NCBI GenBank assembly: GCA_964509605.1
Contig: CAZDXF010000001.1
Span: 79,619 to 143,618 of the forward strand
Length of the DNA stretch: 64,000 bases
Direction: 5' to 3'
From: an uncultured Candidatus Saccharibacteria bacterium
Lineage (GTDB): Bacteria > Patescibacteriota > Minisyncoccia > Phycocordibacterales > Zambryskibacteraceae
Shown here: positions 1-64,000 of the stretch, piece by piece
Layout of the letters: the number at the start of each line of letters is the position of its first letter
Position numbering within the stretch: position 1 is the first letter of the stretch
The notes under the pieces: generated by a model
Databases searched by the model: none
What the model was told of the DNA's origin: nothing
What the model saw: only the letters and a program-made list of their open reading frames with translations
Program-made: the position numbers and the translations under genes

Positions 1-1016
1 AACTAGAAGAACTTTCAAAAGAGTTTATTGATAGGGCAATTGAAATTACAAAAAGAGCCGTAGAAGCTTCTCCTTTTAAAGTGTCTGAAATTGAAGAAGT
101 TATTCTGGTGGGAGGACAAACCAGAATGCCAGCTATTGTTGAAGCAGTAAAAAACTTTTTTGGAAAAGAGCCCAACAAATCTATAAACCCAGATGAAGTG
201 GTTGCTTTGGGGGCCGCTGTTCAAGGTGGAATAATAGCGGGTGATGTAAAAGACATTCTTCTTTTGGATGTCATTCCTCTTTCTTTGGGGATTGAAACCT
301 TGGGAGGTGTTGCAACAAAACTGATTGAAAAAAACACCACAATTCCGGCATCAAAATCACAAATTTTTTCTACTGCAGCAGATAATCAAACTTCTGTTCA
401 AATACATATAGTGCAGGGAGAGCGCCCAATGGCAAGCGACAACAAAAGCTTGGGTCAATTTATACTTGATGGCATTCCTCCGGCTCCAAGAGGAATGCCC
501 CAAGTTGAAGTCGTCTTTGATATAGACGCTAACGGAATTCTAAATGTAAAAGCTAAAGACAAAACTAGTGGTAAAGAACAATCTATAAAAATAGAAGCTA
601 GCTCTGGTCTTTCTCAAGAAGAAATAGAAAGAATGAAAAAAGAAGCTGAACTTCACGGAGAAGAAGATAAGAAAAAAGCAGAACTAGTAGAAGCTAAAAA
701 TTTGGCAGAACAGCTTATATATACAGCTGAAAAATCTTTAAAAGACGCTCAAGATAAAGTGCCAGCAGATTTAAAACAAAATATAGAAAGTAAGATTGAA
801 ACTCTTAAAAAAGAAAAAGAGGGAAATGATCTCCAACAAATTAAAAAGACGACGGAAGAATTATCTTCAGAAGTCTCAAAAATTGGACAATTTATGAATC
901 AAGCCCAATCTCAGGGCGAACAAAAATCGGAAGGATCTTCTTCTCAAGAAAATGTTAAGGACGCAGAGTTTGAAGAGAAAAAACCAAACGAAGAACCTCC
1001 AAAAGAAAATCAGTAA
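1..1016 (+). CDS. dnaK: Chaperone DnaK (Hsp70), C-terminal ~338 codons; 5' end lies outside the window
   Basis: The reading frame is open from position 3. The translation [45 protein letters not shown] matches the conserved Hsp70 substrate-binding domain. A charged, EEKK-rich C-terminal tail follows, and dnaJ lies immediately downstream. Confidence 0.95.
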
Positions 1017-1045
1017 TTTAATGATATAGTGTAAAACATCATAAG

Positions 1046-2107
1046 ATGTCTAAAGATTATTACAAAATATTAGGTGTAGAGAAAAATGCTTCAAAAGATG
1101 AGATAAAAAAAGCCTTCAGAAAACTGGCTCACCAGTACCATCCTGATAAAAAAGAAGGAAACGCAGACAGATTTAAGGAAGTAAACGAAGCTTATAGCGT
1201 TCTTTCTGACGAAACAAAAAGAGCTCAGTACGACGCTTATGGCCAGACTTTTTCAGGAGCAACTGGAAGTGGTTTTGAAGGATTTCAAGGTTTTGATTTT
1301 TCTAATTTCAAAGATGGGGGAGTAGAGTTTGATTTGGGAGACATATTTGGCGATATATTTGGCGGAGGGGCGAGAGCTCGAAATAAAAGAGGGCGAGACA
1401 TCTCTATGGATATCGAACTCTCTTTTGAAGAATCTGTCTTCGGGGTGGAGAGAGCGATTCTTTTGAACAAAGTTTCTAAATGTCTTTCTTGTGAGGGAAG
1501 CGGGGCAAAAAAAGGTTCCAAAATGGAAACTTGTTCAACCTGCAATGGAAAAGGACAAATAAGAGAAGTACGCAGATCAATAATCGGATCATTTGCATCA
1601 GTTAGAACTTGCGAAATTTGTCATGGAAAAGGAGAAATACCGAAAGATAAGTGTCCTGATTGCAAGGGCTCTGGAGTCTTGAAAAGAGAGCAAGAGATAA
1701 AAGTAACAATACCTCCCGGAGTAGAAGATGGAGAAATGGTCCGTCTTTCTGGTATGGGAGAAGCTTTATCTCACGGAGTTGCCGGTGATCTGTATATAAA
1801 AATTCATGTTAGAGATCACTCTACTTTTAAAAAAGAAGGAAACAATTTAACAATGACGCTTCCTGTTAAACTTTCTGAGGCGCTTTTGGGCGGAGAACAA
1901 ACAATAAAAACACTGGATGGGGAAATTACAATCAAAATTCCAGAAGGCGTCGGGTTTGGCGAAATTTTGCGTGTAAAAGGCAAGGGTGTGCCACATGATA
2001 AAGGAAAGCGCGGAGATTTGCTGGTTAAAATTCAAATAGAGCTTCCTAAAAAACTTTCAAAAGAAATGAAAGAGGTTGTAGAAAAATTAAAAAAAGGTGG
2101 GATATAA
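1046..2107 (+). CDS. dnaJ: Chaperone DnaJ
   Basis: N-terminal J domain (DYYKILGV...HQYHPDKK), a G/F-rich region, four CxxCxGxG zinc-finger repeats and the C-terminal domains. It is adjacent to dnaK. Confidence 0.95.
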   Translation: MSKDYYKILGVEKNASKDEIKKAFRKLAHQYHPDKKEGNADRFKEVNEAYSVLSDETKRAQYDAYGQTFSGATGSGFEGFQGFDFSNFKDGGVEFDLGDIFGDIFGGGARARNKRGRDISMDIELSFEESVFGVERAILLNKVSKCLSCEGSGAKKGSKMETCSTCNGKGQIREVRRSIIGSFASVRTCEICHGKGEIPKDKCPDCKGSGVLKREQEIKVTIPPGVEDGEMVRLSGMGEALSHGVAGDLYIKIHVRDHSTFKKEGNNLTMTLPVKLSEALLGGEQTIKTLDGEITIKIPEGVGFGEILRVKGKGVPHDKGKRGDLLVKIQIELPKKLSKEMKEVVEKLKKGGI

Positions 2108-2303
2108 ATCAAAAAAATGAAAACGGAAAATTTTGGAGAACATTTTATGATATAATCACAACAAATGTTTTTGAAAAATAAATTTAAAATTTTTGTTTTC
2201 CTAACTATATTGATAATAATTTCAATTTGTATAACCTTCTATAAAAGCGTAGTTAAGAAAGACTTTGAAATTTTCTTGCCGCCCAAAGGAGAATATCCAG
2301 AAA

Positions 2304-2786
2304 ATGTATAAAGTTTATCCAAAAAAAACAAAAAGAACTGGAATAGGAATATTTGCTAAAAAGAATCTAAAAAGAGGGGAAGTTATTTTTATAGTGAAAG
2401 GAAACCTGGTTCATTTTATAGTAAGAAATAAGAAAGGGGCTCTATATGGAGATCGTTGGCTCAGCATTAAAAAAAACACTTGGATTAATCCAAGAGAAGA
2501 CAGCCCTTGGTATTTTATAAATCATTCCTGTAAACCCAATGCTGGAATAAAAGGCAAAATATCAATAGTGGCATTAAAAAATATAAAAAAGGGAGAAGAA
2601 ATTACAATAGACTACTCAATAACAGAAGCGGAAAAACTCTGGAGCATGAAATGTAACTGTGGTTATAAAAATTGCAGAAAAGAAATAAAATCGATTCAGT
2701 TTCTCCCTGAAAAAATATATAGAAAATATTTACCTTATATACCAAAGTATATACAAAAGGTAAAAAAACAAATTCAAAAAAAATAA
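2304..2786 (+). CDS. SET-domain protein (putative protein-lysine N-methyltransferase)
   Basis: Carries an NHSCKPN motif, ITIDY, and a post-SET-like Cys cluster (CNCGYKNC). The ORF track starts at a TTG at 2265. The ATG at 2304, preceded by GGAGA, is the more plausible start. Confidence 0.7.
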   Translation: MYKVYPKKTKRTGIGIFAKKNLKRGEVIFIVKGNLVHFIVRNKKGALYGDRWLSIKKNTWINPREDSPWYFINHSCKPNAGIKGKISIVALKNIKKGEEITIDYSITEAEKLWSMKCNCGYKNCRKEIKSIQFLPEKIYRKYLPYIPKYIQKVKKQIQKK

Positions 2787-2787
2787 A

Positions 2788-3336
2788 ATGGAATCTCTTT
2801 TCAACATAATAATTAAAAAATTATTTAAAAAAGAGACTGCAAAAAAGGGACTAAATATAAGTAGCTATCTACTTCTAGATTATTTTTTTGATTTTGTCTT
2901 ATATTACATAATGATAAGACAGTTTGGTCCCGTAGTAGGTGGTGGTTCTGTTATGTTGCTCGGTCTTATAATTGATTTGGTAATATTGCATCTATATGAC
3001 AAAAGCGGAAAAGACCATTTTGGCTTGGAAGATTTAAAAAATCTTAGAGATTATGACGGAAACAATCGTTGGAGAATCTGGATTTCAAAAACTTTAAAAA
3101 AGGGGGATCTCGTAGCTATGGTTATTCTGGCTTTTTATTCCAATCCCTGCCTGACGACCATATACATGAGACCTAAAGATGAGAAGCGCAGAAAAATGAA
3201 CTGGAAGGATAGTCTGATTTTCTCTTTCAGTGTTTTTATTGAAATATCTTGGATAATAATAGTGTATGGATTTGTATTATTAGAAGGTTTGATAAGAAGA
3301 CTATTTGATTATATAAATATGATATTATTCTCTTAA
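2788..3336 (+). CDS. Hypothetical multi-pass membrane protein
   Basis: 182-aa ORF with several hydrophobic segments and AT-rich native codon usage. No motif recognised. Confidence 0.45.
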   Translation: MESLFNIIIKKLFKKETAKKGLNISSYLLLDYFFDFVLYYIMIRQFGPVVGGGSVMLLGLIIDLVILHLYDKSGKDHFGLEDLKNLRDYDGNNRWRIWISKTLKKGDLVAMVILAFYSNPCLTTIYMRPKDEKRRKMNWKDSLIFSFSVFIEISWIIIVYGFVLLEGLIRRLFDYINMILFS

Positions 3337-3344
3337 TAATTTTT

Positions 3345-5009
3345 ATGGACATTTCGGAACTACAGGCTAGTTGTGAGTGGAGTACTTCTAAATTTCTTAT
3401 TTTGTCTGAGAATGTTTTTTCCCCTTTAATATATTATTCTCACCTTCTTCCAATTTTAGTATCTCTTTTGCTCGGGATGTTTCTGTTAATAAAAAATAGA
3501 GAATTGCTTGCTAGCAAAATACTAAGCCTTACACTTATAATTTTTTCGATTTGGACGTTTTTTGATTTGATTTTGTGGGCAAATGAAAAAGAAGATTTGA
3601 TTGTTTTCTTTTGGTCAATGCTAATTTTATTTGAGCCAATTATTTATGCTGGCTTGCTATATTTTTTGATTGTATTCGTAACTGGAAAAGATCTTGAATC
3701 AAAATCAAAGATAATAATAAGCATTCTTCTGTTGCCGACTATAATCTTCGTTCCAACAAAACTAGCCATTCTTGGTTTTGATCTAACGAACTGCAATAGG
3801 GAGGTTTTGGAAGGTCCCTTGGTTTACTACGGCTATTTGATTGAAGTGATATTCTCATTATGGGCAGCATTATTTATTTTTAGAAATTATTTCTCCGTAC
3901 CCAAACAATTTAGAAGCCAATTATTATTGTCGGGAATTGGAGTTCTTCTCTTTATGCTTGCTTTCGCTTGGGGAAATATTTCCGGAAGTCTGTCCGAAGA
4001 TTGGGCAATAGGTCAATATGGTTTACTAGGAATGCCAGTGTTAGTAGCTTTTTTGTTCTACTTGATAACTAAATTTAACACTTTCAACATTAAACTCCTG
4101 GGGTCCCAGGCACTGGTTATAACTTTGTGGGCTTTAGTAGGAAGTCTTTTATTCCTACAAACCATAGAAAATGTAAGAATTATAACTTCCATAACATTAA
4201 TAATACTTTTTGTTTTAGGAATCCAGCTGATCAGAGGTGTCAAAAGAGAAATTGAACAGAGAGAAAAGATAGAACGATTGGCATTGGACTTAGAGAAAGC
4301 AAATGCAAGACTCCGAGAACTGGATCAGCTTAAGTCTGAATTCTTGTCTTTTGCTAGCCACCAAATAAGGTCTCCACTAACAGCCATAAATGGATACTCA
4401 TCTATGATACTTCAGGGAGACTTTGGAGAAATTCCGGAAAAGATAAAGGGGGCCATTCAAACTATGGATGAATCTTCTCGAGGGCTAGTAAAAATAGTAA
4501 ATGACTTCCTAGACATATCCAGAATTGAACAAGGGAGGATGAAATATGATATGACTGACTTTGATGCAAAAGAGCTTGCAAAAGAAGTTGTTGCTGAGCT
4601 CAAACCCAATGTTGAAAATAAAGGGCTGAAAATAGATTTTTCATATGAGGGGGAAAACTTTCTTGTTAATGGAGACAAGGGAAAAATAAAACAAGTTATC
4701 GGAAACATAATAGACAATTCAATAAAATACACACCTGAAGGAATGATTCATGTTGATGTTTTAAGAAAAGCAAAAACAATAACGATTTCAGTTTCAGACA
4801 CTGGAATCGGGATACCAGAAGAAGAAATACCGAAACTGTTTTCAAAATTTAGTCGTGCCAAAGAAGCCCACAAGACAAATGTCTCTGGAACAGGCCTCGG
4901 TCTTTATGTTGCAAAACAAATGATTGAAGCACACAAGGGTAAAATCTGGGTTGAATCACAAGGAAAAGGTAGGGGCTCTACATTTTTCATAGAAATTCCA
5001 GCGAAATAA
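3345..5009 (+). CDS. Sensor histidine kinase (multi-TM N-terminus, HisKA + HATPase_c)
   Basis: About 7 N-terminal TM segments, an H-box (SFASHQIRSPLTAI), an N-box (IIDNSIKYT), and G1/G2 boxes (DTGIGI, GTGLGL). No adjacent response regulator is present in the window. Confidence 0.85.
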   Translation: MDISELQASCEWSTSKFLILSENVFSPLIYYSHLLPILVSLLLGMFLLIKNRELLASKILSLTLIIFSIWTFFDLILWANEKEDLIVFFWSMLILFEPIIYAGLLYFLIVFVTGKDLESKSKIIISILLLPTIIFVPTKLAILGFDLTNCNREVLEGPLVYYGYLIEVIFSLWAALFIFRNYFSVPKQFRSQLLLSGIGVLLFMLAFAWGNISGSLSEDWAIGQYGLLGMPVLVAFLFYLITKFNTFNIKLLGSQALVITLWALVGSLLFLQTIENVRIITSITLIILFVLGIQLIRGVKREIEQREKIERLALDLEKANARLRELDQLKSEFLSFASHQIRSPLTAINGYSSMILQGDFGEIPEKIKGAIQTMDESSRGLVKIVNDFLDISRIEQGRMKYDMTDFDAKELAKEVVAELKPNVENKGLKIDFSYEGENFLVNGDKGKIKQVIGNIIDNSIKYTPEGMIHVDVLRKAKTITISVSDTGIGIPEEEIPKLFSKFSRAKEAHKTNVSGTGLGLYVAKQMIEAHKGKIWVESQGKGRGSTFFIEIPAK

Positions 5010-5052
5010 CCTTCTTTCAAAAAAGCCCTTGTTTTGCTATGATTTTCAGCGT

Positions 5053-6039
5053 ATGAATGATGCGAAAACACTGCTGTCTGGAGTAAAACCGACAGGAAGA
5101 CCTCACATAGGAAACTATCTTGGAGCAATGAAACAGTTTGTTGAACTGCAGAGCGACTACAGAAGCTTTGTGTTTATTGCTGATCTACACGCACTTACAA
5201 CTCTCCAAGACCCCAAAGAGCTTAAGCAAAACATAATTGATGTTGCCTTAGATTACTTGGCGATAGGACTTGATCCCAAAAAAGTCGTTCTTTACAAACA
5301 ATCAGATGTCCCACAGGTAGCGGAGCTGTCCTGGATATTCAGCTGTATCACGACGATGCCATATCTTATGAGAGCGCACGCTTTTAAAGATGCTGAAGCA
5401 AAAAAGAAAGAGATAAGTGTTGGTACATTTAACTATCCAATGCTAATGACAGCGGACATATTGATTCAAGAGCCAGACATAGTGCCTGTTGGACTGGATC
5501 AAAAACAACATTTAGAAATAGCCAGAGACACAGCTTCAAAATTTAACAGATTGTTTGGTGACACTTTTAAAGTTCCAGAACCGATGATATTAGAAAATGT
5601 GCAAACAGTACCTGGAACAGATGGACAAAAGATGAGCAAAAGCTACAAAAATACGATTGGATTATTTTCGTCTGATTCGGAAATAAAAGAAGCTGTTATG
5701 AGTATAAAGACAGATTCAAAAGAAGTAGAGGAGCCAAAAGACACGGAAACTTGCAATGTTTTTGCATTGCACAAATACTTTACGGAAGGGCCTGAATTTG
5801 AAGATCTTAGAGACAGATATGAAGCTGGGGGAGTGGGATATAAAGAGTCCAAAGAAATTCTCATTAAAAATATAATAAAGTTCATGGCTCCACTAAGAGA
5901 GAAAAGGTTGGAATTGGAAAAAGACACTGACAGTGTTTTAGAAATCATAGAAAATGGAGGAAAAACAGCGCGCAGAGAAGCTGAGGAAAAAATGGAAGAA
6001 GTGAGAGAAAAAATAGGAATAAATATATATAAAAAATGA
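5053..6039 (+). CDS. trpS: Tryptophan--tRNA ligase
   Basis: HIGH-type motif TGRPHIGNYLGA and a KMSKS motif. The ORF track begins at a TTG at 5029; the ATG at 5053 is the likely start. Confidence 0.9.
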   Translation: MNDAKTLLSGVKPTGRPHIGNYLGAMKQFVELQSDYRSFVFIADLHALTTLQDPKELKQNIIDVALDYLAIGLDPKKVVLYKQSDVPQVAELSWIFSCITTMPYLMRAHAFKDAEAKKKEISVGTFNYPMLMTADILIQEPDIVPVGLDQKQHLEIARDTASKFNRLFGDTFKVPEPMILENVQTVPGTDGQKMSKSYKNTIGLFSSDSEIKEAVMSIKTDSKEVEEPKDTETCNVFALHKYFTEGPEFEDLRDRYEAGGVGYKESKEILIKNIIKFMAPLREKRLELEKDTDSVLEIIENGGKTARREAEEKMEEVREKIGINIYKK

Positions 6040-7331
6040 CAAACTGCACACACTCTTCGGAAATCAAAAACTTCATTGGAAAAGAAATCTGCGTCCAGGG
6101 ATTTGTTCAAGCTTTAAGAGTTCAAAGTAAAATAATATTCCTTGTTTTAAGAGACATAAAAGGAACCGTCCAGGCGGTGATACTTAATAATTCTCCAGAA
6201 TTTGAAAAAGTTAAAAATATTACAACCGAATCGGTCGTAAGAATATATGGAAAGGTAAAAGAGGAAAAAAACGCACCAGGCGGAGCCGAAATTGAACCTG
6301 AAAAAATAGAAATCTTATCTTTGGCAGAACCAGAACTTCCAATACCTGTAGTAACAATAAAGGGAGGAGAAGAAACGGAGGCGCCACTCAGACTTGATTA
6401 CCGATGGATAGATTTGAGAAAACCCGAGAAAGCCCATGTATTTAAAATCTGGACCGAGTTTGAAAAAGGTTGGAGAAAGTTTTGGGATGAAAACAATTTT
6501 ATACAAATATACACCCCTTCTTTTATGAGTACGCCAAGCGAATCTGGTGCGGATGTTTTTTCAGTAGATTATTTTGATAGAAAGGCATATCTGGCTCAGT
6601 CTCCACAGTTTTACAAACAAATGGCAATAGCTTCAGGTCTCGAAAGGGTATTTATGACTGGACCAGTATTTAGGGCGGAACTTTCTTTTACAACCAGACA
6701 CTTAACAGAATTTACCGGATGGGATTTTGAAATCGGTTTTATAGATTCTCACCACGACATCATGGATATGGAGGAAGGTATGATTGTCTCCGGCTTTGAA
6801 CAAATTCTAAAAACATTTCCGGACACAAATATAGAGATACCGAAACAGCCATTTCCAAGAATACCTATGGTTGAGGTGAAAGAAATTCTAAAAAAATTGG
6901 AAATACCATCTCCAGAAGAACACGACCTTTCTCCCGAAGAAGAGAGGGCCATTTCTGACTATGTAAAAAAAGAAATGAATCATGATTTTGTTTTTATAAC
7001 TGATTATCACAAATCTAAAAGCGCCTTTTATCATATGAGGCATCCAGAAGATAATGATAGGTCCAGGCGAGCAGATTTGTTGTACAGAGGCGTAGAGGTC
7101 ACTACATTGGCGCAAAGAGAACACAGGCCGGACATACTTGAAAAACAGGCAAAAGAGAAAGGGATGGATTTAGAATCCATAAAAGATTATATAAATTTCT
7201 TTAGATATGGATGCCCGCCACATGGAGGAGGGGGAGTTGGGCCTGGAAGGTTTGTAATGAAAATTTTAGATTTACCAAATGTCCGCGAGGCAACCTTTTT
7301 GCCTAGAGACGTAAAGAGACTTAATCCCTAA
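6036..7331 (+). CDS. aspS: Class IIb aminoacyl-tRNA ligase, type-2 AspRS (possibly non-discriminating) or AsnRS
   Basis: N-terminal OB anticodon-binding fold, QSPQFYKQ, FRAE, and motif 3 GGGGVGPGRFVMKIL. Its 431-aa length fits archaeal-type AspRS or AsnRS. Its start codon overlaps the trpS stop. Confidence 0.8.
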   Translation: MTNCTHSSEIKNFIGKEICVQGFVQALRVQSKIIFLVLRDIKGTVQAVILNNSPEFEKVKNITTESVVRIYGKVKEEKNAPGGAEIEPEKIEILSLAEPELPIPVVTIKGGEETEAPLRLDYRWIDLRKPEKAHVFKIWTEFEKGWRKFWDENNFIQIYTPSFMSTPSESGADVFSVDYFDRKAYLAQSPQFYKQMAIASGLERVFMTGPVFRAELSFTTRHLTEFTGWDFEIGFIDSHHDIMDMEEGMIVSGFEQILKTFPDTNIEIPKQPFPRIPMVEVKEILKKLEIPSPEEHDLSPEEERAISDYVKKEMNHDFVFITDYHKSKSAFYHMRHPEDNDRSRRADLLYRGVEVTTLAQREHRPDILEKQAKEKGMDLESIKDYINFFRYGCPPHGGGGVGPGRFVMKILDLPNVREATFLPRDVKRLNP

Positions 7332-8101
7332 TGTCCTTATCTCAATTTACAGTCAAAACTTCTTCATTTGAAGGTCCGTTAGATTTACTGCTTTCTCTTA
7401 TAGAGAAAAGAAAGCTTTTTATAAATGATATTTCACTTTCTAAAGTTGCTGATGATTATATTGAACATGTAAACAAGATGGGTGATCTACCAATGGGAAT
7501 GACCGCTCATTTTATACTCATTGCTTCAACTTTGATTTTAATTAAATCTCGCTCTCTACTACCATCCCTAGAACTATCTCAAGAAGAAGAAAAAAGTATT
7601 GAAGATTTGGAAGAAAGGTTGAGACTTTATAAAAAATTTAAAGAGCTCTCGCTTCATGTCCAAAAAAGATTTGGCAAAAAAATAATTTTTTCTAAATCTA
7701 CCGGTCCCAACATACCAATAATATTTTCTCCTGATAAAGAAATATCCACACAAGCAATTTTGCAGGCAGTCCAAAACACAATATCCAACTTGCCGAAAAA
7801 AGAATCGCTACCAAAGACTATCGTGGAAAAAATTATAAGCCTTGAAGAAATGATAGAGCGCCTAACAGAGAGGGTGTCTGATGAGTTGAAAATGAATTTT
7901 AGTGATTTTACAAAAAATCATGGTACTGCTAAAGGTTCTCGACACAAAGCAATCTCCAGAGAAGAAAAGAAAAATATTATAGTAAGTTTTCTGGCGCTTT
8001 TAGAGCTAGTAAAACAAGGAATTCTTGAGGCAACACAAGAAAAAATGGAGGAAGATATAAATATAGAAACCCCAAAACTATCCCTGCCTAATTATATTTA
8101 A
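7331..8101 (+). CDS. scpA: Segregation and condensation protein A
   Basis: N-terminus FEGPLDLLLSLIEKRKLFINDISLSKVADDY is typical of ScpA. It is followed by scpB. Confidence 0.85.
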   Translation: MSLSQFTVKTSSFEGPLDLLLSLIEKRKLFINDISLSKVADDYIEHVNKMGDLPMGMTAHFILIASTLILIKSRSLLPSLELSQEEEKSIEDLEERLRLYKKFKELSLHVQKRFGKKIIFSKSTGPNIPIIFSPDKEISTQAILQAVQNTISNLPKKESLPKTIVEKIISLEEMIERLTERVSDELKMNFSDFTKNHGTAKGSRHKAISREEKKNIIVSFLALLELVKQGILEATQEKMEEDINIETPKLSLPNYI

Positions 8102-8659
8102 ATGAAAATTGACCTAAAATCACAAATTGAAGCTGTGCTTTTTTTCAAAGGAGAACCTGTCTCTTTTTCTAAACTTTCTCAGCTTTTAAAAGTATCGAAA
8201 GATGAAATAGAAAAAGCCCTACATCAATTGGAAGAAAAGTTGAAAGACGGTGGTTTGGTTTTGATAATTAGCAACGAAACAGTGATGCTTGGAACATCGC
8301 CGGAAGCCGGAAAAATAATCGAAGAAATCACAAAAGAGGAACTGCATAAAGATCTGGGAAGAGCAGGAATGGAAACCTTGGCAATAATTCTTTACAAACA
8401 CCCGATATCAAAAAAAGAAATTGATTACATAAGAGGAGTAAACTCTTCTTTCATAATAAGAAATCTTTTAATAAGAGGGATGATCCAAAGAAAAGATGTA
8501 GAGGGGGAGAGGGGATATTCATACGAACCAACATTAGAACTTTTTGCCTTTATGGGAATTTCAAAAAAAGAAGATTTGCCAGAATATTCGGAAGTCTTGA
8601 AAGAATTTGAAAATTTTAGTAAAAATGAGAGTCAAAAAGAGGCAGAGGAAAATATTTAA
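8102..8659 (+). CDS. scpB: Segregation and condensation protein B
   Basis: Winged-helix ScpB signature (EAVLFFKGEPVS...LS). It forms an operon with scpA. Confidence 0.85.
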   Translation: MKIDLKSQIEAVLFFKGEPVSFSKLSQLLKVSKDEIEKALHQLEEKLKDGGLVLIISNETVMLGTSPEAGKIIEEITKEELHKDLGRAGMETLAIILYKHPISKKEIDYIRGVNSSFIIRNLLIRGMIQRKDVEGERGYSYEPTLELFAFMGISKKEDLPEYSEVLKEFENFSKNESQKEAEENI

Positions 8660-9622
8660 ATGGTAGAAAATAAAGGAAATTACTTTGAGATAGAAAACAA
8701 ACGTCTGATTAGTTTGGGATTTTTGTTGTTGATATTTCTCTCAATAATATTTCTTGTCTCACTGTATACATCCAGAGGAATAAGAACTTACGAAGAAAAA
8801 AAACTGGCCGAAATAGAAAAAATTAATCCCTTCGAAAACTTGGCAATAGAAGCGCGTTCAGCGATTGTCTGGGATGTAGTAAACTCTCAATCAATTTTTG
8901 AAAAAAATCCCGATGAAAAATTGCCATTGGCTTCAATAACCAAACTGATGATGGCTGTAACGGCTTTGGATTTGGTTCCGAAGTATACCGTAGTAACTAT
9001 TGATAAAAAATTCTTGGAGGAAGAAGGAGACAGCGGTCTTTTTGCAGATGAAAAATGGGAACTTAAAGATCTGATAGATCTTTCAATGGTTGTATCTTCA
9101 AATGACGCAGCATCAGCAATTGCCGCTATTTCAGGAGGAGTCTCAGCGGGTTCTGAAGTTTTTGAAATAGGAAGACAGGAATTTATAAACAAGATGAATG
9201 AAAAAGCGCTCTCTATTGGAATGGAAAAAACTATTTTCTATAAAGAAAATGGACTGGACAGAGACAAAGAAAATAGTGGTGCCTACGGTTCTGCAAGAGA
9301 CATAGCTAAACTTTTTGAATATGCTCTCAAAAACCACCCGGATATTTTAGAGGCCACAAAATATGAAAACATCAAATTAAAATCTCTAAGTCAAATATCT
9401 CATGAAGTAAAAAATACCAACCAAATAGTCGGGGAAATACCTGGTCTTATAGGCTCAAAAACGGGCTATACAGAGCTTTCGGGGGGAAATTTGGGGGTAA
9501 TCATAGATCCGGGAATAGGAAGGCCTATAATAATAATCGTGCTGGGATCTGGCTATGAAAAGAGATTTGAGGATGTGGCTCTTCTTTCAAGGAAAACTCT
9601 AGACTATTTGGGGTCAAACTAA
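8660..9622 (+). CDS. D-alanyl-D-alanine carboxypeptidase (class C PBP, S11)
   Basis: N-terminal TM anchor plus SxxK (SITKLM), SxN (SSND) and KTG (KTGYT) active-site motifs. Confidence 0.8.
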   Translation: MVENKGNYFEIENKRLISLGFLLLIFLSIIFLVSLYTSRGIRTYEEKKLAEIEKINPFENLAIEARSAIVWDVVNSQSIFEKNPDEKLPLASITKLMMAVTALDLVPKYTVVTIDKKFLEEEGDSGLFADEKWELKDLIDLSMVVSSNDAASAIAAISGGVSAGSEVFEIGRQEFINKMNEKALSIGMEKTIFYKENGLDRDKENSGAYGSARDIAKLFEYALKNHPDILEATKYENIKLKSLSQISHEVKNTNQIVGEIPGLIGSKTGYTELSGGNLGVIIDPGIGRPIIIIVLGSGYEKRFEDVALLSRKTLDYLGSN

Positions 9623-9660
9623 TCCCTTTTACAATCATGGGCTAATGTATAATAAAGCCC

Positions 9661-10737
9661 ATGATTATTGCTGATATCGTAAAAGTTTTTCTTCCTGCAG
9701 TTCTGGCTTTTTGTATTGGAGTTTTAATAACTCCCATAATCACAAACTATCTCTATAAAAATGAGATGTGGAAGAAAAAAGCTGGCAAAATGACGCTCGA
9801 TGGAAAAGAAACTCCAGTCTTTAACAGTTTGCATAAAGAAAAAGAAGTAGGTACTCCTAGAATGGGCGGGCTCGTCATTTGGTCTTCTTCTGTAATTACG
9901 ATTCTTGGGATTTGGATAATCTCACTCACACTTCCATCTGACTTAAGTTCCAAACTTGATTTTCTAAGCAGGAATCAAACTTGGCTTCCTCTTTTTACTT
10001 TAATCTTGGGATCTCTAATTGGTTTACTTGATGATTATTTGGAAGTAAGCGGTGGAGGAGGACATGTTGCGGGGGGACTTTCCCTTAAAAAAAGACTTTT
10101 GGCCGTTGGAGCTATTGGTATTGTTTCTGGATTTTGGTTTTTTTCAAAACTTGATGTATCGGGAATAGGACTGCCAAACGATGGATTTATAAATTTAGGT
10201 TGGTTCTTTATTCCTTTCTTTGCGTTAGTAATGATAGCCATATATTCAGGAGGAGTGATAGACGGAATAGACGGATTGGCGGGAGGAGTTTTTGCGACAA
10301 TGTTTAGTGCATATGCAGGCATAGCTTTCTATCAACAACAAATAAATCTCGCTGCTTTTTGTCTAACGCTTGTTGGAGGAATCCTCGCTTTTCTTTGGTT
10401 CAACATTCCGCCAGCAAGGTTTTATATGTCAGAAACAGGGACAATGGGGCTAACTATAACATTGACTGTGGTGGCATTTATGACCGACTCCTTGGGTGGT
10501 GGATACGGAATTTTAGTTCTTCCAATAATTGCAATGCCTTTGGTAATAACAACCCTGTCCAACATCATCCAAGTAATTTCAAAAAAAATGAGAGCGGGTA
10601 AAAAGGTTTTCCTTGTTGCCCCAGTTCACCACCATTTTGAAGCAATTGGATGGCCCGGATACAAGGTTACAATGAGATATTGGATATTTGGTGTTGTTTT
10701 TGCAATTCTCGGAGTCATTTTGGCCATAACGGCCTAA
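9661..10737 (+). CDS. mraY: Phospho-N-acetylmuramoyl-pentapeptide transferase
   Basis: 10-TM protein with a DDxxD-like LLDDYLE motif and the PVHHHFE motif. It sits in a dcw-like order with ftsW and murG. Confidence 0.95.
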   Translation: MIIADIVKVFLPAVLAFCIGVLITPIITNYLYKNEMWKKKAGKMTLDGKETPVFNSLHKEKEVGTPRMGGLVIWSSSVITILGIWIISLTLPSDLSSKLDFLSRNQTWLPLFTLILGSLIGLLDDYLEVSGGGGHVAGGLSLKKRLLAVGAIGIVSGFWFFSKLDVSGIGLPNDGFINLGWFFIPFFALVMIAIYSGGVIDGIDGLAGGVFATMFSAYAGIAFYQQQINLAAFCLTLVGGILAFLWFNIPPARFYMSETGTMGLTITLTVVAFMTDSLGGGYGILVLPIIAMPLVITTLSNIIQVISKKMRAGKKVFLVAPVHHHFEAIGWPGYKVTMRYWIFGVVFAILGVILAITA

Positions 10738-10750
10738 GAAAAAATTTGAA

Positions 10751-11857
10751 ATGCGTAAACTGACCTATGACAAACCATTCATAGTTTCCATAATTATTCT
10801 AGTGGTTTTTGGTTTTGTAATATTTAATTCGGCGTCTTTGGGACTTTTAGCAAAAGGTGGAGAAAAATACTCAAATGTGGCTTTTTCTCAAACTTTTTTT
10901 GGGCTTTTCCTCGGAACTGTTGCTCTATTGATAACTTCAAAAATAAACTATAAAAATTGGAAAAAATACTCATTTTATCTTCTTTGCTTTTCAATATTTC
11001 TAACTCTATTAGTTTTTACCGGCTTAGGTTTTGAGCATGCTGGAGCAAAAAGATGGATCCTAATAGGCAATTTTTCATTTCAACCTTCAGAATTGTTAAA
11101 GATAGCGTTTGTTATATACATTGCAGCTTGGCTGTCTGGTGTGAGAGAGAAGGTTAAGACTTTTAAATTTGGGATGTTGCCACTTGTTATTATTCTGGCA
11201 ATTTGTGGGGCAATTTTATTGAATCAGCCAGATACTGACACATTCGTAGTAATGTTTACGGCAGGACTCGCTGTTTATTTGTCGGCTGGAGGAAGTTGGA
11301 AATCAATACTAACAATGGTAATAATAGCTGTCTTGGGAATACTTTTGATCGCCAACTTTAGACCTTATGTAAAACAGAGACTGATGACTTATATAAAACC
11401 GACCGAAAACAGCTTGAGCTCTGGTTATCAACTCCAACAATCTTTAATAGCCATAGGATCTGGTGGCATAACCGGTAGGGGCTTTGGACAGAGCATACAA
11501 AAATTCAATTTTCTACCGGAACCGATAGGAGATTCGATCTTTGCGGTAGCGGCGGAAGAATTTGGTTTTGTTGGAGGAGTTTTTCTAATTTTTATGTTTA
11601 TATTTTTTGCTTTCAGAGGACTAAAAATAGCCACCCGTACAGAAGATTCCTTTGGTAGACTCCTAGTTGTTGGGATTGTTATAATGATAGTCTCACAGGC
11701 ATTTATAAACATAGGAGCAATGCTTGGAGTTCTGCCACTTACCGGAATACCTTTGCCATTTGTAAGCCACGGAGGAACCGCGCTTCTTATAACACTGGCT
11801 TCTGTGGGAATTGTTTTAAATATTTCAAAGAACCAAAGAAATCAATCTGCTAATTAA
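10751..11857 (+). CDS. ftsW: SEDS-family peptidoglycan glycosyltransferase FtsW/RodA
   Basis: Polytopic membrane protein carrying the conserved SEDS C-terminal region (GIPLPFVSHGGTALL). It lies between mraY and murG. Confidence 0.9.
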   Translation: MRKLTYDKPFIVSIIILVVFGFVIFNSASLGLLAKGGEKYSNVAFSQTFFGLFLGTVALLITSKINYKNWKKYSFYLLCFSIFLTLLVFTGLGFEHAGAKRWILIGNFSFQPSELLKIAFVIYIAAWLSGVREKVKTFKFGMLPLVIILAICGAILLNQPDTDTFVVMFTAGLAVYLSAGGSWKSILTMVIIAVLGILLIANFRPYVKQRLMTYIKPTENSLSSGYQLQQSLIAIGSGGITGRGFGQSIQKFNFLPEPIGDSIFAVAAEEFGFVGGVFLIFMFIFFAFRGLKIATRTEDSFGRLLVVGIVIMIVSQAFINIGAMLGVLPLTGIPLPFVSHGGTALLITLASVGIVLNISKNQRNQSAN

Positions 11858-11860
11858 ACT

Positions 11861-12991
11861 ATGAAAATACTATTTACGGGCGGAGGAACTGGAGGTCACT
11901 TTTATCCAATAATCGCCATTGCTCAAGAGATAAATGCAATCGCAAAACAAAATAAATTAGCTCAAGTCGAGCTTTTTTACATGTCTCCGACTCCATACAA
12001 TGCCGGCATTCTTTTTGATAATAAAATTACATACAAAAAAAATTCGGCCGGAAAAATAAGAAGGTATTTTTCTATAATGAATTTCTTTGATTTGTTTAAA
12101 ACTATATGGGGAACCATAAAATCTATTTGGGAAATATTTCTGATTTATCCTGATGTTATTTTTGGAAAAGGTGGTTATGCAAGCTTTCCAGCAATCTTGG
12201 CTGGAAGAATTTTAAGAATTCCAATAATAATTCACGAATCTGATTCTGTCCCTGGGCGAACAAATGCATGGGCGGGAAAATTTGCTGAAAAAATAGCTGT
12301 TTCCTACCAAGAAGCCTCGAAGTATTTTAAAAAAAATGAGCGAGTTGCTTATACCGGGCAACCTGTAAGAAAAGATATACAACTTGCTCTTTCTACAAAT
12401 GCCCACGAATTCTTGAATTTAGATAAAAACATACCAACAATTTTTGTTCTCGGTGGATCTTTGGGGGCTAAAAAAATCAATGACATAATTCTAGAATCTA
12501 TACCTCAACTGGTGAATAAATACCAAGTTATTCACCAAACAGGGAAGGCAAATTTTGAAGAAGTGAGACAAACAGCCGAGGTTGTCTTGCAAAAAAATCC
12601 AAACAAAGAGAGATACAGGTTGTATGACTATATGGACGATCTGACACTTAGATCAGCGGCTGGAGCAGCCAATTTGATAATATCTCGAGCGGGCTCAACA
12701 ATATTTGAAATAGCGCACTGGGGAATTCCTAGCATTATAATCCCAATAACAGACTCAAACCAAAACCATCAATCCAAAAATGCGTTTGCTTATGCGAGAA
12801 CTGGATCTGCTGTAGTCATAGAAGAAGAAAACCTGACTGACAACATTTTAATCGCGGAAATTGGTAGAATCTTAGAAAATCCAGAAATATACAATAAGAT
12901 GGAGGAATCTACGAAAGAATTTGTAAGACCAGAAGCTTCAAAACTTATTGCTGAAGAGTTATTAAAGATTGCCTTAAAGCACGAAAAATGA
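11861..12991 (+). CDS. murG: UDP-GlcNAc:lipid I GlcNAc transferase MurG
   Basis: G-loop GGGTGGHFYP and a GT28 C-terminal domain. Confidence 0.9.
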   Translation: MKILFTGGGTGGHFYPIIAIAQEINAIAKQNKLAQVELFYMSPTPYNAGILFDNKITYKKNSAGKIRRYFSIMNFFDLFKTIWGTIKSIWEIFLIYPDVIFGKGGYASFPAILAGRILRIPIIIHESDSVPGRTNAWAGKFAEKIAVSYQEASKYFKKNERVAYTGQPVRKDIQLALSTNAHEFLNLDKNIPTIFVLGGSLGAKKINDIILESIPQLVNKYQVIHQTGKANFEEVRQTAEVVLQKNPNKERYRLYDYMDDLTLRSAAGAANLIISRAGSTIFEIAHWGIPSIIIPITDSNQNHQSKNAFAYARTGSAVVIEEENLTDNILIAEIGRILENPEIYNKMEESTKEFVRPEASKLIAEELLKIALKHEK

Positions 12992-14340
12992 AACCTGTAG
13001 TAAGAATAGCTCCATCACCAACTGGAAATCTCCACATAGGAACAGCTCGAACTGCTCTTTTTAATTTTCTTTTTGCCAAAAAATATGGAGGAAAATTCAT
13101 AGTCAGGATTGAAGATACTGACACCCAAAGAAGCACAAAAGAATTTGAAAAAAACATAATGGAAGGTTTTGAATGGCTTCGCTTAAAAGAAGATGAGTTT
13201 TTTAGACAATCCGAAAGAACAGAAATATATAAAAAATATTTATCAGAAATGATAAAAAACGGAACTGTTTATTTTTCAAAAGAAGATGGTGGGGAAGGGA
13301 AGAGGGCGGAGGTAATACGATTTAAAAATCCAAATAAAAAAATAAAATTTAATGATTTGGTAAGAGGAGAAGTAGAGTTTGACACAACAGAGTTAAAAGA
13401 TTTTGTCGTTGCGAAAAGTGAAACGGAACCTCTTTATCATTTGGCTGTGGTCATAGATGATCATGAAATGAAAATCACTCATGTCATAAGAGGTGAAGAT
13501 CATATATCAAACACACCGAGGCAAATTCTCATACAAGAGGCGATAGGAGCAAAGAGGCCGGAATATGCCCACATACCGCTCATACTAGCCAAAGACAGAT
13601 CAAAACTTTCAAAGAGACATGGGGCAACATCTATAAGTGAATACAAAGAAAGAGGATATTTGCCGGACGCAATAAATAATTATCTGGCTCTCTTAGGTTG
13701 GAATCCTGGGGACGATAGAGAAATATTTTCTATGGAAGAACTCATAAACAGTTTTGAGATAGAAAGAGTGCAAAAAGGTGGCGCAATATTTGATGAAGAA
13801 AAATTGAAATGGATAAACAAAGAACATATTAAAAGAATTGATCCCGAGGAACTCAAAAATAAAGTTTTGGAGCAATTTAAATCATCCTTTTTAAAAAATA
13901 AAAAACTAAACAACATAGATGAAGAAATGCTCAACAAAATACTTCCTCTCATACTTGAAAGATCGAACACCTGGAAAGATATAGATATTTTAATAGAAAA
14001 CAGTGAGTTTGATTATTTTTTCAACAAACCAGAAATAGGGGACACGAAAAAAATATTATGGAAAGATGAGAAAGATTTTGACAAGACCGCTCGTCTAATA
14101 GATGAGGTTGTGGAGATATTGAGCAACATAGAAGAGAATAATTTTACCCACAACACAATAAAAGAAAGTGTTTGGCAACTTGCTGAAAAAGAGGGGAGAG
14201 GGACCGTGCTTTGGCCAATGAGATTTTCTCTCTCTGGAAGAGAAAAATCACCAGATCCTTTTGTTTTAGCCGAAATACTAGGGAAGACAGAAACTTTGGA
14301 GCGACTAAAGTCTTCGTCCGTAAAATTAAAAAATAAATGA
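12988..14340 (+). CDS. gltX: Glutamate--tRNA ligase
   Basis: PSPTGNLHIGTARTALFN (HIGH motif) and KLSKR (KMSKS motif). Confidence 0.9.
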   Translation: MKPVVRIAPSPTGNLHIGTARTALFNFLFAKKYGGKFIVRIEDTDTQRSTKEFEKNIMEGFEWLRLKEDEFFRQSERTEIYKKYLSEMIKNGTVYFSKEDGGEGKRAEVIRFKNPNKKIKFNDLVRGEVEFDTTELKDFVVAKSETEPLYHLAVVIDDHEMKITHVIRGEDHISNTPRQILIQEAIGAKRPEYAHIPLILAKDRSKLSKRHGATSISEYKERGYLPDAINNYLALLGWNPGDDREIFSMEELINSFEIERVQKGGAIFDEEKLKWINKEHIKRIDPEELKNKVLEQFKSSFLKNKKLNNIDEEMLNKILPLILERSNTWKDIDILIENSEFDYFFNKPEIGDTKKILWKDEKDFDKTARLIDEVVEILSNIEENNFTHNTIKESVWQLAEKEGRGTVLWPMRFSLSGREKSPDPFVLAEILGKTETLERLKSSSVKLKNK

Positions 14341-15629
14341 GATATATTTCATTTTTTATTACACTTTTAATATCCACCTCTTTTTTCCTAAATGTTGGAG
14401 TGGTTTATTCGCAAACAATAGAAGAACTCCGAGCTCAAATAGAGGCAAAGAGAATAGAAAAAGAAAAACTGGAAGAAGAAAATAAGAGACTTGAAGCGCA
14501 AATACAGACGACGCAAAGAGAAGCAAAAACTCTACAAAGTGCAGTGTCTTCGCTTGACGCTACTCAGAAAAAACTCCAGAACGATCTTCAGGTGACTCAA
14601 AACAAAATAGGAAGTACTGAATTGTCCATAAAACAACTTTCAATTGAAATAGAAAATAAAGAAAAACAAATAGTCTTGAACAAGGAAGCGGTAGCAGAGA
14701 GTCTGAGGAGTTTATATCAAAAAGAAAATACTTCAATTATAGAAACAATGCTTCAACACAAAACAATTGCGGAACTTTGGGACAGCGTTGAGACACTAAA
14801 AAGATTTCAAAACACGGTTGAAAGACGAATTGTAGATCTTCAGGATTTAAAAAATCAGCTAGAAGACAAAAAAAGTGAAAGTGAGGGGCAAAAAAGAAAC
14901 CTCGAAGGTTTAAAAGTTGAGCTTGCTGATAGAAAAGAAGTTGTTGAGGATAACAAAAAAGCAAAAACTGTACTTTTAAATCAAACTAAAAATCAAGAAG
15001 CTGAATACAAGAAACTTTTAGAAAAAAATCTAGAGCTCGGCAGAAAATTTGAACAAGAACTTTTTGAATTTGAATCTCAACTTCAAATTAAAATTGATCC
15101 TTCGAAAATTCCAGGTGCAAAATCTGGAGTTCTTCAGTGGCCTTTAGATAATATATTTATAACTCAAAGATTTGGCAGAACGGTTGATTCTAAAAGACTA
15201 TATGTATCAGGAACTCACAACGGAGTTGACTTTAGAGCATCAATGGGAACTCCAGTAAAAAGTGTTTTAGCGGGTGTTGTTCAGGGTGTAGGAAATACCG
15301 ATGACCAACCGGGTTGTTTTTCCTATGGCAGATGGGTTCTTATAAAGCATAACAACGGGCTATCCAGTCTTTACTCGCATCTATCGAGCTCAAAAGTGAG
15401 TTCTGGACAAACTGTTGGAACTGGGGAAGTCATAGGATTTTCCGGAGGCCAACCAGGAACACCAGGGGCGGGATATTCTACGGGCCCACACCTTCACTTG
15501 GGTCTATATGCTTCTGAGGGTGTTGAAATAAAAAAATACACCAATAGCAATTTCTGCAAACAAGTTTCAATACCAATATCAAGCTCTAGCGCTTATCTTG
15601 ATCCGCTTTCATACTTGCCACCAATATAA
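14337..15629 (+). CDS. M23-family peptidoglycan endopeptidase with N-terminal coiled coil (EnvC-like)
   Basis: Signal/TM segment, a long coiled coil, and a C-terminal LytM domain (GTHNGVDF...HLHLG). Confidence 0.85.
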   Translation: MRYISFFITLLISTSFFLNVGVVYSQTIEELRAQIEAKRIEKEKLEEENKRLEAQIQTTQREAKTLQSAVSSLDATQKKLQNDLQVTQNKIGSTELSIKQLSIEIENKEKQIVLNKEAVAESLRSLYQKENTSIIETMLQHKTIAELWDSVETLKRFQNTVERRIVDLQDLKNQLEDKKSESEGQKRNLEGLKVELADRKEVVEDNKKAKTVLLNQTKNQEAEYKKLLEKNLELGRKFEQELFEFESQLQIKIDPSKIPGAKSGVLQWPLDNIFITQRFGRTVDSKRLYVSGTHNGVDFRASMGTPVKSVLAGVVQGVGNTDDQPGCFSYGRWVLIKHNNGLSSLYSHLSSSKVSSGQTVGTGEVIGFSGGQPGTPGAGYSTGPHLHLGLYASEGVEIKKYTNSNFCKQVSIPISSSSAYLDPLSYLPPI

Positions 15630-15648
15630 ATGTAATACAATAAGAAAT

Positions 15649-15930
15649 ATGAAAAAGAATGGGCAAAGAGGTTTTATAGGTTTAATCATAACTTTAGTAG
15701 TTGCTTTGGCGCTTTTAAAATACTTTTTTGATTTCAATATAATAGATTTTATAAAATCCCCAAAAGTTGCCGAGGTTTTTGATTATATAAAAAGAGCAGT
15801 CTTGCTTGTTTGGAATAAGTTTCTTTTGTATCCTGTTGTCTGGTTTTGGGACACAATAATCATCGGCTTGGTCTGGGAAGGACTTAAAATGGGTTACGGA
15901 ATCCTTACTGGGTGGGTAGACGGTCAATAA
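15649..15930 (+). CDS. Small hypothetical membrane protein
   Basis: The ATG at 15649 follows the M23 peptidase stop. Two predicted TM helices. No motif recognised. Confidence 0.4.
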   Translation: MKKNGQRGFIGLIITLVVALALLKYFFDFNIIDFIKSPKVAEVFDYIKRAVLLVWNKFLLYPVVWFWDTIIIGLVWEGLKMGYGILTGWVDGQ

Positions 15931-16206
15931 GTTAAAAATGAAGATAGTAAAGACAACAACATTTTATCTTTTAGCTGTGGTTTATATTCCACTCTATATT
16001 TTTATGCACCTAACATACAGTTGGTGGGAAGGGCTTTTGGATTAATAAATTAATAAACCGTACACAAAGAATAGCAAGGTGGCCCCTGAAGCCAAAGCCC
16101 CTCTAGATATATAGTACCGCAAAGATATATTGTGCGACATACTTATATTCTAAGGGAGTGTGCTCCCCCACAGCAATAAGCGGTAATACCTGAACAAATA
16201 AAGTAA

Positions 16207-16240
16207 ACAAAAAACCCGGGAACTCCCGGGGTTTTTGTTT
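16207..16240. terminator. Bidirectional rho-independent terminator
   Basis: AAAAAACCCGGGAACTCCCGGGGTTTTTG, a GC hairpin flanked by A-tracts and T-tracts, lying between convergent genes. Confidence 0.6.
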
Positions 16241-16424
16241 ACTGGCATGAATCGCAAATGTTTCTTTCTGCTGGATCTTCAATTTCAGGAAAATCGTCAG
16301 ATCTCAAAGAAACCGGTTCATGACTATAATTTTCTTCTGGCATAGCTTTTATATTATCTACCAATCTTTAAATCTTAAAAATGTGGATATTGCTCTTCAA
16401 AACAATTTCCCTACCCTGTCCATA

Positions 16425-16997
16425 CTAAAACTTCCTTATAACGGCCTTTACAATAGCTGCAACCTGAAAACTTTCCTGAGGATACATTGGCTTGTAATTT
16501 TTATTGGCTGGTTCAAGCCAGACTTTTTCTCCTTTTTTTCTAAAGTATTTCATAGTCCAACCACCATCAATTTCAGCAATGACAATGTCTCCATCGCGCG
16601 GATCCCCCTTTCTCTCCACTAAAACATAATCACCCTCATCTATGTGAGCTTCTATCATTGAATCTCCTTTAACTTCCAAAATATAGGTTTTATCTTTTTC
16701 TTCAACGAGAAAATCTTCCAGACTTATTGTGTCCAAATTTTGCTCTTCGGTTTCTGTTGGAAGACCGGCCTCAACCAAACCCAAAATGGGTATTTCATCA
16801 AAAACTTTTGCCGGAACAATGCGTCCTTGTGGGTCTTTTGAGACAATTCCCTCCTCGACTAGCCAAGAAATTAGTTTATGAACCGAATTTTTGGATTTAA
16901 AACCCAAAAGAGCCATTACCTCTTTATATCCTGGCATTCGCCGATTTTTTCTGTAAAAATCCAGAATTCTCTCTTTTTGTTCTTGTTTTTTGTTCAT
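16425..16997 (-). CDS. lexA: LexA repressor (S24 peptidase)
   Basis: N-terminal winged HTH (ILDFYRKNRRMPGYKEVMALLGF) and a C-terminal S24 domain with GDSM and the catalytic Lys region. A GAAC-N4-GTTC box lies upstream. Confidence 0.9.
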   Translation of the reverse strand: MNKKQEQKERILDFYRKNRRMPGYKEVMALLGFKSKNSVHKLISWLVEEGIVSKDPQGRIVPAKVFDEIPILGLVEAGLPTETEEQNLDTISLEDFLVEEKDKTYILEVKGDSMIEAHIDEGDYVLVERKGDPRDGDIVIAEIDGGWTMKYFRKKGEKVWLEPANKNYKPMYPQESFQVAAIVKAVIRKF

Positions 16998-16999
16998 TT

Positions 17000-17197
17000 T
17001 TATAAAAGAAAAGACATAAAACTAAAGGACGACCTGGTTGATGAGCTTCTTGAAACATCGTTCAGCATTGAAAGGAGCATCTTATGTCTTCTGGCTTCCC
17101 TTCTGTAAGGAAAACCTTTTATGATTTTGAAATCAATTTCTTCATTTATTTTTTCTATTTCTGAAGAAATTTCTTGAATGAGTTTTTGTTGGCTCAT
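17000..17197 (-). CDS. Small ORF (65 aa) immediately upstream of and co-directional with lexA
   Basis: Its stop abuts the lexA start, and the LexA-box-like palindrome lies ~45 nt upstream of its ATG. No homology recognised. It could be an SOS-induced small protein. Confidence 0.3.
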   Translation of the reverse strand: MSQQKLIQEISSEIEKINEEIDFKIIKGFPYRREARRHKMLLSMLNDVSRSSSTRSSFSFMSFLL

Positions 17198-17237
17198 AAT
17201 TTTTAAAATGATTTCTTAATATGTATATATTATAAGT

Positions 17238-17253
17238 GAACTCTGGTTCACCT
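17238..17253. promoter_or_regulatory. Putative LexA operator (GTGAACTCTGGTTCAC, GAAC-N4-GTTC type)
   Basis: Perfect inverted repeat matching the Gram-positive-type Cheo-box core. It sits in the divergent intergenic region between the small-ORF/lexA unit and the dsbA-like gene. Confidence 0.5.
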
Positions 17254-17324
17254 TTCAATAGATAATTGTGGATAACTTTAATCTTTGCTAAAATAAGCCT
17301 TTAAACGCTTAAAATAAAACAAAA

Positions 17325-18005
17325 ATGAGCTTTATAAAGAGAAACATTTGGGTTGTAGGGTTTGCGGTGCTTTTAGTGGGAGCAATATTTGCAATGTGGG
17401 CCTCAGGCAGAAACTCTGCTATTCCACCCACCGCTCCAATAGTTCAAGAAAACGCGGATATTTCTGTAAATGAAAATGATCATATAAAAGGTAGCCCAAA
17501 CGGAGTTATTACATTGGTTGAATTTAGCGATTTTCAATGTCCAGCTTGCAAAGCTTATGCTCCCATACTTTCCGAACTTTCCCGTCAGTTTCCTGATGAT
17601 TTGAGAATTGTTTATAAACACTTCCCACTAAGATCTATTCACCCTGGGGCAGAACCAGCGGCCAGAGCATCTGAAGCCGCTGCTTTACAAGGAAGATTTT
17701 GGGATATGCACGATATTCTTTTTGAAAACCAAGATGCGTGGGGCCGTGCACCAAGTAGAAACCTTTTTGAAAAATATGCTGGAGATATTGGATTAGACAC
17801 CGAGCAATTCAAAAGAGATTATGATTCTTCTATTGTCAGAGACAAAGTGACTGCAGACTCAGCCCTTTCAGCCGAGCTTGGTTTGAATTCAACACCAAGT
17901 TTTTATCTTAACGGTAGAAAAATTAACAACCCTCTTTCAGTTGAAGAATTTGCGGATCTCATAAGAGCGGAGCTTGCCGTCACTCAAGGTCCAGGCCCTC
18001 AGTAA
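17325..18005 (+). CDS. DsbA-family thiol:disulfide oxidoreductase
   Basis: N-terminal TM anchor and a thioredoxin fold with CxxC (FQCPACKAY). Confidence 0.85.
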   Translation: MSFIKRNIWVVGFAVLLVGAIFAMWASGRNSAIPPTAPIVQENADISVNENDHIKGSPNGVITLVEFSDFQCPACKAYAPILSELSRQFPDDLRIVYKHFPLRSIHPGAEPAARASEAAALQGRFWDMHDILFENQDAWGRAPSRNLFEKYAGDIGLDTEQFKRDYDSSIVRDKVTADSALSAELGLNSTPSFYLNGRKINNPLSVEEFADLIRAELAVTQGPGPQ

Positions 18006-18456
18006 CAAAATGTCTAAGAAAATATTACTAGGATTGTTTCTTCTAATAGCTCTTATAGGCTTTACGGACGCCTTCTATCTAACAATAAATGCCTTTTCAA
18101 ACACAATTCCACCCTGCTTTATAGCGCAAGGTTGCGATGTTGTGACCACGAGCTCATATTCAAGATTATTTGGTATCCCAATTGCACTTTTAGGAAGTCT
18201 CTACTATTTAACCCTGTTTATTCTTGGTCTTTATTACCTGGATAAGAAGAGTCTTGTCATCGCTTCCGCACTGCCGTTAATAACCGCTGTTGGTTTTGTA
18301 TTTTCTCTCTACCTTGTTTATCTTCAAATATTTGTAATAGGAGCTCTTTGTAGCTATTGTCTATTCTCAGCAGGGTCTTCAACTGCTTTATTTATCTTAT
18401 CGCTCTTCCTGAAAAAAGATTCTAAAAAAATAGAAACTAACGCTGTAATTGAATAA
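17974..18456 (+). CDS. VKOR-family membrane protein (DsbB functional analogue)
   Basis: 4-5 TM helices, a loop Cys pair (CFIAQGC) and an active-site CxxC (CSYC). It overlaps the dsbA-like gene. Confidence 0.7.
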   Translation: MPSLKVQALSNKMSKKILLGLFLLIALIGFTDAFYLTINAFSNTIPPCFIAQGCDVVTTSSYSRLFGIPIALLGSLYYLTLFILGLYYLDKKSLVIASALPLITAVGFVFSLYLVYLQIFVIGALCSYCLFSAGSSTALFILSLFLKKDSKKIETNAVIE

Positions 18457-18500
18457 AAAACAAAACAAAAGCCCTCCCGATTATCGGGAGGGCTTTTGTT

Positions 18501-18857
18501 TTATCTCTTAGCTATTTCAGTGTATTTAGCCCAACAGTTTGAAGATGCAAGCCAAGGTCTAGCTCCTTCTCTTTCGTAGAGATATCTGGCATAAGCCATA
18601 TTCCCTTCAAGAGAGTGGATGTCATACCCGAGCTTTTTGGACTTCTCAAGGTGAAAATACTCGTTTATCTGCATTACTCCTACGTCATATCGATTCTCAA
18701 TCCCCCTAAGAACGCTTCCGTTCTTGTTGAATTGTCTGAAACTAGACTCGCAGTATGCGATATCGATCATTATTGGAATATCCGAAAAATATTTCGTAAC
18801 CAATTGTTCAGTTGTGAGAGGTGCTTCTTCTTTCTGTTCTTCGACTACCGCTTCCAC
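18501..18857 (-). CDS. Lytic transglycosylase (SLT/GEWL-like domain)
   Basis: Catalytic-region motifs AYCESSFRQF...GVMQIN...AYARYL. Upstream to ~18960 the frame stays open and encodes a signal-peptide-like stretch (KFIFNLATVGILAVVSGFS) with no ATG. The true start is probably a non-ATG codon upstream. Confidence 0.7.
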   Translation of the reverse strand: MEAVVEEQKEEAPLTTEQLVTKYFSDIPIMIDIAYCESSFRQFNKNGSVLRGIENRYDVGVMQINEYFHLEKSKKLGYDIHSLEGNMAYARYLYEREGARPWLASSNCWAKYTEIAKR

Positions 18858-19249
18858 TTTCTGTAAAGAAAGAGTGGAAGAATCGGCTGGAAGAGAAAGT
18901 GTGCTAAACCCGGAAACGACTGCTAAGATTCCTACGGTTGCAAGATTAAATATAAATTTAAAGGTTAGGAATAATTCTGGTTTTCGCTTCTAAAAAAGAA
19001 GCCGGAAGTCAGAAAAATTTCTGTTCTTTTCCATATCACGACTATATTGAGTTTGGAAAAGCAAAAATCCAGCTCTTCACTGGACTAACACAATTGTAGC
19101 AGGTTTCATTAAAAAAGTCAATGACTTTTATGTATTTTATAGTATAATAATCCTTATTTTAAGCCATATTTTTATTATTTTAAATTAGACAATTTTTATC
19201 ATTTTTTGTCCAAAATCAATTTTTTCTGATTTTTAAAAATTTTCTTCAA

Positions 19250-19690
19250 AAAACCACCCATTCCGACTGTATCGGCGGGCGGTTTTATCACCTACGGAGT
19301 CATTTTAACCGTAGGAACTGGCAGAGGACCCGCTTTCAAAGAGTCTTTCGACATTGAAAGCAAGTTCTGCAAGGTATCAAAGATCGCGAGGAGGGTGTTT
19401 TCAAGCCCCGCGAATATTCTCGGAACCAAAAACTTGAGCATGACTATGGCGAGCCCAAACGCCACAACTTGTAGTATTTTCATACTAATTTCGTTGAGAG
19501 GTGCTTGGTTGCGGTCCGACAGAACCGCACTTGCCCTAATCAGGCGCCCCCCTCTTGTCAGTGGACTAGTTTTTAGCTTCTAGGTGTTAGCTTTAGAGCG
19601 AATCCAGAGACAAGAAGGGGGGTTTTCGGTAATTTCAAATATCTTCAGTATTTATATAACACACTTTAACCAAAAATGCAAGTAAATGAC
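19250..19690 (-). other. GC-rich stand-alone transcription unit, either a small membrane-protein gene or a structured ncRNA
   Basis: Minus-strand promoter-like TTGCAT-N17-TATATA at ~19655-19685. A 13-bp G/C stem-loop lies near the 5' end. A strong terminator (CCGCCCGCCGA..UCGG..GGGUGG + U6) lies at 19256-19290. About 50% GC in a 35% GC genome. It contains the 63-aa ORF 19292..19483. Confidence 0.45.
19292..19483 (-). CDS. Possible small membrane protein (63 aa) within the GC-rich unit
   Basis: MKILQVVAFGLAIVMLKFLVP... has a TM-like N-terminus. There is no Shine-Dalgarno sequence, and an anti-SD-like CACCUC lies upstream. The alternative is that the locus is noncoding RNA. Confidence 0.3.
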   Translation of the reverse strand: MKILQVVAFGLAIVMLKFLVPRIFAGLENTLLAIFDTLQNLLSMSKDSLKAGPLPVPTVKMTP

Positions 19691-20572
19691 TTAAACAACT
19701 ACTCCCTCCACCTTTTCTTTGCATTTTTCTCCACAAAAAACACCTTTTTCTGTCTCACAAGATTCACAAACTAGAAAATGAGCGTTGCATTCTTTATTTT
19801 TACAATTCACATATTTCTCCGTTGGAGATTCACAAATGTCACACTTCCCTACTACCGTATGATTGTCTGGGCTATCAAAGTCCACCGCAATTCTTTTATC
19901 AAAAACATAAAGTTTCCCTTTGAAAGCTTGGTTTGGAAACTTTTTCATATAGCTCACTATGCCATTTTCAAGCTGATAAACATCTTTAAATCCTTTTTTA
20001 ATTAAATATCCAGAAGCTTTTTCGCATCTCACACCGCCAGTACAAACAGAGAGAACCGATTTCTCTTTTACTTCCTCAAGATTAGAAACTACTTTGGATA
20101 AATCTCTAAAATTATCCATTTTAGGATTTATGGAATTTTCAAAGTGCCCAATCTTGTATTCATAATCATTGCGCATATCCACGATTACAAAGTCTTTCCC
20201 CGACTCTATCCAATTTTGTAGTTCATCTGCCGAAAGGTGCTTGCCTGTAGACTCCCAAGGTTTTACATCTTCACTCCCTAGATGCGCAGACACTATTTCT
20301 TTTCTTAGCTTTACAGAAAGTTTTGGAAAGGATTCACCTTTACTTTCATCTATCTTAAAGTTCATATCAGCAAATCTTTCATCAGAAGAAAGAATTCTCA
20401 TATACTCCTCTGTTGCCTCTTTCGTGCCCTCTACAGTGCCATTTATACCCTCACCGGCCACAATAATCCTGCCCTTAAGATCCAAGCGCTCACAAATATC
20501 TCTCTGTGATTTCATCAGAGATTCTGGATCTTCTATAGGCACATATTTGTAATATAGAAGTATTTGGTGCAT
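19691..20572 (-). CDS. trhO: Rhodanese-domain protein, TrhO/YceA (UPF0176) family
   Basis: N-terminus MHQILLYYKY, a central rhodanese domain with the active Cys, and a C-terminal Cys-rich zinc ribbon. Confidence 0.8.
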   Translation of the reverse strand: MHQILLYYKYVPIEDPESLMKSQRDICERLDLKGRIIVAGEGINGTVEGTKEATEEYMRILSSDERFADMNFKIDESKGESFPKLSVKLRKEIVSAHLGSEDVKPWESTGKHLSADELQNWIESGKDFVIVDMRNDYEYKIGHFENSINPKMDNFRDLSKVVSNLEEVKEKSVLSVCTGGVRCEKASGYLIKKGFKDVYQLENGIVSYMKKFPNQAFKGKLYVFDKRIAVDFDSPDNHTVVGKCDICESPTEKYVNCKNKECNAHFLVCESCETEKGVFCGEKCKEKVEGVVV

Positions 20573-20578
20573 TCTTTG

Positions 20579-22081
20579 TTACTTTTCAAACCTCACAATG
20601 TCCCCTTCCCCAAGTCCCTCTAAAATTTCCAAATAACCCTGAGAGCCGACAAGTCCTACAGACACTTCAGTTTCTATTATATTTCCATTTTCAACTTTCT
20701 GAACAAATTTTTTTCCATCTCTTTCAAATACTGCAAATTGCGGAACAGTCAGTACCCCCTCCTTCTTTTCACTTTCTATTTTTATATCAGCTGTAAGACC
20801 GCTTTTTATTTCAGCCGGTGATCCATCAAGTTTTATTTTTACTTTATAATTCACCACTCCATCTACCAAGGTTTCAGCCGGATCTATAAAAAATATTTCG
20901 CCACCAAAATCCCTTTCAGGAAAAGCGTCAAAAACAATTGTCGTTTTATTGCCAATGGCAATTTTTCCAATATTTACTTCTGAAACATTTGCCTCTATTT
21001 CCATTTCTCCAGCTGAAATTACCGAAACTAAATTCACATTTGGAGAAATAATTTCTCCCAGTTTTGCGTCTTGTTTTGAAACTACCCCTGAAATCGGAGA
21101 TCTCAATACCAGTTTTTCCATCTGAGCCTCTATAGCTTCAACCTGAGCTCTCAACTGTGCAACTCTTGCTTCTTGCGCCAATACCGCTTCAAACCCTCCG
21201 TTTTCAATTTCTCTTGGTGCAGAATTATATTTTTCCAACGCCAGATTGAAATTTGAAATTGCTGTACTGACAGAAGTTCTGGCCAATGCAACTGAAGCTT
21301 TATATCCGTTAATAGTAGTCTCGTATTGGAATTCTGGTGCGGTTAGCAAATTTGCCGCTTTAGAAACATCGTCTAGAAAAGAACGAGCTTGATTTAAGAC
21401 AACCTTAGCTTCCTCTATAAATGGAGATAGATCTTCAGCATTATAAATATTAAGCAAATTAGAATTCCATTTTTGGAGTGCAATTTCTAGTGAATATCTT
21501 TTGTTAGAAATATCTGCTTTTATGTCAGCCGAAAGTGGAAAAGTATAAACGGTGTTTCCGTCAATGAAAGAAAAATCAATATATGTGGTTGAAGTTCTGG
21601 GATTTTTGAAAAACTGGTCTACATTGTTTCTAATAGCGTCGTCTGTTTTAACATAGGAATCTTGAATCCTGTCTACAAGAGCCAAACGAGCATCTGAAAA
21701 AGATCCTGAGCTAGTCCTTTTTATTTCTTGAAGTCTAACAAGCCCTTCATTTAGATTTGCATTTGCTCTTGAAAGCTCGGCAGAAACTTCTGTTTGATCC
21801 AGTCGAGCTAGTACCTCTCCTTTTGATACCTCTTCTCCAACTTGAGCTCCGACAAAAGCGACTCTTCCTGCTTTCTCAAAAGCCAAATCGGCGCTCATTA
21901 CAGACTTAGCCTGCCCAGTAGCCAAAACCTCTCGCACAACATTTCCTTTTACAACAGCGATGTCCTCAAAACCATTCTTATTGCCATTTCCAGACACTAC
22001 AAAAATAATTATTAATACAACTGCCAGCAAAAACAGAAGTTTCTTTCTTTCTCTCAAAATCTTTAATATTTTTTCTTTCAT
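20579..22081 (-). CDS. Efflux transporter periplasmic adaptor (HlyD/MacA family)
   Basis: N-terminal TM segment, a long coiled-coil hairpin, and beta-barrel/lipoyl-like domains. It forms an operon with the ABC ATPase and FtsX-like permease. Confidence 0.8.
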   Translation of the reverse strand: MKEKILKILRERKKLLFLLAVVLIIIFVVSGNGNKNGFEDIAVVKGNVVREVLATGQAKSVMSADLAFEKAGRVAFVGAQVGEEVSKGEVLARLDQTEVSAELSRANANLNEGLVRLQEIKRTSSGSFSDARLALVDRIQDSYVKTDDAIRNNVDQFFKNPRTSTTYIDFSFIDGNTVYTFPLSADIKADISNKRYSLEIALQKWNSNLLNIYNAEDLSPFIEEAKVVLNQARSFLDDVSKAANLLTAPEFQYETTINGYKASVALARTSVSTAISNFNLALEKYNSAPREIENGGFEAVLAQEARVAQLRAQVEAIEAQMEKLVLRSPISGVVSKQDAKLGEIISPNVNLVSVISAGEMEIEANVSEVNIGKIAIGNKTTIVFDAFPERDFGGEIFFIDPAETLVDGVVNYKVKIKLDGSPAEIKSGLTADIKIESEKKEGVLTVPQFAVFERDGKKFVQKVENGNIIETEVSVGLVGSQGYLEILEGLGEGDIVRFEK

Positions 22082-22761
22082 ATTTTTTTATTCTTAATAT
22101 CAGACACAATTTCACCATCAGACAGCGTTATGACTCTGTGAGAAAGTCTCGCATATTCCGGCTCGTGTGTCACCATTATAATTGTTTGCCCTTCCTTGTT
22201 AAGATCCAAAAAATTCTTCAAAACAATTTCTGAAGTTTCGCTGTCCAAGTTGGCTGTCGGTTCGTCCGCAAAAATTATTTTTGGATTATGCGCCACAGCT
22301 CTGGCAATAGAAACTCTTTGCTGTTCACCGCCAGAAAGTCTAGAAGGTGTGTGATCCATTCTATGTCCCAAACCAATTCTCTTCAAAGCTTCTTCGGCTT
22401 TTCTTGAAGCTTCATCCTTTGAAAGCCCTTGCATTAAGAGCGGGGCCATTACATTTTCAACGGCATTCAATTCTGGCACCAAAGCATAGTCTTGAAAAAT
22501 ATAACCAAGCTCGTTTAGTCTTATGTCTGTCCTTTCTTCATTTGAAAGACTTGTCGCCTCTCTTCCATCAATAAAAACTTTTCCAGAATTTGGATAGTCT
22601 AATAAACCAAGCTGGTACATAAGTGTACTCTTGCCCGATCCAGACCTTCCAGTAATGGAGACGAATTCTCCAGTAGACACCTCAAAAGAAACGCCTTTAA
22701 GAACCGTGAGCTCTGTGTCCCCGCTTTTGAAAGACCTGACAATGTTTTCTGCTTTTATCAT
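22078..22761 (-). CDS. ABC transporter ATP-binding protein (MacB/LolD-like)
   Basis: Walker A GRSGSGKST, signature LSGGEQQRVSIARA, Walker B IIFADEPT, and an H-loop. Confidence 0.9.
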   Translation of the reverse strand: MIKAENIVRSFKSGDTELTVLKGVSFEVSTGEFVSITGRSGSGKSTLMYQLGLLDYPNSGKVFIDGREATSLSNEERTDIRLNELGYIFQDYALVPELNAVENVMAPLLMQGLSKDEASRKAEEALKRIGLGHRMDHTPSRLSGGEQQRVSIARAVAHNPKIIFADEPTANLDSETSEIVLKNFLDLNKEGQTIIMVTHEPEYARLSHRVITLSDGEIVSDIKNKKI

Positions 22762-23033
22762 TTACCCGCTTTAATTTTTAATGAATTACGAAGCATTTTT
22801 TTCAAGTGATTTCGTCCCCAACCAGTTTTCAACCATTTCTCTCTTATAAACGCATCGTCCCTGCTCAAAAATGCTTCGTAGTGTAGTAATGATAAGGGGG
22901 TTCTGGTAGAAGTCGAAGATACTTTCTTTTGATTATGAAGTTTCAGCCTCTGCTTCAAATCAACAGCACAACCAGTGTACATTTTTCCGTCCTTTTTACT
23001 TTTTAAAATATATACATAATACATATTATTCAT
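22758..23033 (-). CDS. GIY-YIG nuclease superfamily protein (UPF0213/YhbQ-like)
   Basis: YYVYILKSKKDGKMYTGCAVDLKQRLKLHN is a canonical GIY-YIG core. The 91-aa ORF is wedged between the permease and ATPase genes of the ABC operon. Confidence 0.8.
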   Translation of the reverse strand: MNNMYYVYILKSKKDGKMYTGCAVDLKQRLKLHNQKKVSSTSTRTPLSLLHYEAFLSRDDAFIREKWLKTGWGRNHLKKMLRNSLKIKAGK

Positions 23034-23051
23034 TAAAAATTATGGCGGGTG

Positions 23052-24335
23052 CTATTTTCTTCCTAAAATTGAATCCAGAATATTTTTCTTTACGACTATT
23101 CTAGCTGGAATGTAGCCAGCAATAAGCGTTGCAATAACCAGAATAAGAGCCCTTCTTGCTGTGTTGGGCACTTCAGCAACTAAAATTCCATCGCTAAACG
23201 GAAATTTAATCGGATGTGCATCTATAAACGGAACAAGAAAACCGTACAATATCAAAAGCCCGATTGCTATTCCAATGACGGCATAAAAAATGGACTGCAA
23301 TACATACGAAAATTCTATGGCAATTGAGTCTATTCCGATGCCCTTTAAAATTCCTATATATTTTCTTCTGGTAATTGCATTAATAAAAATAACAATAAAA
23401 ATTGTAATAGAAGACGCGACAAGACCTATAGAACCAACCACATTTCCGAGAAGGCCAAAAGTGTTTTGAATATCCAAAAGAAACTTAGGCAAAGACTCTT
23501 CCCAAGTCTGAACTCTGGCAAACTTGTCGGCTCCGGATGAAATAAGAGCAGATTTTGCCAGTTCACTGTCGGCTCCGTTTTTCAAGACAACAGTTATCTC
23601 ATCAACATTAAAATCTCCTCTACCAATAAGCGGTCGCATTGTAGAATCCAACATAAACACTCTGAAATCCACCTGATCCACTTTGCTTTGAAGAATTCCC
23701 AAAACCGTAAATTCTTTTCTATTCTCGCCAAAACTAATTCTCACTTTATCCCCCACCTCAACATCTTCCAGCAAAGAAATTCCCGGAGCTTCAATATCCA
23801 AAAATCTTCTCAAAAGATTTGCTCCTATCAAAATACCTTCGGAATCATCTTTGGTAAGGTACCTACCTTCGATTACGGTCGAGGAAAGATTAGTCGCTTC
23901 GTTTTCAAGAATTGGATCAATTCCTACAATAGACGCACCGGCCGAATTTGGATTGTCTGTGAGTCTTGTTCTGGTCTTGTAATTTGCTTCAACAGTACCT
24001 CCTTCAACATATCTATAAGTAATCTTATCCGTCCAAGGAAGATTTCTTGCAGTTTCTATTACAGTGGAACTATTTTCTATAAAATTTTTCTGCGGGAGAT
24101 TCGTAATTATTATGTCGCCAGCATATCCAGATTTATATACATTTGTCGAACCTTGCAAAAGCCCAACCAAAATACCTCTGATAACCACCAGATTTAGAAA
24201 AGTCAGCACCATTATAAAAATAATGAGAGCGGTGGTCGCCTTGCTTGATCTCCTAAGTTGCCTTAACGCCAAGAAAAAACCCACAGAAAGAGAGACAGCT
24301 ATTTTGGAGAGCTTTTTTTGGGTTTTTTGCATCAT
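23052..24335 (-). CDS. ABC transporter permease (FtsX/MacB family)
   Basis: N-terminal TM segment, a large periplasmic domain, and three C-terminal TM helices typical of FtsX-like permeases. Confidence 0.85.
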   Translation of the reverse strand: MMQKTQKKLSKIAVSLSVGFFLALRQLRRSSKATTALIIFIMVLTFLNLVVIRGILVGLLQGSTNVYKSGYAGDIIITNLPQKNFIENSSTVIETARNLPWTDKITYRYVEGGTVEANYKTRTRLTDNPNSAGASIVGIDPILENEATNLSSTVIEGRYLTKDDSEGILIGANLLRRFLDIEAPGISLLEDVEVGDKVRISFGENRKEFTVLGILQSKVDQVDFRVFMLDSTMRPLIGRGDFNVDEITVVLKNGADSELAKSALISSGADKFARVQTWEESLPKFLLDIQNTFGLLGNVVGSIGLVASSITIFIVIFINAITRRKYIGILKGIGIDSIAIEFSYVLQSIFYAVIGIAIGLLILYGFLVPFIDAHPIKFPFSDGILVAEVPNTARRALILVIATLIAGYIPARIVVKKNILDSILGRK

Positions 24336-24365
24336 TGAGGGCTTATTCTAGCTCTTTTTAGCCCT

Positions 24366-24962
24366 TTATTCAATGGAAATCCAAGGTATGGAGAAAGTTT
24401 GAAATTTATCTAAAAGCGATTTGTCGTATATAAGCCGACTAAAAGCTTCCGCCTCCCAAATGGCTCCATTTATCCCAATGTGGGGTTTTGGTTCTGTCGG
24501 AATTCCAACATATTCCATTACTTTATCCGAATCTAAATCTGATTTGCGATTTTTCATCGGAATCTCAATTCCTCTTTTGAGCATATGAGCAAGGCAGACG
24601 GAGTGTAAATCAATAATTCTTTTTGAAAGAGGGGCGAGCAATCCAGCACGAGACGCTCCAGCTTTTACAAAACTTACATCAAAATCAACATTGTGTCCAA
24701 AAATGAGCATGTCCTCTCGACTATCGGCCCATTTCAAAAAATTAAAAACCAAATCACCTTCGCTTTGTTTTCCAGAATCTTTGATTGATTCTTCGCTCAT
24801 CCCATTTACCTCTAAAGCTACAGGATCAATGTGGGCGCCATCCCAGATTTTACATTCCTCATAAAATCTTTCGTCCGGATTTTTAAAATCCAATGCGCCA
24901 ATTGACACTAGCGAGTGCTTTTGCGGATCTGTACCTGTGGTCTCTACATCTAATACAATCAT
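24366..24962 (-). CDS. DEDDh 3'-5' exonuclease (DnaQ-like)
   Basis: Exo I MIVLDVETTG, Exo II FGHNVDFDVSF, and Exo III with the H...D region. Confidence 0.8.
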   Translation of the reverse strand: MIVLDVETTGTDPQKHSLVSIGALDFKNPDERFYEECKIWDGAHIDPVALEVNGMSEESIKDSGKQSEGDLVFNFLKWADSREDMLIFGHNVDFDVSFVKAGASRAGLLAPLSKRIIDLHSVCLAHMLKRGIEIPMKNRKSDLDSDKVMEYVGIPTEPKPHIGINGAIWEAEAFSRLIYDKSLLDKFQTFSIPWISIE

Positions 24963-25005
24963 TTTAAAAAATATTTTCTAAATTATATCATTTTCACAAC
25001 TTTTT

Positions 25006-25031
25006 ATTTCGTTCGATATATCGAACGAAAT
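25006..25031. promoter_or_regulatory. Perfect 26-bp palindrome ATTTCGTTCGATATATCGAACGAAAT (putative operator) abutting the -35 of the downstream GC-rich gene
   Basis: An exact palindrome. A TTGACTTTTTT-N16-TATAAA promoter follows within 12 bp. Confidence 0.5.
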
Positions 25032-25119
25032 TTACGATGGATATTGACTTTTTTTATATATTTAGTATAAAAAAGATAGACATGTTCTAATCAAACTCAA
25101 TACTCAACGGGGAGGAAAA

Positions 25120-25953
25120 ATGAGAAGGCTCCAGAATTGGTTCAGGAAAATAGGTTCGAAAAAAGTTCTGATTGCCGTGATTGGCGTCGTTTTCGGTACC
25201 TTCCTTGGTTCCTTTTTTACTTTCATGTTTGGTCCAGTCATGGGTCTCGTGCCGGGTCTCGTTATCGGTATCATCGGAGGTCTCTTCCTAGGTCTCTTCT
25301 GGGGTTTTGGATCCACCCTCGGCGTTCTTTTAGCTGTTGCTGTGTGGTTATATCCCGGTCCAATGATTTACACTTGGTTGATGGTAACTTTGTCGCTCGT
25401 CATTAAGAGCTGGTTCTTGGTAAGGGGAGAAATGAGGTGGAAAAAGATAATCTGTACAGAGAATGCTCAACACTACCCTTCCCTTTCCGACCTGAGGCAA
25501 AGCTCTCTTCGGCTGATTGAAGTAGAGGGATTCTCCGTTTTTAAGAAAAAGGCGGAGGAGGTGTACCTAGATCTACCGAAGATCGCCCGAGAGCTCTTAG
25601 ATCTGCATTCCGCCTACAACAAAAGCACTTCCCAAATCAAGACAGAGATGTACAGAGGTGAAATACTTAAGACTGTCGAGAGACTTCTGGAGATGAACGA
25701 GATATTCTCCCAAGAACTCGTCCGTCTTGAGCGTGAACAACCGAGTAGAGAAGCTGACGAATCAAAGATTGTAGTTTCCAAGCTCGCCACAATAGGCGGT
25801 CTTGAAGACACTCTTGATGAACTTCGTCGCCTCAGAGATGGAATGGTTGAAGCGGAAGATGAAACACCTCAAGGCACAGCTCTTGAAAGAGAGATTGATG
25901 GCTTGAAGCAAGCTTCCCCATTGCCGTTTCCTCGCGTGAAAGGCAACTACTAG
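25120..25953 (+). CDS. Hypothetical membrane protein (glycine-zipper-rich 3-TM N-terminus plus cytoplasmic coiled-coil domain); GC-rich cassette gene
   Basis: GGGGAGG Shine-Dalgarno sequence. GxxxG-rich TM helices followed by a ~170-aa charged helical domain. About 50% GC. Own promoter and terminator. Confidence 0.6.
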   Translation: MRRLQNWFRKIGSKKVLIAVIGVVFGTFLGSFFTFMFGPVMGLVPGLVIGIIGGLFLGLFWGFGSTLGVLLAVAVWLYPGPMIYTWLMVTLSLVIKSWFLVRGEMRWKKIICTENAQHYPSLSDLRQSSLRLIEVEGFSVFKKKAEEVYLDLPKIARELLDLHSAYNKSTSQIKTEMYRGEILKTVERLLEMNEIFSQELVRLEREQPSREADESKIVVSKLATIGGLEDTLDELRRLRDGMVEAEDETPQGTALEREIDGLKQASPLPFPRVKGNY

Positions 25954-25954
25954 A

Positions 25955-25999
25955 ACCCCCACGATAACCCCCGCAGGTTGTCGTGGGGGTTATCTTTTT
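25955..25999 (+). terminator. Rho-independent terminator
   Basis: CCCCCACGA...UCGUGGGGG stem followed by UUAUCUUUUUU. Confidence 0.6.
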
Positions 26000-26039
26000 T
26001 ATTTATTAAAATTAATTACAAAGTTTTCCATTTCGTTCA

Positions 26040-26065
26040 ATATATCGAACGAAATGGACTTCTAA
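26040..26065. promoter_or_regulatory. Second copy of the 26-bp palindrome (one mismatch: ATTTCGTTCAATATATCGAACGAAAT)
   Basis: Same sequence as 25006..25031 except G->A at one position. It lies ~70 bp upstream of the next GC-rich ORF. Confidence 0.5.
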
Positions 26066-26133
26066 ATTTATTTCTTTGTGATAGTCTTCTCGAAAGAAAT
26101 TTGCTCTAAACCAAATCCCCCCATGGAGGCTAT

Positions 26134-26382
26134 ATGCCGATGAAGAAGAAGCCCGGCAAGAAGCTCACGCGAAAGCCGAGAAAACCCAAGAATCCACCAA
26201 AAGGTGATTTTGGCAAGGGGTTCGATGACGGTCTCGCCGGGAAATCTCCCATGCTAACAAGTGATAAGTATATCGAGGGATATCGTCTCGGACGAGCAAG
26301 GAGACGGGCAGATATGATTTACCACAACCACGGAGTTCTTAACCCTCGATATCCAGAATACTTGGATGAGGAATTTAAGTAA
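26134..26382 (+). CDS. Hypothetical small, highly basic protein (82 aa); GC-rich cassette gene
   Basis: GGAGG Shine-Dalgarno sequence 5 nt upstream. N-terminus KKKPGKKLTRKPRKPKNPPKG. Followed by a perfect 15-bp-stem terminator. Confidence 0.5.
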   Translation: MPMKKKPGKKLTRKPRKPKNPPKGDFGKGFDDGLAGKSPMLTSDKYIEGYRLGRARRRADMIYHNHGVLNPRYPEYLDEEFK

Positions 26383-26394
26383 CCAAAACCACAC

Positions 26395-26437
26395 CCCGCA
26401 CGGTCGTAGCGCTACGACCGTGCGGTTTCTGTTTTTT
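26395..26437 (+). terminator. Rho-independent terminator (15-bp perfect palindromic stem + U-tract)
   Basis: CCGCACGGUCGUAGC/GCUACGACCGUGCGG followed by UUUCUGUUUUUU. Confidence 0.65.
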
Positions 26438-26450
26438 CTCTTCTGTCTAC

Positions 26451-26500
26451 TTATTACTGTTTACTAATTACTATCTATTAACTCCTGCCTACTATTTTAG
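26451..26500. repeat. TACTGTTTACTAATTACTATCTA...CCTACTATTTTAG motif, copy a of a 3-member repeat family
   Basis: Related copies lie at 34467..34535 and 38600..38637. Each lies just after a GC-rich terminator and overlaps or abuts the stop codon of a convergent minus-strand gene. Confidence 0.5.
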
Positions 26501-26974
26501 TCCCTTACAATTAGAAGCTGGTACATAACCAGCTTTTCTCGCCTCTTCTATTGAAGCGAAAGTTATTTTATTTTCTTCTGCAATTCTTTTTGCGCCCGAA
26601 CACCATGGATAATGATACTTATCACTATTTTTGGAACCAACAACAATTCCATTTTCCTGACTTTCAATTTCATTTTTTATAGTTTTTTGAATTTCTGAAG
26701 AATTGAGCTCGTCTAAAGATAGAACTGCGGAAGCCGAACTATTATCAAAAAACAGCACTTCCGGAGCCGTCTTCTGATCTTTATAAAAAGACAATCTTCC
26801 CAAACCAAAAGAGCCCAGAGCGACCAAAATAATCAAAACTCCTAAAAATAAGTGTTTTTTGACATCATCCCCCCTATCTTTTGGCTCCAAATCAAAAACC
26901 TCCTCTTCATAATTAGCCTTGTTTTGAGGGTCATCTAGGGGGTTGATTTTATTTGACTCTTCTTTTATACTCAT
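26492..26974 (-). CDS. Membrane-anchored protein with C-terminal Ada-N-terminal-like (sunset-like) metal-binding domain
   Basis: One TM helix and a C-terminus KYHYPWCSGAKRI...FASIEEARKAGYVPASNCKG, which resembles the Ada zinc-binding pattern (x..CRPSC...F.S..EA..AGFRPCKRC). Confidence 0.55.
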   Translation of the reverse strand: MSIKEESNKINPLDDPQNKANYEEEVFDLEPKDRGDDVKKHLFLGVLIILVALGSFGLGRLSFYKDQKTAPEVLFFDNSSASAVLSLDELNSSEIQKTIKNEIESQENGIVVGSKNSDKYHYPWCSGAKRIAEENKITFASIEEARKAGYVPASNCKGLK

Positions 26975-26976
26975 CC

Positions 26977-27110
26977 CGTTAGAAGCAGGTCGCGGTCAAG
27001 CGATCTGAGGATTGAAAATAGGTTGTTAATTATCTAATATTTATACTTCTTAATGGTCTGTTTCCTGTTATAACCACGACTGTGGCTTCTAACGGGACTC
27101 ATATCCTGTA
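26977..27110 (+). promoter_or_regulatory. Structured leader upstream of rpmA, closed by a 12-bp long-range inverted repeat
   Basis: CCCGTTAGAAGC (26977-26988) pairs with GCTTCTAACGGG (27099-27110), enclosing ~110 nt directly upstream of the L27 gene. Confidence 0.35.
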
Positions 27111-27153
27111 TTAATCAGCTTATAGGCAAAAACCTAAAGCATCAAGTAAAGCA

Positions 27154-27426
27154 ATGGCATCGAAAAAAGCAGCTGGATCAACAAAAAACGGAAGAGATTC
27201 CAATCCGAAATATCTCGGAATCAAAGTAAGCCCAGGAGCACTAGCTTCTGTTGGTTCTATTTTGGTACGACAAAGAGGAACCGATGTACTCCCTGGTAAA
27301 AATGTTGGTATGGGAAGAGACCACACCCTATTTGCTCTCAAGAATGGAAAGGTGGAAATGAGTCACAAAAGAAAGACTCACTTTGACGGCAAAATAATCA
27401 GAAAGAAAATAATAAGCGTAAACTAG
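27154..27426 (+). CDS. rpmA: 50S ribosomal protein L27
   Basis: [24 protein letters not shown]...VRQRGT...[15 protein letters not shown] is a canonical L27. Confidence 0.9.
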
Positions 27427-27429
27427 AAA

Positions 27430-27460
27430 AACCCTCCAATAAATTGGAGGGTTTTTTGAA
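27430..27460 (+). terminator. Rho-independent terminator
   Basis: AAAAACCCTCCAATAAATTGGAGGGTTTTTTG. Confidence 0.65.
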
Positions 27461-27540
27461 TTTGACTTTTTTGAATGAGATTGTTATAAAAGCTCGAGCT
27501 GTTCTGCAGGAAACCTTCTGCCCCCAAAAGGAGCTGGACT

Positions 27541-27918
27541 ATGCATCTAGCAACCGCAGGTGAAGCGAAGGCACAGTTTATGACAATCCTCATGAGTGAA
27601 GCGGTATCAACAGATGCTATCCTGTCTCTCATCGAGGATATCGAAGCCGGACAAGTGGTGGGTCGAGATTGCGAGAGATGTCCAATCGCTCTTCTCGCCT
27701 ACTACTCTGAGAAGACCTACGAGTCTTTTCGAAGGAGGTTCGGATTTTCTCCCAACTGGAGAGAGAATCCGTTTGAGGTTTTCGTACAGGGAATCTTCTC
27801 CGGACACACTCCGGCGAAAAACTCTGATCTGGCCCATGTCCTCGTGTGGTGCGACGAAGCGCTTATCATGAGGGCCGAGCGAAGTGTGCTGGAAACCTCA
27901 GAGGTCCTCGCTTCCTGA
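27541..27918 (+). CDS. Hypothetical protein (125 aa); GC-rich cassette gene
   Basis: TTGACTTTTTT-N16-TTATAA promoter at ~27466-27498. AAAGGAG Shine-Dalgarno sequence. About 55% GC. A GC hairpin terminator follows. No motif recognised. Confidence 0.5.
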   Translation: MHLATAGEAKAQFMTILMSEAVSTDAILSLIEDIEAGQVVGRDCERCPIALLAYYSEKTYESFRRRFGFSPNWRENPFEVFVQGIFSGHTPAKNSDLAHVLVWCDEALIMRAERSVLETSEVLAS

Positions 27919-27927
27919 ATCAATTCA

Positions 27928-27960
27928 AAAGGCCGTCCCGATGTACCGGGACGGCCTTTC
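27928..27960 (+). terminator. Rho-independent terminator
   Basis: AAAGGCCGTCCCGATGTACCGGGACGGCCTTTC. Confidence 0.6.
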
Positions 27961-27967
27961 AACTTTA

Positions 27968-28411
27968 TTATTTAGCTTTTACTGAGAGTTTAAATTTAAC
28001 TGAAGCGTCTTGAACACTCACTTCTATTTCGTGCTCGCCCACTTCTTTTATGGGCTTCTCCAAAATAATGTGTTCTGGCAGAATTTCTAATCTTGTCTGT
28101 CTTTCAAGCTCGACTACAATCTCTTCTTTGTGAATTCCGGCAAAAAGATGCCCCTGTTCATTTGCAGTTTCTTCCATTTCAAGCACCACACCCTCAAGTG
28201 AGTGAAGATTCTTTGAAAGCAAGTCTTCCTGAATTTTTCGATTCTCTTCCTCTTTGGTCTTCAAATCTTCCAACTTCTTAATAGCTCCACCCAAAGCCGG
28301 CTCTGCAATACCTTTAGGAATTAAAAAATTCAAAGCGTATCCGTCAGAAACTTCCTTTACATCATATTTTTTGCCAAGTTTGGCAACATTTTTAAGCAAA
28401 ATAACCTGCAT
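27968..28411 (-). CDS. rplI: 50S ribosomal protein L9
   Basis: MQVILLKNVAKLGKKYDVKEVSDGYALNFLIPKG is the canonical L9 N-domain. Confidence 0.9.
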   Translation of the reverse strand: MQVILLKNVAKLGKKYDVKEVSDGYALNFLIPKGIAEPALGGAIKKLEDLKTKEEENRKIQEDLLSKNLHSLEGVVLEMEETANEQGHLFAGIHKEEIVVELERQTRLEILPEHIILEKPIKEVGEHEIEVSVQDASVKFKLSVKAK

Positions 28412-28448
28412 AATTTTTATTGTTTAAGGCCTATCATTCTACTCATTT

Positions 28449-29681
28449 TTACCAATTGAGCAAGACTTCAATAGCTTTCTCTTTAGCTGGATCCAACCCC
28501 TTTTCAAAATCTTCCCTAGATGGTTTTACTAGAAAATCCGGCTCTACCCCATTTTCAGAAAGAGAGACACCGTCTGGAGTAAGCCATCTGGCAATAGTAA
28601 CCTTGAGAGATGTCTCTGGAGTTATTTTCACCAATTCTTGAACAGAGCCCTTACCAAAAGTTTTATCTCCGACAATTTTTGCTCTTCCGTGCTCTTTCAA
28701 AGCGCCCGCCAAAATTTCTGAAGCCGAGGCAGACCCTCCGTCAACCAAAATTACAAATCTCAAATTTTCAGAAAAAATATCGTATCCCCTACTCCTATAT
28801 ACAACCTCATCTCTCTTGCCACCAAAATCTTCCCTAACAATCACCTTGCCGGGTGGAAGAAACCAACTCGCCATATCTATCGCAGCTTCCAGATACCCTC
28901 CCGGATTTCCTCTTAGATCAAGAAGGATTTTATCAGCACCTGATTGATAAAATTCTCTAAGAGCGCTTCTAAACAAATCTGGAGAAGTGGCAGAAAAACT
29001 GTAAAGTTCAATCAAGAAAATTCCGTTTTGCAACACCTCGGTGTTTATTGTCGGTATGTCTATAATGTCTCTAACAACAGAAATATCTTCTGGATCTTTT
29101 TCTCCATTTCTAATTATTGAAAATGTTACCGAAGTCCCCCTCTTTCCTCTTATTAAAGTAACAGCTTCTTCGGTTGTCATATTGAGAGTGCTTTTCCCTT
29201 CAATACTTATTATCCTATCTCCAGGTTTAATACCTGCCCTATATGCAGGAGTCCCTTTAAGAGGAGCTATTACAGTGAGCACTCCGTCACGCAAGCCGAT
29301 TTCCATTCCCACACCTTCAAAATTTCCCCGCACATCAGCTTCAAATATTTCATTTTGAACTGGTGGTAAAAAAATAGTATAAGGATCGCCAAGAGACGCT
29401 GCCAACCCTTCAATGGCTCCCCACACTTTTTCCTGATCAGTCGCCATCTCTCCAGAGGAACCTTCTGTCGGAACATACTTTTCATTTAAAACATTCCACG
29501 CTTTCCAAAAAGGAGAAAAATCTACAGAGGAAGGTTTATTTGCTTCTTTGTTTTCTAGAGTCGTCGCTTTCTCAACTGGACTTTCCTTTATTTCTCCAAA
29601 ACGGACTCCGGCAAAAAAAACGACCAGAAGCACTAGGGCTCCTGCCAAAATTGTTGAGAGATTTTTTTGATAGCCATCCAT
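28449..29681 (-). CDS. ctpA: Carboxy-terminal processing protease (S41, CtpA/Prc) with PDZ domain
   Basis: TM/signal segment, a PDZ domain (GIKPGDRIISIEG), and an S41 catalytic region (GGSASASEILAG...K). Confidence 0.9.
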   Translation of the reverse strand: MDGYQKNLSTILAGALVLLVVFFAGVRFGEIKESPVEKATTLENKEANKPSSVDFSPFWKAWNVLNEKYVPTEGSSGEMATDQEKVWGAIEGLAASLGDPYTIFLPPVQNEIFEADVRGNFEGVGMEIGLRDGVLTVIAPLKGTPAYRAGIKPGDRIISIEGKSTLNMTTEEAVTLIRGKRGTSVTFSIIRNGEKDPEDISVVRDIIDIPTINTEVLQNGIFLIELYSFSATSPDLFRSALREFYQSGADKILLDLRGNPGGYLEAAIDMASWFLPPGKVIVREDFGGKRDEVVYRSRGYDIFSENLRFVILVDGGSASASEILAGALKEHGRAKIVGDKTFGKGSVQELVKITPETSLKVTIARWLTPDGVSLSENGVEPDFLVKPSREDFEKGLDPAKEKAIEVLLNW

Positions 29682-29812
29682 AAAAACAAAATATTACAAA
29701 AAGTATACCAGACCTCGGTCTTTTTTGCAGTTAAAATACCTCCCCTTGATAAGATTTGACCGACCAAAGTTTGCACAAGCCGAGACCTGTCGTGTGATAT
29801 AATTTCAAAAAT

Positions 29813-30730
29813 ATGATAAACAGATACCAATACAAAGACACTGTTTGGGTGGATTTAATAGAACCGACACCCGAAGAAGCAAAAGAGGTAATGGACGAAT
29901 TTGGAATCGACCCTTTTGTGGCAAATGAGCTGACTTCACCTTCGTTTAAATCTAGAGCTGAATTACGCCGTGATTTTATATACCTCATCCTCCACTTTCC
30001 GGCTTTTAAGCACAGCCACAAACAAGAAGAGCTGGCTCAAGAAATAGATTTTGTTATAGGAAAAGATTTTCTAATTACCGCTAGATACGACACTATAGAC
30101 GCAGTAGACAAATTTGCAAAGACAATAGAGGTAAACACTATTCTTGATAAAACGACGGAAAAAAATTGCACTGGCTTTATTTTCTTCGGAATAGTTCAGG
30201 AAATTTACCGATCTCTTGGAAATGAGTTGGACTACATTAGAGACTGGTTGGGGAAAATTGAAAAAGAAATTTTTGCCGGAAAAGAAAAAGAAATGGTTGT
30301 TTCCCTATCACACGCCAGCAGAACTCTTTTAAATTTCAAAAAAACTACAGACTTTCACAAAGAGGTCTTGGAATCGCTGGACGAAATCGGAAAGAAAATT
30401 TTTGACGAACATTTCTCTTATCATGTCCACCGACTTTTAGATGAATACCACAAACTTAAATATGTCATAAGAAATAGTATGGATTCTGTGATGGAGCTCC
30501 GAGAAACAAACAATTCTCTGGTATCAACAAAACAAAATGAAATTATGAAAGTTCTAACAATCCTTGCTTTCATAGGATTGCCACTTTCAATAGTCGTCTC
30601 TCTTTTACAAATTGATACCCAGACAAGACCTATCGTTGGAATAGAGAATGATTTTTGGATACTTCTTTCAGTACTTGCCGGAATAGGAATAATTATCTTC
30701 TTGTTTTTCAAATACAAAAAGTGGCTTTAA
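29813..30730 (+). CDS. CorA-family divalent cation transporter homologue with non-canonical signature
   Basis: The C-terminus KVLTILAFIGLPLSIVVSLLQID...FLFFKYKKWL aligns to the CorA TM1-loop-TM2 region, but the YGMNF motif is replaced by LLQID. Confidence 0.6.
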   Translation: MINRYQYKDTVWVDLIEPTPEEAKEVMDEFGIDPFVANELTSPSFKSRAELRRDFIYLILHFPAFKHSHKQEELAQEIDFVIGKDFLITARYDTIDAVDKFAKTIEVNTILDKTTEKNCTGFIFFGIVQEIYRSLGNELDYIRDWLGKIEKEIFAGKEKEMVVSLSHASRTLLNFKKTTDFHKEVLESLDEIGKKIFDEHFSYHVHRLLDEYHKLKYVIRNSMDSVMELRETNNSLVSTKQNEIMKVLTILAFIGLPLSIVVSLLQIDTQTRPIVGIENDFWILLSVLAGIGIIIFLFFKYKKWL

Positions 30731-30742
30731 AAGTGGAGAATT

Positions 30743-32176
30743 GTGAATAAGGAATTAGGAATAATGAAACTCGTAAATACGCTAACTGGGAAAAAAGAAA
30801 AATTTGAACCAATCCACGAAAAAGAGGTGGGGATGTACAACTGCGGTCCAACGGTCTACAACTACGCCCATATTGGCAATCTGCGCGCTTATGTTTTTGC
30901 CGACACTTTGAGAAGAGCTTTGGAATACAGCGGATTTAAGGTAAACCAAGTCATAAATATCACCGACATTGGCCACCTTTCAGGAGACGGAGATGAGGGA
31001 GAGGACAAAATGACAAAAGCTCTCAAGCGTGAAGGAAAACCTTTTACACTTGAGGCGATGCGAGAGTTGGCAAATTTTTATTTCAAAGCTTTCAAAGAAG
31101 ATTTGAATAAACTCAACATAAAAGAGCCTGACCACTTCCCTTTCGCAAGCGATCATATAAAAGAAGATGTCAGTTTAATTGAAAAGTTGACTGAAAAAGA
31201 TTTTGCTTATAAAACAAGTGATGGAATTTATTTTGATATATCAAAAGACAAAAACTACGGCAGACTTGGTCGCCAAAACTTTTCCCAAGAAAATTTAGGC
31301 GACCAATATAGCGTATCTAGAATAGGAACGAATCCAGAAAAAAGAAATCCGAGAGACTTCGCGCTTTGGAAATTTAATTCCGAGCTTGGTTTTGAAGCAC
31401 CTTTTGGAAAAGGATTTCCCGGCTGGCACATAGAGTGCTCTGCAATGTCTATGAAATACCTGGGGGAAACTTTTGATATTCATACCGGAGGGACAGACCA
31501 TATTCCTGTTCACCATAATAATGAAATAGCGCAATCAGAAAATGCTACCGGAAAAGAATTTGCTCGTTTTTGGCTCCACTCTGCATTTGTAAATATGGGC
31601 GAAGAAAAAATGGCGAAGTCCGAAGGAAATACCCTCACTTTAAAAGATCTTGAAGAAAAAGGAATCCACCCTCTTGCCTATCGCTTTTGGCTACTTCAAG
31701 CAAAATACAGCTCACCAATAAATTTTTCTTGGGAGGCGGTAAAGTCAGCACAAATAAGCTATTTAAAAATACTTAGACATTGGGGACTACTACAAATTAC
31801 AATAACACCAACAACCCTTGATGCTGATTTTGAAGGTTACCAAAAGAGGTTTAGACAGACGATTGAAGATGATCTAAACACCCCACAAGCCATAGCCTTA
31901 ATTTGGGAAATACTCGAAAACGATAATTTGAACAATTTCTACAAAAAACAACTTATTGCAGATTTTGATAAAGTCCTTGGTTTAAAAATAGAGTCTATGG
32001 AGGCATATGTTGATCTAAAAAAAATCCCTGAAGAAGTTAGAAAGATGATAGAAGAAAGAGAAAGCGCTAGAAAAGAGAAAGATTGGGAAAAATCGGACAA
32101 AATAAGAGAGGAGTTAAAATCAAAAGGTTATGAAATAGAAGATACTCCAGAAGGGGTGAGAGTTTCAAAAATCTAG
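30743..32176 (+). CDS. cysS: Cysteine--tRNA ligase
   Basis: CGPTVYNYAHIGNLR (HIGH motif), KMAKSEGN (KMSKS motif), and the zinc-binding Cys/His residues. Confidence 0.95.
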   Translation: MNKELGIMKLVNTLTGKKEKFEPIHEKEVGMYNCGPTVYNYAHIGNLRAYVFADTLRRALEYSGFKVNQVINITDIGHLSGDGDEGEDKMTKALKREGKPFTLEAMRELANFYFKAFKEDLNKLNIKEPDHFPFASDHIKEDVSLIEKLTEKDFAYKTSDGIYFDISKDKNYGRLGRQNFSQENLGDQYSVSRIGTNPEKRNPRDFALWKFNSELGFEAPFGKGFPGWHIECSAMSMKYLGETFDIHTGGTDHIPVHHNNEIAQSENATGKEFARFWLHSAFVNMGEEKMAKSEGNTLTLKDLEEKGIHPLAYRFWLLQAKYSSPINFSWEAVKSAQISYLKILRHWGLLQITITPTTLDADFEGYQKRFRQTIEDDLNTPQAIALIWEILENDNLNNFYKKQLIADFDKVLGLKIESMEAYVDLKKIPEEVRKMIEERESARKEKDWEKSDKIREELKSKGYEIEDTPEGVRVSKI

Positions 32177-32181
32177 CCCTC

Positions 32182-32241
32182 ATTTCGTTCGATATATCTA
32201 ATTACCCTTCCCCTTACTATCGATATATCGATAGTAAGGGG
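32182..32241. promoter_or_regulatory. Half-copy of the 26-bp palindrome (ATTTCGTTCGATATATC) followed by a distinct perfect 32-bp palindrome CCCCTTACTATCGATATATCGATAGTAAGGGG
   Basis: It shares the TCGATATATCGA core with the 25006 and 26040 sites. It lies between cysS and the dnaB promoter (TGTGTTAAAAT). Confidence 0.45.
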
Positions 32242-32422
32242 AAAGTACTTCTATTTCTCCATCCTTTATTCGCCATTCCTCATTCTTTATTTTTTTCCCC
32301 ATTCCTCCTAAAAGCTAACAACTAGTAGCTAAAAGCTGTCGCTCCCTCTCCCCACTCTCCCCACAACTTTTTCCCTTATAAATATTTTCCTTTTCCTGCC
32401 ACCCTTGTGTTAAAATGCTCGC

Positions 32423-33805
32423 ATGCCGGACAACCTCATCAAAGAAAAAGTTCGCATCCCCCCTCAAAACATAGAAGCCGAAATGGCTCTTTTGGGTTCA
32501 ATAATGCTTCGCCCAGAAGCGATTTATGAAGTTATAGACATAGTCAGCCCAAAATCTTTTTATGCCGAAAAGCACTCTCTCATATTCGGCACAATGCTTG
32601 AACTTTTCAACAAGAGAGAACCCATAGATCTACTATCTCTATCTTCTCGTCTAAAAGAACGAAAGCTTTTAGACCAAATAGGTGGCGCGAGCTATCTAAC
32701 AGAGCTTGTAAACACAGTACCCTCGTCTGCAAACCTAAAACACTATGCAGAAATAGTTCAGAAAAAGTTTATGATGCGCCGACTGATAGAAGTGTCTGAA
32801 CACATATCTGGTCTCGGCTTTGAAGAGGCGCACGACCTGGAAGAAATTTTAGACAAAGCAGAAAAAGCAATTTACGAAATCACTGGAGCCGGAGCCACAA
32901 GAACTTTTACAGAAATCAGAGATGAGCTTTCTGAAGCTTGGGAAAGATTGGACAAACTTCACAATGCAAAAGGAGAGCTTCGCGGAGTACCTACTGGTTT
33001 TGCAGAGCTTGATCACAAACTGGCAGGATTCCAAAAATCAGACCTCGTCATCATTGCTGCTCGCCCATCAATGGGAAAAACTTCTTTGGCTTTGGACATT
33101 GCGCGCCAGACCGCAGTAAACCACCAAGTACCTGTCGGAATATTTTCTCTTGAAATGAGTGCTCAACAACTTGTGGATAGAATGCTCGCCGCTCAATCAA
33201 ATGTGGATGCTTGGAAACTTCGCACAGGAAAACTCTCGCGCGAAGAAGATTTTGCATCAATCCGCCAATCTCTAGACAAGCTCTCTCAAGCTCCAATTTA
33301 TATAGACGACCAGCCGGCAAACAATATTATGAAAATGCGCTCTGTTGCCAGGCGCCTTAAAAGTGAGAAAAATCTTGGCCTCGTAATAGTGGACTATCTT
33401 CAGCTTATGGTCCCCACCCAATCTCGTTCAAGCGACAATATGGTCCAGCAAGTCACGGAAATATCCAGATCTCTTAAAAACCTCGCCAGAGAGCTAAATA
33501 TCCCTGTTATAGCCCTTTCCCAGCTTTCTCGTGCCGCCGCCCAGACAGGAGAAAAGCCCAAGCTCCACCATCTAAGAGACTCTGGATCCATTGAGCAGGA
33601 TGCCGATGTTGTGATGTTTATTCACAGAGAAGACAAGTTTAAAGAAGAATCTGAAAAGACAAATATTGCCGAAATTCTCATTGAAAAACACAGAAATGGA
33701 GAAACTGGTAAAATAGAACTTTATTTCAACGAAAAGAAAGCTACTTTCCAAAGTATAGAAAATTCAAAATTTGGAGGAACAGAAAAAGAGTTTGAGAATT
33801 TCTAA
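32423..33805 (+). CDS. dnaB: Replicative DNA helicase DnaB
   Basis: N-terminal primase-interaction domain, a RecA-fold with Walker A ARPSMGKTS, H1/H4 motifs, and the characteristic Arg finger. Confidence 0.95.
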   Translation: MPDNLIKEKVRIPPQNIEAEMALLGSIMLRPEAIYEVIDIVSPKSFYAEKHSLIFGTMLELFNKREPIDLLSLSSRLKERKLLDQIGGASYLTELVNTVPSSANLKHYAEIVQKKFMMRRLIEVSEHISGLGFEEAHDLEEILDKAEKAIYEITGAGATRTFTEIRDELSEAWERLDKLHNAKGELRGVPTGFAELDHKLAGFQKSDLVIIAARPSMGKTSLALDIARQTAVNHQVPVGIFSLEMSAQQLVDRMLAAQSNVDAWKLRTGKLSREEDFASIRQSLDKLSQAPIYIDDQPANNIMKMRSVARRLKSEKNLGLVIVDYLQLMVPTQSRSSDNMVQQVTEISRSLKNLARELNIPVIALSQLSRAAAQTGEKPKLHHLRDSGSIEQDADVVMFIHREDKFKEESEKTNIAEILIEKHRNGETGKIELYFNEKKATFQSIENSKFGGTEKEFENF

Positions 33806-33808
33806 AAA

Positions 33809-34423
33809 ATGAGCGCTGTTCAAAAACTTACAGAATTGTTTAAAGATTTTCCAGGGATTGGTCCGAGACAAGCCAAGCGGTTTGTATATTTTCTTCTAAC
33901 AAGAAACAAAGATTATTTAAAAGACCTCACTGACGCTATTGAAGAGCTGAAAGCTGAAACGGCTTCTTGCTCATCTTGCTTCAGATTTTTTACAAAAGAA
34001 AAAAACGGATCTTTGGTCTGCCCTATCTGCTCTTCTGCAAACAGAGACAGTGCTTCTTTAATGATTGTCTCAAGAGATGTTGATTTGGAAAATATAGAAA
34101 AGACAGATACCTACAACGGTATGTATTTTGTATTGGGAGGGACCGTGCCAATACTTGAAAAAGAACCCGAAAAAAGAATCCGTATTAGAAATCTGATTAG
34201 AAAAATAGAGGACGGTAAAAAAGATATAAAAGAAATAATTTTTGCCTTGAGTCTTAACCCTGAGGGCGAAAATACAGAAGATTATGTCAGAGAAAAAATT
34301 AAAGATGTTTGTGAAAAAAATTCAATAAAAATTTCTGTTCTTGGCAGAGGTCTCTCCACAGGACTTGAGCTTGAATACTCCGACTCCGAAACCTTAAGAA
34401 ATGCTTTGAAAAATAGAACATAA
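33809..34423 (+). CDS. recR: Recombination protein RecR
   Basis: HhH (FPGIGPRQAKR), a C4 zinc finger (CSSC...CPIC), and a Toprim domain. Confidence 0.9.
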   Translation: MSAVQKLTELFKDFPGIGPRQAKRFVYFLLTRNKDYLKDLTDAIEELKAETASCSSCFRFFTKEKNGSLVCPICSSANRDSASLMIVSRDVDLENIEKTDTYNGMYFVLGGTVPILEKEPEKRIRIRNLIRKIEDGKKDIKEIIFALSLNPEGENTEDYVREKIKDVCEKNSIKISVLGRGLSTGLELEYSDSETLRNALKNRT

Positions 34424-34425
34424 AA

Positions 34426-34470
34426 AAACACCCCGTTTCGCGATTCGCGAAACGGGGTGTTTTTTTCTAC
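34426..34470 (+). terminator. Rho-independent terminator
   Basis: AAAAAACACCCCGTTTCGCGATTCGCGAAACGGGGTGTTTTTTT. Confidence 0.7.
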
Positions 34471-34535
34471 TGTCTACTAACTACTTCCCACTATTTACTG
34501 TCTACTGTTTACTAACTACTGTCTACTATTTTATT
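34467..34535. repeat. TACTGTCTACTAACTAC...TGTCTACTATTTTA motif, copy b (tandemly reiterated)
   Basis: Contains several iterations of TACTGTCTACT / TTTACTAACTACT. It abuts the rplU stop codon. Confidence 0.5.
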
Positions 34536-34935
34536 TTATTCCCACAATTTCTACTTCAAAATATGGTTGTCTGTGTCCGTATTTTTTAAAGTATCTGCTC
34601 TTCTGTTTGTATTTTATTGTCGTCACTTTTGCATTCCTTCCAATTTTCACCAAAGTCCCCTCTATCTTTGAACCACCTATAACCGGAGTGCCGATTGTGG
34701 TTGTTCCTTTTCCATCATCAAAAAGCAACACTTCATCAAAAACAATTTTGTCTCCAGCTTTATAATCCCCCTTTATTTTTTCAACTTTAATTTTATCTCC
34801 ACTGGAAACCTTGTACTGCTTTCCGCCTGTTGCAAAGACTGCAAACCACCCCTCTTTTGGCAGAGAAGTTTTACTCTTTGCTGGAGCTTTTTTCGCCTTT
34901 TTTTCGGTCTTTTTTACTTGAGTTTCTTTAGACAT
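34531..34935 (-). CDS. rplU: 50S ribosomal protein L21
   Basis: The C-terminal 100 aa match L21 (FAVFATGGKQYKVSSGDKIKVEKI...). A Lys/Ala-rich N-terminal extension begins at MSKETQ. The longer track ORF 34531..35076 is an in-frame read-through of the structured leader. Confidence 0.85.
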   Translation of the reverse strand: MSKETQVKKTEKKAKKAPAKSKTSLPKEGWFAVFATGGKQYKVSSGDKIKVEKIKGDYKAGDKIVFDEVLLFDDGKGTTTIGTPVIGGSKIEGTLVKIGRNAKVTTIKYKQKSRYFKKYGHRQPYFEVEIVGIK

Positions 34936-35267
34936 AACGGGCTCTATTCTATATAAAATCAGGAAAATGGCAAGGCCCTCGAATCGCTCGAGGGCCCGTG
35001 CACCACCCCTTGCTGGGAGTGACCTAAAACTTAAGATTTCACCAACAAGGAGAGACAGTTGGTCACCCCCTCTCAAAGGTTGAGGTTTTGACCTCTAGCC
35101 GATGAGAGAGAGCTTACGGACGACTGTAGCCCATGGTGCATCTCCAAAGCTGGGGTAGGAGGAGAACTGCGGAAGGGTGTTGCGGTTGTCTAAACCTTTT
35201 TCGGAATAAGACCCCCTTTGGTTCAGTCTTTCTTTATTATAACCCCGACTTCACTTAAAACTGGGGA
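34936..35267 (-). promoter_or_regulatory. ~330-nt GC-rich, highly structured 5' leader of rplU (possible ribosomal-protein autoregulatory leader or embedded ncRNA)
   Basis: TATAAT at ~35225. Multiple nested helices, e.g. GGGGGUGACC/GGUCACUCCC, GAGGUCAAAACCUC, and GGCCCUCGAGCGAUUCGAGGGCC. No plausible ORF other than the artefactual rplU N-extension. Confidence 0.4.
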
Positions 35268-36353
35268 TTATTGATCATCAGCGATATCAGGCTTTTCAAG
35301 TACGAGAGATTCCACTCCTACAGCTGTGCCCGTAATTCTTAAAACATCTTTATCTATTTTCCCTAGCTCTTTCCTAGAAGAATTAAAATGATTTACCACA
35401 GTACCAAGAGATGTGCCGAGTTTATCGTGATATTCTTCGTAACTTTTTATATGCTTCCCTAGTTCACTCACGCGCTTTATAATATCTTGCGCCGTTTCCT
35501 CTATTTGCAGGGCCTTTAGACCCTGAAGTACTGTTTGGAGATACGCCAAAAAAGAAGTTGGAGAAACGATAATTACCCTCTTTTCTTTAAATGCATATTC
35601 AATCAGATCTCTTGTATTGACCTTCACTGCACCCACTTGAGATATTAGCAAGTCATAATATATTGCCTCATGAGGAATGAACATAAAAGCAAAGTCCATA
35701 GTCCCCTCCATCGGTTTAACATATTTTGAAGTCTCATCTATCCGGTTTTTTAGGTCCGTTCTAAAAGCTTTTTCCAAGCGCTCTTTTTCTGCGGAGTCTT
35801 TTTCTTCCACCAGACGGTTATAGTTTTCAAGAGAAAACTTAGAATCAACTGGTATTATTTTATCTTTTACAAAAACTACCGCATCAACAATCGTTCCATC
35901 AGAAAAAGGATACTGCATTTGGAAACTCTTTGGCGGTAAAACATTTTTAAGGAGAGTTTCCAAATAATATTCTCCCAGTATCCCTCTTTGCTTTGGATTC
36001 TTTAAAATATCCTGGAGAGATTGCAGTTGGTCGGCAAAAGACACCACCTGCTTATTTGTTTCATCGAGTCGTGTAAGACGCTCTGTAATATCGCGAATAA
36101 TTTTTACAGATTCGCTAGACTGGTGTCGCATCGTTTCGTGTAGCTCTCTGGCATTTTCTGCCATCTTTGAATCAAGTGTTTTTGTAAGATCATTTAAATT
36201 GCGAGCCATTTCATTAAACTGATTTTGGATAAGCATAAGCCCTCCTTCCGGTTCACTTTCTTTTTTGCGACCTGAAAAAATGCGCCACAAAAAAACCGTG
36301 TTCAACACGAGAATAACCAAAAGAAAAACAAAAAAATAAGCGCTGTTTATCAT
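35268..36353 (-). CDS. rmuC: DNA recombination protein RmuC
   Basis: N-terminal TM segment, a long coiled coil, and a C-terminal RmuC nuclease-like domain (VDAVVFVKDKIIPVDSKF...FAFMFIPHEAIYYDLL). Confidence 0.8.
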   Translation of the reverse strand: MINSAYFFVFLLVILVLNTVFLWRIFSGRKKESEPEGGLMLIQNQFNEMARNLNDLTKTLDSKMAENARELHETMRHQSSESVKIIRDITERLTRLDETNKQVVSFADQLQSLQDILKNPKQRGILGEYYLETLLKNVLPPKSFQMQYPFSDGTIVDAVVFVKDKIIPVDSKFSLENYNRLVEEKDSAEKERLEKAFRTDLKNRIDETSKYVKPMEGTMDFAFMFIPHEAIYYDLLISQVGAVKVNTRDLIEYAFKEKRVIIVSPTSFLAYLQTVLQGLKALQIEETAQDIIKRVSELGKHIKSYEEYHDKLGTSLGTVVNHFNSSRKELGKIDKDVLRITGTAVGVESLVLEKPDIADDQ

Positions 36354-36421
36354 CTTTTTATTATACCAAGAACATCCTGACAGCTAGTGGCTAAAAGCTA
36401 AAAGCTGTATAATGTCTCATT

Positions 36422-36868
36422 ATGTTGCATAAAGAGATACAAAAAGAAATCGCCGAGGCAATGAAGGCCAAAAACACCGTAAAGCTTAATACCGTTAGAG
36501 GGCTGTTGTCCTCATTTACAAATGAGCTTGTCGCAAAAGGCAGAAAACCCACAGAAGAGCTCACGGACGAGGAAGTGCTTGAGGTAATAAGACGATCTGT
36601 AAAACAAAGAAAAGATTCTATAGAGCAGTTTAAAAAAGGAGGAAGAAATGATTTGGCAGAAAGCGAGGAAGCAGAGCTAAAAATTTTGGAAGTATATCTA
36701 CCACAGATGATGAGTCAAGATGAAATCCGGCCAATCGTTGAATCAAAAATAAAAGAGCTTGGAGCTGACAAAAGCAAGATTGGTCAACTTATAGGAGCGA
36801 TAATGAAAGAACTAAAAGGAAAAGCGGACGGGGCTGATGTCAAAGCGGTAGTGGAATCTATTTTATAA
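36422..36868 (+). CDS. GatB/YqeY domain protein
   Basis: IAEAMKAKNTVKLNTVRGLLS...EVYLP is the typical YqeY signature. TGTATAAT extended -10 upstream. Confidence 0.8.
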   Translation: MLHKEIQKEIAEAMKAKNTVKLNTVRGLLSSFTNELVAKGRKPTEELTDEEVLEVIRRSVKQRKDSIEQFKKGGRNDLAESEEAELKILEVYLPQMMSQDEIRPIVESKIKELGADKSKIGQLIGAIMKELKGKADGADVKAVVESIL

Positions 36869-36934
36869 AAATTTCCACTTGATTTTCGTTAGATGAGTAT
36901 ATACTAGAATACAGAACCCTTTCATGGAGGAATT

Positions 36935-37423
36935 GTGCTGACACTTTCCGCATGTTCCTTTGACATCCAAGTGAGCTCGATGAGTTTGAGTAGGGTCATA
37001 ACCGCTGGAGATTACGATGTCCTGCACCCTCACATCGGGAAAATAGACCTTTCTGTCTGTGACGTGCCCCTCAGTACCAAGGACAGTGGTGTCCGCGTCA
37101 TAAGCTTTGCAACGGTGCGATCCTTAAACGGCAAAGCCGAAGAAGCATACAGGTGTTTCAAAAAGTTCAAAAAGAAACGATTGGCATTGCTTCGCGAATT
37201 TCTTCACATCGGAGTTTGCAAGCCGGAAATTCAAAGGTTCTATCAGATCTTTTGTCTTACGGCGATGTTTCCAGTAAGAAGGTTGAATGGCAAGTGGACC
37301 TCAGTCGTCCTGTTTCTTGATACGGACAAACTCGGAAGAAGGTGTATCGGTCTGCACGATATAGAGAACCCTCTGCCAATGAGTGCTGTGGTTGCCTATG
37401 TGCAATACCCAGAAGTAAGCTGA
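36935..37423 (+). CDS. Hypothetical protein (162 aa); GC-rich cassette gene (GTG start)
   Basis: GGAGG Shine-Dalgarno sequence 4 nt before the GTG. About 50% GC. Own TTGATT...TATACT promoter and a terminator at 37445-37490. No motif recognised. Confidence 0.5.
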   Translation: MLTLSACSFDIQVSSMSLSRVITAGDYDVLHPHIGKIDLSVCDVPLSTKDSGVRVISFATVRSLNGKAEEAYRCFKKFKKKRLALLREFLHIGVCKPEIQRFYQIFCLTAMFPVRRLNGKWTSVVLFLDTDKLGRRCIGLHDIENPLPMSAVVAYVQYPEVS

Positions 37424-37444
37424 CCATCACCAGCGTATCCAGAC

Positions 37445-37490
37445 AGCCCTGGCCCGTTTTAAACGGACCAGGGCTTGCTCTTTTTCATTA
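37445..37490 (+). terminator. Rho-independent terminator
   Basis: CAGCCCUGGCCCGUUUUAAACGGACCAGGGCUUGCUCUUUUUC. Confidence 0.6.
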
Positions 37491-37579
37491 TCCACAGTTT
37501 CTTGACTTTTTCTTTAAAATATGATAGTATTAAGATCGGAAAGCTCCACTACACTCTAACCGAGGGAAGGAGGGGGGGT

Positions 37580-37849
37580 ATGATTCCCCAGGTTTCGTTC
37601 CAAGACCTCGTAAAAGAGGTCAAGGAGCGCCACATTTCGACCGGTGCTCCTCTCACCCTGCTGGTGGGAGAGGCACTCGCAAGATGTGGTACTGCTGATC
37701 CAGAAGCGAAGTGCAAGCTTCTGTCGGCGGTCGTAGGCGAAGTCCCCTCTTGGAAGCAGGTTCGGAGGGGACTCGTGGAAGAACGGCGGGGCCGTAGTGG
37801 CGTGGTATATCGCGCCGAAAACGGCTTCCAGCCAGAGCGGGACGACTAG
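37580..37849 (+). CDS. Hypothetical protein (~90 aa); GC-rich cassette gene
   Basis: Canonical TTGACTTTTT-N17-TAGTAT promoter at ~37501-37535. GGAGGGGGGG Shine-Dalgarno sequence. A hairpin terminator overlaps the stop (GGGACGACUAGUACAGUCGUCCC + U-tract). Coordinates are ±1 nt. Confidence 0.45.
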   Translation: MIPQVSFQDLVKEVKERHISTGAPLTLLVGEALARCGTADPEAKCKLLSAVVGEVPSWKQVRRGLVEERRGRSGVVYRAENGFQPERDD

Positions 37850-37971
37850 TACAGTCGTCCCGTATTTTTTATTTTAAAAATTAAAAAGCGCGCCGTTGAC
37901 TAACTAAATATTTTATACTATTGTTTGCGCTAGCAGTTCCTAAACAAACAAAAACTACTTTGGAGGTATAT

Positions 37972-38544
37972 ATGTCCACCGAAGGACAGACCAACGACTC
38001 AGCCAACGAGCTGATTCGAAGTTTTCCGAAGGACAGAAGGCTCTTTTTGGGCGACACGGTGGATGCAAAAGAGTCTCGCAGACTCATTTCAAGCATCGTA
38101 TCGCTCTCTGCAACTGAAGACCCAATTCTTCTTACCATCAATTCTGGTGGAGGAGGTTTTTGGGAAGGACACTATCTCTATGATGCAATCAGGGTGTGTC
38201 CAGTATCTGTCACAGGTCTTGTGATTGGTACGGCCTCGTCTGTGGCTTGCGTTATCCTGCAGGCCTGCAATCGAAGATTGATCACCAAACACTCCAGAAT
38301 TCTGGTTCACCCTCCGTCTTTCAGAGGAGATGTGGAGTTTGACATTCACTCTGACAACGAGAGGACTCTCCGAGAAATGCGACACTGGTACAAGGAATTC
38401 AGGCGCAATGTGAGGAGAACTGAAGAACTCCTTCTCAATCATTGCAACCTGAACAGGAACCAGCTTCGCAGTCTTATGGAAAAGGAACTGTATCTCGAGT
38501 CTGACGAAGCGCTAAAAATGGGCTTCGTGGATGAAGTGGTTTAG
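37972..38544 (+). CDS. ClpP-family serine peptidase (S14), stand-alone; GC-rich cassette gene
   Basis: RLFLGDTVD...LTINSGGG...YDAI...GTASSVACVIL (Ser)...SRILVHPP (His)...ESDEALKMGFVDEV (Asp) aligns to the ClpP catalytic triad. GGAGG Shine-Dalgarno sequence, TTGACT promoter, and a GC hairpin terminator. About 50% GC. Confidence 0.8.
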   Translation: MSTEGQTNDSANELIRSFPKDRRLFLGDTVDAKESRRLISSIVSLSATEDPILLTINSGGGGFWEGHYLYDAIRVCPVSVTGLVIGTASSVACVILQACNRRLITKHSRILVHPPSFRGDVEFDIHSDNERTLREMRHWYKEFRRNVRRTEELLLNHCNLNRNQLRSLMEKELYLESDEALKMGFVDEVV

Positions 38545-38550
38545 GTTTGG

Positions 38551-38590
38551 AAAGTGCCCGCGACGCCTTGGCGTCGCGGGCCTTTCTCTT
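38551..38590 (+). terminator. Rho-independent terminator
   Basis: AAAGTGCCCGCGACGCCTTGGCGTCGCGGGCCTTTCTCTTTTTC. Confidence 0.65.
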
Positions 38591-38599
38591 TTTCTTATT

Positions 38600-38637
38600 T
38601 TCTGTCCACTGTCTACTAACTATTGTCTACTATCTTA
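38600..38637. repeat. TCTGTCCACTGTCTACTAACTATTGTCTACTATCTTAA motif, copy c
   Basis: Matches copies a and b. It overlaps the stop codon of the convergent Ogt-like gene. Confidence 0.5.
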
Positions 38638-38881
38638 AATACCCCTCTTCAATAAGCTTTTTTCTCTTTGCAAAATTTCCGCCATTGTACCCTCCAATTT
38701 TTCCATCGCTTTTGACAACTCTATGACACGGAATTTTTGAATCGTGATTTTTATTTAAAATATTCCCTACTGCTCTGTATGCTTTTGGTTTCCCCGAAAG
38801 CTGTGCAACCTCTTTGTAAGTCAAAACTTTTCCGCGAGGGATCTTCTTTACCACTGAATATACTTTTTCTTGAAATGTCAT
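38630..38881 (-). CDS. Methylated-DNA-protein-cysteine methyltransferase family protein (DNA-binding/active-site domain only, 83 aa)
   Basis: TYKEVA...AVGNILNKNHDSKIPCHRVV carries the PCHRV active-site motif. It lacks the N-terminal domain. Confidence 0.8.
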   Translation of the reverse strand: MTFQEKVYSVVKKIPRGKVLTYKEVAQLSGKPKAYRAVGNILNKNHDSKIPCHRVVKSDGKIGGYNGGNFAKRKKLIEEGYLR

Positions 38882-38946
38882 AAATTAATAATAACAAACC
38901 CCCGCCGAGACAAAATCTCGGCGGGGGGCCAGTAATTCGTTCGGGC

Positions 38947-39267
38947 TCAAGCCCTCTGCGAAGCCGAGGCTCCGCTTCGCTTCCTCTGCCTTCTCACCCT
39001 CGGATGAAAACGCCACTTGCGAATGGCCCCACCCCCACGCTGGACAAAAACTCCGAAGCGCAGAGACCTCTCCCCTTCAAGCATCTGAACAATCTTGTGG
39101 GGCATCTCCCAGAGATTTCTCCTCTCCCCGTCACCGCAGAGCTTGTCCATATGGAGATTCTCTTCGCAGACGATCTGGGCGATGACTTGGTTGGTGTGAC
39201 TGTCCATCGGCTCCACGAACCAGCGATACTCCCGCCTCTTCTTCTCCAACAAATATCTCGTCGGCAT
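38947..39267 (-). CDS. Hypothetical protein (106 aa); GC-rich cassette gene
   Basis: About 58% GC. GGAGGAG lies immediately upstream of the ATG. A strong terminator (CCCCCGCCGAGA/UCUCGGCGGGGG + UUUGUU) lies downstream at ~38895-38935. Overlapping alternative-frame ORFs make the frame call tentative. Confidence 0.4.
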   Translation of the reverse strand: MPTRYLLEKKRREYRWFVEPMDSHTNQVIAQIVCEENLHMDKLCGDGERRNLWEMPHKIVQMLEGERSLRFGVFVQRGGGAIRKWRFHPRVRRQRKRSGASASQRA

Positions 39268-39329
39268 TTCTCCTCCAAGGTGGAAGTGTGGTGTTCAACT
39301 CTATTTACAATACGATTTTTATATAAAAA

Positions 39330-39370
39330 ATCAAATAAATAAAAACACTGCGCAATTTGAATTGCGCAGT
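39330..39370. terminator. Bidirectional terminator (12-bp perfect stem flanked by A5/T5), plus a second hairpin at 39386-39410
   Basis: AAAAACACTGCGCAATTTGAATTGCGCAGTGTTTTT, followed by CGTGTCGACCTGGCAGGTCGACACG. Confidence 0.55.
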
Positions 39371-39416
39371 GTTTTTATCACCAACCCGTGTCGACCTGGC
39401 AGGTCGACACGCTTTT

Positions 39417-39800
39417 CTATTTAAACCATTCTCTAAAACTTTTTGGCCAACCCACAAGCAAAAGAAGAGCAAGTGGGGCTCCCCAGTTTGACCACCTTTC
39501 AACAAAGTCCCAAATCGGATCAGGTCCGACTGGCCAGCGAATCATTGCTGTCCACAAGCCCCAGATAGCCATCCAAAGCAATGCAATCCTAATTGGCTTT
39601 ATCAATACCAAAATAGCAAGCGCTATATCCAAAATACCAACAATAAGCAAAAGTGTTGTAATTGTCTCTGGATTATTTATACCTACTGAATAAAAATACT
39701 TAAACCAACCCTCTTTCCCCTGCAGAGCGAACATGCCGTGTCCAAAAAATGAACCGGCCGTAGCAATCCGCAAAACCCACATAGCAGATTTTGTATTCAT
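39417..39800 (-). CDS. DoxX-family membrane protein
   Basis: Four TM helices. N-terminus VLRIATAGSFFGHGMFALQGK is typical of DoxX. Confidence 0.7.
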   Translation of the reverse strand: MNTKSAMWVLRIATAGSFFGHGMFALQGKEGWFKYFYSVGINNPETITTLLLIVGILDIALAILVLIKPIRIALLWMAIWGLWTAMIRWPVGPDPIWDFVERWSNWGAPLALLLLVGWPKSFREWFK

Positions 39801-39901
39801 ATTTTTAAATTACTAATAATTAATACCTCTTGTATAAATTGTACCCCCGATTGTATTGAGCCCTGTGAATACAGAAAAATAACTTAGTGTAGAATTAGAT
39901 T

Positions 39902-40159
39902 ATGGAAAATACAAAAGAAGAGAAAGAGTTGATAGATAAAACAACAGAAAAAGTATTAGATGTCTTGGGTAAAAGCCGACCGGTAAAGCACATCCGCAGG
40001 AGCCAAATAATGTCCGCGCTTGCTGGTGCCATCGGCTTTGCATTGTTTATAGACGGAGTAAGTAAAATGTTTGAGGATTTTTCCGCTATTTCTACCCTTT
40101 CAATCGGCTTAGTTTTGATGCTTGCAACAGGACTTCTCTTAAAAAATTTGTATAGATAG
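39902..40159 (+). CDS. Small hypothetical membrane protein (85 aa)
   Basis: Two hydrophobic helices and AT-rich native codon usage. Confidence 0.4.
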   Translation: MENTKEEKELIDKTTEKVLDVLGKSRPVKHIRRSQIMSALAGAIGFALFIDGVSKMFEDFSAISTLSIGLVLMLATGLLLKNLYR

Positions 40160-40175
40160 AGATCTCATCACCAGA

Positions 40176-40195
40176 CACGACCCTACCGGGAATCG
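40176..40195. repeat. Direct repeat of the 3' end of tRNA-Glu (19/20 identical to 40356..40375), att-like
   Basis: CACGACCCTACCGGGAATCG versus CATGACCCTACCGGGAATCG. The upstream copy has no complete tRNA body. Confidence 0.5.
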
Positions 40196-40357
40196 GTCAC
40201 AAGTCCAATTCATTCTGAATTGGCTCGCGACCCCGACTCGGCAACCCCGCCCTCTAATTAGAGGGCGGGGGCTTCGCGCCTCTGTCTTTCGATTCCCAGT
40301 ATGGAACCCTGTGGGTACTAAAAATCCGATGCTCTCGCATCGGATCTTAAGTACCCA

Positions 40358-40429
40358 TGACCCTACCGGGAATCGAACCCGGCTTTGGAGCTTGAGAAGC
40401 TCCCGTCCTAACCGATAGACGATAGGGCC
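40358..40429 (-). tRNA. tRNA-Glu (anticodon CUC)
   Basis: Manual cloverleaf. Acceptor GGCCCUA/UAGGGUC, D-arm GUCU/GGAC with a GG loop, anticodon stem GGAGC/GCUCC with loop UUCUCAA, T-arm CCGGG-UUCGAUU-CCCGG, discriminator A. No encoded CCA. Confidence 0.85.
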
Positions 40430-40527
40430 GTTAAACAGAAGTTAAGAATAAAGAAATAAGAATGAAGAATCAAGAAGTGCTAAAAATCTTTCACCATTCG
40501 CCTTTCGATATTCATTATTCTCCCGCT

Positions 40528-41820
40528 TCAGCGCGCCTTCCATTCCTCCTCCTGCCTGCAAAGCAAAATTTCCTTTTTTTCGGGATGAGCCATCACCTCT
40601 TCTACCGCTTTTTCCATTCTCACCCCCTGCGAACCCTTTATCAAAACAACATCTCCGGACCCCACAATAAGCCCTACTTGTTTTCCTGCTGAAACAGAGT
40701 CTTCAAATTGAAATATCTTTTCTCCCGACATACCAGCATTTATAGCGCCTTCGGCAAAAAACCTTGCACGCACTCCCGCCGTTATTAAGACATCGCAAAT
40801 TTCGGCACACCTCTCCCCCGCTTTTTTGTGTTCTTCAGTAGAGTGAACTCCAAGCTCAAGCATATCTCCAAGCACAGCAATCTTCTTGCCGTTAACTTTT
40901 ATTTCACTCAAAGTATTTAACGCTTCTTCAAGAGCAACAGGAGAAGAGTTGTAAGAATCATCTATAATCACAGATTCTTTAACCCCAGAAATAAGTCTCA
41001 TCCTTCCAGGAGGCAAAGAAAAATCTTCAAACGCTTTGGCCATCTTTTTTAGAGGAAAGTCCAAAGCGTGCCCCACCGACAATCCGGCCAGAGCTATGTA
41101 CATTTGTTGCAAGCCAAGCGCGCCTTTAATAAAAACATCGGCAGTCTCATCCAAATGTACCGCTCTAAAAGAAACTCCCACAGGCCTCCCTTCTTCATTA
41201 TAAGTAATATGAAAATTCTCCCCTCTTATTGTTGCTAAATCATTTTTACCAAAAAATATTTTTTTGTTTTCAGTCAGCCCCTGAAAAGAGTAAACGTCTT
41301 CGTCATCTGAATTTAAAATAGCAATACCCCCTTTGCTCATATTTCTAATCAGGAAACTTTTTTCCTGAAGCACTTCCCCCACCGATCTAAAATATTCAAC
41401 ATGCACGGGAATCTTTGAAAGCTTAGTAACAACAGAAATATCGGGCTTCAGCCACTCTGTCACAACCTGAATATCTCTGGGCCTATCTGCGCCAACTTCC
41501 AAAACAAGCCAGTCCGGATAGTGATTTGGCAATAAAATTAGAGCAAAACCGTCCAAAATGTTTTTAAGCCACCCCAGGGGATTATTCCAAGCATTCGGAC
41601 AATTTAAAATAGTGAGAGGAACTCCAATTTCGCTGTTAAAACTTTTATTGCTTTTTCTAACATAAACAAATTTATTCAAAACAGCATCAATGGCATCTTT
41701 GGTACCAGTTTTCCCAACACTTCCTGTAACCGCAACAATTTTGGGCTTATATTTTCTAAGTACTGCCTTGGCCTGCCAAGTTATTATTGCAACTATTATT
41801 GATTTAAAAACCGATTTCAT
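40528..41820 (-). CDS. murF: UDP-MurNAc-tripeptide--D-Ala-D-Ala ligase MurF
   Basis: Mur ligase P-loop VTGSVGKTGTKD and Mur ligase middle and C-terminal domains. It lies in the dcw block. Confidence 0.9.
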   Translation of the reverse strand: MKSVFKSIIVAIITWQAKAVLRKYKPKIVAVTGSVGKTGTKDAIDAVLNKFVYVRKSNKSFNSEIGVPLTILNCPNAWNNPLGWLKNILDGFALILLPNHYPDWLVLEVGADRPRDIQVVTEWLKPDISVVTKLSKIPVHVEYFRSVGEVLQEKSFLIRNMSKGGIAILNSDDEDVYSFQGLTENKKIFFGKNDLATIRGENFHITYNEEGRPVGVSFRAVHLDETADVFIKGALGLQQMYIALAGLSVGHALDFPLKKMAKAFEDFSLPPGRMRLISGVKESVIIDDSYNSSPVALEEALNTLSEIKVNGKKIAVLGDMLELGVHSTEEHKKAGERCAEICDVLITAGVRARFFAEGAINAGMSGEKIFQFEDSVSAGKQVGLIVGSGDVVLIKGSQGVRMEKAVEEVMAHPEKKEILLCRQEEEWKAR

Positions 41821-41884
41821 TCTTATTTTCTATATTTATACTTCTTTCATCTTTCTATTTTCAGCTTTCCTCATTCCTCCCCCC

Positions 41885-43594
41885 TTATCTATCCGGCGGA
41901 ATTTCGTAATAATTTATAAGAAACTTGGTTATATCCATAAAAGAATGGGTCAATGTCTCAGAGGCATACCTTACACCCTTTGGATAGACGGTGTAAAGGA
42001 AAACTATAAACTTTGGATCATAAGCTGGAAAGTATCCGAAAAAAGAGTGTAGATACCTATCATCATAATATCCAGACTGATTTTCCCTCGCAATCTGAGC
42101 TGTTCCTGTTTTTGCTGCGACAGAATAGTTTGGCAATTTGGCGGTTCCTCCCAAAAGAGCGGTGTCCACAGTGTTTACAAGCATTCTTGTAATTTCTTCT
42201 GAAGTTTCTTCTTTCAAAACTCTTTTAGGCGGATTTGGAGTAATTTTTTTTGATCCGCCAATTTTATAATTTATCCTTTTTACTATATGAGGACTTACAA
42301 GCAAACCTCCGTTGCCTAAAGTAGCTAATGCTCTCACTGTAGCAATCGGAGTAAGAGCAATACCTTGTCCAAACGAAGCGGTGGCGTATTCAATATCACG
42401 AGGGCTACTTAAGTTGGAAACCAGTCCGTGTGTCTCGCTCGGAAGATCAATCCCCGTTTCTTTTCCTATGCCAAAATCGAGCATATATCTGGCAAAATTT
42501 TCTTTGCCCATTTGCTTGACTGCAAATGCGACTCCCGTGTTTAGAGACTGATTCAAAACTTCTTGCATATTCACAGTCCCTCTGGCTTTTCCGTCAAAAT
42601 TGGAAAATGTCCTGTTGTTTAAAGTTATAGCACCAGAGTCGTAATATGTCGTATTTGCTGAAATGGCTCCTGTATCAATACCCGCAGCGATAGTAAGTGG
42701 CTTTATAATAGATCCCATTTCATAGACATTTTCCACCATCGGATTTGAAAAAACTCTTGGATCCTTTTGCTCTTGAAAATTGTTTAGGTCAAAAGAAGGC
42801 GCCATTGACATGGCATATATAGAACCCGTCTTTGGATCCATAATTATTCCGCCAGAATAATCGGAATTCCATTTTTCATTTATTTTTTTAAGCTCTTGTT
42901 CAAAAAAAGCTTCAACAGTCGGCTCTATGCTCGTAACTAAATCGCCTTCCAAAGATTTGTCTTTTGAAAAAGAATCCTGGATGTTTGAAAAAATTTCAGC
43001 AAAAAAGTTTACAAAAACGCTATCGTTTTCTCTATTTAAAACCTCCTCATAATATCTCTCCAAACCATACCTTCCCGCCAATTCGTGCTCTTTATAAGCC
43101 AAAAAACCCAAAACATGAGCCCCCATAGAGCCTCCGGGATAAAATCTCCATCTCTCTCTATAAAGCCGAACTCCGGGCAATTCCATTTTTTCTATTACAT
43201 CGGCCTTGTCCAAAGGAACGCGCCTTGCTATCTCAACATAGCTTTTTGTCTTATCTCTAGCTTTCGCCAAAAAATCTTCTCTGTCTAAGACAACAGCTTC
43301 CGAAAGTTTTTCAAAAACCGCCTCTTCATTTTCAACAAAAGACGGTGCTAAGGCCAAAATAAAACCCGTCTTTAAAGTGGCAGCTGGAATTTGATCCCCT
43401 CCTTTTGATTCAAAAAAAATACTGCCTCGGTTGAAATAGTCGTAGCTAGATCTCAAGTATTGCCTGTCAGCCCTTTCACTAAACTCTTCTCCAGAAACAA
43501 TTTGCACGGCATAAAGCTTCCCAATAAGAATTAGTGCGAAAACAAGTATAAAAATAGAAAGCACTCTTATTCGGGTTACTGAAACCGATTTCAT
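41885..43594 (-). CDS. ftsI: Class B penicillin-binding protein (FtsI-like transpeptidase)
   Basis: N-terminal TM segment, a dimerisation domain, and SxxK (SIIKP), SxN and KTGT motifs. It lies between ftsL and murF. Confidence 0.9.
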   Translation of the reverse strand: MKSVSVTRIRVLSIFILVFALILIGKLYAVQIVSGEEFSERADRQYLRSSYDYFNRGSIFFESKGGDQIPAATLKTGFILALAPSFVENEEAVFEKLSEAVVLDREDFLAKARDKTKSYVEIARRVPLDKADVIEKMELPGVRLYRERWRFYPGGSMGAHVLGFLAYKEHELAGRYGLERYYEEVLNRENDSVFVNFFAEIFSNIQDSFSKDKSLEGDLVTSIEPTVEAFFEQELKKINEKWNSDYSGGIIMDPKTGSIYAMSMAPSFDLNNFQEQKDPRVFSNPMVENVYEMGSIIKPLTIAAGIDTGAISANTTYYDSGAITLNNRTFSNFDGKARGTVNMQEVLNQSLNTGVAFAVKQMGKENFARYMLDFGIGKETGIDLPSETHGLVSNLSSPRDIEYATASFGQGIALTPIATVRALATLGNGGLLVSPHIVKRINYKIGGSKKITPNPPKRVLKEETSEEITRMLVNTVDTALLGGTAKLPNYSVAAKTGTAQIARENQSGYYDDRYLHSFFGYFPAYDPKFIVFLYTVYPKGVRYASETLTHSFMDITKFLINYYEIPPDR

Positions 43595-43638
43595 CTTTAT
43601 TATTCTAACCTAATGATCTAAAACTGACTCGGAAAATT

Positions 43639-43971
43639 CTATTGTCGTGAAGATCCCTGAGAAGCCAAAGCCACCGAAGATTTTCTGGAAACATATTTTA
43701 TATCTTGGCTTGTCTCAAAACCGATAGAGTGAGCCAAGGAAAGATCTATGCCATTTTTAATGGAAATATATTTAAATTCGTATTCTCCTATCTGTGCAGA
43801 AAGGTTTGAAAATTCTGTTTGCAAAGACTGCCTTTTGGCCACATTTCTAACAGTCTTGTTTATCGCGTATATGTAAAAACAAAGCGAGAAAACAATAGCA
43901 AAAACAAGCAACCAGACTAAAGGCTTTATATTTTGTAAAACTAATGTTCTTGCTTTGTAAACTTTTGTCAT
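43639..43971 (-). CDS. ftsL: Cell division protein FtsL-like
   Basis: 110-aa bitopic protein with a single TM helix and a coiled coil. Its position between rsmH and ftsI supports the call. Confidence 0.7.
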   Translation of the reverse strand: MTKVYKARTLVLQNIKPLVWLLVFAIVFSLCFYIYAINKTVRNVAKRQSLQTEFSNLSAQIGEYEFKYISIKNGIDLSLAHSIGFETSQDIKYVSRKSSVALASQGSSRQ

Positions 43972-44862
43972 TTATTTTTTCTCAATAATTCTTAGTTTGG
44001 CACTTCTTGAACGGGGGTTTGAAGAAATTTCTTCTTCTCCTGGAGTAATGGGTTTTTTGTTTATGAGAATTGCCTTTTCATCTTTTGCAAGTTCTCTAAA
44101 GAAGTTTTTGACTATACGGTCCTCTAAGCTATGAAAAGAAATCACTGCCATCCTTCCCTCTTTTGAGAGCTTTTGGAAGCCCTGTTTCAGCCCTTCTGCC
44201 AGAGCACCGAGTTCGTCGTTTACTGCAATGCGTAGAGCTTGAAATGTTCGGGTGGCCGGATGTATTCGTCCGTGGTGATATGCTTTTGGGGTAGCAGACA
44301 AAATTATTTCTACGAGATCGTTTGTGGTTTCAATCTTTTTCTCTTTCCTTCTCTCTTCTATCTTGTTTGCAATCCTCAAAGCAAACCTTTCTTCTCCGTA
44401 ATTTTTTATGACATCTGCAATTTCTTTGGGGCTCCAGTAATTTACGATTTCGTATGCAGTGAGCTCTCCTTCTCTACTCGGTTTGAACATTGTCATCATA
44501 AGGGGTTCATTTCTTTTAAAAGAGAAACCTCTTCCCGACTCTTCTATTTGATTTGAAGAAACTCCAATATCAAGAAGAATTTTGTCTACTGATTTTATTT
44601 CCAAACCGTCCAAGATACTTCCAAGATTTCTAAAAGAGTCTTCCACGAACTCTATGTTTGCAAGAGTGTCTTTCAAGTTTTCTTTACTGCGATCTATTGC
44701 ATCTCTGTCTACATCGATGCCGATAATTCGCACACTTGAACCAAACAACTCTGCGACATACTTTGAGTGGCCTCCACCTCCCAAAGTACAATCTACAAAA
44801 ATATCTCCTGGATCTATATCAAGTCCCGCTATCGCTTCTTTTAAAAGAACACTTTTGTGCAT
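43972..44862 (-). CDS. rsmH: 16S rRNA (cytosine1402-N4)-methyltransferase RsmH (MraW)
   Basis: MHKSVLLKEAIAGLDIDPGDIFVDCTLGGGGHS is the canonical RsmH N-terminus. Confidence 0.95.
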   Translation of the reverse strand: MHKSVLLKEAIAGLDIDPGDIFVDCTLGGGGHSKYVAELFGSSVRIIGIDVDRDAIDRSKENLKDTLANIEFVEDSFRNLGSILDGLEIKSVDKILLDIGVSSNQIEESGRGFSFKRNEPLMMTMFKPSREGELTAYEIVNYWSPKEIADVIKNYGEERFALRIANKIEERRKEKKIETTNDLVEIILSATPKAYHHGRIHPATRTFQALRIAVNDELGALAEGLKQGFQKLSKEGRMAVISFHSLEDRIVKNFFRELAKDEKAILINKKPITPGEEEISSNPRSRSAKLRIIEKK

Positions 44863-44895
44863 GCTAGTTACTAGATACTGATCACTAGCTACTAG

Positions 44896-45354
44896 TTAGA
44901 ACACTCCTATCTCGCCGAGCTTTTCTGCAGCAGAGTCGGCTTGTTTTTCAATACGCCTGCTGTAGTCGCTCCACTCTTTGTCGTTCCATATTTCAACTCT
45001 GTTATAGACTCCCGCCAAGACCACTTTGCTTTTCAAATTTGCATAGTCTCGCAAAAAGTCAGGAATCAAAATACGACCGACAGAATCAACTTCGACCTCA
45101 CTCGCTCCGGCAAGCATGAAGCGTGCAATGTCTCGCTGATCTCTTGAACCCATGAGAAGACTGCCAAGTTTTTTTGCCATTTCATTCCAAACATTTGAAG
45201 TAAACACAAAAAGACAGGCATCGAAGCCTCTTGTTACGATAATTTTTTTTCCAAGATCTCGGCGAAACTTGGAGGGGAGAGATATTCTCTTTTTATCGTC
45301 GACGACATGTGTGTATTCTCCAATAAATGTCATAGCAAATTCCACTTTTCCCAC
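44896..45354 (-). CDS. mraZ: Transcriptional regulator MraZ
   Basis: FIGEYTHVVDDKKRISLPSKFR with duplicated SpoVT/AbrB-like halves. It is the first gene of the dcw block. Confidence 0.9.
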   Translation of the reverse strand: MGKVEFAMTFIGEYTHVVDDKKRISLPSKFRRDLGKKIIVTRGFDACLFVFTSNVWNEMAKKLGSLLMGSRDQRDIARFMLAGASEVEVDSVGRILIPDFLRDYANLKSKVVLAGVYNRVEIWNDKEWSDYSRRIEKQADSAAEKLGEIGVF

Positions 45355-45444
45355 TTCTTCCCACTTAACTACAAGTGTAAAACACTTACTCCCACTCAGT
45401 GAAACTTTTTATCCACATTTTTGGTGAACTTCCGTTCACTAATA

Positions 45445-45490
45445 AAAAGAAAACCCACACGACACCTGGAATGGTGTCGTGTGGGAATTT
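45445..45490 (-). terminator. Rho-independent terminator of the GC-rich three-gene operon
   Basis: On the minus strand: CCCACACGACACCAUUCCAGGUGUCGUGUGGG + UUUUCUUUUU. Confidence 0.65.
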
Positions 45491-45505
45491 AGGAACAACT
45501 TTGTA

Positions 45506-47284
45506 TCAAACGCCAACGGTGAGACGACGCTTCTTTGTCGCCACCTTTTTGGACTGAGACTTGCCATCGGAAGACTTCTGATCCTTAACGTTGCTGTCAA
45601 GAATCTTCTTGCCACGACGTCCTCCAAACTGACGCCCGGCGATGGTATCGCCGTGAATCAGCATGAAAACGTACGGGGCATAGGTCTCCTCCAACACAAG
45701 TTCTGCGAACGGCGCCCAATCGCTCGGGGCGGCCCGGAGAGCCAGCGCCTGTAGCATGACATACTCCTGGAAACGCATCAGAGTTCTGTCACTGTGCTCT
45801 TCGCACTGTTGCCACAGAGGGTGCAGAACATTAATCCTCAGGGTGCCGGTTTCCTCTTCCAATACCCAGAGTCGGTCGCTTCCCTGAATAGCATCATGCA
45901 CCAACTGAAGTCCGAGACTGTTGCTACGGACAATCGTTCGGCGTGTGCCTTTTGGACCAACGACCGTCATGGGACGGTGTTCTGGACGTTCCTTCTCGGG
46001 TTCAAAGTTCTCATTACCCTCACCCTCACCATTTGAGGGCTTCTCGGGACGAAGGTTATTGACGGCCAGAGACGTTTCCGGAGAAGGACTTCCCTTCTTT
46101 TCGAAATGCCCAGGTCCAATCGAACCCTTCTTGAAAGACTCAATGGCCTTGAGAAGCCCAGCAAACTGCGGCCTCTTCAACATCTCTTCGATGACTTTCA
46201 TCGAACGAATGCCGAGTTGCTGGTAGCGCTCCTCTTGCCGCTGATCATTAGCGTCCTGATAATGCTCGGCGCCGTGTTCAGCGAACCACTTTTCGAGGAT
46301 CACACAGAAACCAACCAGCGACTCGTCGGCCTCAAACGACCGGCGACTGGCGTGGAGTGTGATTGCACTGTTGAGGACCTCACCCTCGAAAAGACCAGAA
46401 CCCAGAGCAGACACAAGCTCATCCGAGAGCTTACACGCCTCCGGCAAGGACCGATTGAATGTCGAGAAGTTCAGACGAAAATCGTTGTCCTTCTCGCCAA
46501 CCAAGACCTTACCATTGCGCTTACCCTTCTTATCCTTCTGGGCCAAGAAGAGTCGGAAGTGGGTCTGCCCCGACTCCCTGTCTCGATAATCGACCTCTTC
46601 CAGCTTCCTGCCAGTGAAGTCCTTGGCCCTGATTTCACAACTCTGCCGTTCACCGTCTTCATCGACGACAGTCAACTCAATCACCGACTGGTTCTTACGC
46701 ATGGTGGAAGCGAAACGCTCCAACACACCATCACGAAGGGAATCCATAGTCACGATGTTGATCTGTCGATCGGTCGTGAACCCTTCGATTCTCACCTCAG
46801 TACGCCAGCGAACAGAGGACACTCCACGAACCACTCGCGTCTCTGCCCGAGAAAACTGCAGATCGAGGCGCTCCCTCATGGGGATGCCTTCGATCTTCTG
46901 CTGTTTCAGGAGATCGTCGGTAACGAAGCTCCACTCCAAGAAACCCTTGGGGTTCCGCTTGGTAGTGGAGGTAAAGATGAATCGAGCACACTTGCCCAAT
47001 GGCGAGATAAGCCCAAGACCAAAGCGTCCCAATTTATCCTTCTTCTTGATGGAAGAGGAAACGCTGGTCAGGGCCTTTTCAAACTCTTGCTGACTCACTC
47101 CATCTCCATCATCGCGGACAGCGATCTGACGCTGCTTCTGATTCACAACGATGGTGATAACCTGAGCTCCCTTGTCGAGACAGTTTTGCACGCTCTCGAG
47201 CAAGACATCCAGGATCCTAGGGTAGTACCCCGCAAGTTTGAGCAGGGCCGCTCCCTCATGAAAACTAAAAGGGCTCTGTTTCAC
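45506..47284 (-). CDS. GHKL-superfamily ATPase (MORC/MutL/Hsp90-like Bergerat fold) with unknown C-terminal domains; third gene of the GC-rich operon
   Basis: N-box ESVQNCLDKGA (ExxxNxxD), G1 RDDGDGV, and G2 LGRFGLGLIS, followed by ~450 aa without recognised motifs, including an E/G-rich linker. GTG start with an AAAGGAGA Shine-Dalgarno sequence. About 55% GC. Confidence 0.7.
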   Translation of the reverse strand: MKQSPFSFHEGAALLKLAGYYPRILDVLLESVQNCLDKGAQVITIVVNQKQRQIAVRDDGDGVSQQEFEKALTSVSSSIKKKDKLGRFGLGLISPLGKCARFIFTSTTKRNPKGFLEWSFVTDDLLKQQKIEGIPMRERLDLQFSRAETRVVRGVSSVRWRTEVRIEGFTTDRQINIVTMDSLRDGVLERFASTMRKNQSVIELTVVDEDGERQSCEIRAKDFTGRKLEEVDYRDRESGQTHFRLFLAQKDKKGKRNGKVLVGEKDNDFRLNFSTFNRSLPEACKLSDELVSALGSGLFEGEVLNSAITLHASRRSFEADESLVGFCVILEKWFAEHGAEHYQDANDQRQEERYQQLGIRSMKVIEEMLKRPQFAGLLKAIESFKKGSIGPGHFEKKGSPSPETSLAVNNLRPEKPSNGEGEGNENFEPEKERPEHRPMTVVGPKGTRRTIVRSNSLGLQLVHDAIQGSDRLWVLEEETGTLRINVLHPLWQQCEEHSDRTLMRFQEYVMLQALALRAAPSDWAPFAELVLEETYAPYVFMLIHGDTIAGRQFGGRRGKKILDSNVKDQKSSDGKSQSKKVATKKRRLTVGV

Positions 47285-47301
47285 TGCAGTCTCCTTTTTG
47301 C

Positions 47302-48072
47302 TTATTGCTGGTGGTTGTTGACAAGCTCGCGAGCCTTCTCACTACAGAGTCGACTCGACGCTTTCGACAGGCGAAACATACCATCAGATCCAGTCCGCTT
47401 ACGCAGCTCGTTACGTTGTTCTCGACTGGTTTCAGAAACCGCCCTTTCAAGAAGAGGGGTGATAGCCAAAACCAGATGAGCCAAGACCTCAATTGAAATT
47501 GGGTCTTGTTTCTCAAGATCGAGTGCGCCTTTTGCTACTTGAGTAACTGGTGTACTGGGGGGGTCCGTCTCAACATAAATCTTGATTGACGGAACCCGCA
47601 TCAAAACGCTAAGCAGGGTGGCCTTTTTCTTTGCCAACTCTTCCCCTGCTTCCCCATAGAGCCTTTCTACCTTCTGCGTTCTGGCAGTGTTGGTATCAGA
47701 ATCCGCACGAGCCAAGCGAAATACGCTGTGCGTATCACCGAAACCAAGATGTTCACGGGCTTCTTCTGGCGTCAAAATATCGTACGCCAAAAGCTCGGCT
47801 AGCTTGTGACTGACATGATCAGTACCATGCACATATTCCACAAGCTCGTACCCAACCGCTTCGAGAAATAGACGAAGCTTGATCAGTGGCTCTCCCAACG
47901 GAACATTTCGACCATAAATCCAGGCCGATACCGTGTCAGGATGAACGCGCACAAACTCAACCAGTGGCAATTTCGCCTTGCCAGCTTCCTTGCTACCTTT
48001 CGGTGGTAGAGAATGTTCGGCAAAATGTGCCAAACACTCAATTGTGGTGCCTCGAAACAGTTTACTCATCAC
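47302..48072 (-). CDS. Hypothetical helical protein (256 aa); second gene of the GC-rich operon
   Basis: AAGGAG Shine-Dalgarno sequence 6 nt upstream. About 55% GC. It lies 17 bp upstream of the GHKL ATPase gene. Confidence 0.6.
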   Translation of the reverse strand: MMSKLFRGTTIECLAHFAEHSLPPKGSKEAGKAKLPLVEFVRVHPDTVSAWIYGRNVPLGEPLIKLRLFLEAVGYELVEYVHGTDHVSHKLAELLAYDILTPEEAREHLGFGDTHSVFRLARADSDTNTARTQKVERLYGEAGEELAKKKATLLSVLMRVPSIKIYVETDPPSTPVTQVAKGALDLEKQDPISIEVLAHLVLAITPLLERAVSETSREQRNELRKRTGSDGMFRLSKASSRLCSEKARELVNNHQQ

Positions 48073-48086
48073 TTTCTCCTTGTCGC

Positions 48087-48365
48087 TTATTGCTGGTTTA
48101 TTTCTGCGAGTGAAAAAGGTCTGGCCTCAAATGCGCGCCAACCCTTGGCAAACTTCTGGAGATTACCCAGAAGAACTACTTGACCCTTTCGGACATCTGC
48201 CGAACCTTTCCAATATTCGATCGAAAAGGTTACAGCAGTGCCCTTAGGTAAAACACCGTCGATTTTTGTGAAGGTTACTGCGTAGCGTCCATTACTGGAC
48301 GAACGAATTTCTCCTACAGTTGCCTCCAGAAGAGAATCTCTCTCTTCTCTCTTAACATTTGACAC
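48087..48365 (-). CDS. Hypothetical small protein (~92 aa, GTG start); first gene of the GC-rich operon
   Basis: An internal GAAAGGAGCAAAAAAGUG (Shine-Dalgarno + GTG) lies inside the track ORF 48087..48452. That ORF has no Met and starts with TTG directly after the lysS terminator. A TTGACA-N17-TATTGT promoter lies upstream at 48406-48434. The C-terminal tail and the following junction resemble those of gene 2. Confidence 0.4.
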   Translation of the reverse strand: MSNVKREERDSLLEATVGEIRSSSNGRYAVTFTKIDGVLPKGTAVTFSIEYWKGSADVRKGQVVLLGNLQKFAKGWRAFEARPFSLAEINQQ

Positions 48366-48405
48366 TTTTTTGCTCCTTTCAAAGAACTGTTTAAAAACTG
48401 GCAAA

Positions 48406-48434
48406 ACAATATCAGTAAAATTAATTTTGTCAAG
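48406..48434 (-). promoter_or_regulatory. Candidate sigma70-type promoter of the GC-rich operon (TTGACA-N17-TATTGT)
   Basis: Read on the minus strand. It is located between the lysS terminator hairpin (48462-48498) and the internal SD-GTG start. Confidence 0.4.
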
Positions 48435-48522
48435 ATTAGGGACTTTTATCAAAGAAGATCAGAAAACAAAAAAATACTGAGTAAATATCCTCAGTATTTT
48501 TTTGTTTTTTATTCACTTTTCT

Positions 48523-49998
48523 TTACTCTTTCCTCGGTTTAAGAGTTGGAAACAGGATAACTTCTTTAATATTTTTTGTATCAGTCAGAAGCATTACAAG
48601 ACGATCTATTCCTATACCAATTCCTCCATTTGGTGGCATACCATATTCCATTGCTTCCAAATATTCCTGATCGGACGGAGAAATTTCTGATTCTCCAGAT
48701 TCTCCTTTTTTGTCTTGCTCCAAATATCTTTCTTTCTGATCAATCGGATTATTCAATTCCGAAAATGCATTCACCAACTCCACTCCCCCAACAACAAGTT
48801 GAAATCTGTCTATCAAATCAGGGTTGCCATCTTTTCTCTTTGCGAAAGGATTCATTGCAACAGGATAATCAATTATGAAAGTTGGCTGAATGAGCTTGCC
48901 TCGAGCGGTTTTCTTATAAATATTGTCCAATATTTTTTCTAAAGCATCATCTGAATCAACTTTGACTCCAAGTTGCTGAGCGCGAATAGATGCATCTTCT
49001 CTTGTTATTGATTCTGGATTTGGTATGAGAGCCGTTCTCTTCAAAAGATCGTAGAAACTAACAACTGCAAATTTTTTTCCAAAATCAATCGTGTTTCCAT
49101 CATAAGAAATTTTGCTTTTACCAAACATTTTTTTGACAATGTGTTTGAAGAGGCGTTCTATAAAATCTCTCTGGCTTTTTGCGTCAGCATAAGCTTCGTT
49201 TGACTCAAGCATTGTAAACTCCGGATTGTGAGTGGTATCAATGCCCTCGTTTCTAAATCTCCTTCCCATTTCATAGACTTTTGTAAAACCGCCAACCAAA
49301 AGTTCTTTGAGATAAAGTTCTTGAGCTATTGGCAAATAAAAGTCGGTATCCAGAGCATTGTGGTGAACTGTAAAAGGTCGTGCTGTTGCACCACCGGCAA
49401 GTGGTTGAAGATGAGGCAATTCCACTTCCAAATAACCCTCTTCGTTATAAAACTTCCTAACCTCATCCATGAGACGAATCCTGAAAAGAAATCTCTCTTT
49501 GGTTTCTGGATTCATAAGAGTATCCAGATATCTTCTTCTAAACCTCTCTTCAATATCCTGCAAACCGTGCCATTTCTCTGGCAAAGGGCGAAGAGATTTT
49601 GAAAGCATTCTCCAAGAGTGGACTTGAATAGTTTTTTCTTTTCTTTTTGTTAAAAACAAATTTCCTCGAACTTCAACAAAGTCTCCAATATCAACCGTCT
49701 CTTGAAAAAGAGAAAATTCCTCGTCTTTTATTTTTTCACCCTTTTTAATTAAAGCTTGAAATTTTTCAGTCCCATCTGAAAAATGAAAGAAAATTATTGC
49801 GCCTTGAGGTCGTAGGGAAAGAATTCTACCAACAAGATTTATCGGCTTTTTTTGTTTTGAAAGTTTAGAAAAATTTTTTACTACTTCAGAAAGCTCATAA
49901 TCCTGATTTGAAGAGGTTGGATACGGATCTATCCCTCTGTCTTGCAAAATTTTTAGCTTTTCCAGTCTTGTATTTCTTATGTCGTCTAGAGAACTCAC
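48523..49998 (-). CDS. lysS: Lysine--tRNA ligase (class II)
   Basis: N-terminal OB fold and class II motifs ([18 protein letters not shown]; motif 3 near the C-terminus). Confidence 0.95.
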
Positions 49999-50056
49999 GG
50001 TTGAAATAGTTAGTGTTGGTAATCAAAATGACAACCAGAAAATATCCTTATTTCTA

Positions 50057-50524
50057 TTACTGAATGCTGATTATCTTATAAGTCATTGTACCAGAGGGGG
50101 TCTTGAAAGAAAATGTCTCTCCTTTCTTCTTTCCAATCACAGCTGAACCAAAAGGAGATTTTGCAGAAATCTTTCCGCTACTAGAGTCGGCTTCTTCAGA
50201 GCCAACCATTGTAAAGGTCTTCTTATCTTTTTCCCCATCTTTCTGCACCGTAATAACAGAACCGACAGAAACAATGTTGGTGCTGTGTGAAGAAACAATA
50301 GTTGCAGACTTTAAAATCATCTCCAGCTTTCTGATTCTATCTTCAATATTTGCCTGCATATCGCGAGCTTCGTGATATTCGGCATTTTCAGAAAGATCGC
50401 CAAGAGCTTTGGCATACTCCAAATTTTCAGCCACTTCTTTGCGCTTTACAGTCTTTAGTTCCGTGAGCTCGTTTTTGAACTCATCGTACTTTTCCTGTGT
50501 TAAATATTCGTGTTCGTCTGCCAT
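50057..50524 (-). CDS. greA: Transcription elongation factor GreA
   Basis: Coiled-coil N-domain with the acidic tip (DLSENAEYH) and an FKBP-like C-domain. The start is taken at MADEHEY rather than the upstream in-frame extension. Confidence 0.9.
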   Translation of the reverse strand: MADEHEYLTQEKYDEFKNELTELKTVKRKEVAENLEYAKALGDLSENAEYHEARDMQANIEDRIRKLEMILKSATIVSSHSTNIVSVGSVITVQKDGEKDKKTFTMVGSEEADSSSGKISAKSPFGSAVIGKKKGETFSFKTPSGTMTYKIISIQ

Positions 50525-50587
50525 ATTTGTGGGGCTAAATGCTACAGGAAAATACCTAAAAGTCAATCAAAATAAAGCGAATGATAA

Positions 50588-50616
50588 AGACTAGACTAAA
50601 AACCACTTGACTAAAA
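50588..50616 (+). promoter_or_regulatory. Strong sigma70-type promoter TTGACT-N16-TATAAT driving the downstream noncoding locus
   Basis: ACTTGACTAAAATATTATATTTGATATAATAGG. Confidence 0.55.
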
Positions 50617-50621
50617 TATTA

Positions 50622-50945
50622 TATTTGATATAATAGGATGAGATTGAAGTAATGGTCTGCCCGACCTACGGGGTACAGTCGGGAACAAAACAGGCCGAAT
50701 GGTATCGGTGGAGACTTCCCCGCCATTGATCCGGCACAAGCAGAAAGGCTCGGTACGCCCTATCCAAAAGGATAAACAACGGCCGACACCTCCTGCTCGG
50801 AACTCTGGTAAAGCAAGCTCCTGCGATGCCCCGGCGTGTTTTAGCTAATCTTATATGATTGGCCGCGCCGGAACCGAACAAAATGGGCGCCCAGCGTCCT
50901 GAAATAATAAGGTCCCGACGCGCGTGTCGGGACCTGTTTTTTTAT
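50622..50945 (+). ncRNA. Structured ncRNA candidate (~325 nt, GC-rich, promoter-to-terminator, no ORF); class unassigned (long-form SRP RNA, RNase P RNA or tmRNA are candidates)
   Basis: About 58% GC. Nested helices GGUCUG/CAGGCC and CCCGAC/GUCGGG. A UCCGGCACAAGCAGAAAGG segment resembles SRP domain IV (UCCGGAAGGAAGCAGC). The 3' terminator is GGUCCCGACGCGCGUGUCGGGACC + U7. No forward ORF. Confidence 0.5.
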
Positions 50946-50951
50946 AAAAAT

Positions 50952-52664
50952 CTACCTCACATACTCTAGTGTATTTATATACATCCATTCCAAAAGCTGT
51001 CGCATCACAAAAGTCGCCCCAATAGTGTTTGCTCTCGGCCCCCTTTCCATTATTACCGCAAATGAATATTTTGGATTTTCATAAGGAAAAAAGCCAACGA
51101 CCCAAGAGTTTACAAATTCTTTCAAAGCACCGAGCTCTGCTGTTCCCGTCTTTCCCGCCACCGCAATACCAGGCATAGAAAGTCCTGAAGCCGTGCCTTC
51201 CTGAACAGACATTCTCATCCCCTCTCTCGCTATTTTTAAATTCTCCTCTTTGAAAGACAGTTTCTCCGCTTTATTTCTTTTATTAGGTTCAAGTTTTCTA
51301 ATCGTTGGATTCAACAAATATCCGCCGTTGGCAAGAGATGAAATAGCTCTAACAGCCTGAATTGGTGTAACTTGAAATCCATATTGACCAATTGAAGTGT
51401 TGTAAGTATCTCCCACCCTCCAAACATCTTCACCAAAAGTTTCAAGCTTCCACTGCGGGCTAGGGACATTGCCAAACTGCTCAAGACCAATATCAACTCC
51501 AGTAGGTTTTCCAAAACCAAATCGCTCCATATAATCTTTTATTTTTGTAATTCCCAAGCCAGGCTGATCACCATATCCTCCGCCTATTGAAAAAAAATAT
51601 ACATTTGAAGACACAGCAATAGCTCTCCTCATATCAGTCAAACCGTGAGCTTTCCAGTCTCTAAAAATAGTTGTCTGCGATGGGTTGTAAGGATTTGGAA
51701 TGGTTATTGAACCAGTGCTCAAAATTTCTTTGTTTGGAGAAATAATATTTTCTTCAAGTGCGGCAACAGAAAGAAATGGTTTGATTATAGAACCTGGAAT
51801 ATAGAGTCCAGAAATTGCTCTGTTTAAAAAAGGATTGCTTTTGTTATTCAAAAAATTATTAATCTGCTGGGAATCTTTTCCTTGAGTCATTGTGTCGGAG
51901 TCGTATTCGGGAAAACTCGTCATTGCCAAAATTTCTCCAGTGTGAATATCCATCAATATTCCAGCTCCGCCCTGAAAACCATAGTCCGAAGATGTTTTTT
52001 CGATAATTTCATAGAGCTTGTCAGAAACTCTTGCATCTATTGAAAGAGACAAATTTTCTCCATCTTTTGGAAGTCTAAGGGTATTTTCCGACTGAACTTC
52101 ACCAAAGGCATCTGTTTCTGTAATTTTCAAACCATTTCTTCCAGCAAGAATATCTTCGTAGTATATTTCCACACCATCCCTTCCGCTAAATTTATCATCA
52201 TAATAAATTCCAAATTTATCTTTTGAAGGATATTTCAAATAACCAACAATGTGAGAAATACCTGAAAAATCTGCATATTCACGCAGAGAAAAATCACCAT
52301 CCGGATTCAAACCGTTCCAAACCAAATGCTCTCCATTTCTATCGAGAATTAGGCCTCTGTTGGCAAAAATCGTAGTATGTCGCAAGTGATTGTTCTGACT
52401 TCTGGTTTCAAAAGCTTCCCCTTGAACAACTTGCAAAAACCAAAGCTTCCCTACAAAAATAAGACCTATTAGGACAAAACTTGCCCCAAGAAAAAATACC
52501 GCTCTCCTATCAACAGGTTTCTCTATTCTTCCTTCAAACTGATGGACATCAAACTCTGGCAGATTTTTTGAATCAAGAAAAATCTCATCAGGATCTATTT
52601 CCTTATTGCGATATGAACCGCGGTTGAACATTCCGCGTAAAAATTTTTTCCAAAAGTGAATCAT
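50952..52664 (-). CDS. mrdA: Class B penicillin-binding protein PBP2 (elongasome transpeptidase)
   Basis: TM anchor plus transpeptidase motifs (SIIKP, SSN, KTGTA). It lies downstream of mreBCD. Confidence 0.85.
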   Translation of the reverse strand: MIHFWKKFLRGMFNRGSYRNKEIDPDEIFLDSKNLPEFDVHQFEGRIEKPVDRRAVFFLGASFVLIGLIFVGKLWFLQVVQGEAFETRSQNNHLRHTTIFANRGLILDRNGEHLVWNGLNPDGDFSLREYADFSGISHIVGYLKYPSKDKFGIYYDDKFSGRDGVEIYYEDILAGRNGLKITETDAFGEVQSENTLRLPKDGENLSLSIDARVSDKLYEIIEKTSSDYGFQGGAGILMDIHTGEILAMTSFPEYDSDTMTQGKDSQQINNFLNNKSNPFLNRAISGLYIPGSIIKPFLSVAALEENIISPNKEILSTGSITIPNPYNPSQTTIFRDWKAHGLTDMRRAIAVSSNVYFFSIGGGYGDQPGLGITKIKDYMERFGFGKPTGVDIGLEQFGNVPSPQWKLETFGEDVWRVGDTYNTSIGQYGFQVTPIQAVRAISSLANGGYLLNPTIRKLEPNKRNKAEKLSFKEENLKIAREGMRMSVQEGTASGLSMPGIAVAGKTGTAELGALKEFVNSWVVGFFPYENPKYSFAVIMERGPRANTIGATFVMRQLLEWMYINTLEYVR

Positions 52665-52939
52665 TATTTATGAAAAGAGAAATTTTCTTTTAGAACATAG
52701 GACACCAGAAACAAAAAAGAAAGACCTAAGGTTGTGGCGTAATCTGTCAAAAATTTTCCGCTTATCCCACCATAAAGTGTATCCATAAAGACCCCCACAA
52801 TCAACGCCTCATAAAAAGACCTGAAAACAAATATTCCGAAAGCAGATAGAGCAACTGTAATCCACCAAGGAAAAATAAAAATGGAAATAAATAAAATTAC
52901 AGAAAAAATAATTCTTTTTGAAAAATATTTTTGCATCAC
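52664..52939 (-). CDS. mreD: Rod shape-determining protein MreD
   Basis: 91-aa polytopic membrane protein immediately after mreC. Confidence 0.7.
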   Translation of the reverse strand: MMQKYFSKRIIFSVILFISIFIFPWWITVALSAFGIFVFRSFYEALIVGVFMDTLYGGISGKFLTDYATTLGLSFLFLVSYVLKENFSFHK

Positions 52940-53736
52940 CTTCTTTCTACCTCAACCCATTGCAGACTGAAAATGTTTACGGGAGAAGATAGGAAAAGTT
53001 TTTTAAATGAATCGGTCTCTCTTTGTTCAATCGACTCTACTTTTGCCAATATCTGACTTGGAGAAGAGGGTAAAACGAAAATGTCTCCTACCACAACATC
53101 TGTCCCTGCGGGTACAGAAACTTCAAAGTTTCCACCCCCTCTACCCTTGAGAGTAAATGAGAGTCCGTTTCTTAAAACTTCAGCGACTGTCTCTCTATTT
53201 GCGCTTGAAAAGAGTTCTGCTTTTGAAGTACCGCGACCGACTTCCGAAACCCAACCAACAAGAATTCCTTTGTCCCAAATGTGAGCACCAGAAAAAACCC
53301 CTTCATCGCTTCCAGATTCAATAACCAAAATATCAAAGGGAGACTGAGGGGGTTTGGCCAAAACGCGAGAGATCAAAGAATTTTCCTGAGCTTTTTTGCT
53401 CAAAATTTCATTAAGAAAAAGCTCTTCCCTGTTTAAAGAACGGAGAGACAAAATCTCTGCCTCAAGTTCAGAAACCCTCCTCTCAAGATTATCCTTTTCT
53501 TCCACAAGTTTTTTCTTAGAAGAAATCAAACCTATTGGATGAGAAATTATGTTTGAAAAAAAATCTCTAGTTTTCCAAAAAAAACTTCCGACAGGATAAA
53601 ACGCCCCGAAAAGAAAATTTGGAAAAAACAAATGAAATACAAATAAAAATACAATAAGAGCAGAAGTTATCTTGAAAGCTCTTTTGCCTGGAGAAGAATT
53701 TTTCCTTTTACTTGGTTGGAGGTAATTCATCTTCAT
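52936..53736 (-). CDS. mreC: Rod shape-determining protein MreC
   Basis: N-terminal TM segment, a coiled coil (LERRVSELEAEILSL), and beta-rich C-terminal domains. Confidence 0.85.
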   Translation of the reverse strand: MKMNYLQPSKRKNSSPGKRAFKITSALIVFLFVFHLFFPNFLFGAFYPVGSFFWKTRDFFSNIISHPIGLISSKKKLVEEKDNLERRVSELEAEILSLRSLNREELFLNEILSKKAQENSLISRVLAKPPQSPFDILVIESGSDEGVFSGAHIWDKGILVGWVSEVGRGTSKAELFSSANRETVAEVLRNGLSFTLKGRGGGNFEVSVPAGTDVVVGDIFVLPSSPSQILAKVESIEQRETDSFKKLFLSSPVNIFSLQWVEVERR

Positions 53737-54772
53737 TAGATATGAGAACCTCTTTAAAATTATTTATGTCTTCCAAAATTATTCCTGTCCCTCTAGCAAC
53801 AGTTGAAAGCGGGTCGGGAGCAACATAAACAGGAATTTTTATTTCTTCTTGAAGAAGCTCGGCTAGACCTTGAATAAGAGCGCCTCCTCCAGCCAAATGC
53901 ATTCCCCTATGCATAATATCCGACAGAACTTCTGGTGGAGTCGTCTCCAGCACTTCTCTGGTCGCTTCAACCAGACTCGCTATTGATTGAGATATTGCTT
54001 CCCTGACATCTGCATCAGTAATGACAACTTCTCTAGGAAGACCTGTAACCAAATCTCTCCCTTTTACAGACGCTTCAAGCGGAGCATCCCCCGGCAAAAC
54101 TGAGCCAATTGCTATTTTTATATTCTCGGCGGTTTTTTCTCCTATCAAAATTTTAAATTCACTTCTTATATATGAAATTATGTCGTTGTTAATCTTGTCT
54201 CCAGCGATTCGCAAATTTTTTGAACGCACCACTCCGCCCAGAGAAATTACCGCAATATCTGTTGTACCACCTCCCATATCAAGCACCATACTACCCACTG
54301 GATCGTTCACGGGAAGTCTCATTCCAATAGCTGCCGCCATCGGTTCTTCTACTATATGAACCTCGCCAGCTCCAGCGTTTCTCGTAGCATCACGCACTGC
54401 CCTTATTTCTACATTTGTAATACCAGAAGGCACTCCCACCACCACTCTTGGACCCAAAAGTTTTTTACCGGTTTTTTGAGCTTTATTTAAAAGATAAGTA
54501 ATCATTTCTTCCGTAACTTCAAAATCTGAAATGACTCCATCAACAAGAGGTTTTACAGCTGTAATATGAGAAGGTGTTCTGCCAAGCATCTGTTTTGCCT
54601 CACTTCCAACAGCAACTACTCTGCCGGTCTTTTGATTTAAAGCGACTACCGAAGGTTCATTGATGACAATTCCGCTTCCACGCAAATAGACAAGAGTATT
54701 TGCAGTTCCCAAATCAATACCGATATCGTTAGACAGAAGTCTTCTGAATTTTTCAAATGAATCTTTTTTCAT
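53708..54772 (-). CDS. mreB: Rod shape-determining protein MreB
   Basis: Actin-fold motifs (IGIDLGTANT, DMGGGTTD, LAGGGALI). Confidence 0.9.
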   Translation of the reverse strand: MKKDSFEKFRRLLSNDIGIDLGTANTLVYLRGSGIVINEPSVVALNQKTGRVVAVGSEAKQMLGRTPSHITAVKPLVDGVISDFEVTEEMITYLLNKAQKTGKKLLGPRVVVGVPSGITNVEIRAVRDATRNAGAGEVHIVEEPMAAAIGMRLPVNDPVGSMVLDMGGGTTDIAVISLGGVVRSKNLRIAGDKINNDIISYIRSEFKILIGEKTAENIKIAIGSVLPGDAPLEASVKGRDLVTGLPREVVITDADVREAISQSIASLVEATREVLETTPPEVLSDIMHRGMHLAGGGALIQGLAELLQEEIKIPVYVAPDPLSTVARGTGIILEDINNFKEVLISNEDELPPTK

Positions 54773-54775
54773 ATT

Positions 54776-56038
54776 TTAAGAGAAGAAATCGTGGAATTTC
54801 CAAAGAAGAAGATGGTTTACCGAAAGATGCTGACTTTTTCCAGATTTTCTTTCTTTTATTTCCACCGTATCATCCGCATTTCCTCTTTCACTAACAATTA
54901 TTTGATAAGGAATTCCTATTAGATCGGCATCTGCAAATTTTTCACCAGCCCTCGCATCCCTATCGTCATAAAGTATTGCCTTATTTTTTGAAAGCTCTTC
55001 GTATATCTTTTCAGCTCTTTTTTTGACATTTGAATCAGAACTAGGAATTTCCAAAATGTGAGCATCAAAAGGGGCGACATCTTCTGGCCAGACAATTCCC
55101 TTTTCGTCAGAAAGCACCTCAACGATTGTTCCCATAAGTCTACCTAGCCCAATTCCATAACTTCCCATAATTACCGGCTTTTTATCACCATTTTCATCAG
55201 TAAAATAAAGACCGAGAGCTTCCGAAAACTTTGTTCCCAGAGAAAATATATTTCCAACTTCTATTGCTTTTTCTTCCCTCAAACCCTCTCTTCTTGTATT
55301 AAATTCACTAAAGTCCACCTCATCAACAATCTCTTTGTTGAAAGCAATTTTATTTTCCTCATCAACAAAAATTGTGTCTTCTCCACTTTGAGTTAAAGTC
55401 TGAAACTCGTGAGAATACTTGCTAAAACTTCCACCAGAAGCAAAGGTTATAAAGGTCTTTTCTCCAATTCCCACTCTGTTGAAAACATTGAAATAAGCCT
55501 GTTTTGATTTTTCGTAAAAATCATCATGCTCTTCTTTGCTTTTTGAAAACGAATACAAATCTTTCATCAAAAACTCTCTGCCTCTCAAAATTCCGCTCTT
55601 CTGTCTAAGCTCATTTCTAAATTTTGTTTGAAATTGATACGCATATTTGGGCAAATCTCTGTAAGAAGAGATGTGTTCAGTCATAATTCTCGTCAAAGGT
55701 TCTTCGTGTGTAAGACCCAAACCCACTTCGCTGTTGTTTTTGAGTTTTGTTTTAAACCAAATATCGTCCTCTCCCAAGTCCCATCTTCCACTTTTATTCC
55801 AGACTTCTGGATCTTGAAGTGCTGTAAGAGACATTTCCTGACCTCCAAGAAGATTCATCTCTTGCCTTATAATTTCCTCAATCCTCTTTACCACCCTGAG
55901 ACCCAAAGGTAAAAGAGTATAAACACCCGCCATTTCCTTAAAAATAAAACCGGCCCTTATCAAAAGCTGGGCATTTTTTGCCACCTCATCTTTTGGAGCT
56001 TCTCGCCTTGTTTTTGTAAATAATTGAGACTGCTTCAT
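54776..56038 (-). CDS. proS: Proline--tRNA ligase
   Basis: N-terminus QLFTKTRREAPKDEVAKNAQLLIRAGFIFKEMAGVYTLLPLGLRVVKRIEEIIRQEM closely parallels ProRS. The start is taken at the ATG 12 codons into the TTG-initiated track ORF. Confidence 0.85.
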   Translation of the reverse strand: MKQSQLFTKTRREAPKDEVAKNAQLLIRAGFIFKEMAGVYTLLPLGLRVVKRIEEIIRQEMNLLGGQEMSLTALQDPEVWNKSGRWDLGEDDIWFKTKLKNNSEVGLGLTHEEPLTRIMTEHISSYRDLPKYAYQFQTKFRNELRQKSGILRGREFLMKDLYSFSKSKEEHDDFYEKSKQAYFNVFNRVGIGEKTFITFASGGSFSKYSHEFQTLTQSGEDTIFVDEENKIAFNKEIVDEVDFSEFNTRREGLREEKAIEVGNIFSLGTKFSEALGLYFTDENGDKKPVIMGSYGIGLGRLMGTIVEVLSDEKGIVWPEDVAPFDAHILEIPSSDSNVKKRAEKIYEELSKNKAILYDDRDARAGEKFADADLIGIPYQIIVSERGNADDTVEIKERKSGKSQHLSVNHLLLWKFHDFFS

Positions 56039-56090
56039 CCCCAAAATACTAGCGTATTTAAAGGGAGTCAGCAAATTTTAAGAACCAGTT

Positions 56091-57179
56091 TTAAAAGAGT
56101 TTTAGTATGTCATTTATGGTAACAGCCACCATAAGAAGAATGAGAAGAATAAAACCCAGGCCATTTAAAGTGTTTGCGATTTGAGGTTTTATTGGGCTAC
56201 CTTTTATTGCTTCAATGATTACAAATAAAATTCTGCCACCATCAAGCGCAGGAAATGGAAGTAAGTTTATTATTGCCAAGTTTATAGAAATAAAAGCAGT
56301 AAAAGAAAGGAGGTAAATTATTCCAAGCTGAGAAACATCTCCAACGAGACCCACAATTCCCACAGGTCCGGTAATTTCCGAGAAACCGCCATTTCCAGTA
56401 AAAGCGTCTTTTATGAAATTAAATAAACCGACACTTATTACTCCAATAAGACTGACCGTTGTCTTTCCCGCTTCCCAAAAAGCTTCGTGTGGAGGAAGTC
56501 TCAAAGTTCCGATCATATCCATAGAGACTCCGACTACTGATCTGCCAGAGACAATTCCCTCTTCTGGAGTGAGATTAAATGTTAGTTCCTGCTGACCCCT
56601 TCTTATTTCAAAAAGTATTTCATCTCTACTGTGAGCTTCAATAAAATTGGAAACACCTTGCGGAGAAACTTCTTCCAAAACCCTGTCTTGAGAAGAGACA
56701 GCACTTATCACATCTCCTGGCTTAATACCCGATCTCTCCGCCGGAGAATCTGGTGATATTTGAGTTATGACGAGCTTTGGATCTATGACTCTATCGGGCG
56801 CTTCAGAAACCGGAGTTGGTAATCCAAACATGGAACCAAAAGATATAAGGACCCAAGCAAATATAATATTAAAAAATACCCCAGCGCCCAAAACAGCTGT
56901 CTGAACCAATTTTGGTTTGTAAGCAAAATTTCTACTTCTCTCTTCTTCCGGAATAGGCTCTTCTGTTGGATCTTCTCCTACAATTTTAACAAAACCACCA
57001 AAAGGAACTGCGTTTAGTGAATAGAGCGTTTCTCCAACTTTTTTACTCCAAATTTTTGGAGGAAAACCAATACCAAATTCATCTACTCTAATGCCTGATT
57101 TTTTTGCGACCAAAAAATGTCCGAGTTCGTGGACAAAAATCAAAACACCCAAAATTATTATAAAAATAATGATGCTCAT
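56091..57179 (-). CDS. rseP: Site-2 protease RseP (M50 zinc metalloprotease with PDZ)
   Basis: HExxH (FVHELGHF), a PDZ domain, LDGG motif. Confidence 0.9.
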   Translation of the reverse strand: MSIIIFIIILGVLIFVHELGHFLVAKKSGIRVDEFGIGFPPKIWSKKVGETLYSLNAVPFGGFVKIVGEDPTEEPIPEEERSRNFAYKPKLVQTAVLGAGVFFNIIFAWVLISFGSMFGLPTPVSEAPDRVIDPKLVITQISPDSPAERSGIKPGDVISAVSSQDRVLEEVSPQGVSNFIEAHSRDEILFEIRRGQQELTFNLTPEEGIVSGRSVVGVSMDMIGTLRLPPHEAFWEAGKTTVSLIGVISVGLFNFIKDAFTGNGGFSEITGPVGIVGLVGDVSQLGIIYLLSFTAFISINLAIINLLPFPALDGGRILFVIIEAIKGSPIKPQIANTLNGLGFILLILLMVAVTINDILKLF

Positions 57180-57727
57180 TAGTTCATTATTTCGGCTTCT
57201 TTCCTTTCTGCCATAGCATCAAGATTTTTATTGGCATCATCAACAATCTTCTGCATTTCATTTTTAAGTCTAAACTTGTCGTCTTCGGCAATTTCTCCAG
57301 CTTTTTCTTTTTCCTGTATCTCTTCCCAGACCCTCTCCCTCTCTTTTCTCAAGCTGATTCTGGCCTCTTCGTGTTTTTGATTTGCAACCTTTGTCAAAGA
57401 AGTTCTTCTTTCCGAAGTCAATTCTGGAAATGAAATCCGCAATCCTTTTTCATCCGAAGAAACAGACAACCCGAGATCAGAATCTAAAACAGCTTTTTCT
57501 ATTGATTTGACCTGCGTCATATCCCAAGGAACCACTCTTATGGTCTTGGGATCTTCTACAGCAATGCTGGCCAATTGATTTATGTGCATTCTAGACCCGT
57601 AGGAATCAACAGAAATTGCATCCAAGATTGCTGGAGTTGCTCTACCCGTCCGTATTGAAGAAAACTCTTTTTTGAGCCACTCTTCAATGTCAGATATTTT
57701 TTGTTTGAACTGATTAAAGTTATACAT
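57179..57727 (-). CDS. frr: Ribosome recycling factor
   Basis: Full-length RRF with the conserved helical-bundle and beta-domain layout (MYNFNQFKQKISDIEEWLKKEFSSIRTGRA). Confidence 0.95.
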   Translation of the reverse strand: MYNFNQFKQKISDIEEWLKKEFSSIRTGRATPAILDAISVDSYGSRMHINQLASIAVEDPKTIRVVPWDMTQVKSIEKAVLDSDLGLSVSSDEKGLRISFPELTSERRTSLTKVANQKHEEARISLRKERERVWEEIQEKEKAGEIAEDDKFRLKNEMQKIVDDANKNLDAMAERKEAEIMN

Positions 57728-57760
57728 ATTTTCTAAATTGTATCAGAGAAAAGTACGAAA

Positions 57761-58282
57761 TCAATTTATCTGCAAAGCCATAAAAATAAACAAAGTAGCA
57801 ATAATCATTTGAATTATTGGCCCAATAACATAACGGCCCCTCATTCTTATGTGAGTGTGGATGAAAAGATGAAATTTCTGGAGAGATGTTAGAGGCTCTT
57901 TTCTAATCTTGAAATATAGAAACTGGAGTCCGTCCGGAGCAATTCCACCAAAAGCACCCCACAAAACCGGCCAAAAAAACAGACTTCCAATATCCAAAAG
58001 AACAGAGAAGCCTTGGGGATGAAAAAAGAAAAATATAATGAGGAAACCCAGCGCCAAATCTAAAATCATTTTTGAAATATCAATCAAAAAATTTTTTCCG
58101 ATGACCAAATCACCATCCAAATCATTTTGTCCATCTTTTTTAGAAAGAAGATGATAATCCCAATGAGGTATTGCATCCAAAAGATAGTGGCTAGCCATTC
58201 CAGCAACAAATGCGCCAACTGGATTTGCTCCAGAAATTACTGCCAAGGAACCCCCGACAATTGAATGAGTAGAAAAAACCAT
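57761..58282 (-). CDS. Membrane-bound metal-dependent hydrolase-like protein (DUF457/YdjM-like)
   Basis: Polytopic membrane protein with HYLLDAIPHWDYH (H..D..PH.D pattern). Confidence 0.5.
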   Translation of the reverse strand: MVFSTHSIVGGSLAVISGANPVGAFVAGMASHYLLDAIPHWDYHLLSKKDGQNDLDGDLVIGKNFLIDISKMILDLALGFLIIFFFFHPQGFSVLLDIGSLFFWPVLWGAFGGIAPDGLQFLYFKIRKEPLTSLQKFHLFIHTHIRMRGRYVIGPIIQMIIATLFIFMALQIN

Positions 58283-58284
58283 AT

Positions 58285-58950
58285 TTAAGGCAAGACAGAA
58301 GCTATGTGCTCAAGAAGCATTTTAACAGAAGGTGATCTACTGAACATATATTCTCTAGCTTTCACTATTTCCTGCAGAGCAAAATTCAAATCTTCACTTC
58401 TATTATCTTTAATAAAAAGTTCTGTTTCTAAAGCAGAAAGAAGGTTGATGGCTTTTGCTTTATCTTTTTCGTCCGATATTTCTTTTATAATTTTTGCTCT
58501 TTCTCCCTGATTTGAATTCAAAAAATTCCTAGCCGATTTTTCTTCCTCCAGAGCTTCTCTGCCCAGATCTAATAAAAAAAGACGAGATCGAAGTGTCGGC
58601 AAAAATATTTCATGATTCGGAACAATTATAAAAAAATGATTGTCTGGATTTGGTTCTTCAAAAAGTTTAAGTAGCGAATTTTGTGCTTCAAAAGTTATAG
58701 AATCAAAAACTAAAACAAAAAATTTCTTATTTCCAAATGGTTTTGTTGAATGAAGATCAGAAATCTTTCTACCATCATCAATTCCAAAAGTCTCATATTC
58801 CCCCATCCAAAAATCGGGGTTTCCTCTGATTTTAGTTTTTAGATCTTTTTCTATAAACACAAGCACTTTGGAAAGTGCCGTATTTCTATCTCCGCAAATG
58901 CCATAAGCGTGGTGAATAGATTCCGGTTTTATATAAAGAGAAAGATTCAT
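58285..58950 (-). CDS. holB: DNA polymerase III clamp-loader delta' (or delta) subunit-like
   Basis: AAA+-like fold lacking an intact P-loop, with an SRC-type motif (TLRSRLF). Confidence 0.7.
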   Translation of the reverse strand: MNLSLYIKPESIHHAYGICGDRNTALSKVLVFIEKDLKTKIRGNPDFWMGEYETFGIDDGRKISDLHSTKPFGNKKFFVLVFDSITFEAQNSLLKLFEEPNPDNHFFIIVPNHEIFLPTLRSRLFLLDLGREALEEEKSARNFLNSNQGERAKIIKEISDEKDKAKAINLLSALETELFIKDNRSEDLNFALQEIVKAREYMFSRSPSVKMLLEHIASVLP

Positions 58951-58957
58951 GGTGGTT

Positions 58958-59014
58958 TAGCTTATAGCTTACGTGCCCGTTGGTTTTTTGCCAAGCAAAA
59001 ACCTTAGGGTAGCT
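58958..59014 (-). promoter_or_regulatory. ~50-bp promoter module (TTGGCA-N17-TAAGCT with CCAACGGGCACG spacer) upstream of holB; inverted copy at 63618..63672 upstream of def
   Basis: AGCTTACGTGCCCGTTGGTTTTTTGCCAAGCAAAAACCTTAGGGTAGCTT. Its reverse complement is ~90% identical to 63620-63669. Confidence 0.45.
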
Positions 59015-59070
59015 TATAGTTTATATATAGACCACACAAGCTTCTAATTCGTATTTTGAGCCATTCAAAC

Positions 59071-59162
59071 AAACCGGACCTTAGAAAATATTGCGGAGGC
59101 CGACGGACCGAGCATAACAATTCCGTAGCAACGGAATATGTGCATTTTCTAAGGTCCGGTTT
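59071..59162. repeat. 19-bp perfect inverted repeat (AAACCGGACCTTAGAAAAT / ATTTTCTAAGGTCCGGTTT) enclosing a 54-nt loop that contains the ATTCCGT..ACGGAAT sub-hairpin
   Basis: It lies immediately 3' of the mreB-paralogue stop and ~120 bp upstream of holB. A large terminator, or a MITE-like or sRNA-like element. Confidence 0.5.
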
Positions 59163-59168
59163 CAAAGA

Positions 59169-60191
59169 CTATCGCTTTGCAATAATAGATTTCTTATATG
59201 TATCCAAATGCTCAAGAGCAATTCCTGTCCCCCTAGCAACACAATAAATTGGATCTTTTGCTAAAACCGCTTTCACTCCCGTTCTTCTAAAAATAAGCTC
59301 CGGAAGATTTCTCAACTGAGAAGTCCCTCCTGTCATTATAATTCCACGATCAATAATATCTGAGGAAAGTTCTGGCGGAGTTTCTTGCAATACATCCTTT
59401 ATTGCTTTTACAATCTCGCGAAGTTCTTTGCCGATTGATTTTACAATTTCATTTGTTTTTATTTCCACAGACCTAGGCAATCCTAAAACATAGTCCCTGC
59501 CTTTTATGGTCATTGAAAGCTCCTCGTCCAAAGGAACAGCTGATCCAACTTTTATTTTTATTTCCTCAGCTGTTCTGTCGCCTATCGCTAAGTTAAAAGT
59601 CTTTTTAATATAATCTGCAATCGCTGTATCAATTCTATTTCCTGCACACTTCACCGAAGTTGATGACACTATTCCACCCAAAGAAATTACCGCCACATCT
59701 GTAGTCCCTCCCCCAATATCAACAATCATATGCCCCAATGGTTCATGAATTGGAATACCCGCTCCAATGGCCGCTAAAATCGGCTCTTTAACAACATAAG
59801 CATTTTTTGCTCCGGCTTTTACTGCCGCTTCTACCACCGCCCTTCTTTCTGTTGAGCTGACACCTGCGGGAACAGAAACCAAAACATCTGGCTTTGAAAT
59901 ATTCCATCTTCCCATGGCTTTATTTATATAATACCTAAGCATGGCTTCAGTCGTTCTGTAATCTGCGATAACGCCATCTTTCATTGGACGATAAGCAATA
60001 ATATTTTCTGGAGTTTTTCCTATCATTTTCTTTGCATCAATCCCTATTGCCAAAATCTTATTGTCTTCTTCAGAAACGGCCACCACAGAGGGTTCATTTA
60101 GTACAATTCCTCGCCCAGGAACAAAGACGAGAACACTAGTCGTTCCTAAATCAATACCGAGTTTTTTGGAGAAAATACCCATATAATTCAA
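59169..60191 (-). CDS. MreB/Mbl-family actin homologue (second paralogue)
   Basis: 340 aa with actin-fold motifs (LGIDLGTTSV, DIGGGTTD, MTGGTS). Confidence 0.85.
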   Translation of the reverse strand: MNYMGIFSKKLGIDLGTTSVLVFVPGRGIVLNEPSVVAVSEEDNKILAIGIDAKKMIGKTPENIIAYRPMKDGVIADYRTTEAMLRYYINKAMGRWNISKPDVLVSVPAGVSSTERRAVVEAAVKAGAKNAYVVKEPILAAIGAGIPIHEPLGHMIVDIGGGTTDVAVISLGGIVSSTSVKCAGNRIDTAIADYIKKTFNLAIGDRTAEEIKIKVGSAVPLDEELSMTIKGRDYVLGLPRSVEIKTNEIVKSIGKELREIVKAIKDVLQETPPELSSDIIDRGIIMTGGTSQLRNLPELIFRRTGVKAVLAKDPIYCVARGTGIALEHLDTYKKSIIAKR

Positions 60192-60332
60192 GTTTTAAGA
60201 TACTATCACGACCGCCATAAGTCCAGAAAGGACCTCTTGCCAAAACCTCTTAAAATCTGGCGATAAATCAAAATCCCAAAAAAACATTGATTTTCAAAAG
60301 CTATTTTGCAAGAATTACGACCAAACTAAAAG

Positions 60333-61112
60333 ATGAGGGGCAAAATTTTCAAAAAAGCACTTATAACCATTGGGGTCGTAGCAATATTTGCTTTGGTAAT
60401 ACTAATGCAAAGCGGATGGAGACCTGAAGGTTCTCTTGTTTTGTCGGGGGCAAAAATTTCAATAGAAGTCCCTCTTGAAGGATCTGTTGTATTTTTAGAC
60501 GGCAAAGAGAAAGCTTATACTTCAAAAGATCGCGAATTAGTATCTCTGCCAAAAGTTTCAAAAGGAGAACACACGATAGTCGTGCATAAAGAAAATTTTT
60601 GGCCTTGGGCAAAAACTATTCAATCACAAAAAGGCGATGAATTTTATCTTAAAAGTTTTCATCTGCCACAAAGACTTGATGTTGAAAACTTGGAGCTAGG
60701 AAGTGAAGCCAGAGAAAATGCAAGAAGAAGACTTTTGAGCCACACAGCACCGAGCTCAAACAAACCAGTCTCTTCTGCAGACGAAAAAGCTTCCCTTTGG
60801 ACAGAAAATAATAAAATATTTGTGGAGTGGAAAGGCGGAGACAAACCTCATTATTTCTGTAAAGAAGAAATTTGCGACAGCAGAATAGAGGTATTAAACG
60901 CTCTCTCAAATATAATAAGTGCCGATTTTCTCAAAGATAGAAATGATGTCGTTATCTTTTCAAACGAAGAAGGAATATTCGCTATAGAAGTAGATAAAAC
61001 CGAAACACAAAACTTCCAACCGATATGGAGAGTAAGAAACCCAAAATTTGTCCAAAGCCCAGATGGTCTTTTTGTTGAAGAAGGCGGAGGAATCTATTTT
61101 ATCGCTTTCTAG
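60333..61112 (+). CDS. Hypothetical membrane-anchored protein (PEGA-like beta-sandwich N-region)
   Basis: N-terminal TM helix, then SLVLSGAKISIEVPLEGSVVFLDGKEKAYTS...GEHTIVV. Confidence 0.45.
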   Translation: MRGKIFKKALITIGVVAIFALVILMQSGWRPEGSLVLSGAKISIEVPLEGSVVFLDGKEKAYTSKDRELVSLPKVSKGEHTIVVHKENFWPWAKTIQSQKGDEFYLKSFHLPQRLDVENLELGSEARENARRRLLSHTAPSSNKPVSSADEKASLWTENNKIFVEWKGGDKPHYFCKEEICDSRIEVLNALSNIISADFLKDRNDVVIFSNEEGIFAIEVDKTETQNFQPIWRVRNPKFVQSPDGLFVEEGGGIYFIAF

Positions 61113-61156
61113 ATTTGGAGTTTGTAAAAGGTCTCTGAAAACAATAGTATTTAAGT

Positions 61157-63049
61157 ATGAGAGTCTTTGCTGTTATCCCAATTTCTAAAGGGATATCTAA
61201 AAACCTACTTTCTTACTTTGGCCCTGATTCAATTCCATTAGGCTCTTTAGTTTCTGTGCCACTCAGAGGAAAAGCTACTCCAGCAATAGTGGTAAAAAAA
61301 CAAGATGTCTTACACATAAAAAGCGAGTTGCGAAGTGCCAAATTTGAGCTTAAAAAAATAATTGCTGTAAAAGAAAAACATTTCTTGCCCGATAAGTTTT
61401 TGGAAAGCGCAGAGCAAACAGCAGAATTTTTTGCTTCTCCGATAGGGTCTTTTCTCGGTTCTGTAGTACCAAAATTTGTATTGGAACATTCAAGTAAAAT
61501 TGGAACAAAAGAAACCGGCACAGCCCATGGTGCTGGTGAAAAATTTGTAATACAGGCAGATGACGAAGAAAGAATTGTAAATTACAAAAGTTTTATCAGA
61601 GAAGAATTCGCAAAAAAACGATCTGTTTTTTTCTGCCTGCCGACAATAGAAGACATTAATAAAATAGAAAAGGTTTTGGATAGAGGTATAGAGCAATACA
61701 CTGTTTCTTTTCATAGCGGGCTTTCAAAAAAAGAATTTCTAAAAAGATACGAGGTGGTTAAAGATAGATCCCATCCTGTTTTGATTATCGGGACAGTCCC
61801 CTTTCTCTCTCTGTTTAGACAAGACATAGGATCAATAATTTTGGACAGAGAAAATTCTAGAGGATACAGAACTCTTTCAAGACCCTTTGTGGATTTAAAA
61901 AAATTCGCGGAAATTTTTGCTAAAAACAGAAAAGCTCGCTTTATTTTGGGAGACTCATTTCTCTCTGTAGAAACTCTATGGAGACAAAAAAATGATGAAC
62001 TCTTGGAATTCTCTCCAGTAAAATTCAGAAATTTAAGCTCTGCTGAGTGCGTGCTTATAGATATGAAAAAGAAAAAAGACTCCGAAGAGAAGGAGTTTAG
62101 GGTACTGAGTCCAGAGCTTGAAGAGCTCATCGAATTTAACAAGAAAAAAAATCAAAACCTTTTTATATTTAGTTCTAGAAAGGGTCTCTCTCCAGTGACG
62201 GTATGCGGAGATTGCGGAAAAGTGGTCGTATGCAAATCCTGTGGAGCTGTGTTAGTGCTTCACTCTGGAACACAAAACAAAGAAAATTTCTTTTTGTGCC
62301 ACAAGTGCGGAGAACAAAGAAGCGCTACGGAAAAATGTGAAAATTGCCGAAGCTGGAAACTTAATCCTCTTGGTATTGGAATAGAAAAAGTTGAAATAGA
62401 AATAAAGAAAAAATTCCCAGATGTAAAAATCTTTAGAGTAGACAAAGAATCGGCCAAAACTCAGAAAAAAGCTCGAGAAATTGTTTCAAAATTTGTCTCT
62501 TCCCCAGGGTCTATCCTTCTGGGCACAGAGATGGCTCTACTTTCTCTTTCGGAGTCGGTCGAAAATACAGCGGTCGCCTCTATGGACTCAATGTTTTCAA
62601 TTCCAGATTTTAGAATAAACGAAAGAGTTTTTTATATTCTCCAAAAAGTGAGATCTTTGGCAAAAAACATTTTTCTAGTTCAGACCAGAAACAGCGATAA
62701 CCCACTTTTTGAAAAAGCTATAAATGGTAGTGTTACGGAATTTTTTAGACAAGAGATAGAAGAAAGAGAAAAATTTAATTATCCTCCGTTCAAAATCTTT
62801 GTAAAAATTAGTTTGCAAGGGAAAAAAGCTGTTGTTTTGAAAGAAATGGAAGCTATTGAAAAAATGTTTGAAGGCGAAGACTTGAGCGTCTTTACTGGAT
62901 CTATCTCCGGAACTGGCGAAAAAATATTTTCTGTTCATGCATTAATGCGCTTTTCGCCAAAAGATTGGCCTAAAAAGTCTGTTATTGAAAAGATTCTACT
63001 TCTGCCACCACAATTCAAAATCCAAGTAGACCCAGAGAGTTTGCTTTAG
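61157..63049 (+). CDS. priA: Primosomal protein N' (PriA) homologue with degenerate helicase motifs
   Basis: N-terminal 3'-DNA-binding-like domain and the PriA Cys-rich region (CGDCGKVVVCKSCG...CHKCGEQ...CENC), with the C-terminal domain. Walker A is replaced by GTAHGAGEKF and the DEAH box by ILDRENS. Confidence 0.7.
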   Translation: MRVFAVIPISKGISKNLLSYFGPDSIPLGSLVSVPLRGKATPAIVVKKQDVLHIKSELRSAKFELKKIIAVKEKHFLPDKFLESAEQTAEFFASPIGSFLGSVVPKFVLEHSSKIGTKETGTAHGAGEKFVIQADDEERIVNYKSFIREEFAKKRSVFFCLPTIEDINKIEKVLDRGIEQYTVSFHSGLSKKEFLKRYEVVKDRSHPVLIIGTVPFLSLFRQDIGSIILDRENSRGYRTLSRPFVDLKKFAEIFAKNRKARFILGDSFLSVETLWRQKNDELLEFSPVKFRNLSSAECVLIDMKKKKDSEEKEFRVLSPELEELIEFNKKKNQNLFIFSSRKGLSPVTVCGDCGKVVVCKSCGAVLVLHSGTQNKENFFLCHKCGEQRSATEKCENCRSWKLNPLGIGIEKVEIEIKKKFPDVKIFRVDKESAKTQKKAREIVSKFVSSPGSILLGTEMALLSLSESVENTAVASMDSMFSIPDFRINERVFYILQKVRSLAKNIFLVQTRNSDNPLFEKAINGSVTEFFRQEIEEREKFNYPPFKIFVKISLQGKKAVVLKEMEAIEKMFEGEDLSVFTGSISGTGEKIFSVHALMRFSPKDWPKKSVIEKILLLPPQFKIQVDPESLL

Positions 63050-63123
63050 TTTGACAAATAATTTATATATGTCATGATTGGTAACAGACAACAACATAGT
63101 TCTTCATCAACAAGGAGAAACAG

Positions 63124-63573
63124 ATGCGCAAAACTATATGTGCCCTGATTTTTGGGCTTTCCGTTTTCGCATGCGAAAACGGAGCGTCGGTGGTAGATAG
63201 ACCAAATAGTAGTACCGGTGCTTCGGAGACATTGTTTAGGTTCGAACTGGCCCCGCAAATGAACGGTCATCTTTTCAGGAGCGGAGACTATTTCTTCTAT
63301 GTGATGTGTATGGGGCTTAACAGCCGAACTCGTTTTGAGAACGACCCACCGTGGTGGAACGCTCAGGTTAGGTTCGGACTAAGTCTGGAGAAATTGAAAA
63401 TCGACTCTCTTAGACTGGATATGGTTCAGCCTGGGCACTGGAATACTCACTACGGTAAAGATGAGTGGCGTCAGAATTCACCCAGCGCGACTCCAATCAG
63501 AGATATCAAGACAATCACCATCAACAGAACTGAGGGTTCTGCTTGTTGGCTCCTTCGAACAAAAGAATTCTGA
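63124..63573 (+). CDS. Hypothetical lipoprotein (149 aa); GC-rich cassette gene
   Basis: AAGGAGA Shine-Dalgarno sequence. Signal peptide with a lipobox-like LSVFAC. About 50% GC. A GC hairpin terminator follows. Confidence 0.5.
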   Translation: MRKTICALIFGLSVFACENGASVVDRPNSSTGASETLFRFELAPQMNGHLFRSGDYFFYVMCMGLNSRTRFENDPPWWNAQVRFGLSLEKLKIDSLRLDMVQPGHWNTHYGKDEWRQNSPSATPIRDIKTITINRTEGSACWLLRTKEF

Positions 63574-63577
63574 CCCC

Positions 63578-63615
63578 ACGAAGAACCTCACAGTTCTTCG
63601 TGGGGTTCTTTTCTT
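63578..63615 (+). terminator. Rho-independent terminator
   Basis: CCACGAAGAACCUCACAGUUCUUCGUGG + GGUUCUUUUCUU. Confidence 0.6.
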
Positions 63616-63617
63616 GA

Positions 63618-63672
63618 GTTATTTAAATAAAAGCTACCCTGATCTTTTTGCTTGTCAAAAAGCCAACGGGCA
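63618..63672 (+). promoter_or_regulatory. def promoter module (TTGTCA-N17-TAAGCT), inverted copy of 58958..59014
   Basis: AAGCTACCCTGATCTTTTTGCTTGTCAAAAAGCCAACGGGCACGTAAGCT. Confidence 0.45.
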
Positions 63673-63700
63673 CGTAAGCTAAAAACCAAAAGCTACAAAT

Positions 63701-64000
63701 ATGGCAAAAATAGTTCAAAAAGAAGATAAAATACTTCGCTCTATTGCAAAAGAAGTACCAATAAGCGAAATAAAAAGCAAAAAAGTTCAGAAAATCATAT
63801 CTGATATGAAAGCTCTTTTGGCAAAAGAGCCGGATGGCGTAGCGATAGCGGCGCCTCAAATCGGAGTTCCCTTTAGAATTTTTGTAGTGTCAGGAAAAGT
63901 AAAATCTTTTCTAGAAAAAACTGAAAAAGAGTACCCCGACTCTGTTTATATAAACCCTAAAATAACCAAATTATCAAAAGACAAAAAACTAATGGAAGAA
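63701..64000 (+). CDS. def: Peptide deformylase (5' 100 codons; truncated by window end)
   Basis: GVAIAAPQIGVPFRIFVV matches the conserved GxGxAAxQ motif 1 region of PDF. Confidence 0.85.
   Translation, partial: MAKIVQKEDKILRSIAKEVPISEIKSKKVQKIISDMKALLAKEPDGVAIAAPQIGVPFRIFVVSGKVKSFLEKTEKEYPDSVYINPKITKLSKDKKLMEE

Follow-up and report, generated by a model that had tools for sequence, protein, structure and literature searches.

Palindromes downstream of cysS in a Patescibacteria genome as candidate copies of a TrpR-like regulator's operator motif

What is the meaning of two neighbouring palindromes in the short spacer that separates cysS from dnaB, in a genome of the Patescibacteria, a group whose transcriptional regulation is, to our knowledge, almost entirely uncharted? 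In this work, we examine this question in a stretch of 64,000 nucleotides, which we call the window. The original prediction for this locus was that half of an operator is fused there to a different palindrome of 32 bp, just upstream of the dnaB promoter, so that dnaB would be placed under a regulator that also acts elsewhere in the window, or else that the spot marks a recombination junction.

The gene cysS (cysteinyl-tRNA synthetase, Pfam tRNA-synt_1e) lies at 30743-32176 on the plus strand, with its stop codon at 32174-32176, and it is followed on the same strand by dnaB, encoding the replicative helicase (32423-33805, ATG at 32423), and then by recR (33809-34423). Both predicted sequences are indeed present in the cysS-dnaB spacer, ATTTCGTTCGATATATC at 32182-32198 and CCCCTTACTATCGATATATCGATAGTAAGGGG at 32210-32241, and they stand far above what is expected by chance according to shuffled sequences. 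The 12-mer TCGATATATCGA, with at most one mismatch, is found four times in the 64-kb window (25013, 26037, 32189 and 32220) against 0.10 expected, a count that was reached in 0 of 100 shuffles. Perfect palindromes with arms of at least 13 nt also number four in the window, and 200 shuffles gave none. The idea of a shared type of core thus stands, but that of a fusion does not, as an 11-nt spacer (TAATTACCCTT, 32199-32209) parts the two sequences, whose core centres are 31 bp apart.

The limits of both elements are also different from those first proposed. The left one, site 3a (32182-32207, with no strand, as for the other palindromes), starts 6 nt past the cysS stop codon and is a degenerate copy of a 26-bp palindrome that we call type A, with ATTTCGTTCGATA followed by TATCtAATTAccc. 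It had been taken for a half-site. Its left half is that of the consensus described below, while its right half, TATCTAATTA, is off only at the invariant position 5 (G to T), so that its centre, TCGATATATCTA, is an inexact version of the core; with this single core mismatch, site 3a is to be counted as a nearly complete 20-bp site. Over 20 nt it matches at 95% the arm found at 25012-25031, and it shares 17 nt exactly with the type A palindrome A1, an identity that shows the common descent of 3a and A1. Its profile score is borderline (19.7, against a maximum of 18.6 in shuffled sequences) and ranks third in the window after A1 and a second copy, A2.

The right element, site B, is a perfect loopless palindrome of 36 bp rather than 32 bp (32208-32243, TTCCCCTTACTATCGATA followed by TATCGATAGTAAGGGGAA), with ends TTCCCC...GGGGAA, and it starts 32 nt past the cysS stop codon. 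Its 12-bp core is exact and positions 1-6 are kept, but both arms carry an A at position 7, where T is found in 36 of the 36 reference half-sites, and its profile score is below the threshold. As a DNA hairpin, it is predicted to reach -16.5 kcal/mol (z -7.8). Logan short-read contigs of the same organism end inside it, as expected for a palindrome that is longer than the assembler word size. The only open reading frames of the spacer are short and of low complexity, none being convincing. Regarding structured RNA, Rfam gave a single match above a gathering score in the whole window, to a tRNA; with relaxed thresholds, the region 31900-32700 yielded nothing but chance matches to miRNAs and lncRNAs, and six related loci gave no match.

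The two other copies of the motif are found about one gene apart. Site A1 (25006-25031) is a perfect 26-bp palindrome, ATTTCGTTCGATATATCGAACGAAAT, located between two divergent promoters, one for a gene that we call ORF277 and the other for an RNase T-like exonuclease gene; it is an exact match to the profile and has the best score in the window (36.1). Site A2 (26027-26058), TCCATTTCGTTCaATATATCGAACGAAATGGA, is palindromic over 32 bp but for one mismatch at the centre, and a 26-bp part of it at 26030-26055, with one core mismatch, has the second-best score (28.7). It lies past the ORF277 terminator and adjoins the -35 box predicted for the gene that follows, so that both A1 and A2 adjoin predicted promoters. 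ORF277 itself (25120-25953, plus strand), between the two sites, encodes an orphan membrane or coiled-coil protein, has its own promoter and terminator, and gave no homologue apart from itself and no Pfam match. The whole segment, 24975-26131, is a 1.1-kb insertion that stands in place of 82 bp in two relatives, L019 and L021.

A candidate for the protein that would recognize these sites came from other genomes. When 185,579 species genomes were scanned for a 22-mer of the motif, only a Taylorbacteria genome matched, in which the palindromes bracket a gene for a 133-aa TrpR-like protein, and more of them are found near ksgA and ftsZ. At the Taylorbacteria locus L004, convergent terminators enclose a pair of sites, which are thus away from any promoter position, a point against the operator reading given below. 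Palindromes with the CGATATATCG core were then found to flank the 133-aa TrpR-like gene in 8 of the 8 Patescibacteria species examined (loci L003, L061, L062, L063, L066, L068, L069 and L073), with homologues down to 33% identity. Upstream of the gene there are one to three sites, centred 14-30 bp ahead of the ATG and often over the -10 box, and in two of the eight species extra upstream sites extend out to -177. Downstream, there is one site in every species, 16-64 bp past the stop codon. Taken over the eight loci, 18 sites are near the TrpR-like gene and only 1 is elsewhere in 38.9 kb. At two loci, L063 and L069, the upstream palindrome supplies with its right arm a -10-like hexamer (TATGAT and TAAGAT, respectively), 6-7 nt before the ATG, which, as far as can be read from the DNA, is the classical geometry of a putative autorepression.

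The protein has a helix-turn-helix (HTH) as its only domain. Pfam Trp_repressor matches 30 of the 32 members of the family, the best solved relatives (3kor, 3frw and 3g1c) are all annotated as TrpR-like, and the family counts 518 representatives at E <= 1e-3. CPR hosts are not known to possess histidine or tryptophan biosynthesis. The neighbourhoods of the gene (X) vary, with pcrA-X-ksgA, rbfA-X, tsf-X-pheS, rmuC-X-yqeY and ndk-X-map arrangements; in L068, a related genome with the recR-rplU-rmuC-yqeY synteny, rmuC and yqeY enclose the gene and its two sites, whereas in the window these two genes are only 68 bp apart. A tblastn search found no TrpR-like gene in the 64-kb window, and a viral scan for this regulator gave nothing. 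Our literature searches returned no paper linking Patescibacteria with a TrpR-like regulator, and those on the exact core brought up nothing but unrelated primer or oligonucleotide papers.

From these loci, we built a profile of 36 half-sites, with positions numbered outward from the centre of the palindrome. Positions 1-5 (A, T, A, G, C) are invariant, position 6 is T or A, position 7 is T in 36/36, position 8 is never C, position 9 is C or T, and position 10 is T in 30/36. Written inward, the half-site reads T-(C/T)-n-T-(T/A)-C-G-A-T-A, and the full consensus is TCnTwCGATATATCGwAnGA. The prediction of a single DNA-binding specificity is therefore supported, since the core flanks the TrpR-like gene in 8/8 species and the window sites fit the half-site profile wholly or largely, with the TrpR-like protein as the candidate binder. 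Our preferred reading, to which we give a probability of about 55%, is that 3a and B are two copies of the motif that serves as operator for this ~133-aa TrpR-like HTH regulator, which is widespread in Patescibacteria (Paceibacteria-type CPR), although the association of motif and gene may also have a meaning other than operator and repressor. This would apparently be an operator family that is itself undescribed, belonging to a known class of regulators.

Several other matches were considered and discarded. Fourteen viral contigs contain a 16-mer of the motif, but in all of them the arms stop at 8-9 nt; we regard them as chance matches and retain no phage link. Many metagenome matches to an 18-mer are unrelated: those in L023, L025 and L051 are coding and correspond to the reverse-transcriptase peptide ENVRYIERF, those in L028 and L055 appear to lie upstream of an archaeal-looking HTH gene, and further ones, in high-GC genomes, are unrelated too. 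As a separate observation, L058 (60-440) carries two tandem sites in a 43-bp unit that is duplicated; they are closely followed by a strong sigma-70-like promoter, which would drive a ~150-nt structured, terminator-ended transcript preceding murB, for which there is no Rfam match.

Is the pair downstream of cysS a switch for dnaB? The distances and the relatives both argue against it. Site B ends 164 nt before the predicted -10 box of dnaB and 3a adjoins the cysS stop codon, the two sites spanning 164-227 nt upstream of this -10, so they are not just upstream of the dnaB promoter as had been proposed, and neither of them overlaps or adjoins a promoter. What precedes dnaB directly is a conserved block (32343-32422, plus strand), kept in four genomes and starting about 100-170 nt past the palindromes. 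This block contains direct repeats, TCCCCAC (32349-32355) and TCCCCACA (32358-32365), and a predicted extended -10 TGnTAAAAT (32408-32416) located 6 nt ahead of the ATG, so that the dnaB mRNA would apparently be leaderless. Its counterparts are at 9930-10000 in L019, 3005-3073 in L071 and 9915-10000 in L021. Of the cysS-dnaB spacer, only the last ~85 nt before dnaB are common to all four genomes, and this block is more likely than the palindromes to be the control region of dnaB.

The closest named relatives of the DnaB of the window are Zambryskibacteria, and three relatives share the order corA-cysS-dnaB-recR-rplU-rmuC-yqeY. In L019 (DnaB 96% identical in amino acids and about 78% in nucleotides, 21 kb examined), the cysS-dnaB spacer has 168 bp and no palindrome; in L071 (DnaB 96% in amino acids, 14.5 kb examined), it has 115 bp and no palindrome either; in L021 (DnaB 87% in amino acids, 21 kb examined), it has 2.1 kb and contains small GC-rich units. 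No GATATATC-core palindrome was found in the 14-21 kb examined of each. The comparison of orthologous cysS-dnaB regions that had been suggested along with the prediction therefore speaks against it: three of three relatives with the cysS-dnaB-recR synteny are without the site, and the conserved block is separate from it. It follows that the window sites are lineage-specific and, given also their distance from the conserved dnaB promoter, that the sites after cysS are probably not a dnaB switch. The alignment of the window to L019 and L071 after cysS is ambiguous at about 78% identity, which leaves breakpoints undefined, and the 8-mer CTAATTAC is common to the window and L071. The spacer of L021 is an insertion hot spot in its own right, where about 2.1 kb (7840-9990) is taken up by short GC-rich units that each have a strong terminator and a sigma-70-like promoter and are parted by repeated C/T-rich stretches (CAAACTTATCAACTTCCC).

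If the operator reading is followed through, the regulator, presumably a dimer like TrpR, would bind a 20-22-bp palindrome. At its own gene, it would sit on the site over or beside the -10 box and thereby repress its own transcription, and it would also occupy the second site just past its own stop codon. In the window, A1 and A2 would be the sites bracketing the inserted orphan gene ORF277, while the cysS-dnaB pair would be a lineage-specific acquisition, probably derived from the duplication of an A-type site followed by a palindrome-driven inverted duplication or perfecting. Were the regulator present and binding there, the pair would most plausibly act as a protein or hairpin roadblock to cysS read-through rather than on the dnaB promoter, and it may equally have no regulatory effect. 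The cysS-dnaB site would thus be a lineage-specific, and probably weak or non-functional, instance of the operator.

A different reading, which we find unlikely but worth setting out, is that the palindromes bound movable palindrome-gene-palindrome modules, the cysS site being a scar or a junction. It would account for A1, ORF277 and A2 (24975-26131) making up one insertion when compared with L019 and L021, for the TrpR-like gene being always bracketed by two palindromes in neighbourhoods that differ from one lineage to another, for the lineage-specific presence of the window sites, and for the look of 3a as a decayed copy beside a different palindrome. A1 can also be read as 10-bp arms around a 6-bp ATATAT centre, which we take to be the layout of a tyrosine-recombinase core site. 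However, no recombinase, transposase or integrase was seen beside any site among the open reading frames inspected, and neither a target-site duplication, nor a second identical module, nor any sign of a junction was found. The position of the TrpR-like gene is kept within the species pairs L003/L061 and L063/L069, as expected for vertical inheritance, and in L021, small GC-rich cassettes are inserted without such palindromes.

Two other segments of the window have features of mobile or foreign DNA. A 91-aa GIY-YIG open reading frame (22758-23033, minus strand) falls within a 290-bp segment (22764-23053) that is missing from L019, carries 23-nt inverted repeats (22764-22786 and 23028-23050) and lies between ABC ATPase and FtsX permease genes; it looks like a miniature mobile GIY-YIG element. 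A GC-rich block at 45506-48072 (0.50-0.53, versus about 0.38 elsewhere), with genes for a 592-aa GHKL-type ATPase (HATPase_c_3) and for a 256-aa protein that matches no Pfam family, could have a foreign origin or form a defence island.

Site B could also be nothing more than the 3'-end terminator or RNA hairpin of cysS, its shared core being incidental, and we judge this a little less probable again. It starts at the proper place, and as RNA it would form a 16-bp stem, the region being predicted to reach -27 kcal/mol (z -5.8); loopless perfect palindromes serve as terminators elsewhere in the genome (26396-26425 and 34422-34466), and the hairpin of the L019 cysS-dnaB spacer is degenerate in the window. 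Yet there is no T-run on either side of B, unlike in the genome's own terminators, and its stem is AT-rich at the centre. A terminator scan did not report B, while it did report true terminators nearby. Moreover, B is linked to the motif family by its identical 12-bp core and by the neighbouring 3a copy, and the A2 and L004 sites lie beyond terminators, in untranscribed DNA.

The terminators of this genome have peculiarities of their own. Those at 26396-26425 and 34422-34466 are perfect palindromes with a loop of 0 or 1 nt, acting as predicted bidirectional terminators between convergent genes, and this unusual loopless perfection is seen again in relatives (L019 13052-13084 and L021 3564-3606). 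Another loopless palindrome, of 26 bp, is located at 40245-40270, about 90 nt from a tRNA-Glu gene. TACT-rich 75-nt repeats (CTGTCTACT..TTTACTAATTACT), 72% alike, are found in the window at 26425-26499 and 34459-34533, and in L019 at 13089-13128, in the gaps that separate terminators from the 3' ends of genes on the minus strand, and L071 has a similar TACT-rich stretch after cysS (2965-3000).

Many of the sites are perfect palindromes that well exceed the 20 bp of an operator. The two sites of L003 have 38 and 42 bp, and those of L063, L066 and L060 have 34, 36 and 40 bp, respectively, while that of L035 has 30 bp and is nested within terminator-like arms. The outer arms of the long sites are unrelated in sequence. 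Perfect palindromy over 34-42 bp, as in L003, L063, L066, L060 and B, is not explained by protein recognition alone. We infer that such long arms come from hairpin-driven template switching, perfecting and extending a strongly self-pairing core. Mutagenesis by template switching at quasi-palindromes, and inverted duplication at hairpins, were reportedly described by Ripley in 1982 and by Dutra and Lovett in 2006. Such a process would give perfect but mutually unrelated arms growing outward from a conserved core, as well as a displaced partial copy beside a new perfect palindrome; it differs from the present case in that no intermediate or ancestral state was recovered for the window sites. To judge from their sequences, 3a and B could be an old site and an inverted duplication built on its neighbour; the relatives are too diverged for breakpoints to be placed. 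Taylorbacteria have a second palindrome family, GTCAAGGTTnAACCTTGAC, with variable outer arms (L003 6306-6334, L046 4879-4903 and L052 685-713).

A broader view would join these threads, although we regard it as quite improbable: the CGATATATCG palindromes would not be mere passive operators but, together with the TrpR-like protein, would define cruciform-prone boundaries of exchangeable palindrome-gene-palindrome modules, of which the first would have been the regulator gene itself, ORF277-like orphans would be captured passengers, and the cysS site would be a spent or half-formed boundary left by a hairpin-driven inverted duplication.

Least credible of all, to the point of being nearly negligible, is a LexA (SOS) or NrdR box that would place dnaB-recR in a DNA-damage or replication regulon. 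NrdR has the consensus CwAtATaTwG and binds tandem 16-bp boxes about 31-32 bp apart, and the window cores resemble this consensus and are spaced by 31 bp; lexA is inside the window (16425-16997, minus strand), and an exonuclease gene, dnaB and recR are among the neighbours of the sites. LexA is excluded by the box that precedes the lexA operon in this genome, GTGAACTCTGGTTCAC (GAAC-N4-GTTC, 17236-17251), which is of the Cheo type and unlike GTTCGATATATCGAAC, while NrdR is disfavoured by a pair spacing that is not constant, being 36 bp in L004 and 43 bp in L058, and by the linkage of the motif to the TrpR-like gene rather than to nrd or SOS genes; no NrdR-like zinc-ribbon open reading frame was found in the window. 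Near the lexA operon box there is a perfect DnaA box (TTATCCACA, minus strand, 17267-17275), and L071 encodes at 12298-13875 a 525-aa protein combining, according to Pfam, a LexA DNA-binding domain, a Peptidase_S24 domain and a DNA methylase domain.

We thus return to the operator reading. The cysS-dnaB site itself appears dispensable, and its value is to have led to a candidate regulator-operator pair with a nearly invariant 10-bp core, kept down to 33% protein identity, and a fixed two-site layout. This pair is a testable handle on a conserved regulator in reduced genomes, and the long perfect arms on a conserved core make a compact case for the growth of palindromes in repair-reduced genomes.

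How does this system compare with those already known? Like REP and BIME sequences, the palindromes are short, intergenic, sometimes paired and variably present among relatives; unlike them, they occupy only three loci in 64 kb and none in the relatives, they are perfect and loopless, they are tightly linked to one regulator gene, and no RAYT-type transposase was seen. They also differ from dif, which is a single site, by their multiple copies in the window. The closest parallel is with the regulators of the TrpR family, including HisR (= YerC), which bind 20-bp palindromes, with the operator consensus cacTTTAnnnnnnTAAAgtg for HisR and TGTAcTnGTnnACnAgTACA for TrpR, and about half of the HisR (YerC) genes are autoregulated (PMC9413887). 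The Patescibacteria protein is not the YerC/YecD equivalog (TIGR02531), for which it scores 19.8 bits against an NCBIfam cut-off of 42.2, with a motif unlike cacTTTAnnnnnnTAAAgtg. With HisR and TrpR it shares a small all-helical TrpR-type HTH architecture, a palindromic operator of ~20 bp, a site before the regulator's own gene and a consensus that varies by lineage. It departs from them by its own consensus (TCnTwCGATATATCGwAnGA), by its length of ~133 aa, of which some 35 form a conserved C-terminal extension, and by the second site that always follows the gene.

Follow-up and report, generated by a model that had tools for sequence, protein, structure and literature searches.

Structure and partition of the rmuC-rplU gap

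What does the long, GC-rich gap upstream of rplU encode? In the window (the whole stretch of DNA analysed, 64,000 nt), rplU and its upstream neighbour rmuC are separated by 332 nt (34936-35267). An earlier note on this DNA had read the gap as a GC-rich, structured leader of rplU, about 330 nt long and beginning after a TATAAT, possibly an autoregulatory one, with the fallback that it may hide an ncRNA gene; a second structured leader was proposed for rpmA. The genes concerned are as follows.

34531-34935, minus strand: rplU (bL21, 134 aa; PF00829, E 2.6e-30)
35268-36353, minus strand: rmuC, co-oriented with rplU and directly upstream of it
27154-27426, plus strand: rpmA (PF01016, E 6.5e-32)

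The two ribosomal protein genes, both confirmed by Pfam, are indeed unlinked as had been noted, lying 7 kb apart on opposite strands. Their separation had been presented as something special; it proved to be ordinary in the clade, the two genes being unlinked in all relatives examined, and rpmA was found beside rplU in none of about 100 related rplU loci. The best matches of both L21 and RmuC of the window are all in metagenome-assembled genomes of Patescibacteria (Parcubacteria/Paceibacteria-type), and the database holds a protein identical to the 134-aa L21. Elsewhere in the window, a tRNA-Glu is the only match returned by Rfam and ARAGORN.

The physical description of the gap given in the earlier note stands: its length, its GC content, its fold and the TATAAT are all real. 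The core of the gap (34975-35230) has 53.1% GC, compared with 38.8% for the window. The minus strand folds at -116 kcal/mol (z = -3.2), a value reached by none of 100 shuffles, and the plus strand folds more poorly (z = -2.1). The reading of this structure as a leader of rplU is unsupported, and two features lying before the rplU ATG had been missed:

34962-34997, minus strand: terminator-like hairpin GGGCCCUCGAG-CGAU-UCGAGGGCC (34997-34974), then UUGCCAUUUUCC
34946-34973, minus strand: predicted rplU promoter, with -35 TTGCCA (34973-34968), a 16-nt spacer and -10 TAGAAT (34951-34946)

A hairpin with a U-tract, followed by a conserved promoter-like site, splits the structured RNA from the rplU ATG, and the proposal of a long autoregulatory leader is not borne out. 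The structured segment, hereafter the element, is about 250 nt long (about 35230-34974, minus strand). Judged by sequence, it lies outside the 5' UTR of the rplU mRNA, since the terminator-like hairpin and the promoter intervene. The 332-nt gap probably holds a separate conserved small RNA unit and not an rplU leader; the evidence favours the fallback of an ncRNA gene.

A GC hairpin is found at the terminator site in every lineage that carries the element (see below), with sequences that differ in a compensating manner; in L210, L211 and L213 it is followed by UUGUCUUUUUU. The U-tract is present on the minus strand only and, in the window, it overlaps the -35 box of rplU. It is also interrupted there (UUGCCAUUUU), so termination may be leaky and transcription may continue into rplU. 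Between rmuC and the element there is no terminator, and rmuC transcripts must consequently run through the element to the shared hairpin. The GC hairpin with its U-tract would be the sole terminator available to rmuC, and termination there is predicted.

Transcription and translation start of rplU

The promoter-like site ahead of rplU has 10 of 12 consensus matches in a promoter scan. The ATG lies 10 nt past the end of the -10 box and is preceded by no Shine-Dalgarno (SD) sequence. The same arrangement is kept in 14 of 14 element-bearing lineages (a TTG-type -35, a spacer of 15-17 nt and a -10 that is usually TAnAAT), with 9-10 nt between the end of the -10 box and the ATG in 12 of them. Relatives without the element have an equal rplU promoter design, and their rmuC-rplU spacer consists of the terminator hairpin only.

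This arrangement agrees with the habits of the genome. An SD-like sequence 3-12 nt before the start was found for just 6 of the 58 window genes, and in 11, including rmuC, yqeY and dnaB, the start codon comes 6-10 nt after the end of a -10-like hexamer. Since the genome seldom uses SD sequences and often starts genes 6-10 nt past a -10 box, rplU can be read as a near-leaderless unit; most likely it is transcribed from a promoter of its own into an mRNA with hardly any leader. More broadly, the window suggests a genome that mostly initiates translation without SD sequences, often with promoters 6-10 nt before the start codon.

Distribution and conservation of the element

To see how widely the element occurs, relatives were collected with a protein-guided scan in which each GTDB species was represented by one genome; this yielded 80 rplU loci. 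Only L019, L008 and L016 among them carry the element. With nhmmer, L019 alone gave a match to the gap (E 1e-51; 304 nt at 80.6% identity); L008 and L016, which are more distant, were recognised by inspecting long spacers. Look-ups of close L21/RmuC homologues added L081, L083, L084, L207, L210, L211, L213, L222, L223 and L224. In each of the 14 lineages rmuC comes first, then the element, then rplU; the length of the element ranges from 190 to 310 nt. The element was seen solely in the rmuC-rplU spacer, a synteny that is ancient and nearly universal in the group, mostly with a short spacer. Position alone is for this reason uninformative on whether the element serves rplU.

Comparison of the window with its closest relative, L019, showed that the third codon positions of rmuC are 54% identical, whereas the element is 80.6% identical, with long invariant blocks. 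This difference indicates purifying selection and not a decaying pseudogene, an idea rejected on the strength of this conservation.

No Rfam family was matched at the gathering score in the window gap or in the 13 homologous loci. Known structured RNAs such as RNase P RNA, tmRNA, SRP RNA, 6S RNA, T-box and riboswitches are rejected by Rfam, at the gathering score and at E <= 10, and by ARAGORN. A scan of metagenomes with the core-motif pattern hit at least 120 unrelated high-GC contigs, with no homologue among the matches listed. A covariance model built from four close lineages recovered just those four, and it detected no second copy of the element in the window or in two 20-kb relatives. 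Alignment with MAFFT/RNAalifold over all lineages was poor. Literature searches returned no description of such an element. Taken together, these results suggest that the element is a new and clade-restricted putative RNA, found in one group of uncultivated Patescibacteria.

Putative promoter and mini-ORFs

In its 5' half, the element carries a putative promoter and short open reading frames led by SD sequences:

35236-35241, minus strand: -10 box TATAAT of the element's own putative promoter, about 27 nt past the rmuC stop
35190-35219, minus strand: SD1 AAAGGGGG (35219-35212) and the position of mini-ORF1, aligned with relatives
35114-35145, minus strand: SD GGAG (35145-35142) and mini-ORF2, MGYSRP-stop (35134-35114)

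TATAAT or TATACT is found at the promoter site in 12 of the 14 lineages. In the other two, L008 and L222, TATATT was matched by the script, and in L222 a TATACT lies a few bases 3' of it. From the position of a conserved AGAC, we infer that transcription of the element would start at about 35229-35226.

Mini-ORF1 has no canonical start in the window or in L019; in the window it would begin at a non-canonical ATT (ATT CCG AAA AAG GTT TAG, 35207-35190). At the SD1 columns, the relatives have AAAGGRGG, then 5-8 nt, then 4-13 codons opened by ATG or GTG. Their peptides, each ended by a stop codon, include MGKKC, MIKW, MDNA, MRRYNTG, VHKKNW, MTRKRTPSCSPTP and MYVKK. Mini-ORF2 reads ATG GGC TAC AGT CGT CCG TAA in the window, and its stop abuts the pyrimidine strand of the core helix described below. 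Its homologues, also ended by a stop, are MSNSP in L019, MNHSP in L210 and MIRSP in L211, so that these three and the window share the pattern GGAG, then ATG, two variable codons, Ser, (Arg), Pro and stop. A 3-nt indel separates the window from L019 here, and the frame is kept. A longer uORF in L222 ends in Ser-Pro-stop too. Canonical SD-led mini-ORFs with ATG or GTG occur in 13 of the 14 lineages, the exception being L016, and SD-like 5-mers are fourfold enriched in the element. The mini-ORFs range from 4 to 28 codons; their peptides are unconserved and their frames conserved.

The location of the stop codons recurs as well. A mini-ORF stop lies at the foot of the 5' strand of the core helix in the window, L019, L211, L207, L008 and L083/L084. 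The same applies to L210 only if the pyrimidine strand of the minimum-energy fold is used, the automatic duplex search having chosen another partner. A mini-ORF stop lies 0-3 nt ahead of SD2, the masked site that continues from the 3' strand, in L213, L222, L224, L083 and L084; in L081 the stop is a UGA within SD2, and in L223 the uORF crosses the pyrimidine strand. In nearly all lineages, stop codons are 0-9 nt from the 5' strand or inside it, or 0-3 nt before SD2.

Core helix and the masked 16S complement

Downstream of the mini-ORFs, the predicted fold consists of the following parts:

35103-35113, minus strand: core helix 5' strand GCUCUCUCUCA, pyrimidine-rich and anti-SD-like, pairing with 35075-35065
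35078-35100, minus strand: inner hairpin GGCUAGAGGUCAAAACCUCAACC between the core strands (minimum-energy fold)
35061-35075, minus strand: core helix 3' strand and SD2, UGAGAGGGGGUGACC, a masked complement of the 16S rRNA 3' tail
35003-35054, minus strand: second pyrimidine/purine hairpin CUCUCCUUGUUGGUG ... CACUCCCAGCAAGGGGUGG (minimum-energy fold, window and L019)

The 5' strand of the core helix pairs with UGAGAGGGGGU (35075-35065), giving a duplex of -20.6 kcal/mol including flanks. RNAalifold predicted the helix alike in four lineages, and all lineages have it with duplex energies of -14 to -24 kcal/mol. When helix energy was compared with 200 shuffles of the upstream sequence, the real helix stood out clearly in a part of the lineages only: 0-4 shuffles were as good in eight and 7-79 in the other six. 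The earlier note had pointed to covariation in relatives as a check. The helix strands change in a compensating fashion and pairing is kept, as in L207 (ACCUCCUUCAGUA/UACUGAAGGAGGU) and L223 (CACCUCUCUUCG/CGAGGGGAGGUG). The G-U pairs of the helix would turn into A-C mismatches on the other strand, which favours the minus strand, as do the orientation of promoter and U-tract and the better fold.

The inner hairpin varies between lineages in sequence and length, and its lack of conservation argues against a ligand-binding aptamer. The second pyrimidine/purine hairpin is common only to the window and L019, other lineages having different inserts there.

SD2 reads GGGGGUGACC in the window. Its general form, G(A/G)GGUG(A/U)(U/C)C, is present in 14 of 14 lineages, with GAUC in 11, GACC in the window and L019, and GUCC in L211; except in L016, it is unique within each element-bearing rplU locus. 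SD2 is complementary to GAUCACCUCC at the 16S end (checked on E. coli rrsH) over 10-13 nt (17 nt in L016), and its conservation goes further than the internal helix requires. No conserved ATG, GTG or TTG lies 4-12 nt downstream of SD2, and no ORF behind it is kept across lineages. An N-terminally extended L21 starting from SD2 was also considered and rejected, as just 5 of 11 lineages have the rplU frame open as far back as SD2 and sister lineages differ in this.

A longer antisense of about 40 nt to the last approximately 40 nt of 16S rRNA (helix 45 and tail) was rejected as well. Its energies of -31 to -44 kcal/mol are no better than those of controls in which only the 30 nt downstream of SD2 were shuffled; these gave similar energies in most lineages (z -3.3 to +1.1), which is attributable to C/U-rich composition. 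When every lineage was compared by short-word BLAST with the 16S and 23S rRNA of E. coli, which is distant, the matches were limited to scattered 8-10-mers and, in antisense, 10-14 nt at the 3' end of 16S. What is claimed here is only the predicted core 16S complement of 10-13 nt.

A translation-gated RNA and its rivals

The explanation that we rank first is that the element is a separate, translation-gated and ribosome-engaging RNA unit of about 250 nt on the rplU strand, which would also form the tail of the rmuC transcript. We give it about an even chance of being right. According to this model, ribosomes would load at an exposed SD and translate the mini-ORF. As the mini-ORF stop lies at the foot of the helix, a finishing ribosome must occupy or unwind a strand of the helix masking SD2, and the core helix would melt. 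The opened helix would then expose the 16S complement of SD2, and with no ORF behind this site a small subunit could be held there. The output might be the stability or activity of the element RNA, or read-through and occlusion at the adjacent rplU promoter. A narrower form of the model is rather unlikely in our judgement: the element may be a stand-alone RNA that captures the anti-SD tail of 16S rRNA when the mini-ORF is translated, and so parks or titrates small subunits.

Ranked second is a cis-acting, ribosome-mediated transcription attenuator for rplU. Transcripts begun at the upstream TATAAT would end at the hairpin or continue into rplU, depending on whether a mini-ORF ribosome releases the G-rich SD2 strand for pairing with the terminator's C-rich 5' arm. 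The classical parts list is indeed there (promoter, SD, short uORF, alternating pyrimidine/purine strands, terminator, gene), and the imperfect U-tract of the window would suit it. To model the switch, each RNA was folded with the uORF stop covered by a ribosome footprint. The predicted probability that the 5' arm of the terminator pairs upstream rose modestly in four of the seven lineages scored, for example from 0.58 to 0.87 in L019 and from 0.52 to 0.72 in L210; however, it did not change in the window, L081 or L207, the terminator persisted in the footprint-constrained folds of every lineage, and the freed SD2 has no conserved alternative partner. Attenuator-controlled genes normally have no promoter between terminator and ATG, whereas rplU has a full conserved one there, and an identical promoter design serves rplU in relatives without the element. 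Furthermore, the rplU AUG has no SD, and a read-through transcript would need translation from an internal AUG. For these reasons we regard the attenuator as doubtful. Another possibility is that the element is a module of the rmuC 3' UTR or a trans-acting small RNA derived from it, with the masked site or the pyrimidine strand as seed, including STAB-SD-like protection from exonucleases by a bound 30S subunit. That rmuC transcripts must cross the element to reach the shared hairpin speaks for it, and so does the SD2 without an ORF behind, as in STAB-SD. The internal -10 box right after the rmuC stop is like that of DapZ and MicL, which are 3'-UTR small RNAs with their own promoter. A ribosome-binding site placed 3' cannot, however, shield the upstream rmuC from 5'-to-3' decay. 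This reading, which we hold to be unlikely, overlaps the separate-unit explanation and does not exclude it.

Autoregulatory leaders are known for other ribosomal proteins, and a putative L21 one exists in Firmicutes (Rfam RF00559). The earlier note had looked to an autoregulatory leader; as a model, such a leader would bind L21 by mimicking its site on 23S rRNA. Only the position by rplU and the stable structure speak for it. The L21_leader check over 34800-35400 gave no match, even at E <= 10, and the same holds for the other ribosomal protein leader models. The conserved nucleotides lie in the SD-like and anti-SD-like strands and the uORF signals and form no internal loop, the inner hairpin is unconserved, and terminator and promoter set the element apart from rplU. 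No consistent similarity to 23S rRNA was found, although short-word BLAST against the distant E. coli rrlH is a weak test. An L21-binding mimic is thus far behind in our ranking and very improbable. As for non-functional sequence, either a decayed small gene or compositional noise in the spacer, the unconserved mini-ORF peptides and the lengths of 190 to 310 nt would fit; but identity in the element exceeds that at synonymous sites (80.6% against 54%), across the 14 lineages the order of the invariant motifs is constant, and the helix strands vary in a compensating fashion. We consider this explanation hardly credible.

An insertion upstream of rpmA

The segment ahead of rpmA had been described as a structured leader closed by a 12-bp stem. 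The stem exists and is perfect; its true place is 26975-26986 / 27085-27096, not 26977-26988 / 27099-27110. The reading as an rpmA leader did not survive comparison with relatives, in which the stem turned out to be the terminal inverted repeat of a lineage-specific insertion absent in L219 and L220.

26969-27102, plus strand: 122-nt insertion (26975-27096) with terminal inverted repeats CCCGTTAGAAGC / GCTTCTAACGGG and ACTCAT repeats outside, identified from the sequence

The insertion folds with z = -3.2 and has rpmA on one side and the start of the divergent gene (26974) on the other. It is flanked by a 6-bp direct repeat, ACTCAT (26969-26974 and 27097-27102). The orthologous spacer, from the start of the divergent gene to the rpmA ATG, measures 21 nt (L219) or 51 nt (L220); ACTCAT occurs once in each, the insertion is absent, and the flanks otherwise align. 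The empty site in L219 and L220, together with the terminal inverted repeats and the ACTCAT repeat, points to a lineage-specific insertion. Neither the 64-kb window nor the 220 loci collected contained a further copy of the inverted repeat, and Rfam gave nothing relevant at the segment. By these features the 122-nt segment is a lineage-specific, MITE-like insertion with a target-site-duplication-like repeat, and not a conserved rpmA leader.

Implications

Patescibacteria (CPR) are uncultivated, and to our knowledge almost nothing is known of their gene regulation and translation start. What stands out at this locus is that a genome which seems to use few SD sequences keeps, beside a ribosomal protein gene, a strongly selected putative RNA full of SD-led mini-ORFs and with a masked, perfect complement of 16S rRNA. 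If the element senses or engages ribosomes, it would open a way to study how translation is controlled in a large and poorly understood branch of the bacteria. Its design would be a new one among leader-peptide switches, a masked site without a gene behind it. Should the titrating form hold, the RNA could tune a few SD-led genes or report free-ribosome levels to a ribosomal protein promoter, and it would be a ribosome-sensing or titrating RNA of a kind so far undescribed. There is a practical warning too: a long GC-rich gap ahead of a gene in such genomes should not pass for a 5' UTR.

Comparison with known systems

The element differs most plainly from the L21_leader of Rfam (RF00559, of the Firmicutes rplU-ysxB-rpmA operon), with which it shares the location upstream of rplU. 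It is about three times longer, belongs to another phylum and matches it neither in sequence nor in structure; rpmA is absent from the operon, and between the element and rplU come a terminator and a promoter.

A likeness of another kind is found in STAB-SD, the mRNA stabiliser of Bacillus thuringiensis cryIIIA. Like STAB-SD, SD2 is a strong complement of the 16S 3' end that is unused for initiation, having no start codon behind it, and in most lineages the next start codon follows roughly 70-140 nt downstream. STAB-SD, however, is free at the 5' end of a processed mRNA, whereas SD2 is masked in a helix with uORFs before it and a terminator after it, so that a stabilising role would be hypothetical. 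The SD autoregulation of rpsU in Flavobacteriia, SD-poor bacteria with a sequestered anti-SD, also places a rare strong SD by a ribosomal protein gene in an SD-poor genome. There the SD drives the rpsU ORF itself, whereas the SD sequences of the element drive mini-ORFs or nothing, and the neighbour encodes a large-subunit protein.

Attenuators of the trp, pyrBI and vmlR/bmrCD type are like the element in having a promoter, an SD, a uORF, alternating complementary strands, an intrinsic terminator and a gene. Unlike them, the element has a conserved promoter between terminator and gene; no antiterminator pairing proved to be conserved, and by prediction the terminator folds in both states. With translational attenuation of the ermC type, as in erm and cat genes, the element has in common an exposed SD, a short leader ORF and a helix masking a second SD, and in both the masking helix would give way to a ribosome finishing the leader ORF. 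The erm and cat genes are resistance genes and no resistance gene is present at the element. Its leader peptides have 4-28 residues and are unconserved, save for the Ser-Pro-stop in five lineages. In ermC the second SD serves the regulated gene a few bases downstream; behind SD2 there is no start codon or ORF, and the terminator and a separate promoter come next. Taken together, the predicted parts of the element resemble those of leader-peptide switches, but with no gene behind the masked SD.

Start signals of the genes in the window

A Shine-Dalgarno (SD) sequence is present in 6 of the 58 genes of the window, and SD use is rare in this genome. In 11 of the 58, rmuC, yqeY, dnaB and rplU among them, the end of a −10-like hexamer lies just 6-10 nt upstream of the start codon; many operon-leading genes show this arrangement. 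Taken together, the closely spaced −10-like hexamers and the rarity of SD sequences suggest, as far as can be read from the sequence, that leaderless or near-leaderless mRNAs are widespread in this genome.

Contrary to most genes of the window, ORFs within 36869-38544 have strong GGAGG SD sequences:

36935-37423, ORF of 162 aa with no Pfam match, strong GGAGG SD
37972-38544, ClpP, strong GGAGG SD

The GC content of 36869-38544 is above that of the rest of the window, with a peak of 61% at 37650-37800. Small ORFs without Pfam matches are also called in this region in relatives. The stretch may be acquired DNA.

The rmuC-rplU spacer in related genomes

In L016 (Zambryskibacteria CG10_big_fil_rev_8_21_14_0_10_42_12), the rmuC-rplU spacer (2500-2920) holds two small units in tandem, and both have a −10 box as well as a terminator. 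AAAAGGAGGTGATCCAGCC lies in the first unit and is perfectly complementary, over 17 nt, to the usual 16S 3′ end of bacteria. The second unit has the anti-SD-like GATCCTCCTCCT together with the SD-like CCAAGGAGG. By their sequence, these two units suggest that RNAs of this kind at the rmuC-rplU junction form a broader family.

In L044, a related locus from a lineage without the structured small RNA element of this spacer, CAGTCCGTAAGG is found in the rmuC-rplU spacer at about 2420-2590. It shares its motif with the end of mini-ORF2, the SD-led frame inside the element (AGTCCGTAA); the site has neither a start codon nor the masked 16S-tail complement SD2, and may be a remnant or due to chance.

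Repeated and inserted sequences

The 10-mer GTAGACAGTA or variants of it recur at the following sites:

34468-34526, minus strand, rplU 3′ UTR between stop codon and terminator, three exact copies and one with one mismatch
26441-26464, minus strand, variants 3′ of the stop codon of the gene at 26492-26974
38607-38630, minus strand, further variants

One more variant lies at 21667-21676. With at most one mismatch, 9 matches were observed versus 1.4 expected.

A further feature lies beside rpmA:

26969-27102, 122-nt insertion with its flanking repeats, between the start of the divergent gene and rpmA

No second copy of the 122-nt segment was found in the window or in the 220 loci compared. Its ends are 12-bp perfect terminal inverted repeats, the 6-bp direct repeat ACTCAT flanks it on both sides, and the orthologous site in two related loci (L219 and L220) is without it. 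Judged by these features, the segment looks like a MITE-like insertion.

Follow-up and report, generated by a model that had tools for sequence, protein, structure and literature searches.

A ClpP-like serine peptidase of a stand-alone clade lies among GC-rich orphan gene cassettes in a Patescibacteria chromosome

In canonical ClpP, an N-terminal axial loop with a pore-lining motif gates the pore and makes contact with the partner ATPase. Phage morons, reportedly described by Hendrix and colleagues, are autonomous promoter-gene-terminator units of atypical composition. A literature search on Clp in Patescibacteria/Parcubacteria and on ClpP-like defense genes returned nothing usable. Here, we analyzed a 64-kb stretch of DNA (the window) from a Patescibacteria (Parcubacteria-like) chromosome, in which a gene for a ClpP-like protein lies beside GC-rich orphan genes that we call A, B, and D (Table 1); the genome is that of a cellular CPR organism. 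In the reading we prefer, to which we give about even credence, positions 37972-38544 encode an accessory, ATPase-independent ClpP-fold serine peptidase of a stand-alone clade, and A, B, and D make up moron-like cassettes, each a unit of its own.

Table 1. Features of the locus, with positions counted from the first letter of the window
Feature	Position	Strand	Basis or detail
Gene A promoter-like site: TTGATT, 15-nt spacer, TATACT	36879..36905	+	Read by eye
Gene A GGAGG	36926-36930	+	Read from sequence
Gene A, orphan, 162 aa, GTG start, GC 0.47	36935..37423	+	ORF
Gene A intrinsic terminator	37446..37486	+	Hairpin −23.3 kcal/mol, z = −5.5, then U-tract
Putative DnaA site, TTATCCACA, identical to the DnaA-box consensus	37488..37496	+	5 nt upstream of gene B −35
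Gene B promoter: TTGACT, 17-nt spacer with TG, TAGTAT	37502..37530	+	Consensus scan
Gene B GGAGG	37569-37573	+	Read from sequence
Gene B, orphan, 89 aa, GC 0.59	37580..37849	+	ORF
Gene B intrinsic terminator, overlapping the stop codon	37837..37873	+	−20.3 kcal/mol, z = −6.6
ClpP-like gene, promoter-like site: TTGACT ... TATTGT	37896..37924	+	Consensus scan
ClpP-like gene GGAGG (Shine-Dalgarno)	37962-37966	+	Read from sequence
ClpP-like serine peptidase, 190 aa	37972..38544	+	ORF; Pfam CLP_protease; PDB ClpP alignments
Ser90 codon (GTAS-S90-VA)	38239-38241	+	Catalytic column
His113 codon (ILVHPP)	38308-38310	+	Catalytic column
Glu172 codon (EKE)	38485-38487	+	Third triad position by alignment
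ClpP-like gene intrinsic terminator	38556..38595	+	−31.9 kcal/mol, z = −6.6
Ogt/MGMT C-terminal-domain protein, AT-rich, 83 aa	38630..38881	-	Pfam DNA_binding_1, 102 bits
Gene D intrinsic terminator	38899..38927	-	13-bp stem, z = −5.7
Gene D, GC-rich orphan, 106 aa, GC 0.56, GC3 0.71	38947..39267	-	ORF

The original prediction placed genes A, B, and the ClpP-like gene each on a cassette with its own promoter, Shine-Dalgarno sequence, and terminator. A consensus scan recovered sigma-70-like sites for gene B and the ClpP-like gene, whereas the promoter of gene A is weaker than had been claimed; the scan missed this promoter-like site because its spacer is only 15 nt long. The other two elements were borne out, with GGAGG 4 to 6 nt before each start and a strong hairpin followed by a U-tract after each gene (z = −5.5 to −6.6). 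The −35 element and Shine-Dalgarno sequence of the ClpP-like gene are conserved at orthologous loci, and the gene B promoter is almost invariant across five lineages. The adjoining TTATCCACA is invariant in five lineages at this promoter, and the window holds three exact copies of it, against 0.47 expected.

All three genes are also GC rich, as had been proposed (0.47, 0.59, and 0.48 for A, B, and the ClpP-like gene versus 0.39 for the window), and their GC3 values of 0.52 to 0.61 compare with about 0.3 in the neighboring genes. A, B, the ClpP-like open reading frame, and D are all under purifying selection with an excess of changes at third codon positions, which marks them as real genes. Selection is strong on the ClpP-like gene (pN, 0.13 to 0.27; pS, 0.66 to 0.79), with ω at 0.09 to 0.12 in the two pairs with computable dS. 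A structured RNA at the locus was rejected because the substitution patterns by codon position are those of protein-coding sequence; Rfam at the gathering threshold gave tRNA-Glu only, and positions 36850-39400 gave only subthreshold, terminator-like matches. Across diverged species, the GC3 of the orphan cassettes stays high within an AT-rich genome.

The ClpP-like product matches the family over its whole fold, as originally stated, but is 190 rather than 191 residues long. Pfam CLP_protease (PF00574) scored 89.1 bits against a cutoff of 20.2 bits, with the match spanning residues 10 to 190 and model positions 5 to 179 of 182. Two of the three triad positions proposed earlier hold, as Ser90 and His113 line up with the catalytic Ser and His in ClpPs of solved structure. 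The third, an Asp in the motif ESDEAL, was misplaced: E. coli Asp185 aligns with Glu172 in the motif MEKELYL, and the single orthologue that carries Asp in the Glu172 column (the other three have Glu) has Tyr in place of the ESDEAL Asp. The oxyanion glycines Gly60-Gly61 are present; in E. coli precursor numbering, the counterparts of Ser90, His113, and Gly61 are S111, H136, and G82. E170-K171-E172 preserves the acid-base-acid order seen in E. coli as E169-R170-D171. None of the 156 nearest relatives departs from the catalytic Ser and His or the oxyanion Gly; an acid fills the third triad column in 116 of the 156 (71 Asp and 45 Glu, with 40 other residues), and Glu could serve as the third triad residue. 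The Clp-fold SppA/S49 and NfeD/SDH peptidases, which use a Ser-Lys dyad, were rejected as an assignment, given that NF047768 did not match, that a His stands at the ClpP position, and that the only S49 hit was subthreshold (Peptidase_S49_N; E = 0.045).

The features by which ClpP meets its ATPase are missing. The first core strand is reached after about 21 residues, against 40 in the E. coli precursor; residues 1 to 12 are hydrophilic and vary among the four orthologues, and the protein lacks the N-terminal axial loop and the pore-lining motif. The IGF/LGF docking pocket of E. coli ClpP, formed in ClpP-ADEP structures by F49, Y60, Y62, F82, F112, and L114, aligns with S44, L53, T55, V75, L103, and T105. 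By this list of residues, the aromatic pocket that docks the IGF/LGF loops of ClpX/A/C appears to be absent. The claim that the protease stands alone, with no Clp ATPase nearby, holds: neither the window nor the related loci, 1.3 Mb in all, contain a ClpX-like sequence, and a check of the window revealed no second ClpP sequence. The protein reached none of the NCBIfam ClpP cutoffs, scoring 42 to 86 bits against 228 to 361 (TIGR00493, 52 versus 308.6; PRK00277, 71 versus 249; PRK12553, 86 versus 228). Judged by curated cutoffs, the protein counts as neither a head-maturation protease nor a housekeeping ClpP.

The protein falls in a large clade, still uncurated, of stand-alone ClpP-like proteins that are short (∼180 to 195 aa). 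Its members, too, lack the N-terminal axial gating loop and apparently also the aromatic IGF-loop docking pocket that canonical ClpP has. They are found as single genes, both in CPR chromosomes and in replication modules of phages; some members sit in unrelated housekeeping contexts, and others adjoin phage primase/helicase genes. Close homologues of the window protein number only 4 among 5.8 × 10^9 proteins, and pattern scans of GTDB genomes and IMG/VR found no ClpP-like relatives. Against the window protein, copies on unrelated contigs score ∼101 bits, the Myxococcus phage Mx1 protein (WNM70285.1) 62 bits, the counterpart at the syntenic site of the sister species (L006) 43 bits, and E. coli ClpP 41 bits. 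The helicase-adjacent arrangement of Mx1 recurs in metagenome loci L095 and L115. The small number of close homologues, these scores, and the varied contexts of clade members, together with an empty site in L009 described below, speak for an accessory, mobile gene.

The gene cluster occupies a variable island bounded by yqeY and tRNA-Glu, and the locus has been passed on vertically together with its flanks. The neighbors of the protease are YqeY, RmuC, MurF, and the Ogt-like gene, and the remaining window open reading frames examined are cellular. We searched the island for phage structural genes and the surroundings of the cassettes for flanking repeats or att sites and found none; at the same site in one relative (L009), the ClpP-like gene is missing. 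The Ogt-like protein retains its PCHR motif, has a GC3 of 0.30, and is 89 to 91% identical in relatives, and its gene is host-like, lies between the GC-rich genes, and is probably not part of the feature.

Could the gene be the organism's sole, highly divergent housekeeping ClpP, with a Clp ATPase encoded elsewhere? Its score far under every curated ClpP cutoff, its unconserved N-terminal loop and aromatic docking-pocket positions, and a composition atypical for its genome make this quite unlikely, notwithstanding the chromosomal, syntenic position among core genes, the retained Ser, His, acid, and oxyanion Gly, and a best NCBIfam match to a ClpP subfamily model (PRK12553, 86 bits). That no other ClpP lies within the window and that related stand-alone copies occur in housekeeping contexts of other small genomes would also fit, but most relatives lack the gene at the syntenic site, and the L006 syntenic copy is 27% identical, versus 77 to 78% for DnaB and RmuC. 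Extremely unlikely, in our estimate, is a prophage remnant consisting of a ClpP-like prohead (head-maturation) protease left with moron-like phage genes. The original prediction had raised the prohead idea, which we reject: the check for capsid and portal genes, like that for terminase and integrase, was negative among the window open reading frames examined; IMG/VR holds no relative by our scan; and no phage match exceeds 28% identity, with the best annotated of them lying in replication or early regions rather than in head modules. The PHROG head-maturation families do score 55 to 81 bits, some clade members are phage borne, and the cassette architecture and atypical GC resemble those of phage morons. 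However, the score against NCBIfam Clp_rel_HeadMat (NF045542), 67.3 bits, lies under the 120-bit cutoff, and the vertical inheritance of the locus with its flanks also argues against such a remnant.

The orphan status claimed for the two upstream genes was confirmed, as neither A nor B has a match in Pfam, PHROGs, NCBIfam, or PADLOC. Each has five homologues (for gene A, among 5.8 × 10^9 proteins) and is a lineage-restricted orphan. Family and structure searches, advised as a way of placing their products, brought no assignment: a PDB profile search with gene A gave nothing credible, and a fold search with gene B against PDB and BFVD gave no significant match. Gene A evolves fast, and its pN is below pS; the window copy is 26 to 32% identical to the other copies, and its AlphaFold2 model (5 sequences; pLDDT, 33) is unusable. 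Gene B (dN/dS, 0.15 to 0.31) encodes a protein with a helical bundle at its N terminus and with a conserved tail, ...VYRAxNGFQPERDD; the AlphaFold2 model has helices at residues 7 to 65, with ∼50 residues at pLDDT 70 to 90, and a tail (62 to 89) below 50. A SAM domain in gene B had subthreshold sequence matches only (E = 0.04 to 2), unsupported by the fold search, and a likeness of a 113-aa orphan in L006 to gene B found no support (hhalign probability, 1.3%).

Gene D lies outside the region that the original prediction covered. It is conserved in L002 to L005, with ω of 0.09 to 0.23 where computable and pN below pS in all pairs. It had no family match in Pfam, PHROGs, NCBIfam, or PADLOC, and a PDB profile search gave nothing credible. 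Gene D is the only neighbor kept with a ClpP-like gene in the sister species L006 (hhalign E = 2.6 × 10^−6 for the homologue).

The upstream genes had been presented as two partners of the protease, a claim for which we found no support beyond position. They are separate transcription units, and the A-B-ClpP-like order is kept in three close relatives only (four genomes with the window), in which synteny extends just as well to the flanking housekeeping genes. In L118, gene B with the same promoter has the Ogt-like gene as its next gene, and no ClpP-like gene intervenes; L006 retains D and a ClpP-like gene but lacks both A and B; and none of over 20 further clade members has a homologue of A, B, or D nearby. 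As gene B can stand without an adjacent ClpP-like gene and clade members without A and B, inherited gene order is what the partners reading comes down to. Judged from these comparisons, A, B, and D seem to share the island by descent, and their partnership with the protease appears unsupported. A lipoprotein was also rejected as a general partner because it is absent from the window and 17 metagenome loci; it is conserved between L005 and L006 (BLASTP E = 6 × 10^−9), and in L091 it was supported by a two-sequence HMM only, with no BLASTP match.

A, B, the ClpP-like gene, and perhaps D might still form one functional module of conflict, defense, or toxin activation, in which the protease would process or degrade a small protein, the gene B tail (YRAxNGFQPERDD) would serve for docking or cleavage, and the DnaA-box-like site would tie gene B expression to replication status. 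Four genomes share the gene order and the atypical GC3 even though their synonymous sites are saturated, a pattern expected from a functional module too, although the order is no better conserved than that of the flanking housekeeping genes. In the same direction point the rapid evolution of gene A, the invariant TTATCCACA, and the gene B model, whose confident helical domain and invariant low-confidence tail suggest an element that could dock or be cut. Each gene nevertheless has its own promoter-like site and terminator, and the separation of B from the ClpP-like gene in L118, the absence of A and B from L006, and the many clade members with none of the three nearby argue against a module, which we consider unlikely. 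The suggested role in defense or toxin activation has no direct support, as PADLOC-DB 2.0 gave no match for A, B, the ClpP-like protein, D, the L006 copies, P0013, or P0019; it stays conceivable because the locus is a variable island, and restriction/defense-type genes lie a few kilobases off in the islands of two relatives (GmrSD_N/HNH, EcoRI methylase, and DUF3800 in L004; LexA-S24-methylase in L002). More speculative still, and very unlikely, is that gene B, the protease, and perhaps D make up a new CPR proteolytic switch on mobile moron-like cassettes. Through its DnaA-box control, B would then signal the state of replication or replication stress brought on by phages. Its tail, which is conserved and probably flexible, would dock in or be cleaved by a gateless ring and trigger a downstream effect, and GC richness would be kept by gene-specific selection or by constant exchange with a GC-richer phage gene pool.

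We return to the accessory peptidase, which is most likely ATPase independent, to judge from the alignments. This reading draws directly on membership of the fold, on the residues in the catalytic columns, on the lack of the N-terminal and pocket features, on the reality of the gene, on synteny, and on the dissociation of A and B from the protease. Ser90, His113, and Glu172 would form the active site of a ClpP-fold peptidase, which would assemble as a ClpP-like ring (we infer both the activity and the oligomeric state from alignment alone) and degrade peptides or unfolded polypeptides as its presumed substrates, without an unfoldase. A, B, and D would be separate moron-like cassettes that share the island by descent. 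If this is true, CPR bacteria and some phages hold a widespread, uncurated branch of gateless ClpP-like peptidases, probably without an unfoldase, which bears on proteolysis in reduced genomes, and the automated label "ATP-dependent Clp protease proteolytic subunit" misleads for such genes. Only a demonstrated substrate or partner would alter current understanding; until then, the practical value lies mainly in correct annotation and testable leads.

With canonical ClpP (MEROPS S14; TIGR00493; E. coli and Thermus thermophilus structures, e.g., 1tyf and 6hwm), the window protease shares the fold over its whole length, Ser in G-x-A-x-S, His in (V/I)H(P/Q)P, the oxyanion GG of INSxGG, an acid-base-acid triplet at the third triad position, and an insert of handle-region length. 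It differs in its 25 to 28% identity, Glu for Asp in three of four orthologues, the lack of an axial loop and pore motif, an aliphatic or polar pocket, the lack of an adjacent clpX, fast evolution, and a patchy distribution. Head-maturation proteases (NF045542; PHROG 94, 1684, 2976, and 133), with similar bit scores (55 to 81), are likewise short ClpP-fold proteases acting without Clp ATPases, but the window protease is below the cutoff and has no head module, scaffold or capsid fusion, or viral contig. A, B, the ClpP-like gene, and D resemble morons, each with a promoter-like site, a strong terminator, and deviant GC; unlike morons, they lie in a bacterial chromosome with no recognizable prophage, and their compositional difference persists across diverged species without fading. 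Similar in size, stand-alone, and of the same broad clade are the nonstructural "Clp protease-like" genes of phages, such as those of Mx1 (adjoining a primase-helicase), Staphylococcus phage SpP (WZK93713.1), and Lak megaphages, from which the window copy differs in being chromosomal, in a CPR genome, with neighbors other than a replication module.

The chromosome in the window is AT-rich (GC, 0.39) and encodes DnaK/DnaJ, mur/fts/mre genes, DnaB, RecR, L21, RmuC, and YqeY. RmuC relatives in GTDB genomes were all from Patescibacteria, most of them labelled as Parcubacteria or Paceibacterota lineages. Between yqeY and tRNA-Glu lie four GC-rich genes: a ClpP-like gene and the orphans A, B, and D, the last separated from the ClpP-like gene by an AT-rich Ogt-like gene. 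Reading the sequence, we found GGAGG 5′ of each of the four, and a strong hairpin with a U-tract follows each (folding z-scores of −5.5 to −6.6). A scan returned sigma-70-like promoters for B and the ClpP-like gene, and a weaker promoter-like site was spotted by eye for A. The description of promoter-SD-terminator cassettes in the original prediction is therefore correct. The Ogt-like protein consists solely of the MGMT/Ogt DNA-binding C-terminal domain and retains the PCHR active-site cysteine; it therefore looks like a minimal alkyltransferase. Elsewhere in the window of this CPR genome lies a gene for a protein with a SET domain (59 bits to Pfam SET).

Window features discussed in the text
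Feature	Position	Strand	Description
SET-domain gene	2265-2786		
LexA-like S24 gene	16425-16997	−	
TTATCCACA copy	17267-17275	−	
High-GC3 ORF	25120-25953		
High-GC3 ORF	27541-27918		
yqeY	36422-36868		upstream bound of GC-rich stretch
A	36935-37423	+	162 aa
TTATCCACA copy	37488-37496		
B	37580-37849	+	89 aa
ClpP-like gene	37972-38544	+	190 aa
Ogt-like gene	38630-38881	−	83 aa
D	38947-39267	−	106 aa; GC3, 0.71
tRNA-Glu	40358-40429		far bound of GC-rich stretch
TTATCCACA copy	45409-45417		
High-GC3 ORF	45506-47284	−	
High-GC3 ORF	47302-48072	−	
High-GC3 ORF	63124-63573		

Three related genomes from metagenomes (L002/L003, L004, and L005) contain orthologous loci. In every pairwise comparison, third codon positions change most in A, B, D, and the ClpP-like gene, and pN is lower than pS; ω is 0.09 to 0.12 for the ClpP-like gene where dS was computable and 0.15 to 0.31 for B. 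An Rfam search found no RNA family in the A-to-D stretch. The four genes are protein-coding and under purifying selection. In L005, a GC-rich insert of ∼500 nt (9420-9930) separates B from the ClpP-like gene. It has its own TTGACA promoter and terminator, plus-strand ORFs of at most 36 aa, an MFE z-score of −4.5, and no Rfam match, and it is a candidate structured noncoding RNA.

The distance from yqeY to tRNA-Glu varies from ∼3.5 kb in the window to ∼10 kb in L005 and ∼8 kb in L006, the nearest species representative, and in the relative L009 ligA directly follows yqeY and the island is absent. In L006 the island persists, highly diverged: YqeY is followed by a 113-aa orphan that is unrelated, an inserted ATPase gene, a ClpP-like gene, one for a small lipoprotein, an Ogt-like gene, and then a homologue of D. 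The L006 ClpP-like protein is 27% identical to the window copy and scores 43 bits against it, compared with ∼101 bits for clade members of unrelated contigs, which suggests, on sequence similarity, replacement at the locus and not simple divergence. The inserted ATPase (L006 5969-8695; 908 aa) resembles type IV secretion coupling proteins (TraD/VirD4/HerA-like). In L005 (10695-11153), L006 (4537-4941), and L091 (1655-2059), the next gene after the ClpP-like one, in the same orientation, encodes a small lipoprotein; those of L005 and L006 are homologous (BLASTP E = 6e-9), the L091 gene is supported by an HMM match only, and the window has none.

A and B, proposed in the original prediction as partners of the protease, each have only five homologues among 5.8e9 proteins, all within this lineage; neither matches a protein family or a PDB entry, and fold comparison gave nothing usable. 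In the structure prediction for B, a helical bundle precedes an invariant tail, the latter modelled at low confidence. Both are dissociated from the protease: in the related locus L118, B (75% identical, same promoter) is followed 40 bp downstream by an Ogt-like gene without an intervening ClpP-like gene; L006 has a ClpP-like gene and D, with A and B absent; and the other clade members recovered have no A, B, or D homologue in their vicinity. Gene order in the four close genomes is conserved no more than the surrounding housekeeping synteny. A functional module of the protease with B or D seems unlikely, and it retains some weight because of the shared composition of the cassettes, the conserved tail of B, and the defence-type genes nearby in relatives. 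Most likely, the orphan genes are moron-like cassettes, unrelated to the ClpP-like gene, that occupy the same variable island. In L118 (1-1311), the B cassette, with its nearly identical promoter, has as neighbours an Ogt-like gene that is much more divergent (54% identical) and a different orphan that is also GC-rich, suggesting movement or recombination of the B cassette as a single unit. D, which has its own SD and terminator and matched neither a known family nor a PDB entry, is conserved across all relatives; in L006 no other neighbour has been kept together with a ClpP-like gene.

In the window, L002, L004, and L005, which have diverged from one another, the four genes keep a GC3 of 0.41 to 0.72 with synonymous sites saturated, compared with 0.21 to 0.39 for the interleaved host-like neighbours, a persistence that one ancient transfer fails to account for. 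Five further, scattered ORFs have a GC3 of ∼0.46 to 0.62 (typical genome GC3, ∼0.3) and resemble a class of accessory genes set apart by composition. The one at 45506 encodes an ATPase of the GHKL/HATPase_c_3 type, matches PADLOC TmtA weakly, and adjoins a 256-aa orphan; the others had no Pfam family match. The sequence TTATCCACA, identical to the DnaA-box consensus, lies 5 nt 5′ of the B −35 element and is invariant across five lineages. Three exact copies occur in the window (0.47 expected), and this putative site may be shared by a common regulator. Another copy is 9 nt 5′ of a TTGAAA/TATAAT promoter facing the LexA-like S24 gene.

In an exhaustive HMMER search with the four ClpP-like orthologues, their own cluster scored 391 bits and the next match 121 bits, followed by a long series of 180- to 195-aa proteins. 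Neither Ser nor His varies among the 156 nearest relatives, whose phmmer scores against E. coli ClpP have a median of 45 bits. All 68 members scanned match both ClpP and head-maturation models, and such scans therefore do not decide between the two. Two kinds of context were recovered. In L087, L090, L102, and L117, the gene stands alone among ribosomal or other housekeeping genes (L117 is syntenic with kb 5 to 10 of the window and carries its copy at a different site); in Mx1, L095, and L115, it lies in a phage replication module, adjoining primase/helicase genes. Identity to the best phage matches is at most 28%.

The ClpP-like product is a full-length match to Pfam CLP_protease (89 bits) and can be aligned with solved ClpPs, Ser90 and His113 occupying the catalytic columns. 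At the third triad column, equivalent to E. coli Asp185, three of the orthologues have Glu (EKE; Glu172 in the window protein) and the remaining one has Asp (RKD). The Asp of ESDEAL, originally assigned to the triad, occupies a different column, which is Tyr in the RKD orthologue. This misassigned residue aside, the original observation of a stand-alone ClpP-family protease largely holds, and its interpretation is partly supported. The protein does not classify as a housekeeping ClpP, failing all curated family cutoffs (ClpP equivalogs, 42 to 55 bits against 251 to 361; ClpP subfamily models, 71 to 86 against 228 to 249). The suggested prohead protease role found no support (ClpP-related head-maturation model, 67 bits against a cutoff of 120), nor did a role in defence (no PADLOC match for the protease). 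No ClpX-like sequence occurs within the window or 1.3 Mb of related loci; a Clp ATPase may be encoded elsewhere in the genome. Judged from its sequence, the ClpP-like gene most likely encodes an accessory, predicted ATPase-independent ClpP-fold peptidase of an uncurated clade. Compared with the E. coli ClpP precursor, it has ∼21 poorly conserved residues in place of the ∼40-residue N-terminal region, and at the aromatic positions of what we take to be the E. coli IGF-loop pocket it carries Ser, Leu, Thr, Val, and Leu.
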